Below are positions 1 to 32,000 of a stretch of DNA of 32,000 nt, in pieces (positions within the stretch are counted from its first letter, which is position 1; every line of letters starts with the position of its first letter). Origin of the DNA: Candidatus Lokiarchaeum ossiferum. Lineage in GTDB: Archaea; Asgardarchaeota; Lokiarchaeia; Sigyniarchaeales; Promethearchaeaceae. The position numbers and the translations under genes are program-made. Location of the stretch: positions 3,300,001-3,332,000 of the forward strand of contig CP104013.1 of the NCBI GenBank assembly GCA_025839675.1, written 5' to 3'. The notes under the pieces are model-generated. The model was not told the origin of the DNA. It ran no database searches and saw only the letters and a list, made by a program, of their open reading frames with translations.

Positions 1-104
1 CAAATGTCTTTTCACAAGCCGAAGAAATCGCGGATTGTACCATCCGGGGAGATGCACAAGCAACTCAAAGAATTCAAGGCGATGAAACTAAAAAAATTGG
101 TTAG
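1..104 (+). CDS. Partial CDS: C-terminal end of an upstream gene cut by the window edge (function unknown)
   Basis: Frame 3 is open from the window edge to TAG at 102-104 (..NVFSQAEEIADCTIRGDAQATQRIQGDETKKIG*). Its third codon positions are A/T-biased like the well-supported genes here. The competing track ORF 4..273 has G/C-rich third positions and would overlap the strongly supported start at 144 by 130 nt. Confidence 0.3.
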   Translation, partial: NVFSQAEEIADCTIRGDAQATQRIQGDETKKIG

Positions 105-143
105 AAAAGTTTTTTTTTGTAAAATAATACGAGGTAAAAAATC

Positions 144-941
144 ATGGCATATCACTGTCCAGAATGTGGAAATGAAATTGGATTTGGAGAATCTATTTGT
201 CCAAATTGTAAAGCAGATGTTACAGGCGTATGGGAACAAGCGTCTTCCCCTAAAAATTCGGGACCAAAAGTAGCACCAGGAATGGGAGGAATTGATCAAA
301 ATGACTCATCACCCTTCCCACCACCAGCAGGAGGATCTTTGAATTCCCCTTTCCCTCCAGCTGCAGGGAATTCACCGTTTCCTCCAGCAGCAAATATGAG
401 TTCACCATTTGCATCACCTAAAGAGAAGGTAGAAAAAAATACTTCAGACATAGGCTCCCCCTTCCCAGGATCAAATAATATGAATCCATTCGCCCCATCT
501 AGCGAAATAACTTCTCCTTTCCCTCCAACACCCCAAGAAAGCACACCATTTCCACCAACTGCACCAGCATCATCACCTTTTCAACAAATTCAAGGTCCAT
601 TTCTTGAAATTGCTCGAATTGGAGGAAAAATAGACATTCCAGAAGGAGAATTACGATTAGGAAGAGACGAAATACAAGGAGTTGCAACTATTGCCCTACC
701 TGATTTAAATGCTTACAAAAACATCTCTCGTAAACGAGCAAATAGTGAACATTTCATACTAAGAAAAAAGGGAAATGTTGTAACAATAGAAGACAGAGGA
801 AGTACCAATGGAACCTACATGGGAACAGAAAAGATAACTGGAACAAATCCTCGAACTTTGAAAAATGGAGATAAAATAGTCCTTCCAATTGAAGAACATG
901 GAAAAATGGTACAGCTAGAAATGATTTTCAAAATAAAGTAA
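144..941 (+). CDS. Zn-ribbon / Pro-rich [ST]PFP-repeat / FHA-domain protein (ArnA-like architecture)
   Basis: ATG has GAGGT 9 nt upstream. The N-terminus carries a CPEC-x10-CPNC zinc ribbon. Residues 56-153 hold about 10 copies of an [ST]PF(P) motif. The C-terminus shows FHA hallmarks: LRLGRD, NSEHFIL, GSTNGTYMG, NGDKIVLP. Confidence 0.9.
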   Translation: MAYHCPECGNEIGFGESICPNCKADVTGVWEQASSPKNSGPKVAPGMGGIDQNDSSPFPPPAGGSLNSPFPPAAGNSPFPPAANMSSPFASPKEKVEKNTSDIGSPFPGSNNMNPFAPSSEITSPFPPTPQESTPFPPTAPASSPFQQIQGPFLEIARIGGKIDIPEGELRLGRDEIQGVATIALPDLNAYKNISRKRANSEHFILRKKGNVVTIEDRGSTNGTYMGTEKITGTNPRTLKNGDKIVLPIEEHGKMVQLEMIFKIK

Positions 942-979
942 AATTTTTTTAATTTAATAAAATAAGGCAGAATAGATTA

Positions 980-2260
980 ATGATGGGACAAAGTAAGATT
1001 GAATTCATATTGACTTGTGCTTTTTGTGGTGAAATGAATGAATTTACTAAAGAAGAATTATACGAAAGTGAAAAAGAAACAGATACGTTTAAGGAAAAAT
1101 ACTGCTTAGAGTGCAATGAACCCCTCACAATGATATGCCCTTCTTGTTTAAATATTTTTGAAGTTGAGGATAATTTTAGAACAAATAATTTCTTTCAAGT
1201 TTTACCCACATTTTGGAACCCAACCCCGTCTCCTTTAGACGAATTAATTCCTAACATTTTAAAATCATGGAATATATATGAAGAACAAGCAAAATATCTG
1301 ACAAGTGAGACATTCCGATTAAGTCAAAAAGAATTTTTAGAAGCAATCCCCAATTTACTTTCAGACATCAAGGTTCTTAAGCAGGAACTTATTTCATTAG
1401 CAAAAATTTCAGAAGTTTCTCCTTTAGAGAAGGATTTCAAAAAACTAGAGAAGGGAATTCAAAAATGTACAGAAGAATGCGCGTCAATTCTAGCGAGCAT
1501 TGAGGATGTATCCAAAGCAGTTAATGAAAAGAAAGAAAAGCAGTTAAAAAAACATGTCCCATTTATGGACATTCTACCAAATTTCCAAGAGTATATCGAG
1601 CAAGTGAAAAAGATTAGAGAAAAGGAAATTGAAGACGAAATTAACTCACTAAAACCTGGATATGAAAAGGTTAAAAATAATATTAAACAAGATCCAACAT
1701 TTTATAGAAATATTTGCCCGATTTGCCAGAAAATGATTTTCACAATTAATCATCAGGTCTACACAATGGGAAAATCTGATGAAAAATTAAGCCATATTAG
1801 AAATTTAGCTGAATACTACCAACAATCTCAACCAAAAAGTACATTTACACGCACATTAATGTTAAATATCAAAATTCATATTGAAAAAGACCAGCTATAT
1901 GAATTTCATGGGGACTTAGCGTTAGTACTTCATGAGAATGAAAACCAAGTAATTGGACGAGATCTTCTGAGGGAAATTGAATATATTGAACCTGAAAGTG
2001 AAGAAATATTGTTTGATGAAAATGATCCTCTAGCCAGAGTTTCAAATAGTCAATTTTCTATTCAAAAAAAAGGGGATCAAATTATTTTAACTGGAATGAA
2101 ATTTGATGATAGAAGAGTAGGAGTATTCTTTAATTCTATGAAACATGATATTCGCAAAGAAAATCCAGACGGAATTCAAATCAATTCCGGAGATCAAATC
2201 TTTATTCCATTAATACAAGAAAAGGATAACCCCAATTATATAGAAATATCAATACTATAG
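980..2260 (+). CDS. Multi-Zn-ribbon coiled-coil protein with divergent FHA-like C-terminus
   Basis: 426-aa ORF, 38 nt after the previous gene. It has N-terminal CAFC, CLEC and CPSC knuckles plus a later CPIC. The middle is K/E-rich and heptad-like. The C-terminus (VIGRD ... VSNSQFSIQKKGDQIILTG ... INSGDQIFIP) follows the FHA pattern but lacks the canonical His and NG. Confidence 0.75.
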   Translation: MMGQSKIEFILTCAFCGEMNEFTKEELYESEKETDTFKEKYCLECNEPLTMICPSCLNIFEVEDNFRTNNFFQVLPTFWNPTPSPLDELIPNILKSWNIYEEQAKYLTSETFRLSQKEFLEAIPNLLSDIKVLKQELISLAKISEVSPLEKDFKKLEKGIQKCTEECASILASIEDVSKAVNEKKEKQLKKHVPFMDILPNFQEYIEQVKKIREKEIEDEINSLKPGYEKVKNNIKQDPTFYRNICPICQKMIFTINHQVYTMGKSDEKLSHIRNLAEYYQQSQPKSTFTRTLMLNIKIHIEKDQLYEFHGDLALVLHENENQVIGRDLLREIEYIEPESEEILFDENDPLARVSNSQFSIQKKGDQIILTGMKFDDRRVGVFFNSMKHDIRKENPDGIQINSGDQIFIPLIQEKDNPNYIEISIL

Positions 2261-2279
2261 GGATGAAATGTGAAATTTT

Positions 2280-3893
2280 ATGCAAGTAATAAAGAATCAG
2301 CTATTTTATTGTACAGAATGCTATCATGTGTTTTACGATTTACCGTCAGAAAAAAAATGTGCAATTTGTCATAATGAAATATTGGAACAAGATACAATAT
2401 CTGACCTAGATATTTTAACATGCGAAACGTGCCATAGTTTGTACACTCTCCAAAAATCGGGTGAAATTATACTCAATAAGGAAGGAAATATTAATCATTT
2501 ATGTTCATGTAAAAATCAATGTCCAACAAATTCAATTCTTAGTATCGGACAACAGGAATCTTATTTGGGGAATATTGTACTAGCGGATATATTTAAATGT
2601 TCAAATTGTGGAGCAATTTCCTTTAGAAATTTAGAAAATTCACAGAAAAATTGTAGCGAATGCAATTCTCGATTTGTATCTCCATTACATTGGGATCCAA
2701 AAACCCAAAAAACTTTTTTTCGATGTGCTAATCCAGATCACAAAATTCGATTAAAATTACGAGATTTGATAATAAATAACAACAAAATTATCAGTAGTGA
2801 GATTAATAAAATAAAACAAAAAGAAATCGGATTGCAGAAGGAATACATTCGTTTAAAACACGAATTACAGGTTAAATATGAGAATAAAAATTTACTCAAA
2901 AAAATCAAGTCTTTTCAGAAAGGAAAACTAAATTTTGAAAATGATCAGAACAACTTGAATATATGGGCAAAGATAGAGAGATTAAAGCTTTATAGTTATT
3001 TACGACCTATTGGTTTAAGATGTTCAGTTTATCGCATGAAAAATGATAATGACAAAATAAGTTTTGAAAGAACATCTGATGGATGTGGAGCCATTGCTCA
3101 TTTGAAGATCCGAAAAATAATAATTGCTCCAGATGGGACCGTGATAGAACGAAAATCAGAGCCAAAACAGGGATCTCCAGGACAGATTGAAAAAGACTTG
3201 CTACTAAGCAGCTCAACATTAAATGTTGAAGGTTTGAAAATAAATCATCCAATACCAAAATGGATTAATGAATCTGAGATTTCACTTGTCAATGATCAAT
3301 CTGAATCAATATTCACCCAAATCTTGCGGAATCAACCAATAACTGAAAATCCAATTCAAGTTGAAAATCAAGTAGTGATGACTGAAGAAGTAATTAGAAA
3401 TGCTTATGACTCTCTACCAGATTTAAAAGAAAATCAATTATATATTTTCTTCCAGATTAAATTCAAAAAAATGGATTCTGAAAATTATACCCTGGATGCA
3501 TTCGGAGTGATTCCAATTGAATTTGAAAAAAATAATTTCAGATTTCAATTAGGACGGAAACATCTTCTCCAAGCATTCTGGAAGGAACAATCAAGAATAG
3601 AAAAAAACCCCCTTTATTTTAATGGAATAACTGAATCTACCGAAGAATCATACCAGTTTGGTATCACACAAAGAGAAAATGAAATGTTTTTACTTCCAGG
3701 AAAGAATAACTTGTCAAAAAATCTGATATCTGCAGAAGAAAATGCAAAATCGGAATTAATTAAAGAGATTTCTATTCAAAAAATCAATAAATTGACCATT
3801 AATGGTAAATACGCATATAATAAACCACATGAAAGAACCTTTTCGAATATTCAATTTGTTTTTTCATTTAAACAAGGAGGAATAAGTAATTGA
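2280..3893 (+). CDS. Multi-Zn-ribbon coiled-coil protein, possible degenerate FHA-like C-terminus
   Basis: 537-aa ORF, 19 nt after the previous gene. It has at least five CxxC knuckles (CTEC, CAIC, CETC, CSNC, CSEC). The central segment is coiled-coil-like (KIKQKEIGLQKEYIRLKHELQ). The C-terminus carries FQLGRK ... LTINGKY. Function unknown. Confidence 0.7.
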   Translation: MQVIKNQLFYCTECYHVFYDLPSEKKCAICHNEILEQDTISDLDILTCETCHSLYTLQKSGEIILNKEGNINHLCSCKNQCPTNSILSIGQQESYLGNIVLADIFKCSNCGAISFRNLENSQKNCSECNSRFVSPLHWDPKTQKTFFRCANPDHKIRLKLRDLIINNNKIISSEINKIKQKEIGLQKEYIRLKHELQVKYENKNLLKKIKSFQKGKLNFENDQNNLNIWAKIERLKLYSYLRPIGLRCSVYRMKNDNDKISFERTSDGCGAIAHLKIRKIIIAPDGTVIERKSEPKQGSPGQIEKDLLLSSSTLNVEGLKINHPIPKWINESEISLVNDQSESIFTQILRNQPITENPIQVENQVVMTEEVIRNAYDSLPDLKENQLYIFFQIKFKKMDSENYTLDAFGVIPIEFEKNNFRFQLGRKHLLQAFWKEQSRIEKNPLYFNGITESTEESYQFGITQRENEMFLLPGKNNLSKNLISAEENAKSELIKEISIQKINKLTINGKYAYNKPHERTFSNIQFVFSFKQGGISN

Positions 3894-4774
3894 GTTCAGA
3901 TTCAGAACAATTTAAAATTTGTCGCCAATGTCACGTAGTTTATAAGAAATTATCTCAAAAATTTTGCGGAAATGGGTGTCAAAATAAACCCCCTTTTTTT
4001 ATAGAAGGAAAAAAACGCAATTCCATAGAACAACGTGAGATAATTCTTAATAAAAATGAGGAAAATATAATCCGATGGGTGTGTATTAGTTGTAAAAAAG
4101 AATATACAGAAAAAGAATTGCAAGAAATCGAATATATTTGTGAATGTAATGCAAAAAATGATTTTTACCCATTTACATTTAAGTCTTGCGCTAATGTGGA
4201 GTGTAAATCTTCTGATAACTTCCATTCTCTTCCACTTGAAGCAAAAGCTTGTGATTTATGTGGAAAAACCAACTTTATAATTAATAAGAGTAAATCTATG
4301 CAAGATTTAATTCCAAATCTCCCCAATCGGACAGATCATTCAGAAGAATGGGATCTCGAAAAATTTGATTTCTTTGAAGATTTGGCAGAAGAACGAAAAA
4401 ACCGAAACCTTCCGTCTATTACCTTTACTATCCTCAATAATAATTTAAAATATATTCTTTTTGGTGAAGGAAAAGTGATTTCCATGTATGATATCATAAG
4501 AGATGCAAATGGATTCACTCCAGATTCGATTTATGAACATTTACTTGAAAAATATCCTAAAGAAACAACGATGTTTGATATTAAATATAATAGCGTTACA
4601 GAAGAATATACTTTCAAATCAATCATAAGTATGAAAGAATTTGAGTTAGATCCAAGATTTAATCCGAAATCTAAAGCAATCATCCGAGAAGCAGGAATAG
4701 AATTTAATCTTCCAGAAGGAAAATTACTAGAATTTCGTGGTGGAATATTCAAAATCCACATTTGGGTTTATTAG
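3890..4774 (+). CDS. Multi-Zn-ribbon protein, beta-rich C-terminal domain (possibly degenerate FHA-like)
   Basis: TTG start overlaps the upstream stop (TTGA at 3890-3893), with GGAGG 9-10 nt upstream. Cys motifs: CRQC/CGNGC, CISC/CEC, CANVEC/CDLC. The C-terminal ~110 aa have strand-like periodicity but no GR, SxxH or NG residues. Confidence 0.7.
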   Translation: MSSDSEQFKICRQCHVVYKKLSQKFCGNGCQNKPPFFIEGKKRNSIEQREIILNKNEENIIRWVCISCKKEYTEKELQEIEYICECNAKNDFYPFTFKSCANVECKSSDNFHSLPLEAKACDLCGKTNFIINKSKSMQDLIPNLPNRTDHSEEWDLEKFDFFEDLAEERKNRNLPSITFTILNNNLKYILFGEGKVISMYDIIRDANGFTPDSIYEHLLEKYPKETTMFDIKYNSVTEEYTFKSIISMKEFELDPRFNPKSKAIIREAGIEFNLPEGKLLEFRGGIFKIHIWVY

Positions 4775-4805
4775 TTTTTTGATAAATTAAAGGGAAAAAA
4801 TAAAA

Positions 4806-6149
4806 ATGGCAAATCAAGGAATCTTAAAAAAAGGAGAAAAAATCCAGATCAATAAAAATCGATATACTATCGTAAAACAAATTGGTGATGGAGGTTTTGG
4901 TGAGGTTTATGAGGGTAAAAATGTTAAAACAGGCCAAAAAGTAGCTATAAAATTGTTTAAATCGGCAGCTTTCACGAATCCAGCGGAATCAAAAATGTAT
5001 TGGGAACGAGAGAGAGATATTACTGCGGCAACTGGAGGATATCCAAAAAAACATATGGAGTATATTGAATCTTACGAAGATAAAAGCGATCGGAGTAATC
5101 CAAAATTTTACATCGTCCTAGGGTTTGTTGAAAATGCAACCACATTGAAAGCTTGGTTCAATGATAATTTAAGATCGGCCAAACCTCTTAGCGTGGAAGA
5201 TATGATTCAAAAAATATTTTTGCCTCTTTGTGATTTTATGTATTATGCTCAAACGAAAGGGGCAATTCATCGAGATTTTACTTTCAATAATATCATGATT
5301 GTTCAAGAAAAAAAAGATCCTCTACCAATTGTGATCGATTGGGGAGGAGGAAAAATGTTTGATCCGGTAACTTTGACAGATGAACCCCCGTTGATTGATG
5401 ATATGGAAGGATCTGGGACGGTAATAATTACACCTGGCTTTTTTGCTCCAGAAATAATAATGCAAAAACCCCCTTTACCCCAAACAGATATTTATATGTT
5501 TGGAGCAGTATTGTTTTATGCTTTAACCAATGGTTATACACGTGTAAAACCTACAATTTCATCAGATTATATTCTTCATCCTCAAGATTATAATATGAAT
5601 GTATCAGACACCCTAAATGATGTTGTAGAGAAATGCACTCAATATGAACCTAAAGATCGATTTAGAACTTTTAATGAAATAAAGGAGGCATTACAACAAC
5701 ATTTGGATGGAAATATTAGTGGATTAAATCAATTACCATCAATTGAATCGGGTAATTCCTTTATTTTGCGTATTAAAAATAATAATGCAATAGTTCAACT
5801 CAACCCTCTGAATATGGCTTTGGAAGATGGGAAGAACATTAGAATTGGCCGAGAATTAATGATAGAATCAGCCGCTTGGAAAGAAGCATATAAAGGAGTA
5901 TTCAGAGGTATAACACGGTGTAAAGCTAACGGAGTAGATCGCCCTAGAGAACAATTCTTCTTAGGATATAGTAAAGCAAAAAATATTTTTTACATCCATG
6001 AAGGGAGAAATTCAAATCCTACCTATCTTAACGGACAACAGTTACCAGCAGGTGAATGGATACCGATTCAAGTTAATAATGAAATTTCAATTAAAAGTAC
6101 CACAGTCAAAGGAATTTTCGAATTAATTTCAGTTTTAGATCTTAAATAA
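4806..6149 (+). CDS. Eukaryotic-type Ser/Thr protein kinase fused to a C-terminal FHA domain
   Basis: Kinase motifs: GDGGFGEVYEG (Gly loop), VAIK, HRDFTFNN (catalytic loop), DWG (DFG position), FFAPE (APE), DIYMFGAVLFYALTNG. The C-terminus carries IRIGRE ... NPTYLNGQQL ... NNEISI (FHA). Confidence 0.9.
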   Translation: MANQGILKKGEKIQINKNRYTIVKQIGDGGFGEVYEGKNVKTGQKVAIKLFKSAAFTNPAESKMYWERERDITAATGGYPKKHMEYIESYEDKSDRSNPKFYIVLGFVENATTLKAWFNDNLRSAKPLSVEDMIQKIFLPLCDFMYYAQTKGAIHRDFTFNNIMIVQEKKDPLPIVIDWGGGKMFDPVTLTDEPPLIDDMEGSGTVIITPGFFAPEIIMQKPPLPQTDIYMFGAVLFYALTNGYTRVKPTISSDYILHPQDYNMNVSDTLNDVVEKCTQYEPKDRFRTFNEIKEALQQHLDGNISGLNQLPSIESGNSFILRIKNNNAIVQLNPLNMALEDGKNIRIGRELMIESAAWKEAYKGVFRGITRCKANGVDRPREQFFLGYSKAKNIFYIHEGRNSNPTYLNGQQLPAGEWIPIQVNNEISIKSTTVKGIFELISVLDLK

Positions 6150-6168
6150 CTATTCAAGGTGAGAAAAA

Positions 6169-7023
6169 ATTTCAAAAAACTATGGAATAATATGTGATGT
6201 TGGAGGAAAGGGAAAGGGTAATCAAGATAGTGCATTTTTTACTGAGTTTGATCTAATAATTGCCCCTGGAGATCAAGAATCAAAACAATTTTCATATAAG
6301 TGCATTCTCTCGCTGGTTTGTGATGGTGTTTCAGCATCTTCTCATGGTGAAAAAGGGTCAACATTTGTGATTCGGCATCTTTCTTCAAAAATAATGAATT
6401 ATCTATACACGAATAATTTTCAATTACAAAACGTTCATGAGAGATTACTGAAATATATCAATGAGACTAATTTGGAATTATTACAAGAGTTTAAACAAGA
6501 AATTGAAAAGGAAAAAGTACCAAAAACAACTTTAGTTGGAGTATTAGTAATTGGACAGTGGTTATGGACTTTCAATATCGGAGATAGTAGATCTTTTGTA
6601 ATTAAAGATCTTTTAATCAGTCAAATCTCAGTCGATGATATTGGTACAGGGGCCACACATGAAATAACTCAAGCTTTAGGTCAAGTGCCATTATCTCCAC
6701 ATGTTTCTGTTTTTAATTGGGCATTTGAAGGAGATTATACTGCAGAAAATATAGCATTTGATCACAATTATTATTTTCTTATTTGTTCAGATGGTTTAAC
6801 TGATAAGGTGAGTAGTGAAGAAATTTTAAAAATTCTAACCGATCCTAATAACGATGGTTCTGTTCAGGAAAAAGTGGAATCATTGTATATTTTAACGATG
6901 GAACGAAAGATAGACGATAATGTAAGCATCATTGCAGTAGATCTAGCACAATACTTCAAGAATCTTTCTCCAATCCAAATAATTAAACTATCATACCCCA
7001 AGAGGAAGCCAGATAATGAGTGA
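6169..7023 (+). CDS. PP2C-family Ser/Thr phosphatase (start codon problematic: ATT 6169 or A6 frameshift after GTG 6159; first canonical start is GTG 6367)
   Basis: The frame is open from 6163. Positions 6181-6366 encode conserved PP2C N-terminal motifs (YGIICDVGGKGKGNQDSAFF, LVCDGVSASSHGEKGS). Downstream motifs: NIGDSRSF, ICSDGLTD, DDNVSIIAVD. A strong SD, AAGGTGAG, lies at 6156-6163. Confidence 0.75.
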   Translation: MSKNYGIICDVGGKGKGNQDSAFFTEFDLIIAPGDQESKQFSYKCILSLVCDGVSASSHGEKGSTFVIRHLSSKIMNYLYTNNFQLQNVHERLLKYINETNLELLQEFKQEIEKEKVPKTTLVGVLVIGQWLWTFNIGDSRSFVIKDLLISQISVDDIGTGATHEITQALGQVPLSPHVSVFNWAFEGDYTAENIAFDHNYYFLICSDGLTDKVSSEEILKILTDPNNDGSVQEKVESLYILTMERKIDDNVSIIAVDLAQYFKNLSPIQIIKLSYPKRKPDNE

Positions 7024-8155
7024 AAATGAAGAAAAAAAAACCCCCCAAAAATTGATTAATTCCGGATGGAATTTTATTGATTTTCCAAATTCTACTGGTT
7101 TTTCTCTTTTGAATGATGAATTAAGAAACGAGATAAATGAAAATAGTCTCAACACATATTATGTTATCATAGATATTTTTGAAAAACTAATAGAACAATG
7201 TGGTAATAATTTTGATTTTTCAAATAATAGCATCAACTTTGAGCAATATTTGGATTTTTTTCAAAAAGTAAATTTGATGATACCTAAGTTATCTCATAAA
7301 ATAATAATTGAAGATATTCACGAAATGGTTTATTTCATTGGTGATACTCACGGAGCAATTAAGGAAACTTATCAATTGATACAATTCTTTGTTAGAAAAA
7401 TAAGAATTTTCCCAAAGTTAAAAATTATTTTTGTTGGTGATTATGTTGACAGAAATCCAAATGATTTAGAAAACTTAGCATTAATTCTTTCATTTTCTTT
7501 ACTTTATCCTGAAAATGTAATATTAATTCGCGGAAATCATGAAGACCGCTTAATAAACCAACATTATGGATTTATGGACAATTTACTTAGGACTTTTTAT
7601 AATCAAGCCGAATACTTGTATGATGAGATTATTCAAATTTTTATGAAATTTCCTATCGCCCACATTAGCCAAATTCATTCGAAAGATGGAAAAACAGCAA
7701 GAGTTCTAACAGTACACGGAGGAATACCAATTGATCATGCAAATTTTCTTGAACCAGTAATTTTGGATGAGATCAAGGATTCATTAATATGTGAAGTGGA
7801 AGAATCTAAGGATATGGATCCATACACAACCTCGATGTTATGGTCAGATCCTGATGAGATGATCAGAGGAATTTTAACTGGAGATCACCTCCAAGGAAGA
7901 ACAAGATTTGGAGCACCAGTATTTGACGCATTCATGCAGGGAAATCATTTGGATCTGCTCGTTCGTGGCCATCAGAAATGGTCTGAAGGGTTTAAAATAT
8001 TGTTTGGTGGGAGACTGTATAGTCTATTTTCAACTGCATCTTATGATGGAAAACCAAGATTTCAACCAAAAATTTTGAAACTCATATATGGGAAAGCACC
8101 TAAGTTAATCTCAATTGAGAAAAATTCTTTAGATAGTGAATTGGAGGAAAAATAA
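7016..8155 (+). CDS. PPP-family (PP1/PP2A-like) Ser/Thr metallophosphatase with ~100-aa N-terminal extension
   Basis: Motifs GDTHG, GDYVDRN, RGNHE, VHGG and RGHQ occur in canonical order. The start overlaps the PP2C stop by 8 nt. Confidence 0.9.
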   Translation: MSENEEKKTPQKLINSGWNFIDFPNSTGFSLLNDELRNEINENSLNTYYVIIDIFEKLIEQCGNNFDFSNNSINFEQYLDFFQKVNLMIPKLSHKIIIEDIHEMVYFIGDTHGAIKETYQLIQFFVRKIRIFPKLKIIFVGDYVDRNPNDLENLALILSFSLLYPENVILIRGNHEDRLINQHYGFMDNLLRTFYNQAEYLYDEIIQIFMKFPIAHISQIHSKDGKTARVLTVHGGIPIDHANFLEPVILDEIKDSLICEVEESKDMDPYTTSMLWSDPDEMIRGILTGDHLQGRTRFGAPVFDAFMQGNHLDLLVRGHQKWSEGFKILFGGRLYSLFSTASYDGKPRFQPKILKLIYGKAPKLISIEKNSLDSELEEK

Positions 8156-9360
8156 TGAATAATAAGGACGAATTCGGTGAAATTGATGAGTATAATGATA
8201 GAACTAGAAAAATAGGCCATGAATCTTATAAATCACTACAACCTACATTTATCAAGATCGAAGAAACCCAAACTCAGATGATTCTTGATGGAAAAACTCA
8301 AAAACTAGGTGAATCGACAGAATCTACAATTGTGGAAGAATTTTGGGAGTATTATTTACAATTTTCTCCATCTAATCTCCCAAATTTTGCATCATATTAT
8401 GGAAATGAAAGTGCAGAATTGAAAATGACTATTTTGATTCGAGTTTTTCAAGATTTTTGCTTGGAACGAGTGTATCCTCCAAGTTTTCCAGTTCCAATTA
8501 TTCAAAAAGCATTTAAAAATTCAAAAAACAATTCTTCACATGCAGCAAAATTCTTTTTCGTAGGAGATACTCATGGTTCTATGATCGATACAATGAGATT
8601 AGTTCCATTTTTTGTTAAAGAAATCGAAAAAGGAATTTTAAATGACTATAAAGTAAAAATCGTCTTCATTGGAGATTTTATCGACAGGAACGACCTCGAT
8701 ATTCACAACATTCTTTATTTAATGACATTTAATTTACGATACCCCAATAATGTGTTATTATTGCGCGGTAATCATGAAGAAATATCTGTTTGCGCACACT
8801 ATGGATTTGGAAAGAAAGTGGTAGATAGGTTTTCACAAATGTTATTTGCCTCATTTTGCAATCTTTTTAAGGATTTACCTTTAATGGCAATTTATCACTG
8901 TCAACAAGGGAGTGTATTATGTCTCCATGGAGGAATCCCAATATATGTTGATGAAGAGACCGGGAAGTACAAAATACTTAACATTACAACATATCAATAT
9001 GACAACAGACATGTTTGGTTAGATGATATGGATAAAATATCGCAACAAATTCTTTGGAATGATCCAATTATAAATTATGATCCAGAAAATATGCCACCGT
9101 TTTTTACCAGTAAACGAGGAATGGGATATTGGTTCGGAGAAGAAGTTTTCGACGAATTCTGCGAGAAAAATAAGATTAGTTTAATATTTCGAGGGCATCA
9201 AGTCTTTTTAGATGGGATTCATAAGGAGTTTCGTCAACGATTTATCACTATTTTTTCAGCAAGCGATTATGCTAAAAAAAAAATTAAAGCACGCTTCATT
9301 GAAATGAATTCAGATGATATTTTCAATTACAAAGTCCATGTTATCCAAGATCTACCGTAA
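8155..9360 (+). CDS. PPP-family (PP1/PP2A-like) Ser/Thr metallophosphatase, paralogue of the preceding gene, ~135-aa N-terminal extension
   Basis: Motifs GDTHG, GDFIDRN, RGNHE, LHGG, RGHQ. There is a TAATG stop/start overlap at 8153-8157, with GGAGG 8 nt upstream. Confidence 0.9.
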   Translation: MNNKDEFGEIDEYNDRTRKIGHESYKSLQPTFIKIEETQTQMILDGKTQKLGESTESTIVEEFWEYYLQFSPSNLPNFASYYGNESAELKMTILIRVFQDFCLERVYPPSFPVPIIQKAFKNSKNNSSHAAKFFFVGDTHGSMIDTMRLVPFFVKEIEKGILNDYKVKIVFIGDFIDRNDLDIHNILYLMTFNLRYPNNVLLLRGNHEEISVCAHYGFGKKVVDRFSQMLFASFCNLFKDLPLMAIYHCQQGSVLCLHGGIPIYVDEETGKYKILNITTYQYDNRHVWLDDMDKISQQILWNDPIINYDPENMPPFFTSKRGMGYWFGEEVFDEFCEKNKISLIFRGHQVFLDGIHKEFRQRFITIFSASDYAKKKIKARFIEMNSDDIFNYKVHVIQDLP

Positions 9361-9374
9361 TTCTTTTTTTTTTT
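9361..9374 (+). terminator. Oligo-T tract (archaeal-type terminator candidate) closing the phospho-signalling operon
   Basis: TTCTTTTTTTTTTT begins immediately after the stop at 9358-9360. Archaeal RNA polymerase terminates at oligo-T runs. Confidence 0.45.
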
Positions 9375-9418
9375 GAGCTTATTGCAAAAGAGAAAACCTC
9401 AATTATTTTCAAATCTTT

Positions 9419-11065
9419 ATGTGGTTTATGGGATATTATTCATACGATATTAAAGATTATGATGCTGGTGGGAGAATTGGGCAATTAAAGTTGGGAGATA
9501 AAATTCTAGATACTCCAAATTTGTTTCCAGTTGTGAATCCCTTTCGGAATTCAATCTCCCCCCGCCGACTCTATGATCATTTTGGCGCTCAGTGCTTGTT
9601 TACTAATGCATATATAATCTATAAAAATCGAGAAAATAATCCTGATATTATTAGTAAAAAACTCCATGAGCACCTAGATTTTCCCGGAATTATCGCAACA
9701 GATTCAGGAGGATTTCAAGATTATATGTATGCGGGAGATATAAAACTTACGCCAGAAGAAATTGAACCTTTTCAAGAAAATTTGGGAAGTGATTGTCCTG
9801 TTATCCTAGATATACCTGTTCAAACAACTGATTCATATGAAGAAGCGAAATGGAAAGTAGATGTTACTTTGAAAAGAGCAGAAGAGAATATCCAACGAAG
9901 AACTAGGACAGATACTGCGTGGTTTGGTCCAATACATGGTTCAATTTATCCTGATTTACTAAAACGAAGTGCACTAGGTATGTCAAAATATGATTATGGC
10001 ATATATGCAATTGGGGGAATAGTGAAAACTTTTATTGACTATCGTTTTGACCTGGATGTTGCAATATTATTAGAAGTTCGTAAATGGTTAAGAGCTGATC
10101 GTCCGTTACACATGTTTGGTTTGGGACTTCCAGCCTTCTTTTCTTTAGCTGTAGCATGTGGAGCAGACACTTTTGATTCGGCAGCATATATTTTATATGC
10201 TAAAGATGATCGATACTTTACGTTGACGGGTACACGCAATATAAATGATTTGATTGAATTACCTTGCCATTGCCCTATTTGCACATCTTTTTCAGCAAAC
10301 GAATTAAAAAAACTACCAAAACAAGAAAGAATTACAGCAGTAGCAGAACACAATTTATATCACTCTTATTCAGAATTAAAAGCAATAAAGCAAGCAATTC
10401 ATGAGGGGTCTTTGTGGGATTTGGTAGAACATCGAGTCCATGCGCATCCAAAATTGATAAAAGCATTGAAAAAAACACAAGAATATCCCGATTATTTTGA
10501 TGGCATGATTAACCTAAATAAGACTAGAGGACAAAAATATTTAACTTCGTTTTCGTTCCATAGGGCACATATTAGAAGATATAGAAATAAAGTATCCCAT
10601 TTTAAAATTCCAAAAGATAGAAACACTGTAATTATTTTACCTGAATTAGATTTGCCAAGTTCAAATGGTATTTCTGTAATAGAATGGATAAAGGAATTAA
10701 AAAACATGGAATCTTATGAGAAGAAACAAATAGCTATCATGAGCAACCTCATGGGTTTTATTCCATTAGAATTAAGTGAGATGTTTCCAGCAGGTCAACA
10801 TGAAGGCTCTGGCGATATTTCTGAAAATAACTCCCATAAAAAAATTATTCTTGAAGACTTGATCAAGATGCTTTCGATAAATGTGAAAACCGTAGATAGC
10901 ATACAAATACTAATTCCAAAGGAATTCATTTCAGAATATAATGAAGTAGAGCCTTTTGATCCATTTTCCCATATTATTTCATATATAGAACCAGCAATTC
11001 AAGAAAGATTTTCTGGTATAAATGTTGCTATTTTTAATTCAATTGAGGAGCTAATAAATGGGTGA
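9419..11065 (+). CDS. tgtA: Archaeosine tRNA-guanine transglycosylase (ArcTGT)
   Basis: The TGT catalytic region carries ATDSGGFQ. The zinc site is CHCPIC ... H. The length (548 aa) and N-terminus (GRIGQLKL) are TGT-like. I cannot recognise a C-terminal PUA domain by eye. Confidence 0.9.
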   Translation: MWFMGYYSYDIKDYDAGGRIGQLKLGDKILDTPNLFPVVNPFRNSISPRRLYDHFGAQCLFTNAYIIYKNRENNPDIISKKLHEHLDFPGIIATDSGGFQDYMYAGDIKLTPEEIEPFQENLGSDCPVILDIPVQTTDSYEEAKWKVDVTLKRAEENIQRRTRTDTAWFGPIHGSIYPDLLKRSALGMSKYDYGIYAIGGIVKTFIDYRFDLDVAILLEVRKWLRADRPLHMFGLGLPAFFSLAVACGADTFDSAAYILYAKDDRYFTLTGTRNINDLIELPCHCPICTSFSANELKKLPKQERITAVAEHNLYHSYSELKAIKQAIHEGSLWDLVEHRVHAHPKLIKALKKTQEYPDYFDGMINLNKTRGQKYLTSFSFHRAHIRRYRNKVSHFKIPKDRNTVIILPELDLPSSNGISVIEWIKELKNMESYEKKQIAIMSNLMGFIPLELSEMFPAGQHEGSGDISENNSHKKIILEDLIKMLSINVKTVDSIQILIPKEFISEYNEVEPFDPFSHIISYIEPAIQERFSGINVAIFNSIEELING

Positions 11066-11543
11066 AAATAACGAAAAAGCAATTTTAGATGAAATTTATG
11101 CCTTTGGACACAAAAATGTTCTAGGAACCCATAGAAGTACTATAGAAATAACAACTGAGAAATTTCTCACACCTAGGGGTAATTGTATTATTGCAACACG
11201 AAGTACCAAAGCAGTTGGGAATTTTTCTCCAGAATTAAAAAAAGCGATACAAAAAGGAGCCAAAATCAAGGTTTCTCTCTCAGCTGGCCCATATCAAGAT
11301 TTTTTCTTTGGTTTTGGAAACAAATTTTTAAATATGACTTCTGAAATATCCATTGTTTTTCGTTTAAGTGAATTTATTTCAGATCGAACTGCATTGATCA
11401 ATTGTTCGAAAAATGCAGCGGAAATAAACCGAAATTTAATTTCATATCTTCAAAATCCGCATAATCAATTGCATGTTCGATTTTATGAAGAAAAAAAATG
11501 TCAAAATGATGAATTATGTCTGAAATTCCCCGAAAATCTTTAA
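11058..11543 (+). CDS. DUF371-like archaeal protein of unknown function
   Basis: 161 aa. FGHKNVLGTHRSTIEITTEKFLTPRGNCIIA matches my memory of the DUF371 signature (H.N..atH.tT.E.Tke..LT.rGdCIi). It overlaps tgtA by 8 nt, with GAGGAG upstream. Confidence 0.6.
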   Translation: MGENNEKAILDEIYAFGHKNVLGTHRSTIEITTEKFLTPRGNCIIATRSTKAVGNFSPELKKAIQKGAKIKVSLSAGPYQDFFFGFGNKFLNMTSEISIVFRLSEFISDRTALINCSKNAAEINRNLISYLQNPHNQLHVRFYEEKKCQNDELCLKFPENL

Positions 11544-12652
11544 TTCTGAGTGTAGACCAGAAGTTTGGAAATATAATAATTCCTTGGTTAAAGGAACAAA
11601 ATTTAATTAAAACTGAATTCAAAATCATAACTCACCAGTTAAAACTTTATATACCAATCAAAAACCTCCCAGAAAACTTTTCTAAAAAAAAGGAAAAATA
11701 TTCACTTGAAACTTATTCCATTGATTCAAAAGAAAGCCAACATTTTTTACAGAAAAAGGAGAAAAAGAAAAAAAACTCCTTAAAGGATCTAATTAAGCTT
11801 GTAGTTCCTTCTGAATTAAATGCCCTTATTCCAAGATCATTCGATATTTTAGGAAGCATTGCAATCATTGAATTAAATCGAGAAGAACACTTAAAATTAA
11901 GACCCTTTATTTTCAAAATTGGAGAATTACTATTGAAAAATAATCCACATTTGGATTCAGTTTATGAAAAAGCCGGAAATATTGATGGGATTTATAGAAC
12001 ACGACATTTTAAATACATTGTAGGAAAAAAATCAACAATCACAGAATACAGAGAAAATCAATGTAGATTTTTAATCGATATAGAACGCACTTTTTTCACA
12101 CCACGCCTAGCATTTGAGCGCAATCGTATCTCAAATATTGAAATAAATCTCAATAGTAATGGAATAATTTGGGATATGTTTTGTGGGGTTGGACCTTACT
12201 TAATTCAAATTGCACGTAAATATCCAAAAAATGAATATATCGGTACCGATATCAACCCTGATGCAATTAGACTCGCAAAGCAAAATGTTGATCTAAATAA
12301 AATGAATAAATATAACATTGATTTCGTTAACTTAAATGTTGCAAATATAGGAGAAAATGCCTATCATTATAAATTGAAGGGTAAGGTGGTAAGAATTATC
12401 ATGAATTTACCAGAAAAAAATATTGAATTTATCAAAATACTCCCAGAATATATTCATCCAAATGGATGTCTGTTGCATATTTATCAGTTTAATGAAAAAC
12501 GAGAAGATCCCTTGGAAGAGGCGAGAAAAAAACTTGAAATAAATTTGACAAAAGTTAATTTAAAAATAGTTCAAATACTTAGTTCTAGAATTGTGAAGCC
12601 ATTTTCTCCCGCATTAGAAACGACTGTAATAGACGCAATAATATCAAAATAG
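11516..12652 (+). CDS. trm5: tRNA (guanine37-N1)-methyltransferase Trm5/Taw22 family
   Basis: FDILGSIAIIEL (D2 domain), YRENQCRFLIDIERTFFTPRLAFER, SAM motif DMFCGVGPY, catalytic MNLPE. It overlaps the preceding gene by 28 nt. Confidence 0.8.
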   Translation: MSEIPRKSLILSVDQKFGNIIIPWLKEQNLIKTEFKIITHQLKLYIPIKNLPENFSKKKEKYSLETYSIDSKESQHFLQKKEKKKKNSLKDLIKLVVPSELNALIPRSFDILGSIAIIELNREEHLKLRPFIFKIGELLLKNNPHLDSVYEKAGNIDGIYRTRHFKYIVGKKSTITEYRENQCRFLIDIERTFFTPRLAFERNRISNIEINLNSNGIIWDMFCGVGPYLIQIARKYPKNEYIGTDINPDAIRLAKQNVDLNKMNKYNIDFVNLNVANIGENAYHYKLKGKVVRIIMNLPEKNIEFIKILPEYIHPNGCLLHIYQFNEKREDPLEEARKKLEINLTKVNLKIVQILSSRIVKPFSPALETTVIDAIISK

Positions 12653-12683
12653 GGATTAGAATTAGAATAGAAAAAAAGTAAAA

Positions 12684-13514
12684 TTAAAGCTTTTGACCTT
12701 TAATAAATGGATGCATCAAAGCTTGTTTGAATATTGTTACTAAATCTGCAATATTTGAATAAAATCCAGATACCATCCCTTGAGTAATAAAAGCAATACT
12801 CACATTTGACCCATTTGAACTAGCCATAAGAAAATTCTTATCTTGATAATTATTGACGTACCATCCTCGATTTTTCCATGTTTCAATTATTGATGAATGT
12901 TCTGCGATATCTAATGAAGTTGCTATATTTACAACACAACTTTCAGGTAATTCATTTACTGCCGCAAGAAGACCAGTTTGCTCCATGAATTCAATTGTCG
13001 GCACAACAATTCTTAATGAACGGTTTGCTTCTTTAATTCTTTCCATTATGTATTCAATACTACTACTGACATCATACAGTATTCCAGTAGAACCTGTAGC
13101 AACGGATGCAATTTTTTCTTCAATTTCTTGTAAGGATTTATCTTTCTCTTCAACTTCTTTTTTAAGTCGGTCTTGTTCAAATGAACTCCCAATTAAACCA
13201 TCTTGAGCCGCTCTGGATTTTTCCTTGAGTTTTTTCAGTTTTTGATCCTTTTGCAACAAATCCTGCTGCAAATTTGCTAGTTGGGAATGCATTTGCTCAC
13301 GTTCAGCAGTTATTTGTTTCATTAAATCAATTTTTGCCCAAAGAGCATCATCTTTTTCTTTCGAAACAAGAGTTAGTTTATCAGTAAGTTCCGTAATTCT
13401 AACATCTTTCTGTTTGATCGTTTCATCACGTTCATTTACTTTAGTCAGAGTCGAAGTGAATAAAGTATCCATTTTATCGATCTTCCGCGAAATATCATTT
13501 AACTGTTCTTCCAT
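12684..13514 (-). CDS. Coiled-coil protein with conserved C-terminal alpha/beta domain (paralogue of 13580..14911), function unknown
   Basis: 276 aa. The N-terminal ~130 aa are heptad-rich. It shares the motif KEKSRAAQDGLIGSS and a ~130-aa C-terminal domain ending ALMHPFIKGQKL with its neighbour. Confidence 0.75.
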   Translation of the reverse strand: MEEQLNDISRKIDKMDTLFTSTLTKVNERDETIKQKDVRITELTDKLTLVSKEKDDALWAKIDLMKQITAEREQMHSQLANLQQDLLQKDQKLKKLKEKSRAAQDGLIGSSFEQDRLKKEVEEKDKSLQEIEEKIASVATGSTGILYDVSSSIEYIMERIKEANRSLRIVVPTIEFMEQTGLLAAVNELPESCVVNIATSLDIAEHSSIIETWKNRGWYVNNYQDKNFLMASSNGSNVSIAFITQGMVSGFYSNIADLVTIFKQALMHPFIKGQKL

Positions 13515-13579
13515 ATTTTTTACCTTCGTATGTTATTTTTATTCTTTTTTTTGTTATTAAATTTGTAGATTTGGTTTTT

Positions 13580-14911
13580 TTAATTCAACTTAACTCCCTT
13601 GATAAATGGGTTCATAATCGCTTGAGAAAGTAATCTTACCAATTCTTCATTGTTAGAAAAAATTCCCGTAATGTTGTCTTCTTTTTCATCATAAACAGCT
13701 AAAGCAGCCGTAATATTGTCTATCGATAAAGCAAATAGCTTTGTTCCTTGATAATTTGTCACTCTAAAATTATTTTCTTGTAAAAGATTTAACATTTGTT
13801 TATCATGCTTATGATCCACATTACATGCTAAATTCTTCAAAATATTTTTGGGTAAATCATTAAATACATCAGTTAATCCGAACCTCTCAATAACAGAGAG
13901 TTCAGGTAATATAATGCGAATTGTTCTACGAACATTTGTCAATTTAAATTTAAAATGGGCAATTAATGCAGAAATACTTTTATATGTCCCAGTTCCCATA
14001 GAAAAGACCTCATCTTCAAGTACTTCTTTTTGTTCTTCACTGGCTTTATCATTTTGTAGCTTTTCTAAACTGAGTTCCAAACTAGCAATTCGTTCTTTAT
14101 ATTTATTTATTTCTGAAGTTTGAATAACTACTTTATCAAGAGAATCATTTTCTTCACTTTGTTTTAAGTCTGCAGAGCTAATACCAAATTTAGTTTCCAA
14201 CTCGTTCTTTTCTTTTTTTACTTGTTCAAGTTCTGCGATAGTCTCTTGTAATGTAAGATTGATTTTCGATGCTTCTTCCCTAACTTTTTCCATTTCCATG
14301 GAAGCTCCTAACAATCCATCTTGAGCAGCTCGAGATTTTTCTTTAGTGGTTTTAATCTTTTGAACATAATCTGCAATTTTTTTTTCTAGATTTGCTACTT
14401 GCTCTACTAAAGATACTTTTTCATTTGACATTTTTTCCATAAATGCAGACAATTCCTCAAATTTCTTCACTTTCTCTTCAGATTGTAGCTCAAATTGCTT
14501 TCGATACTCTTCTAACTTTTGATCTTTTTCATTGATAAGCAGATCTTTATTTTGCAGTTGTTTTTCTTTAGATAATAAAGATTCTTCCTTAGCCTGCAAA
14601 GTTTGATTGGTTGTTTCAACGATACTAGAAAATTGTTTTATTTGTGAATTTAGAGTATCAATTTCTTTAAGTAACCGATTTCTTTCCCGTTCCAAATTTT
14701 TCTTTTCATCTTCAAGAACTGAAACCATACTTCGGAAATGTCGTGTATCCGAAGAGGCTTTTGCAGTCTCGTTCATGATTTGATTCATCTTTTCACTCAG
14801 ATTAAGCAATTTCTCATCTTTATGATCAATTGCACTTTCCTTTTCTTTCAATTTCTTTTCTAGTTTCGATACTTTCTCTTGTAACTCTAAAAATTCTTCC
14901 ATCATGCTCAT
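13580..14911 (-). CDS. Long coiled-coil protein with conserved C-terminal alpha/beta domain (paralogue of 12684..13514), function unknown
   Basis: 443 aa, with ~300 aa of K/E/Q/L-rich heptad sequence. It carries the motif KEKSRAAQDGLLGAS, and its C-terminal domain ends AIMNPFIKGVKLN. Confidence 0.75.
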   Translation of the reverse strand: MSMMEEFLELQEKVSKLEKKLKEKESAIDHKDEKLLNLSEKMNQIMNETAKASSDTRHFRSMVSVLEDEKKNLERERNRLLKEIDTLNSQIKQFSSIVETTNQTLQAKEESLLSKEKQLQNKDLLINEKDQKLEEYRKQFELQSEEKVKKFEELSAFMEKMSNEKVSLVEQVANLEKKIADYVQKIKTTKEKSRAAQDGLLGASMEMEKVREEASKINLTLQETIAELEQVKKEKNELETKFGISSADLKQSEENDSLDKVVIQTSEINKYKERIASLELSLEKLQNDKASEEQKEVLEDEVFSMGTGTYKSISALIAHFKFKLTNVRRTIRIILPELSVIERFGLTDVFNDLPKNILKNLACNVDHKHDKQMLNLLQENNFRVTNYQGTKLFALSIDNITAALAVYDEKEDNITGIFSNNEELVRLLSQAIMNPFIKGVKLN

Positions 14912-15067
14912 AGATTTTTCTCCCCTTATTGATAATATATATTTTTTACAGTAAAAAAATTAATATCATTGAAAGTTTTATTTTAGAAAGTAAAGGTGAC
15001 TTTTCATCCATAGAAATATTTTTCTTCAGTTGGAATGATTTAGTACCTATAGGATTGCACACAAGAC

Positions 15068-15481
15068 ATGACACAATTTGGCGGAGACATTGGATTAGAA
15101 CCGAGTGATATTATGAAATTGGAACCAGAAATCACTTATATTACTGGAAATACAAATATTGAAGCAATTGCACTGGTTACTGACACAGGATACCAGATCG
15201 CTTATGCTAGTCTACCAACATATACCGTAGACTCCGATGCTCTTTCAGGTATTGCTTCTGCACTTATGATGACAGGAAAAATGGCTATGACCAGTGTGTT
15301 TAATGAATCTCTTTCGGAAGCAATCATCCGAGCTGATAACGGTTATATTGTTGTTACGAATGCGGGTCGGTTTGTATTAGTAGGTGCAGGAAGAGATATT
15401 AAAAATTTGATGAATACAGTGAAAGTTTTCCGTATTGCTGCCCAACGTATTGAAACAAATTTTCCTTCAATTTCCGATTAA
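15068..15481 (+). CDS. Roadblock/LC7 (MglB-like) domain protein
   Basis: 137 aa. Pattern IEAIALVTDTGYQIAYASL ... DALSGIASALMMTGKMA ... AIIRADNGYIVVTNAGRFVLVGAG is typical of Roadblock/LC7. Confidence 0.8.
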   Translation: MTQFGGDIGLEPSDIMKLEPEITYITGNTNIEAIALVTDTGYQIAYASLPTYTVDSDALSGIASALMMTGKMAMTSVFNESLSEAIIRADNGYIVVTNAGRFVLVGAGRDIKNLMNTVKVFRIAAQRIETNFPSISD

Positions 15482-15513
15482 TTCTACAAAGAAAGAACTC
15501 GAAATGAAAATAG

Positions 15514-15634
15514 CGGGCCCGGCAGGATTCGAACCTGCGACAGCTGGATTAGAAGTCCAGTGCCCTATTGACCATTTTATCGGAATGATTGCATTTTTTT
15601 TATCCGAAAAAAAGCCTGGCTAGGCCACGAGCCC
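15514..15634 (-). tRNA. tRNA-Arg (anticodon UCU) with a ~42-45 nt intron in the D-loop
   Basis: The reverse complement gives an acceptor stem GGGCTCG/CGGGCCC and a D-stem GCCT/GGGC. The anticodon arm is CTGGA-CTTCTAA-TCCAG (anticodon TCT at 15551-15553), the variable loop is CTGTC, and the T-arm is GCAGG-TTCGAAT-CCTGC with discriminator G. No CCA is encoded. An A/T-rich insert with internal stem TCGGA/TCCGA separates AGCCAGG from GGTCAATA in the D-loop. Confidence 0.85.
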
Positions 15635-15737
15635 TAATTTTCTCTAGTAAGATTAAAGATTTATTTAATTTTGAATTTTTTGGTTTTAATATTGTTAAAA
15701 ATTCAAATTTTTTAAAAATGAAAGATTCTAGTAATTT

Positions 15738-16256
15738 ATGTCCGATTTAATTCAATTGGCACTTAATTTTGCACAAAAAAAACACTTGGGGCAAAATAGA
15801 AAATTTGATGGAACACCATATATCAATCATCCAATAGGGGTTGTAAAGATTTTAAAAGAATATACATCCGATGAAGAGATCATTTGTGCAGCCTATTTAC
15901 ACGACACTGTGGAGGATACAAATACAACCCTTGAAGAAATTCAATCAATCTTCCATCAAAAGATTACATTATTAGTTAAGGAACTAACTACAAATCGAGA
16001 TATTGAAAAGAAAATGGGAAAACCACAGTATTTAACTCAAAAAATAAATATGATGAGTGAGAAAGCAAAATTGATAAAACTGGCAGATCGATTACATAAT
16101 GTCTCAGATATTGAAAAAAATCCAATAGAATTTGGAAATAGATATGCCAAAGAGACTGAATTTATTCTAAATAATATCACATTCAACCCAACACATATCT
16201 CAGCACTTTTGATTGAGAAAATTTGGGAAAAAATAAATCCAATTTTAGCAAAATGA
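15738..16256 (+). CDS. HD-domain hydrolase of the SpoT/Mesh1 (small alarmone hydrolase-like) type
   Basis: ALNFAQKKHLGQNRKFDGTPYINHPIGVVKIL ... AAYLHDTVEDT ... LVKELT ... IKLADRLHN matches the RelA/SpoT HD hydrolase signature. No synthetase domain is present. Confidence 0.85.
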   Translation: MSDLIQLALNFAQKKHLGQNRKFDGTPYINHPIGVVKILKEYTSDEEIICAAYLHDTVEDTNTTLEEIQSIFHQKITLLVKELTTNRDIEKKMGKPQYLTQKINMMSEKAKLIKLADRLHNVSDIEKNPIEFGNRYAKETEFILNNITFNPTHISALLIEKIWEKINPILAK

Positions 16257-16302
16257 TAAAAATCATTTTATCCAAGATATTAATATAAAAAAAAAGGGAA
16301 CA

Positions 16303-16830
16303 ATGTTGAAGCTAGAAAAATCTAAAGAAACGGTTTGGTCAATTAAAAGAAAAGATATTGCCGGAAAATTTGTATTAAGATCGACGGAGAGTAGTGGAAA
16401 GTTAGTAAAAGTCTCCATATCTTTAGTCAATGAACAAAATACCGAAGTTTCTTTTCAAATGAACTATCTTGAATTTAAAAATTTCTTTGGAATTTTATCG
16501 AGTTTTAAGGAGTTAATCGAATCTCCTGAGCACTTGGCTCAAAACCAAAATATATTAGAAGAGGTCCCCATTCTGGAAAAATCTATTAAGTCAGAAAGAA
16601 TATCTGATGATTTAGATCTTAAAGCCATTTCTGAAACCCTAGATAACTTAGATTTAGGGCTCGCAGCGGTAAAATCTTTAGGCGAAAACAAATTAAAAAG
16701 AGATTTAAATATGCCAAATATACCAATCAACCTTAGACAGGCGGAAAAAAAAAAAAATATTCAACAACCGGTAGAACCAAAACCCCAAAAAAGAAAAATG
16801 TTGAAGGAAACAGATTGGGATCCTTGGTAA
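16303..16830 (+). CDS. Hypothetical protein (beta-rich N-terminal domain, K-rich linker, acidic-aromatic tail DWDPW)
   Basis: 175-aa ORF with codon usage typical of the window. I recognise no motif. Confidence 0.6.
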   Translation: MLKLEKSKETVWSIKRKDIAGKFVLRSTESSGKLVKVSISLVNEQNTEVSFQMNYLEFKNFFGILSSFKELIESPEHLAQNQNILEEVPILEKSIKSERISDDLDLKAISETLDNLDLGLAAVKSLGENKLKRDLNMPNIPINLRQAEKKKNIQQPVEPKPQKRKMLKETDWDPW

Positions 16831-16840
16831 ATTGCAATTT

Positions 16841-17428
16841 TTACTCTCTTTCTTTAATAGTGATTAATTCTCGTAGTAAAGCATTTTCTGTAATCGCATA
16901 GGGTTGAAGATTGGGTAATTTTCGCCGCATACGAATGAACATTTCGGTGTAATGTTCAGCACGTTCTTTTTGTTTTAATAAATCATTTCTGGATTGCTCT
17001 CGAATAACTGATGCAGGATTTCCTTTCATTATTGCTCTTTCTGCAACAATCATTCCCGACGCTATCGTTGATTCAGCGATAATTACTGCCCCTTCACCAA
17101 TGGAAGATCTCTCATTAACTAAAACATTTTCCCCAATGGTAATATAATCAGTCATAAAAGTTCCAAAAATACATGTCCCAGTTTCAATTATCGTGTAATT
17201 CCCAATATCAATTGGACTTTTATCAGATCTTGTGAACATCATTACTCCATCAAAAATAGTTACATATTGACCAATTGAAATTGGAGCATATTCAGCTCTC
17301 ATGAAAACTCCAGGCCAAATTACGGAATTAGGACCAATTTTAATATCTCCAACTAAAGTTGCATTTGGAGAAACCCAAGCAGAAGGATCGATTTGTGGTT
17401 TTTTATTTTTATATTCTAATAATGGCAA
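16841..17428 (-). CDS. Left-handed beta-helix (hexapeptide repeat) protein, gamma-carbonic-anhydrase-like/PaaY-like
   Basis: The N-terminus (P.IDPSAWVSPNATLVGDIKIGPNSVIWPGVFMRAE) and repeated hexapeptide periodicity match the gamma-CA/YrdA family. The expected metal-binding His positions read MF, ET and IFG. Confidence 0.8.
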   Translation of the reverse strand: MPLLEYKNKKPQIDPSAWVSPNATLVGDIKIGPNSVIWPGVFMRAEYAPISIGQYVTIFDGVMMFTRSDKSPIDIGNYTIIETGTCIFGTFMTDYITIGENVLVNERSSIGEGAVIIAESTIASGMIVAERAIMKGNPASVIREQSRNDLLKQKERAEHYTEMFIRMRRKLPNLQPYAITENALLRELITIKERE

Positions 17429-17761
17429 TTCCTAGCATCATCTCATTTTTTCTATATTACTAATAATTAAGTTCTTTATCGTTAAAAGATCATTATAATA
17501 TATTCAAAAAAAAAAAAAATTAGAAAATTCAATCACATTTTTATATATTCAATAATGCACCAATTTGATTTCTTTGATATCAATCTTTTTTTTTGATTTC
17601 TATTTTATTTGATGAATTTTCTAGAGGTAAATTATCTGCGGAGAATTTTTTCAGTTAGTTTAAATATATGACCACGATAGTTTTATTAACAATAATTAAA
17701 AATTTTAATAAAATAATTAGAGGGTTTTATACCAAAAATATTAACAAAAGGAATAAAAAAA

Positions 17762-18676
17762 ATGAATGAAGTTGCCTTTATCAAAGAAAAAAACATGTTA
17801 AATCAAGAAATGGAGTTAAATTATTGCCCTGAGTGTGAATCCAACAATATTATTGTTGATCAAGCTCGGGGAGAAAGTGTTTGTATCAATTGTGGATTAG
17901 TAATTTCTCATCATATCATTGATCATGGAAGAGAAGGAAGAAGATCCTTTTCAATGGATGAAAAATCAAAGCGAGATCAAACAGGGAGCCCTGTTTCGGC
18001 ATTATTGCCTGATTTAGGTTTAGCTACAGTTATCGACACAAATACTGCCCTATCTCAAAGAATGAAGAGAATAATTAAATGGAACACCCGAATGAGTTGG
18101 TCCAATCGAAATATGCTTATTGCGGCCACAGAAATTAAAAGAATCGGAAGTTTACTGAACCTTCCTTTAAGAGTTAAGGAATTTGCTGCAAAAATATATC
18201 GACAAGCGTTCAAATTAAAATTGCTTAGGGGGAGATCAATTAAAGCTATGGTTGCAGCAAGTTTGTATTATTCTTGCAGAGCAGAACGAATACCTCGAAC
18301 TTTGCAAGAAATTTTAAAATTTACAGATAGCGATCCTCGGGATGTTAGACGTTGTTATCGTACTCTTATTCGAGAGTTGAAATTGAGTGTCCCAACATTA
18401 GATCCTATAATATTAGTACCAAAATATATTACAGCCCTACAATTAGATAATGAAGTTGAAAAAACTGCAATTAAAATAATTAAACTATATTCAAAAAAAT
18501 ATAACATTGCGGGAAGAGATCCTAAAGGAATATTAGCTGCAGCGATTTATGTATCTTGTTTACACCATCATCAAAATCGGTCACAAAGTATTATTGCAAA
18601 GACAATACAAGTTACCGAAGTCACTTTACGGTCAAGATTTAAAGAAATCTCAAAAATTATTAGAGTTCAGTTGTAA
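17762..18676 (+). CDS. tfb: Transcription initiation factor IIB (TFB)
   Basis: N-terminal Zn ribbon CPEC...CINCG, B-reader/linker, and two cyclin-like repeats (RVKEFAAKIYRQA ..., GRDPKGILAAAIYVSC ...). Confidence 0.95.
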   Translation: MNEVAFIKEKNMLNQEMELNYCPECESNNIIVDQARGESVCINCGLVISHHIIDHGREGRRSFSMDEKSKRDQTGSPVSALLPDLGLATVIDTNTALSQRMKRIIKWNTRMSWSNRNMLIAATEIKRIGSLLNLPLRVKEFAAKIYRQAFKLKLLRGRSIKAMVAASLYYSCRAERIPRTLQEILKFTDSDPRDVRRCYRTLIRELKLSVPTLDPIILVPKYITALQLDNEVEKTAIKIIKLYSKKYNIAGRDPKGILAAAIYVSCLHHHQNRSQSIIAKTIQVTEVTLRSRFKEISKIIRVQL

Positions 18677-18680
18677 TACA

Positions 18681-18690
18681 TTTTTTTTTT
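18681..18690 (+). terminator. T10 tract, terminator candidate for tfb
   Basis: Ten consecutive T begin 5 nt after the tfb stop codon (18674-18676). Confidence 0.4.
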
Positions 18691-18697
18691 GTTTTCA

Positions 18698-19654
18698 TTA
18701 TGTTGAAATATTTAATATATTAGATATTTGGGATGCTAATATTGGCAAATAATTTTGACTCAATTGATAGGTCCTTGTATTTTTTGCCAACGTTACTATA
18801 TTCAATACTTCTCCTTCAGGTATATCAAAAGATTGCATGAAAAGAATTGCAGAATGCTTATTGACAGAGCTATTTTTTTCAATAATATCATAATTTACGT
18901 TCAAAATTAAGTTCTGTGAAGAAAATTTCAACTCTTCAATTTCGGACATTGTATAAAGAAATCTAGGCCCAATTTTTTCACAAATTTGTAACAAATGATT
19001 ATGGTTCGAGTGATTTCCAATTGTTAACATATCATTTGAAAGTATCAATACTGCTAAAGAAGAAGTTATTTTTGTGTATGCTTTTAATTGAGCGGATATC
19101 ATTTGTGAAACAGGAGATGATTTCATAACGCCTTCAGAAAATAATTTGTATATTGTAGATATATCGTGAATACTCGTTTGGTTTATACTACATGAAAACT
19201 TTTTTGAAATTGCAGTAATTTTTGTTGATAAGAATACTATATTTTCTAAGATATTAGGATCCTCCTTGATATCAGGATCATTTTTATGAAAACAGACAAC
19301 TATCTGGGGATTTTCATCTAATAAAATAAAATTATCCAAGATCTTGAGATAATAATCTAAAGATTCTTTAAATCTATTGGAATCTGTGATATCAATGATA
19401 TAAAATAAGACAGAAGTATTTGTGAACATATGATACTTTTTTTCAAGGTACCTCTTTCGAAATCTTCCTTGTCCTCCCATGTCCCAAGCGACAAATTTTA
19501 GTCCTAATAATGAGGATGTTGTTATATTAGAGCGTTCCAATCCCATCGTAGGAGTACTATTCATGAAAGAAAATTTTTTTTGGAACGAAAGGATTATAGA
19601 AGATTTTCCACTATTATCTAAACCTGCAAATAATATTTTTTTTTGAATAACCAT
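18698..19654 (-). CDS. Rag/Gtr-like small GTPase with C-terminal roadblock-type domain
   Basis: G1 is GLDNSGKS, G3 is WDMGGQ, and G4 reads HKND (His instead of Asn, as in Rag/Gtr HKxD). TSIHDISTIYKLFSEGVMKSSP resembles my memory of RagA [21 protein letters not shown]. A further ~140-aa C-terminal domain brings the total to 318 aa, similar to RagA. Confidence 0.75.
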   Translation of the reverse strand: MVIQKKILFAGLDNSGKSSIILSFQKKFSFMNSTPTMGLERSNITTSSLLGLKFVAWDMGGQGRFRKRYLEKKYHMFTNTSVLFYIIDITDSNRFKESLDYYLKILDNFILLDENPQIVVCFHKNDPDIKEDPNILENIVFLSTKITAISKKFSCSINQTSIHDISTIYKLFSEGVMKSSPVSQMISAQLKAYTKITSSLAVLILSNDMLTIGNHSNHNHLLQICEKIGPRFLYTMSEIEELKFSSQNLILNVNYDIIEKNSSVNKHSAILFMQSFDIPEGEVLNIVTLAKNTRTYQLSQNYLPILASQISNILNIST

Positions 19655-19735
19655 GAAGCTTAACCCTCCAAAAGAGATAACTTTTGAAATTGATATTGTT
19701 ATGACTTTATAAGTGGTTAAAAAATACGAAAAAAA

Positions 19736-20095
19736 TTACTTGGTTCGTTTGATAATGTGATATCCAAATTGAGATTTAACTGGTTCCGAAATTTGTCCAA
19801 CGCTTAATTTTGTGCACGCATTCCAAAATTCAGAAACCATTTTTTCTTTTCCAAAAACTCCAAGATTTCCTCCTTTATTCTTACTCGAACAAGTTGAGTA
19901 TTTCACAGCCATATCCCGAAAATCGGCTCCAGCAGCTATATCATCCCTAATTCGCTGAGCTTCAGATAGTTTTTTAACCAGTATATGACTCGCACCGATT
20001 TTTCCGCCTTTTATTGCAGAACCACCTTTAGAGGGTGAACCTCCTTTATTTGTATTTTTATTCTTTCCCATTTTGCTCACTTTTTTTATTTTCAA
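19736..20095 (-). CDS. Parvulin-type peptidyl-prolyl isomerase with basic G/K-rich N-terminal extension (Par14-like)
   Basis: The core, ASHILVKK ... FRDMAVKYSTCSSKNKGGNLGVFGKEKMVSEFWNA ... KSQFGYHIIKRTK, matches parvulin. The N-terminus is MGKNKNTNKGGSPSKGGSAIKGGK. An alternative start lies at 20071. Confidence 0.85.
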   Translation of the reverse strand: MKIKKVSKMGKNKNTNKGGSPSKGGSAIKGGKIGASHILVKKLSEAQRIRDDIAAGADFRDMAVKYSTCSSKNKGGNLGVFGKEKMVSEFWNACTKLSVGQISEPVKSQFGYHIIKRTK

Positions 20096-20807
20096 CCTTA
20101 ATTACAGTTGACAAATCATAAAGATTGTTAACATGGTAATCCGGTTTTATTTTATATTTTTGTTTGGTAATATTTGGATCATATTTCGTTCCCCTGTGAA
20201 TCAAAATCGTAATCATTCCCACAGTTTTCGCAGGTGTAATATCTTTATCTACTCGATCTCCGATATATATTACTTCCTCAGGTTTTAAATTATGTTTTTC
20301 TAAAAACAATTCAAACAAGAATGGATTCGGTTTTCGGGCTGCAACTTCATCTGAAATAATAATTTCATCAAGTAAATCTTCAATTTTCATTCTCAATATT
20401 TTTTCATATTGTTTTTTGGGGGATCCATCCGTTATTATTGCACTTTTAATACCATTATTTCGCAACTTCTCCAGAGTCTTAATTACATCTTTAAAAGGCT
20501 TGAAATGTTTAACTTTTTCCCGATGATATCCCATTATACCAGCAGCAGCATATTTATTGATATTATAGGATTCACTTAACTTTACTTTAGGATCATTTTG
20601 CAAACGAATCATTAAATTATCTAAATGAGACTCGCTATTAGAGCCAAATTCTAAAACAACTTCATTTAGAATTTTAATAGCATATTCTTCCTCTACAGGT
20701 AAACCATATTTTATCATCATCTGTACTGAGGCTTTCCGTGCTTTTTCAACTAATAAAGTTCCATTAAATAATGTATCATCAAGATCAAATACTACAAATT
20801 TAATCAT
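20058..20807 (-). CDS. HAD-superfamily hydrolase (subfamily IA-like)
   Basis: Motif I VVFDLDDTL, motif II-like AIITDGS, motif III K, motif IV IGDRVDKDI. The 3' end overlaps the start of the parvulin gene. Confidence 0.85.
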   Translation of the reverse strand: MIKFVVFDLDDTLFNGTLLVEKARKASVQMMIKYGLPVEEEYAIKILNEVVLEFGSNSESHLDNLMIRLQNDPKVKLSESYNINKYAAAGIMGYHREKVKHFKPFKDVIKTLEKLRNNGIKSAIITDGSPKKQYEKILRMKIEDLLDEIIISDEVAARKPNPFLFELFLEKHNLKPEEVIYIGDRVDKDITPAKTVGMITILIHRGTKYDPNITKQKYKIKPDYHVNNLYDLSTVIKVENKKSEQNGKE

Positions 20808-20953
20808 TTTTTATTCCGTATAATTTTTTCAATAACCTATTATTAACCATTAAATTTTAACCATTAAATTTTTTAGCTTATTTTAATCATTTTTTTTTTT
20901 AGTTTGAAAATAAGATAATTTTTTAGATTTAAAAACCAATTGATGAATCAGAC

Positions 20954-22300
20954 ATGAAAGCTGCAGTTGCAATTAGTTATTTTCATAGAAAAATTGGACC
21001 CATGGTTTTTTATTCTTATCCCGAAGATATATTATTAAAAGAAGAAAAAGCACGATTAGCAGATGGAATGGATCAAGCCTATGAAGAAGGGTTTTTTACC
21101 CATAAATTCAATGAACTCGCTTCCATGAACTATTATTTCGAGATTGAAAGTCAATTTGCACGTGGAAAAAAAGAGATGTTAATGATTAGTTTTATTATGG
21201 ATTCTAATCCAAATTCAATTGTTGAAGGGTTAATCATTGATTTTTGCAATGCTTTCGCTGATCGTTTAAAATTGAACAAGGAAATTTATAAAGCCTTTTA
21301 TAATGCTGATGATGCACAAGTATCTGATGGTGACGAAAAAGATATAAAAAAATACAAAGAAGATTTGCAATTTTGGGTACGCGAATTATATTGGATGGGT
21401 ATTGAGGAATTAAGGGAAAGAACAGAAGAAGAAAAATGGGCAACGGTCATGGCTAAACCAGAAATTTTTAAGGTGATAAAAAAGATTTCTAAGGGTCCAA
21501 TATCTTTAGAGGATCTCAAAAAATGGTTTGATACAGTTTTTCCAGCGTTTAGCCTTGAAAAAATATTAGAAGAACTTGAAGAAGAAAAATTCATTTTTGT
21601 CAATCAAATAGGGCTAGATAACTATGTATTACTGGTCAAAGAAGTTTTTATTCAGAGAGTGCCTCCCAATTGTATCATTGATTTAGAAGAAGGATCTCCA
21701 GGAAATGCGGAATTGACTGTAATTTATATAAATGAAGTTAGGGATTTTTTTGAGTATTATCAGCCTACTCCTCTAGATTCGTTAGAATTGTTTAAATTAA
21801 TCGCCAATCCCAAAATATATAATGTGATTTCTCAATTGCGAGAAGGTCCCTTGCCTAGGGAAAAGATTATTTCCATGGTTTCAGAATCTTCTTCAAAAGC
21901 TTTATTGAAATCTCTTGATTTATTGCAAGAAAATAGTGTGATTCAAGCATTTTCATATAATAACGTCCTTCGGTATATGTTGAAAACAGATATTGTCCTT
22001 ACAGCAAGCTTCCCAGAGTATTTAAAACGTTTGTTGCCAAAAGAAACTAAAGGCTACATTGCTAGACCATATTCACATCGCACCAATTCACTTACTACTG
22101 AAAATGAAAAAAAACAACCCATAAATAAATTAAATTCTATGGATTTTAATCATGAACTGATTTCATCTCATAGTTTAGATGACCAACTTATTGATAATGA
22201 ACAAGATTTTTTCGATAATGAAATGGGATCAGAATATAAAAAACAAAAAATCGCTGAACTCCAAAAAGATCTTCTTAAAAAATTGATGAATGACGAATAA
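20954..22300 (+). CDS. Hypothetical protein: longin-like N-terminal domain plus two winged-helix-like repeats and an acidic tail
   Basis: 448 aa. The N-terminus (AVAISYFHRKIGPMVFYSYPE ... MLMISFIMDS ... IIDFCNAFADRL) has a beta-beta-alpha-beta-beta-beta-alpha pattern. Two repeats begin KPEIFKVIKKISKGPISLEDL (aa ~168) and NPKIYNVISQLREGPLPREKI (aa ~285). Confidence 0.7.
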   Translation: MKAAVAISYFHRKIGPMVFYSYPEDILLKEEKARLADGMDQAYEEGFFTHKFNELASMNYYFEIESQFARGKKEMLMISFIMDSNPNSIVEGLIIDFCNAFADRLKLNKEIYKAFYNADDAQVSDGDEKDIKKYKEDLQFWVRELYWMGIEELRERTEEEKWATVMAKPEIFKVIKKISKGPISLEDLKKWFDTVFPAFSLEKILEELEEEKFIFVNQIGLDNYVLLVKEVFIQRVPPNCIIDLEEGSPGNAELTVIYINEVRDFFEYYQPTPLDSLELFKLIANPKIYNVISQLREGPLPREKIISMVSESSSKALLKSLDLLQENSVIQAFSYNNVLRYMLKTDIVLTASFPEYLKRLLPKETKGYIARPYSHRTNSLTTENEKKQPINKLNSMDFNHELISSHSLDDQLIDNEQDFFDNEMGSEYKKQKIAELQKDLLKKLMNDE

Positions 22301-22310
22301 AAAAAAAAAA
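22299..22310 (-). terminator. T12 tract on the minus strand, terminator candidate for the inositol-phosphate synthase gene
   Basis: A12 on the plus strand equals T12 on the minus strand, lying immediately after the minus-strand stop at 22311-22313. Confidence 0.4.
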
Positions 22311-23507
22311 TTAATTTTTACGTTTACCCTCAATAAATTCTTTTACCCACTCTTTTGCCAAAACATCTGAAGGAGGTTGGATATGAGGATGTTTAAAACT
22401 GAAAGAACTGATGGATTCTAGCCTACCCGCAATTTTTCGATTTAATGCTAATTTCATTACTCGTATTATATCACATACTACTCCGGCACTATTGGGAGAA
22501 TCTTCAACTCTAAGTTTTAAATCAGCCACCAAAGGCAATCCTCCAAATGTAATACCGTTTATTCTTATGTAACAGATTTTTTTATCTTCTAAGAAGGGAA
22601 CATAGTCTGAAGGACCAATTCTGCAATCAATATCATAAGGTAAACAGCTGGTTACAGCAGATGTTTTTGATTTCCGCTTAGTTGTCAATCTATTTTCCAT
22701 TTTCATATTTTCAAAATCAGTATTACCACCAATGTTCAATTGATATGTATCTTTTACTACAACTCCACGATCTAAAAATAATTTTGCTAGTACTCGATGG
22801 GAGATTGTAGCGCCCACTTGACTTTTAATATCGTCTCCAGCACATGGTAATCCTTTATTCTCAAATTCAGCAACCCAATCTTTATCACCGTCGATATGCT
22901 CACTCACAATGAATTCTGGTATGGCATTAATAAATCCACAACTTGCATCAAGAGCCGCTTGAGCATAGGCTCTTGAAGCTTCAAATGACCCAACAGGAAG
23001 GAAATTGACCAAGATTTCTGCATTCGATTCTTTTAACACCTTGGCAACATCACATGTTGGAATTTCTTCAGGTTTATAACAATGAAATGAATCTATCATA
23101 TGAGGTGCACAACCATCTAAAATAGGCCCTGCGCTAACTTTTACTCCGGTGACAGGCATATCTTCATGAGATACAATCGGTTGAACTACGTTTGGGGCTT
23201 CATAAATTGCATCACGAATGTCTTTACCAATTTTTAATGAATTAATATCAAAAGCTGCCACAATCTTTATATCTTTGTATAAATATCCCCCCACACTTGG
23301 ATTCATTAATCCATTGATATAGGAATCTTCTGGTGAAATATTTTTATAGAATTCTATTCCCATTACTAAGGCAGCAGCACAGTTACCTAATCCCGCTATA
23401 GCAACGCGAATCTCGTGTTTTCCACTTGTTTGATCATCCGGATTTGCCACGGTACCTAATGACATATCTGAATTAGTGGAAACTTTATCATACACTTTTT
23501 CAGGCAT
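22311..23507 (-). CDS. ino1: myo-Inositol-1-phosphate synthase
   Basis: IRVAIAGLGNCAAALVMGIEFY, LPVGS, GDDIKSQVGATISHRVLAKLF, LNIGGNTDF, SKTSAVTS and DSPNSAGV closely follow the bacterial/archaeal Ino1 (Rv0046c-type) sequence as I remember it. Confidence 0.95.
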   Translation of the reverse strand: MPEKVYDKVSTNSDMSLGTVANPDDQTSGKHEIRVAIAGLGNCAAALVMGIEFYKNISPEDSYINGLMNPSVGGYLYKDIKIVAAFDINSLKIGKDIRDAIYEAPNVVQPIVSHEDMPVTGVKVSAGPILDGCAPHMIDSFHCYKPEEIPTCDVAKVLKESNAEILVNFLPVGSFEASRAYAQAALDASCGFINAIPEFIVSEHIDGDKDWVAEFENKGLPCAGDDIKSQVGATISHRVLAKLFLDRGVVVKDTYQLNIGGNTDFENMKMENRLTTKRKSKTSAVTSCLPYDIDCRIGPSDYVPFLEDKKICYIRINGITFGGLPLVADLKLRVEDSPNSAGVVCDIIRVMKLALNRKIAGRLESISSFSFKHPHIQPPSDVLAKEWVKEFIEGKRKN

Positions 23508-23590
23508 TTTTATTCTTTGTAAACTAGTTAAAGCCTGTTTTTAAAGAGATATTTAAAAATTAGTCCTTTTTTAGGGGACAAATAGGATCA

Positions 23591-23598
23591 TTTATATA
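23591..23598 (+). promoter_or_regulatory. TATA-box candidate (TTTATATA) for the 23628 gene
   Basis: It matches the archaeal TATA consensus TTTAWATA and ends 30 nt upstream of the ATG. That spacing fits a leaderless or short-leader transcript. Confidence 0.4.
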
Positions 23599-23627
23599 TT
23601 TTTGTAGTATATTTTATTTTATACATT

Positions 23628-24104
23628 ATGGTTGAAAAACGAAGGGGAAAAGCACGACTTAAAATTTATATCCCATTTCACAAATGGGAAGAATGGAAAA
23701 CTCATTTAGAAGAAAACCAACCTTATTCTGTTTTTCACATTAATTTTAGTCAATGGTTAAGATCTTGTTTTCAAAAAGTTCCAAATTCTCAAACAATCCC
23801 TCAATATCCAATTCGCCCAAATACTACTTCAAATCTTTGTGCATTTAATACCAAGAAGATTGAAAAAACAATATGGATACCAATAGAAATGAAACATGCT
23901 CTTAAAATTAAGAAGGGAGGGCTCAGTCTAAATGCTTTCATTCTTCTTATAATCGATTTACATATATATGGAGGGACAACAGAAAATCAACGAATATTTC
24001 AAATTCTTAACCTTCAAGAACGAATTGATGAACTGGATTTAAAACTTCATCAGCTTTCTGATAAAACTTACATCCAATCTCAAGTAATTGATAATAATTT
24101 TTAA
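23628..24104 (+). CDS. Hypothetical protein (two possible ribbon-helix-helix-like segments, C-terminal coiled coil)
   Basis: 158-aa ORF preceded by a TATA-like box. Segments ARLKIYIPFHKWEEWKTHL and KTIWIPIEMKHALKIKKGGLSLNAFILLIIDL have the strand-helix-helix pattern. The function call is weak. Confidence 0.55.
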   Translation: MVEKRRGKARLKIYIPFHKWEEWKTHLEENQPYSVFHINFSQWLRSCFQKVPNSQTIPQYPIRPNTTSNLCAFNTKKIEKTIWIPIEMKHALKIKKGGLSLNAFILLIIDLHIYGGTTENQRIFQILNLQERIDELDLKLHQLSDKTYIQSQVIDNNF

Positions 24105-24169
24105 CAATTTCAATTTTTCCTTCATAAAGAGGGATATATATAACAAAAACAACTTAGATAAACATGAGT

Positions 24170-24233
24170 GGCTCAGCGTGGGGCGACAACATCATCGTTG
24201 GTAAACTCCGCTTGTCATAGGATCATCATTGCC
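24170..24233 (-). ncRNA. C/D-box sRNA (2'-O-methylation guide)
   Basis: Minus-strand reading: GGC-A-ATGATGA(C)-tcctatgacaag(12 nt)-CGGA(D', degenerate)-gtttaccaacg-ATGATGT(C')-tgtcgccccacg(12 nt)-CTGA(D)-GCC. The spacers are the canonical 12 nt and a terminal GGC/GCC stem is present. It lies in a GC-rich island. Confidence 0.7.
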
Positions 24234-24357
24234 TAAGGGTATCATCGATTAACATCGATGAGTACGGCTTGTTTCTCGCGTTGCACCGAAATGCAACAAG
24301 TAAAATAAGAATTAATGGAAAAAAGAGTTTATGTTTTGTGATCTTTGCTAAAAAAAA

Positions 24358-24654
24358 TTATACATTTTCATCAATACATTTCAGAAATTTGCGCCCACAT
24401 TCAGTTATTAAATATTCCATTTTAGGTGTTGCTTCGATTAATTTTAAGTTCAAGAGGACTGGCATTCTTCCAGTTATACAAGCGGGTGGAACTCCCGATA
24501 ACATTCTAATAGATTCACAATTCTGTGCTCCTCTCGCGATCGCTACTAACATGGCGATTCCATAGTCCCCAAGCAAAAATTTATAGCTTTTTAGTTCTTC
24601 AATCTCTTGTTTAGTACAATCAAGATTGTCATCGGATAATTGCGCTGGAGCCAT
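24358..24654 (-). CDS. Small winged-helix (ArsR/MarR-like) DNA-binding protein
   Basis: 98 aa. GIAMLVAIARGAQNCESIRMLSGVPPACITGRMPVLLNLKLIEATPKMEYLITECGRKFL fits the pattern helix-turn-helix plus wing plus a y.lT..G..fl tail. T7 follows the stop. Confidence 0.75.
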   Translation of the reverse strand: MAPAQLSDDNLDCTKQEIEELKSYKFLLGDYGIAMLVAIARGAQNCESIRMLSGVPPACITGRMPVLLNLKLIEATPKMEYLITECGRKFLKCIDENV

Positions 24655-24674
24655 ATATTAAAAACTCAAATTTT

Positions 24675-24682
24675 GTTTATAT
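24675..24682 (-). promoter_or_regulatory. TATA-box candidate (TATATAAA on minus strand) for the winged-helix gene
   Basis: Centred about 25 nt upstream of the ATG at 24654, which implies a leaderless mRNA. Confidence 0.4.
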
Positions 24683-24684
24683 AC

Positions 24685-24708
24685 ATTTCATGAAAGCTTC
24701 ATTAATGA
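24685..24708. promoter_or_regulatory. Pair of palindromes sharing TTCAT/ATGAA half-sites (candidate operator)
   Basis: TTTCATGAAA (24685-24694) and TTCATTAATGAA (24697-24708) are both perfect palindromes. They lie immediately upstream of the TATA candidate of the winged-helix gene. Confidence 0.3.
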
Positions 24709-24795
24709 AAAGTTTTGTGATTGAAAAAACTTTTTCGACATTTTTTTTAGTTACTAAGATTTCTTTTATATCAGGGAATAGTTAATATTTTTCAG

Positions 24796-25245
24796 TTATT
24801 CAATAATTTCTATAGAACATTTTTCAACTTCTGCTATTTTATTAATCTCGAGTGATAAATCAATTGCTTGCTCCCAACTATTCTTCCCAGTTATGTAATT
24901 CTCTACTATATACTTTTCATTTTGTGCACTTATACCAGTTGTATGAATAATTTCGTACATTTTTAAAAAAGAAGCAATTCGGGATACTATTTTAGCATTT
25001 GAAGAAGTTAATACAATTTTTAATTTCCAAATCAAGGTCGATTTTATCGGATAACAAGTAATTCGTGATAATTTTGGATAAATTGCATAGATTATTAAAA
25101 ATTTAGTTTTTAGAGAATATAATTGAGGAAGTTTATCTGAAAGCAATAAACTGTCATAAACAGCCTTGCTTCTAATGAAACCTTCAGTTATTGAAGTAAT
25201 GTCAACATCCACAGGATATTTAGTTTTCAAATTATTTATCATCAC
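24796..25245 (-). CDS. Hypothetical protein (149 aa) co-oriented with and overlapping the RNase P Pop5 gene
   Basis: The start overlaps the Pop5 stop by 14 nt. I recognise no motif. Confidence 0.6.
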   Translation of the reverse strand: MMINNLKTKYPVDVDITSITEGFIRSKAVYDSLLLSDKLPQLYSLKTKFLIIYAIYPKLSRITCYPIKSTLIWKLKIVLTSSNAKIVSRIASFLKMYEIIHTTGISAQNEKYIVENYITGKNSWEQAIDLSLEINKIAEVEKCSIEIIE

Positions 25246-25591
25246 GTTTGGGAGGTGCTGTTTTAAAATATTGACGCCATAACTTAAGTGTTTTTTTTAT
25301 AGTTCCACTAGTTTTTCTCGAATGACAGATAACTGGAATGGAGTTAATTTGTTTGATTAAACTCAAGACAGCAATTACTTCTGATTTAGTTATATTATCA
25401 CAGCGTAATATCCCGATTCTATGCTCAGAATCCCATCGAATCATCCATAATCCCACATGATAAGTTGTAAATTCTCCATATAAACGAATTAATTTTTTCC
25501 AAATCTTCCGAATTACGGCATCTTTTCCGATTTCTGTTGGAATTTCTGTCAATATCTCAAAAAGAATGTATCGTTGTCTAATATACTTCAT
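25232..25591 (-). CDS. rnp2: RNase P protein component 2 (Pop5/Rnp2)
   Basis: 119 aa. RQRYILFEI at the N-terminus and the size fit Pop5/Rpp14. There is a 4-nt ATGA overlap with the upstream Rpp30-like gene, and the gene sits in the conserved L15e neighbourhood. Confidence 0.8.
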   Translation of the reverse strand: MKYIRQRYILFEILTEIPTEIGKDAVIRKIWKKLIRLYGEFTTYHVGLWMIRWDSEHRIGILRCDNITKSEVIAVLSLIKQINSIPVICHSRKTSGTIKKTLKLWRQYFKTAPPKRDDK

Positions 25592-26388
25592 TTTTTTTCA
25601 CCTTCTTTAATAATATCAACAATTTCCACCCCTGGTTCAATAAATAGCGATAAATAACGTTTAATGTATCTTAAAAATAATTTTTCTAAATTCTTACTAA
25701 CCATTTCCTTTGCGAAATATTCCGGAATATGCAAAATTGAAGTGAGTATAGCTACGGTCTCTCTTGGACCTCGAATCAACATTGAATTATTTTTAATATT
25801 TTCATGACTCCCCAGAATATAGATATTTGAAATGGGCTTAGCACTTTTAAATAGCCTATATAAAACCCGCAATATTTGGGTCCTTTTAAAATGCTCAACT
25901 TCCAATAAAGGTGTTATACTTAAGTCAAACATAATTTGATTTTGGCGCGCTAAAGATATAATTCCCTTTGTTAACGCTTGTTGAAAACGCATACTTGGTA
26001 TAGATATGATATCAACTCGTCCATCTCTGGCTGCGACTTCTAATGTTTCTTTATGAATCGATTCTACAGCAATTAAAATACGTTTTGAAACCCAAAATGA
26101 TAGTTTCTGTTTCAGATCATTTGGATTTTTAATAGTTAAAGTAATTCTTGGGATTAGTGCTATAGGTTGATTTAAAGGTTTAATTTGGGGAATTTTTGAA
26201 ACTGTTATTGGAAAATCTAATTTTAAATTTTCGGAATGATAAAATGAGGATTTTTTATACTCATTATACTCCTTTTCACTCCGTAAATCAATAATTCCTG
26301 CTTGATACCCTAATCTAAATGATAAATTTACAACTTTCTGAAGTTCTGTCTGATCTTTCATCCATGGAATACAACTATTAATATACAT
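25588..26388 (-). CDS. rnp3: RNase P protein component 3 (Rpp30/Rnp3)
   Basis: 266 aa. VDIISIP ... MFDLSITPLL ... R ... ILGSHENIKNNSMLIRGPRE ... fits the Rpp30 TIM-barrel family pattern. It shows synteny with Pop5 and L15e, as in the archaeal exosome/proteasome superoperon. Confidence 0.72.
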   Translation of the reverse strand: MYINSCIPWMKDQTELQKVVNLSFRLGYQAGIIDLRSEKEYNEYKKSSFYHSENLKLDFPITVSKIPQIKPLNQPIALIPRITLTIKNPNDLKQKLSFWVSKRILIAVESIHKETLEVAARDGRVDIISIPSMRFQQALTKGIISLARQNQIMFDLSITPLLEVEHFKRTQILRVLYRLFKSAKPISNIYILGSHENIKNNSMLIRGPRETVAILTSILHIPEYFAKEMVSKNLEKLFLRYIKRYLSLFIEPGVEIVDIIKEGEKK

Positions 26389-26405
26389 GCTTTCTTTTTG
26401 CCCCT

Positions 26406-26894
26406 TTATTCTATAAGATGCAATTGTTTGTAATAATCCCTTGCAGCTTCAACTGAAATTGGAATATTAGGTGTTTTATTCTGGATCATTATAATTACTT
26501 GAATCGTTTCCGATTTGTTTCCTAGACAAATATGACCCATGGCCGAATTTTGCTTATCTAAACGGAAATAAAATTTGAATTTTTCATCTAACCTTGAATG
26601 AAATTCCGAAGCAAGCTTTTCTTTTTCAATTATTGATAAATGATGAGCAAGGTCTTCAAGAGCTTGTTTTATTAATTTCTGAATTTTCAATCGGACTAAT
26701 AAGGAAGAGATTCGTTGACCATATTGACCGGAACAATGCTCAATAATGAATTCGTTTTCGGTTAAATCAAATGAAAAGAGATTTTGAACTAATTTTTTCA
26801 CTTTATCAATAGATTCAGTAGCATGAGCATGAGTTCGAATATCTATTTGTCGAATTTTAAATTTTGGAATTCCAGATTGCTCATTTGCTGGCAT
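26406..26894 (-). CDS. DUF54/COG1325-type putative RNA-binding protein (predicted exosome-associated subunit)
   Basis: 162 aa. The N-terminus (IRTHAHATESIDKVKKLV) resembles the v.a.vhpTEd.eKV start of this family. It occupies the canonical position between L15e and Rpp30. Confidence 0.6.
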   Translation of the reverse strand: MPANEQSGIPKFKIRQIDIRTHAHATESIDKVKKLVQNLFSFDLTENEFIIEHCSGQYGQRISSLLVRLKIQKLIKQALEDLAHHLSIIEKEKLASEFHSRLDEKFKFYFRLDKQNSAMGHICLGNKSETIQVIIMIQNKTPNIPISVEAARDYYKQLHLIE

Positions 26895-26948
26895 TAAAAA
26901 AGTCCCCTTTCATTGTAGAAATCGAAAAAAAGCGTAAAAGAAAAAAAA

Positions 26949-27545
26949 TTATCGTAAATTGCGATTGGCGCGTAATGATGGTCGAATCTTTTCTGCACCA
27001 TGGCCTTTATTGCGTAAACCACGAGTTTTTTTACCTGCAGATGTCAATCCGCGATATACACGTCGAGTATTATTTGGTTTACAAATCCAATTAATTTTTG
27101 AATCAGAAGCAATAACAGGATGGGAAGGATCTACCATTATCACCTCAATAAAGTGACTTTGTCCATCAGAACCAATTTTATAGGAATTTAAAACTTCTAA
27201 GTTTGGGTATTTTTTGGCAGTTCGTTCCTCAGCAATCCATCGAAGACTCTTCTTTGGAGTGATTTTTGAAACGGCTAAATTACCCGCTTTACGACCCATT
27301 TTTGGTCGAATTTTGTGCATAGTTCCACGTCTAACTTTTGTAACTGCAACAACATACCCTTGTTTAGCTTTATAACCCACTTCTCTAGCTCGAGGTAAGT
27401 TTGTGGGTTTTTCCACCCGAACAGTAGTTGGACCATGTCGAAATTTGATCAACCGTTTCCAAGATTCAGAATTGTGGGAGGTATCATGTTGTTGAAATGT
27501 TTCTTTAATATAAGCGTATCCAGATTTAACCATAGTAATAATCAT
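26949..27545 (-). CDS. rpl15e: 50S ribosomal protein L15e
   Basis: GYAYIKETF ... WKRLIKFRHGPTTVRVEKPTNLPRAREVGYKAKQGYVVAVTKVRRG ... KGHGAEKIRPS is unmistakably L15e. The true start is probably the M of MVKSGYAY at 27533. Confidence 0.95.
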   Translation of the reverse strand: MIITMVKSGYAYIKETFQQHDTSHNSESWKRLIKFRHGPTTVRVEKPTNLPRAREVGYKAKQGYVVAVTKVRRGTMHKIRPKMGRKAGNLAVSKITPKKSLRWIAEERTAKKYPNLEVLNSYKIGSDGQSHFIEVIMVDPSHPVIASDSKINWICKPNNTRRVYRGLTSAGKKTRGLRNKGHGAEKIRPSLRANRNLR

Positions 27546-27701
27546 CTATCACTTGCTAATGATAAAATTGAAGTCGACATAATTAAATAAATTTTCGAAT
27601 TTCCCATCCTCCGATTTAAACTTTGCTTTCAGAAAGAAGAACCAGTATTTTTGATAAAGCGAAAAAAATTTAGAAACCCAAAAATGGAAACACAACGTTT
27701 A

Positions 27702-28394
27702 TTATAAATCTGGAACATGAGATGGTAGATTTGGTTTTTTAGTCATATCAGGTGCTTTTCCATTCCCTAAAGCCTGATAAAGTGCTGTTCTTCTTGCTAA
27801 TTCAGCAAAAATTTGATAAACATTTTGCGCATTTGAATATAGAGCAATCGTTTCATAAACAATTGGATTCCAAGCATGTAATTTTTCCCTAGGAGCAAAG
27901 AAGAGATTCTCTTGTGCTAAAATTTGTTCAACTTCTGCTTTTTTCATCGTATTTGGGAGATCTTGTTTGTTGACCATAATTAAAAGTGGTAATTCAGAGA
28001 TCAGCCGTTGGTTTGAAACATTTTTCAACTCTTTCAAAGATTGAATATTGTCTGCCAATCGAGAACGTTGTGCATCAAAAACAAATATAATTCCATCAGT
28101 TCCTGTAAAAATTTTCTTTCTTAAGGGTGAAAAACGTGCCTGGCCAGCCACTGTATAAATATGATAAAATATTTTGGACTGTTTTTTTGATTGAAAAATG
28201 CCTCTATCGAAATACAAAGTAGAACCACTTGCCATTGCTATTTTTGTAAGATTTCCAGTTGGTTCAACGGTATCGCTATATTGTTCTTTGGTTAAACGGT
28301 ATAAAGTATCAATAGCTGTAGTTTTACCGCCACCAGCTGGACCCCAGTAAAGAAGTTTTACAAATACTTCCCCATTTTTATTGATTCTTACCAT
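27702..28394 (-). CDS. MglA-like small GTPase
   Basis: G1 is YWGPAGGGKTT. TLYFDRG ... FYHIYTVAGQARF ... TDGIIFVFDAQRSRLADNIQSLKEL ... NKQDLP parallels Myxococcus MglA (TLFFDF ... FHLYTVPGQVFY ... VDGVVFVADSQ ... NKRDLP) as I remember it. Confidence 0.8.
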   Translation of the reverse strand: MVRINKNGEVFVKLLYWGPAGGGKTTAIDTLYRLTKEQYSDTVEPTGNLTKIAMASGSTLYFDRGIFQSKKQSKIFYHIYTVAGQARFSPLRKKIFTGTDGIIFVFDAQRSRLADNIQSLKELKNVSNQRLISELPLLIMVNKQDLPNTMKKAEVEQILAQENLFFAPREKLHAWNPIVYETIALYSNAQNVYQIFAELARRTALYQALGNGKAPDMTKKPNLPSHVPDL

Positions 28395-28578
28395 TTGATG
28401 ATTTCCTCAGAGAGATTCATTTCCCAAAATTGGCTTTCATATACAAAAACTTAAGTTTGTTAAACAATCTTATTTTGTAAAGATGATCCTATTAAGTTTT
28501 TTTGTAATTTGTAGCCTTTAAATTTACTTACTTACAATTTAAATATAAAAAAATTACACTTTTATTGGAGACTTTAAT

Positions 28579-28800
28579 TTGATTAAAAAATATGGGTTTT
28601 GTATTCGTTGTAGAGAAAAAATACCATTTAATATTGAAAATCCTTTGTGTGCAGTTTGTGGAGGATCATGTAGCGCTCTAAACCGATTTTCTTCAACAGA
28701 AATGAACGATATATTTTGCCATATTTGTGGTGAAAACGATTATGTGTCTTTCAAAAATCCTTTATGTTTTGATTGCAAAAAAAAAAGGAAAGTAAGCTGA
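28579..28800 (+). CDS. Small tandem double Zn-ribbon protein with basic tail; 3' end rewritten by IS insertion
   Basis: TTG start with GGAG upstream. It has two copies of an FC..C-x12-NPLC..C module (FCIRC...NPLCAVC and FCHIC...NPLCFDC) and a tail KKKRKVS. The last codon and the stop lie in the IS inverted repeat. Confidence 0.65.
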   Translation: MIKKYGFCIRCREKIPFNIENPLCAVCGGSCSALNRFSSTEMNDIFCHICGENDYVSFKNPLCFDCKKKRKVS

Positions 28801-28806
28801 GTGAAT
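28796..28806. repeat. Left terminal inverted repeat of the IS (GCTGAGTGAAT)
   Basis: Exact reverse complement of 30628-30638. The match extends to 12 bp if the adjacent A/T is included. Confidence 0.7.
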
Positions 28807-29127
28807 CGTACTTTTTGTAATTTTCACTTTTTTTAGTAATTTATCACCCATTGGCTTTGAATCCCCCATTTTATACCACATTTAATTTTGTCGAGCAAAA
28901 GTGGACACGTTTTTTAGCATTCACAAAATTTCCCGTTTGCTAGGCCAAATTAGTGGATCTTAAATGATCTGATGATGAGCATAAAATCATGCCCAATTTC
29001 AAGATTTTAGATAATATAAAAACCAAAACAATTTTATTCTTGTTTTCCTTACACTAATATATTCAATATCTGGGGTGCATCAGCTATTCTAATATTCAAA
29101 TATCGACGACGGCCTTCAATATATCAA

Positions 29128-30618
29128 ATGCAGTTACATGATTATATCGGTCTGAAATCAACTCAAATACTTGAAATGTGGATTCCAAAGACATATCGCT
29201 ATGTATATAAAAAATTTAAATGGTTTCCATTCAAGCGTCACGCCCGGAAAGCCCCTTCATTGATAGTTTCTAAATCCCAAACACGATTAGAGCATTATAT
29301 ATACGGAAATATTGCACATATTCTTCCCAAACGGAAGTACTTCATGCGATTTCGCAATCTTGGGCAAACAACTTATGATGATTATGCAAAAGGCATACTT
29401 CCGCAGTCAGAGTGGGATATGCTCCACACGCTACCAAAATTTTCAGGATATTTCAATCATATCTTTGAAATGAATGATCTTAGTTACTTTGATAAAATTC
29501 AAGATGAATTGGAGATACAGGGAGTTCATTTCAAAGGAATGTTCCTTCATGATATTATCGCATTTGAACTACTTCGTCGCCAGCTTGGATTCAAAGATTA
29601 TTCAGGTTTAGAAAAAATGTCATATTTTATTGGTGATAATCCTTTGAAGGGGATTTTACATGATTCTTACTACTTTCCCTCCGCGGATGATATCAGTTAT
29701 ATTATGAATCGTATCCCTCTTTCCCGAGTCATGGATTATTTTCATAACTTAGTTCGTGAAGCTATTGATCTTAGGATAATCATTCCTAGAATCATGATTT
29801 TTGATGGTCAATTTGTCAGAACGAACTGTAACAACAATAAAAATTCAAAAACAACAAAGTATAATGATAGTGATGCTGGATATTATCGTCATTCAGGGAA
29901 GAAGCTTGGTGTTGGATTTGTTCATTGGACACTTTATGCGTATTGTGGGAGCTGGAAACGGGCACTTCCAATACATTTTGAGACTTTTCCAGGCAATATG
30001 AACGATAAACCAGCATCCCGCAAAACCTTTACCGCTTTTAATAATCTTAAAATTGGAGAGTGGAAGATGGTGATGGGTGATACAGGTACGTATTGTAAGA
30101 AAAGTCTGGAATTTTATCAAGATCGGGGCATTTTTCCTTTGCTTCGTGCACCAAAACACCTTAAAACTCATCCAACTCGGGAATTAAAAAAAGGATTTTG
30201 GTTTAATTCCGATTATTTTCCACCTGGATGGACAGAGCAAGACATATTATTAATGTATGCTCAACGACCTTTAGTTGAAGCAGGTCAATCTGCAAACCCT
30301 ACATTTTATAATCAAAAACGATTAAATACTCGTGGATTGAATATGGCCCACCTTCATCGTACCTTAACATATATACTGGATTTAATGCGAGCAATTACAG
30401 CATATAAATTAGGTAGAACTGACTTATTGACGAAATTAAGTGCATTTTCAACTGGAAGGGAGTTTAAAACAAACTCTATGTGGATTAAACTAGCACGAGA
30501 TTCAGGTTTTTGTCAACTTCAAGAGATTGCTTTAAATCCACGACAAAAAGCATTTTGGGATAAACGTCGGAAGTGGGAAGCAGAATTAAGAAAAAAACGA
30601 AAAAACGGTAAATTTTAA
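29128..30618 (+). CDS. DDE transposase (IS4/IS5 superfamily, DDE_Tnp_1-like)
   Basis: Candidate catalytic residues are IMIFDGQFV (D), VMGDTGTY (D) and YAQRPLVEAG (a Y-2-R-3-E motif, as in the IS4/IS5 YREK signature). The ORF is flanked by inverted repeats. Confidence 0.85.
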   Translation: MQLHDYIGLKSTQILEMWIPKTYRYVYKKFKWFPFKRHARKAPSLIVSKSQTRLEHYIYGNIAHILPKRKYFMRFRNLGQTTYDDYAKGILPQSEWDMLHTLPKFSGYFNHIFEMNDLSYFDKIQDELEIQGVHFKGMFLHDIIAFELLRRQLGFKDYSGLEKMSYFIGDNPLKGILHDSYYFPSADDISYIMNRIPLSRVMDYFHNLVREAIDLRIIIPRIMIFDGQFVRTNCNNNKNSKTTKYNDSDAGYYRHSGKKLGVGFVHWTLYAYCGSWKRALPIHFETFPGNMNDKPASRKTFTAFNNLKIGEWKMVMGDTGTYCKKSLEFYQDRGIFPLLRAPKHLKTHPTRELKKGFWFNSDYFPPGWTEQDILLMYAQRPLVEAGQSANPTFYNQKRLNTRGLNMAHLHRTLTYILDLMRAITAYKLGRTDLLTKLSAFSTGREFKTNSMWIKLARDSGFCQLQEIALNPRQKAFWDKRRKWEAELRKKRKNGKF

Positions 30619-30627
30619 GTTTTTAAA

Positions 30628-30638
30628 ATTCACTCAGC
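30628..30638. repeat. Right terminal inverted repeat of the IS (ATTCACTCAGC)
   Basis: Exact reverse complement of 28796-28806. Confidence 0.7.
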
Positions 30639-30653
30639 TAATTTATTAAAATT

Positions 30654-31979
30654 TTATTCTTCTCTTATTTTTCCCAAATATGTTTTGCCATTCATATATG
30701 GAACCAAAACATCTGGAATTTTAACTGTTCCATCTGCTTGCTGGAAATTTTCCAAAATACAACAAATAGTTCTTTCAGTTGCAATGGCAGTACTATTTAG
30801 AGTGTTGGCTGTTCTGTAACTCGTTTTATCTCCTAAAGTACCACAACGGACGTCCAATTTTCTAGCTTGGAAGTCAGTACAATTACTACAAGATACTAAT
30901 TCGCGATACACACCGCTGGCTGGAAAATATCCTTCTAAATCATATTTTTTAGCTGCATTATCATTTAGTTCTCCACTTGCTATTGAAACTACTCTGTAGG
31001 GAATTCCAAAAGATTTGAAAATCATTTCTGCATTTTCCAATAAGATTTCATGTATTTCCTCAGCTTGTTCAGGGGTGCAAAAGACAAATTGCTCAATTTT
31101 TTCAAATTGATGTACTCGAAATATACCCAAAGTATCTTTACCATGAGAACCCGCTTCTTTCCGAAAACATGTGGAAATACCACAATACTTACGGGGAAGG
31201 GTTTTTTCATCCAATACTTCTTTTCGATGTAAAGCAGCTAATGTTTGTTCACTAGTTGCAATTAAATAAAGATCTTCACCCTCAATCTTGTATAACTGTT
31301 CAGTAAAATCATTCAATTCCGCTGCTTCAGCCATAACCTCATGTTTTGCAAAGAAAGGTGTCCAAAATGGGGTAAAATCCCTCGAAACCAATAAATCAGT
31401 TGCATATCGCAATAAAGCAAGATTTAATAAAACCAAATCACCTTTCAAGTAATAGAACCTTGATCCAGCAATTGCAGAAGCCTTCTTGATCTCAGCTCCA
31501 TCAATTTGCTCAACTAAGTCCACATGGTTTTTGATTTCGAAATCGAAATTGGGAATATTTCCACTCTTTCTTACAACTTCATCTCCTTCTTCATCTTTCG
31601 CAATTGGGACACCATCTATTAATATATTCCCGACTTTATATCGATAAGCTTCACGTTTTTTTAAGTATTCTTCTTGAGCTGGTTCTAATTCAAGGATTTG
31701 GTTTTTAATTTGAGTGGATTTCTCCTTAAGCTCTTTAATTTTCTCTTTTCCATCCTTTGCGGCAGATTTAAAGGATTTAGATATTGAATTTCGTTCAGCG
31801 CGTAATTCTTGGAGTTTTTGAATAGTTTCTCTCCATTTTGTATCGTATTCTATTACTTTATCTACATTCTCGGTCTCTCGGAATCTTTTTTTTTCAGATT
31901 CACGAATTATTTCCGGATTCTCACGAAACAATTTAATATCTAACATATCGGTTTCTCTCCAAAAAATAAAAACCGACAT
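30654..31979 (-). CDS. serS: Seryl-tRNA synthetase (type 1)
   Basis: MLDIKLFRENPE ... is followed by an N-terminal coiled-coil arm and class II motifs (FRKEAGSHGKDTLGIFRVHQFEKIEQF, GSRFYYLKG, NSTAIATERTICCILEN). The likely true start is M at 31946; the track ORF adds 11 residues. Confidence 0.95.
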   Translation of the reverse strand: MSVFIFWRETDMLDIKLFRENPEIIRESEKKRFRETENVDKVIEYDTKWRETIQKLQELRAERNSISKSFKSAAKDGKEKIKELKEKSTQIKNQILELEPAQEEYLKKREAYRYKVGNILIDGVPIAKDEEGDEVVRKSGNIPNFDFEIKNHVDLVEQIDGAEIKKASAIAGSRFYYLKGDLVLLNLALLRYATDLLVSRDFTPFWTPFFAKHEVMAEAAELNDFTEQLYKIEGEDLYLIATSEQTLAALHRKEVLDEKTLPRKYCGISTCFRKEAGSHGKDTLGIFRVHQFEKIEQFVFCTPEQAEEIHEILLENAEMIFKSFGIPYRVVSIASGELNDNAAKKYDLEGYFPASGVYRELVSCSNCTDFQARKLDVRCGTLGDKTSYRTANTLNSTAIATERTICCILENFQQADGTVKIPDVLVPYMNGKTYLGKIREE

Positions 31980-32000
31980 TTCTTTTCAAATTTCCTTGAT

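What the first reader, a model, noticed from the sequence alone, without database searches (positions are those of the whole stretch)
144..9374. Nine-gene Zn-ribbon/FHA, kinase and triple-phosphatase operon: a dense phospho-threonine reader/writer/eraser module
Nine consecutive same-strand genes are separated by 38 nt or less, or overlap (TTGA at 3890-3893, an 8-nt overlap at 7016-7023, TAATG at 8153-8157). A T11 tract closes the cluster. The content is purely signalling: (1) a Zn-ribbon + [ST]PFP-repeat linker + canonical FHA protein; (2-4) three proteins with several CxxC knuckles each, coiled-coil segments in two of them, and C-terminal ~100-aa beta-rich modules grading from FHA-like (IGRD..S..Q..GD.I) to unrecognisable; (5) an ePK-type kinase fused to FHA; (6) a PP2C phosphatase; (7, 8) two PPP-family phosphatases. 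Known analogues are smaller: the Sulfolobus ArnA (Zn-finger+FHA)/ArnB/ArnC/ArnD/PP2A network, actinobacterial FhaA/FhaB-PstP-PknA/B, and T6SS Fha1-PpkA-PppA. I know of no described module that joins up to five FHA-type readers, one kinase and three erasers of two unrelated folds in one transcription unit, with no obvious output gene. My hypothesis is a self-contained pThr-dependent assembly switch whose Zn-ribbon proteins are the scaffold or output.
Basis: partly seen in the sequence, partly recalled or inferred. Interest (0 to 1): 0.85.

Follow-up and report, generated by a model that had tools for sequence, protein, structure and literature searches.

The report
Lokiarchaeal FHA–kinase–phosphatase signalling gene cluster
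This is a real, tightly packed set of phospho-threonine signalling genes in the Asgard archaeon Lokiarchaeum ossiferum, best read as an enlarged version of the Sulfolobus ArnA/ArnB switch that also carries its own kinase and three phosphatases; that makes it an interesting variant of a known theme, not a new kind of system.

Summary
The cluster is real. The window is Ca. Lokiarchaeum ossiferum. The stated range holds eight + strand ORFs, not nine:
- a Zn-ribbon/SPFPP-repeat/canonical FHA protein;
- three Zn-ribbon-rich proteins of families found only in Lokiarchaeia;
- an ePK kinase with a divergent FHA tail;
- a PP2C;
- two eukaryote-type PPP phosphatases.

The overlaps and the T11 tract are exactly as described.

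First, the window cuts off a ninth gene upstream, a vWA protein whose closest solved relative is Sulfolobus ArnB. With gene 1 (Zn-ribbon plus FHA, the ArnA architecture) it forms an ArnB/ArnA-like pair. Second, the PP2C has a 1-nt insertion just after its ancestral GTG start, so no canonical start codon remains.

Evidence that the middle proteins are FHA-like:
- ORF980: profile comparison, motif register and one orthologue hitting Pfam FHA.
- ORF2280: profile comparison only; the structure search found nothing.
- ORF3890: AlphaFold model plus Foldseek.

Only gene 1, and partly ORF980, keep the pThr-binding residues.

Gene order is invariant in every relative found, but so are the flanking housekeeping genes. 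A conserved oligo-T follows gene 1.

Verdict: an expanded, co-encoded ArnA/ArnB-type phospho-switch. It is a new variant of a known kind, of moderate to good interest.

The parts
1..104 (+). 3' end (last 33 codons plus TAG) of the upstream vWA gene (384 aa, NEF87_002797). It is ArnB-like. The invariant tail ...ADCTIRGDAQATQRIQGDETKKIG has Thr codons at 39-41, 63-65 and 87-89, and two of these fit pTxx[I/L].
   Evidence: locus L001; window position = L001 position minus 4200. Pfam VWA 3.4e-13. Best PDB relative is ArnB 8S05_A, E 1.1e-10 as a single sequence and 1.6e-15 as a profile; the identity of 8S05 comes from PMC12852372. The tail is invariant in 8 orthologues.
110..118 (+). T9 tract directly after the vWA stop codon. 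A possible partial archaeal terminator. It is followed by a GAGGT Shine-Dalgarno-like motif upstream of gene 1.
   Evidence: T5-T9 tracts occupy the same position in 5 of the 6 genomes compared.
144..941 (+). Gene 1 (265 aa, NEF87_002798), with the ArnA architecture. It has a C4 zinc ribbon (C5, C8, C19, C22), a linker with nine xPF[P/A/Q] repeats (aa 55-148, nt 306-587), and a canonical FHA domain (GR 173-174, SEH 201-203, NG 222-223).
   Evidence: Pfam FHA 8e-11, 42.6 bits. Alignment A7. Repeats counted, motifs located. PDB profile hits: Rad53 FHA1 1.5e-3 and ArnA 5A8I 0.03.
944..950 (+). T7 tract immediately after the gene 1 stop. Oligo-T (T6 to T11) is conserved at this position in all six genomes compared. 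A candidate attenuator or terminator separating vWA-gene 1 from the rest.
980..2260 (+). Gene 2 (426 aa). It has CxxC pairs at 13/16, 42/45, 53/56 and 246/249, a coiled-coil segment at about aa 95-240, and a C-terminal FHA-like domain at aa 295-426 (nt 1862-2257) with invariant GR (326-327), SNSQ (355-358), RVG and GD.
   Evidence: No Pfam family. Alignment A1. Coiled-coil PDB hits. hhalign against the gene 1 FHA: P 2e-4, in register; score 29.3 versus shuffles 12.7±3.0, 0/80; 0.009 with default settings. One of 9 orthologue C-termini hits Pfam FHA at 6.3e-5. The family has only 19 clusters among 1.84 billion representatives.
2280..3893 (+). Gene 3 (537 aa). It has three C4 zinc ribbons (aa 11-128), a coiled-coil hairpin (aa 160-238) flanked by further Cys/His, a disordered linker (aa 270-366), and a confidently modelled beta-rich C-terminal domain (aa about 370-537, nt 3387-3890). 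That domain is related by profile to the gene 1 FHA and to the kinase tail.
   Evidence: Alignments A3 and A5. AF2 model. Foldseek against PDB gave no significant match and no FHA in the top 50. hhalign against the gene 1 FHA: 29.3 versus 11.6±2.4 (0/80). hhalign against the kinase C-terminus: 29.2 versus 12.4±2.1 (0/80). No Pfam FHA hit in 11 orthologue C-termini.
3890..4774 (+). Gene 4 (294 aa). It has three zinc ribbons (invariant Cys at 11/14/26/30, 65/68/84/86 and 100/105/121/124), a disordered linker (aa 146-169), and a C-terminal domain with an FHA-like fold (aa 170-294, nt 4397-4771). That domain lacks the GR and SxxH pThr-binding motifs.
   Evidence: Alignment A6. AF2 mean pLDDT 85.5, with the C-terminal domain above 90. 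The top Foldseek PDB hits are almost all FHA domains (CEP170, APLF, MDC1, PNKP, SLMAP, aprataxin, Mek1, TIFA) plus SMAD MH2; E 1.2e-3 to 1e-1, probability about 1.0, TM about 0.5. There is no sequence-level signal: hhalign versus shuffles 8/80.
4806..6149 (+). Gene 5 (447 aa, NEF87_002802). An ePK Ser/Thr kinase: G-loop 27-34, VAIK K49, HRD 155-157 with N162, DWG 178-180, APE 214-216. It is fused to a divergent FHA-like C-terminal domain (aa 305-447, nt 5718-6146). It is the most conserved protein of the block (66-97% identity across relatives).
   Evidence: Pkinase 5.7e-24. Alignment A10, motifs. Pfam FHA on the C-terminus alone scores 3.3e-3 and 18.2 bits, below the 20.7-bit cut-off; 7 of 8 orthologues hit FHA, best 2.5e-4. 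Identities.
6159..6197 (+). Remnant of the ancestral PP2C start. GTG at 6159 opens a 12-codon ORF that is out of frame with the PP2C because of one extra A in the run 6164-6169. An AGGTGA Shine-Dalgarno-like motif lies at 6157-6162, and an in-frame ATT lies at 6169-6171.
   Evidence: The sequence is identical in five assemblies. The gene is annotated as truncated in both NCBI genomes.
6163..7023 (+). Gene 6, a PP2C phosphatase (conceptual 286 aa). All catalytic motifs are present: NQD 20-22, DGVS 54-57, GDSR 140-143, SDG 209-211, DDN 251-253. There is no canonical start codon in frame before 6367.
   Evidence: PP2C_2 1.2e-9. NCBIfam Stp1 PP2C 1.5e-25. 90% identical over 286 aa to the intact orthologue in L007. 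Motifs.
7016..8155 (+). Gene 7 (379 aa), a eukaryote-type PPP phosphatase (GDTHG, GDYVDRN, GNHE, HGG) with an N-terminal extension of about 100 aa.
   Evidence: Metallophos 4.2e-19. Best PDB hits PP1, PP5 and PP2A, about 1e-26. Motifs.
8155..9360 (+). Gene 8 (401 aa), a second eukaryote-type PPP phosphatase (GDTHG, GDFIDRN, GNHE, HGG) with an N-terminal extension of about 130 aa. It is a paralogue of gene 7 (about 32-35% identity).
   Evidence: Metallophos 4.5e-25. Best PDB hits PPT/PP5, PP1 and PP2A, 1e-28 to 1e-24. Cross-hits between genes 7 and 8.
9364..9374 (+). T11 tract after gene 8. A likely terminator in this genome (T8 in the 77-97% relative), but absent in Promethearchaeum, where arcTGT follows after 9-21 nt.

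Best explanation
The locus is an expanded, fully co-encoded ArnA/ArnB-type phospho-threonine assembly switch found only in Lokiarchaeia.

The conserved unit has nine genes:
- an ArnB-like vWA 'hub' (upstream; only its tail lies in the window);
- an ArnA-like Zn-ribbon plus canonical FHA adaptor (gene 1);
- three further proteins with the same logic of Zn-ribbon(s), linker and FHA-like domain (genes 2-4);
- one ePK kinase with a divergent FHA tail (gene 5);
- three erasers (a PP2C and two PP1/PP2A-like PPPs).

Proposed mechanism, inferred by analogy with Sulfolobus ArnA/ArnB:
1. In the unphosphorylated state the Zn ribbons hold loose complexes with the vWA protein.
2. The kinase phosphorylates threonines, most plausibly the invariant C-terminal tail of the vWA protein (T372-Q-R-I and T380-K-K-I, which fit pTxx[I/L]).
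3. The canonical FHA of gene 1, and perhaps the Arg/Ser-retaining FHA of gene 2, then bind tightly.
4. The phosphatases reset the switch.

Genes 3 and 4 and the kinase tail have FHA-derived domains that have lost the pThr pocket. They probably act as phospho-independent docking or scaffold modules, with coiled coils in genes 2 and 3, that link the switch to targets not yet known.

What is shown: gene content, domain homology, conservation and motif retention.
What is inferred: substrates, binding order and output.
For: - The source organism and the upstream vWA gene were established by exact-protein look-up.
- The vWA family profile hits ArnB (8S05_A) at 1.6e-15. The next hit is nine orders of magnitude weaker. 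The two proteins are almost the same length (384 versus 387 aa) and the MIDAS motif is intact.
- Gene 1 has a C4 ribbon, a linker and a Pfam FHA with the full pThr set. It sits 39 nt downstream of the vWA gene.
- FHA-relatedness of genes 2-5 rests.
- The kinase, PP2C and both PPPs have complete catalytic motifs.
- The nine genes are contiguous and in the same order in all contigs long enough to judge: L001-L003, L005-L009, L012-L017, plus partial L010, L011, L019 and L021. These include P. syntrophicum MK-D1 and Ca. Harpocratesius.
- The only insertions seen lie at the borders: a hexapeptide-repeat gene before vWA, and a TPR gene after gene 8.
- The kinase (66-97% identity) and vWA (61-96%) are at least as conserved as the housekeeping arcTGT (48-90%).
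- The ArnA/ArnB mechanism is taken from PMC6509490, PMC12852372 and PMC7472852.
Against: - The gene 1 FHA is no closer in sequence to ArnA than to other FHA domains (Rad53 FHA1 1.5e-3 versus ArnA 0.03).
- Similarity between vWA and ArnB was demonstrated only over the vWA domain. The beta-sandwich and helical-bundle part is untested, and the helical tail looks shorter.
- All occurrences are in one clade, where the flanking housekeeping genes are equally syntenic. Co-location is therefore not independent evidence of co-function.
- A conserved oligo-T after gene 1 argues against a single obligatory transcript.
- The FHA assignment for gene 3 failed the structural test, and gene 2 was not modelled.
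- The PP2C start is disrupted in this strain.
- No phosphorylation or interaction data exist for any of these proteins.
- In Sulfolobus the output of ArnA/B is archaellum regulation. No corresponding target is evident here.
Confidence: 0.55

Rival explanations
1. The block is a syntenic neighbourhood and not one functional module. It may comprise two or three transcription units (vWA-gene 1; genes 2-4; kinase and phosphatases, possibly running on into arcTGT-DUF371-TYW2). The kinase and phosphatases would be general cellular enzymes with many substrates elsewhere, and the Zn-ribbon proteins would have unrelated roles.
For: - Oligo-T tracts directly follow vWA, gene 1 and gene 4 in this genome. 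The tract after gene 1 is conserved in all six genomes compared.
- Flanking housekeeping genes (u482, AAA_18, arcTGT, DUF371, TYW2) are just as syntenic.
- In Promethearchaeum gene 8 is only 9-21 nt from arcTGT.
- The extreme conservation of the kinase suits a pleiotropic enzyme.
Against: - Five of the nine proteins carry FHA or FHA-derived domains, next to one kinase and three phosphatases. This is hard to ascribe to chance.
- Start and stop codons overlap at three junctions.
- Insertions occur only at the block's borders.
- vWA plus Zn-ribbon-FHA is an experimentally established interacting pair in Sulfolobus (PMC6509490, PMC12852372).
Confidence: 0.2
2. The Zn-ribbon proteins (genes 1-4) are the output: phospho-regulated nucleic-acid-binding regulators of transcription or RNA. 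In this reading the module is a gene-expression switch, as proposed for S. islandicus ArnA in the DNA-damage response, and not a purely protein-assembly scaffold.
For: - There are ten or more predicted C4 ribbons across genes 1-4.
- RanBP2-type and other ribbons can bind RNA or DNA (PMC6509490).
- S. islandicus ArnA acts as a global DNA-damage-response repressor (PMC10470591).
Against: - In the ArnAB co-crystal the ArnA zinc finger binds ArnB, not DNA, and the authors found no direct DNA binding (PMC12852372).
- No helix-turn-helix or other DNA-binding domain was detected.
Confidence: 0.15
3. It is a TerY-P-like conflict or anti-phage system: a vWA, PP2C and Ser/Thr-kinase triad with zinc ribbons, acting as a metal- or infection-sensing switch.
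For: It has the same three core domains as the TerY-P triad, and Zn ribbons are abundant (PMC10542128). Bacterial vWA-STK-FHA-PP2C operons exist (bioRxiv 10.64898/2026.01.23.701218).
Against: - No PADLOC defence model matches the vWA, PP2C, PPP or Zn-ribbon proteins; only generic kinase hits appear.
- The kinase is fused to an FHA-like domain, not a zinc ribbon or OB fold.
- The locus sits in a conserved core-genome context with strong purifying selection and no variability between genomes.
- The closest vWA relative is ArnB.
Confidence: 0.05

Closest known systems
Sulfolobus acidocaldarius archaellum regulatory network core: ArnA (Zn-finger plus FHA), ArnB (vWA plus beta-sandwich plus helical bundle), kinases ArnC/ArnD, phosphatase PP2A
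   Same: - A vWA gene lies adjacent to a Zn-ribbon-linker-FHA gene.
- The vWA protein's closest solved relative is ArnB (E 1.6e-15), with the same length and an intact MIDAS motif.
- Gene 1 has the full pThr-binding set.
- An ePK kinase and a PPP-type phosphatase take part.
- The vWA protein has a conserved Thr-bearing C-terminal tail, in the position where ArnB is phosphorylated.
   Different: - Here the kinase and three phosphatases (PP2C plus two PPPs) are encoded in the same block. In Sulfolobus they are dispersed.
- There are three extra Zn-ribbon/FHA-like paralogous architectures (genes 2-4, two with coiled coils), from families restricted to Lokiarchaeia.
- The kinase itself carries an FHA-like tail.
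- Gene 1 has an SPFPP-repeat linker.
- The gene 1 FHA is not specifically ArnA-like in sequence.
- No archaellum link is evident.
TerY-P triad (vWA, PP2C and Ser/Thr kinase fused to a zinc ribbon; Anantharaman et al. 2012, as summarised in PMC10542128) and bacterial vWA-STPK-FHA-PP2C operons (e.g. D. radiodurans DRA0331-0334)
   Same: Co-encoded vWA, kinase, PP2C and, in Deinococcus, FHA proteins, predicted or shown to form a push-pull phospho-switch.
   Different: - There are no sequence matches to TerY-P defence models.
- The kinase is fused to an FHA-like domain instead of a Zn ribbon or OB fold.
- Two additional eukaryote-type PPPs and four Zn-ribbon/FHA proteins are present.
- The context is a stable core genome, not a mobile or defence context.
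Actinobacterial FhaA/FhaB-PstP-PknA/PknB and T6SS Fha1-PpkA-PppA modules
   Same: FHA reader(s), an ePK kinase and a PP2C eraser in one operon, with pThr-dependent complex assembly.
   Different: - There is no cell-wall (RodA/PbpA) or T6SS gene nearby.
- There is no transmembrane sensor kinase.
- A vWA partner, Zn ribbons and PPP phosphatases are present here.

Membership tests
ArnA-type adaptor (gene 1) | N-terminal C4 zinc finger/ribbon plus C-terminal FHA with the pThr-binding Arg, Ser(xxHis) and Asn | tested here: met
   CPEC and CPNC at aa 5-22. Pfam FHA 8e-11. GR 173-174, SEH 201-203, NG 222-223, invariant in 7 orthologues.
ArnA-type adaptor (gene 1) | Encoded next to an ArnB-type vWA gene | tested here: met
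   The vWA gene ends 39 nt upstream, in L001 and in all relatives.
ArnA-type adaptor (gene 1) | Specific sequence relationship to ArnA, closer than to other FHA proteins | tested here: not met
   Profile A7 against PDB: Rad53 FHA1 1.5e-3, ArnA 5A8I 0.03.
ArnA-type adaptor (gene 1) | Phosphorylation-dependent binding to the vWA partner | not testable with these tools
   Needs biochemistry or multimer modelling.
ArnB-type vWA protein (upstream gene, tail in window 1-104) | vWA domain with intact MIDAS; ArnB as nearest characterised relative | tested here: met
   Pfam VWA 3.4e-13. DISGSM, GTT and SDGDPTD are invariant. 8S05_A scores 1.6e-15 and the next hit 2.4e-6.
ArnB-type vWA protein (upstream gene, tail in window 1-104) | Beta-sandwich plus C-terminal helical bundle carrying the phospho-threonines | tested here: inconclusive
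   HMM similarity covers only aa 30-164. An invariant Thr-bearing tail exists.
FHA domain (Pfam PF00498), gene 2 C-terminus | Significant match to the FHA profile or to a bona fide FHA family; conserved GR / SxxH / NG / GD motifs | tested here: inconclusive
   The window protein has no Pfam hit. One of 9 orthologues hits FHA at 6.3e-5. hhalign against the gene 1 FHA scores 29.3 versus 12.7±3.0 in shuffles, 0/80, but only P 0.009 with default settings. GR, SxxQ, G-T-F-x-N and GD are in register. The fold was not modelled.
FHA domain, gene 3 C-terminus | FHA fold or profile similarity | tested here: inconclusive
   hhalign against the gene 1 FHA and against the kinase tail is significant versus shuffles (0/80 each; P about 3-4e-4). 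Foldseek on the confident AF2 domain gave no FHA match, and there are no Pfam hits.
FHA domain, gene 4 C-terminus | FHA (SMAD/FHA) fold | tested here: met
   AF2 pLDDT above 90. Foldseek top hits are FHA domains from ten or more different proteins, with probability about 1.0, E 1e-3 to 1e-1 and TM about 0.5. The pThr-binding motifs are absent.
FHA domain, kinase C-terminus | Pfam FHA at or above the gathering score | tested here: inconclusive
   The window protein scores 18.2 bits against a cut-off of 20.7. Seven of 8 orthologues hit FHA as the only family, best 2.5e-4. GR and N-x-T-x-L-N-G are kept; the phosphate-binding Ser is lost.
Eukaryotic-type protein kinase (gene 5) | G-loop, VAIK Lys, HRD-x4-N, D[FW]G, APE | tested here: met
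   Pkinase 5.7e-24; all motifs invariant.
PP2C/PPM phosphatase (gene 6) | PPM catalytic motifs and an intact ORF | tested here: inconclusive
   Motifs are complete and PP2C_2 scores 1.2e-9 on the conceptual product. The ancestral start is frameshifted and no canonical in-frame start exists.
PPP phosphatases (genes 7 and 8) | GDxHG, GDxVDR[GN], GNHE and HGG motifs; similarity to PP1, PP2A and PP5 | tested here: met
TerY-P triad / defence system | TerY-like vWA and cognate PP2C/STK models; kinase fused to a Zn ribbon or OB fold; mobile or defence-island context | tested here: not met
   PADLOC has no hit for vWA or PP2C. The kinase tail is FHA-like. The core-genome synteny is invariant.

The most novel reading that the evidence does not exclude
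The nine-gene block is a Lokiarchaeia-specific phospho-regulated assembly hub. Four Zn-ribbon/FHA-derived adaptors compete for one ArnB-like vWA core, whose vWA, beta-sandwich and helical architecture, together with a Zn-finger partner, has been likened to Sec23/24. Through the coiled coils and the SPFPP (FPPP-like) repeats, the hub would couple Ser/Thr phosphorylation to membrane or cytoskeleton remodelling. On this reading it would be a prokaryotic forerunner of eukaryotic PPP/ePK/FHA-controlled trafficking or cytoskeletal machinery, present in both cultured Asgard strains.
Probability: 0.08. Interest if true: 0.85.

Novelty: new variant of a known kind. Interest (0 to 1): 0.55.

Why it matters
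- Ser/Thr phospho-signalling in Asgard archaea is essentially uncharacterised, although eukaryotic PPP phosphatases have been traced to Asgard-like ancestors (PMC8249667).
- This locus puts one kinase, three phosphatases, a canonical pThr reader, four degenerate FHA derivatives and an ArnB-like hub next to each other. All are under strong purifying selection, and all are present in the two cultivated Lokiarchaeia (P. syntrophicum MK-D1 and L. ossiferum).
- That gives a compact, experimentally tractable entry point. The likely writer, erasers, reader and first substrate are all named by the genome.
- It also extends the ArnA/ArnB paradigm, so far confined to Sulfolobales, to the archaeal lineage closest to eukaryotes.
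- It defines three new Zn-ribbon/FHA-derived protein families.

Tried and rejected
- HMM-versus-sequence searches with the gene 2 full-length profile hit only coiled coils. Its C-terminal profile hit nothing relevant in PDB. In 1.84 billion representatives it hit only its own family; the single outlier, P0074, is an RTX-repeat protein.
- The kinase C-terminal profile against PDB found nothing.
- Bacterial promoter and terminator scans are uninformative for an archaeon.
- PADLOC gave no defence-system match.
- The genome-contig scan with the gene 2 profile returned only three Lokiarchaeial species.
- The metagenome scan with the kinase profile returned only orthologues (61-80% identity) or unrelated kinases (22-24%), with no intermediate lineages.
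- The idea that the hexapeptide-repeat gene found before vWA in some relatives had simply moved to 16841-17428 in this genome was rejected. The two proteins are only 28% identical, so they are paralogues.
- A -1 programmed frameshift at A_AAA_AAT was considered for the PP2C start and rejected. The shift needed is +1 (or loss of one A).

Full report
**Source and anatomy**

The window is from Candidatus Lokiarchaeum ossiferum. The proteins of ORFs 980, 2280 and 3890 match NCBI L. ossiferum proteins at 99-100% identity. Gene 1, the kinase and the upstream vWA protein are exact matches to NEF87_002798, NEF87_002802 and NEF87_002797.

Between 144 and 9360 there are eight + strand ORFs. The junction details are correct: TTGA at 3890-3893, an 8-nt overlap at 7016-7023, TAATG at 8153-8157 and T11 at 9364-9374. 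ORFs on the opposite strand are short and overlap the coding frames. Rfam finds nothing in the region.

**What the window edge hid**

Exact-protein look-up of the kinase returned longer contigs (L001-L004). A 384-aa vWA gene ends 39 nt upstream of gene 1, so window 1-104 is its 3' end. It has Pfam VWA (3.4e-13) and an intact MIDAS motif.

Its closest solved relative is chain 8S05_A: 1.1e-10 with the single sequence and 1.6e-15 with the family profile. The next hit is ITIH1 at 2.4e-6. 8S05 is the S. acidocaldarius ArnA-ArnB co-crystal (PMC12852372), and chain A is ArnB.

Gene 1 has the ArnA architecture, a C4 zinc ribbon, a linker and an FHA domain (Pfam FHA 8e-11), with invariant GR, SEH and NG. 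The block therefore begins with an ArnB/ArnA-like pair. By sequence, however, the gene 1 FHA is no closer to ArnA (0.03) than to Rad53 FHA1 (1.5e-3).

**The enzymes**

- Gene 5 is an ePK (Pkinase 5.7e-24) with all catalytic motifs invariant.
- Genes 7 and 8 are eukaryote-type PPPs. Their best PDB hits are PP1, PP5 and PP2A at 1e-24 to 1e-28, and both have GDxHG, GDxxDRN, GNHE and HGG.
- Gene 6 is a PP2C with complete motifs (PP2C_2 1.2e-9; Stp1-type 1.5e-25), but only as a conceptual translation from 6163.

In a 77-97%-identical relative the PP2C gene starts at a GTG. In L. ossiferum one extra A in the run 6164-6169 puts that GTG (6159) out of frame. The sequence is identical in the window and in four independent read-set assemblies. 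Both NCBI genome annotations call a truncated product of 209 or 236 aa. All orthologues have a canonical start 3-10 codons before the conserved YGIICDVGG.

The frame is otherwise undamaged, at 90% identity over 286 aa. An in-frame ATT lies 6 nt after an AGGTGA motif. Near-cognate initiation, A-run slippage and a recent inactivating mutation all remain possible. 'Triple phosphatase' is therefore uncertain for this strain but true for the clade.

**The three middle proteins**

None has a Pfam, NCBIfam or PADLOC family. All three families are small and were found only in Promethearchaeota/Lokiarchaeia: 14, 16 and 28 clusters at 90% identity. The gene 2 C-terminal profile finds 19 clusters at 50% identity among 1.84 billion representative proteins.

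All three follow the gene 1 logic of zinc ribbon(s), a linker and a beta-rich C-terminal domain. Genes 2 and 3 additionally have a coiled-coil hairpin inserted between Cys pairs.

*Gene 2.* The C-terminus has invariant GR, S-N-S-Q, R-V-G-T-F-x-N and GD, in the same order and spacing as gene 1.
- hhalign against the gene 1 FHA gives P 2e-4 with these motifs in register.
- The score is 29.3 against 12.7±3.0 for 80 column shuffles, and no shuffle reached it.
- With default settings P is 0.009.
- One of nine orthologue C-termini hits Pfam FHA at 6.3e-5.
I rate it a probable divergent FHA that keeps the phosphate-binding Arg and Ser.

*Gene 3.* The C-terminus is similar by profile to the gene 1 FHA (29.3 versus 11.6±2.4, 0/80) and to the kinase tail (29.2 versus 12.4±2.1, 0/80). 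It shares an iGRe...A.WKE...F.gIT...QF signature with the kinase tail. The AF2 domain is confident (pLDDT about 75-91). It has the same order of three strands, short helices and then six to seven strands as gene 4. Foldseek against PDB nevertheless gave no significant hit and no FHA in the top 50, and there is no Pfam FHA hit. This one is unresolved.

*Gene 4.* It has no sequence signal at all (8/80 shuffles). Its AF2 model is good (mean pLDDT 85.5, C-terminal domain above 90). The Foldseek PDB list is dominated by FHA domains (CEP170, APLF, MDC1, PNKP, SLMAP, aprataxin, Mek1, Far9, TIFA) and the related SMAD MH2 and IRF domains. Probability is about 1.0, E runs from 1.2e-3 to 0.1, and TM is about 0.5. 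It has an FHA-like fold without the GR and SxxH pocket.

*Kinase tail.* It hits Pfam FHA, and only FHA, in 7 of 8 orthologues (best 2.5e-4; window protein 18.2 bits, below the 20.7 cut-off).

'Reader' function is credible only for gene 1, and perhaps for gene 2.

**Conservation**

Every contig that carries any of these genes and is long enough carries the same order: u482 (a multi-pass membrane protein), AAA_18 NTPase, in some genomes a hexapeptide-repeat gene, then vWA, genes 1 to 8, arcTGT, DUF371 and TYW2. This holds for L. ossiferum, a 77-97% relative, Promethearchaeum syntrophicum MK-D1, another Promethearchaeum, Ca. Harpocratesius repetitus and several metagenomic lineages, down to about 33% identity in gene 3.

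Identity to the window protein:

| Protein | Identity (%) |
|---|---|
| kinase | 66-97 |
| vWA | 61-96 |
| arcTGT | 48-90 |
| PPPs | 46-92 |
| PP2C | 49-90 |
| gene 1 | 45-88 |
| genes 2-4 | 33-81 |

Two caveats apply. The housekeeping flanks are just as syntenic, so the conservation does not by itself prove functional linkage. No intermediate or rearranged versions were found.

Mild positive evidence for a nine-gene unit is that the only insertions seen lie at its borders. A hexapeptide-repeat gene sits before vWA in most relatives. A TPR gene sits after gene 8 in L014.

**Transcription signals**

Three of the six T-runs of seven or more bases in 1-13000 lie directly after stop codons: T9 after vWA, T7 after gene 1 and T11 after gene 8. 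A T6 follows gene 4. The oligo-T after gene 1 is conserved in all six genomes compared (T6 to T11). The tract after gene 8 is not. In MK-D1 and L008, arcTGT follows after 21 and 9 nt.

Shine-Dalgarno-like GGAGG and GGTGA motifs precede most internal starts. This pattern suggests a polycistronic arrangement with attenuation after the vWA-gene 1 pair rather than one sealed transcription unit. Only transcript mapping can settle it.

**Mechanism proposed**

In Sulfolobus, the ArnA zinc finger binds unphosphorylated ArnB loosely. ArnC then phosphorylates threonines in ArnB's C-terminal helical region, the ArnA FHA binds, and PP2A reverses this (PMC6509490, PMC12852372, PMC7472852).

The Lokiarchaeal vWA protein ends in an invariant tail...ADCTIRGDAQATQRIQGDETKKI (window 3-101). 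Two of its threonines are followed by Ile or Leu at +3. From general knowledge of FHA specificity, that is a preferred ligand context.

My inference is that the gene 5 kinase writes these sites and gene 1 (possibly also gene 2) reads them. The PP2C and the two PPPs erase them. Genes 3 and 4 and the kinase's own tail would provide phospho-independent FHA-derived docking surfaces. The Zn ribbons and coiled coils would make the scaffold.

The SPFPP repeats of gene 1 are mostly Ser-Pro: seven Ser, one Thr and one Asn in nine repeats. FHA domains are pThr-specific, so these repeats are poor FHA ligands. They may be phospho-acceptors or proline-motif ligands. The output remains unknown.

**Comparison and novelty**

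The closest characterised system is ArnA/ArnB with ArnC/D and PP2A. Related bacterial themes are the TerY-P triad of vWA, PP2C and a Zn-ribbon-fused kinase (PMC10542128) and the D. radiodurans vWA-STPK-FHA-PP2C operon.

The defence reading is disfavoured. No PADLOC models match, and the genomic context is core and invariant.

I found no paper in the searchable library that describes this Lokiarchaeal block. What is new is the degree of consolidation and expansion:
- one hub;
- one canonical and four derived FHA modules;
- one kinase;
- three erasers from two folds;
- three clade-restricted protein families.
It occurs in the archaeal lineage nearest to eukaryotes.

I classify it as a new variant of a known kind, with interest about 0.55. 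It is still a good experimental target, because both cultured Lokiarchaeia carry it.

Noticed in passing
window 6157-6197: The PP2C gene has lost its canonical start. One extra A in the A-run 6164-6169 frameshifts the ancestral GTG (6159). The rest of the frame is intact, and an in-frame ATT (6169) lies 6 nt after an AGGTGA Shine-Dalgarno-like motif. The sequence is the same in five assemblies, and both NCBI annotations call the gene truncated.
   Followed up: yes
window 1-104 (and L001 3150-4304): The window starts inside an ArnB-like vWA gene. Its invariant C-terminal tail, with three conserved threonines (codons at 39-41, 63-65 and 87-89; two in pTxx[I/L] context), lies in the first 101 nt of the window.
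   Followed up: yes
window 944-950; L007, L008, L012, L005 and L016 at the gene 1-gene 2 spacers: An oligo-T tract (T6 to T11) directly after the gene 1 stop codon is conserved in all six genomes compared. This suggests a conserved attenuator or terminator inside the cluster.
   Followed up: partly
window 306-587: The gene 1 linker has nine roughly 10-residue repeats centred on SPFPP (6-9 copies in orthologues). They are mostly Ser-Pro, so they are unlikely FHA ligands. The FPPP-like core resembles proline-rich ligands of EVH1 or profilin-type modules. This is from memory and was not tested.
   Followed up: partly
window 9419-12652: arcTGT, DUF371 and a TYW2/Trm5-type methyltransferase follow on the same strand with overlapping stops and starts. 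In Promethearchaeum arcTGT begins only 9-21 nt after the last phosphatase, so the signalling genes may be co-transcribed with tRNA-modification genes in some lineages.
   Followed up: partly
L001 996-3045 (upstream of the window): A 482-aa multi-pass membrane protein with no family assignment and a 198-aa AAA_18/adenylate-kinase-like NTPase always precede the vWA gene. Whether they belong to the module is unknown.
   Followed up: partly
window 4806-6149 versus 9419-11065: The kinase (66-97% identity across relatives, with the activation segment and C-lobe almost invariant) is at least as conserved as the housekeeping arcTGT (48-90%). This implies unusually strong constraint.
   Followed up: partly
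window 15522-15574 (-): Rfam reports a partial tRNA match (32.9 bits, model positions 8-63) that ARAGORN does not call. It may be an intron-containing or otherwise atypical archaeal tRNA.
   Followed up: no
window 15068-15481 (+), 17762-18676 (+), 18698-19654 (-): A Roadblock/LC7 protein, a TFB (TFIIB) gene and a Gtr1/RagA-like small GTPase lie a few kb downstream. The Roadblock and Rag-like genes are typical Asgard 'eukaryotic signature' genes.
   Followed up: no
window 7016-9360: The two PPP paralogues each carry an uncharacterised N-terminal extension of 100-130 aa. A published phylogeny places two Asgard PPP clusters next to the eukaryotic PPPs (PMC8249667). Whether these two genes represent those clusters was not checked.
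   Followed up: no
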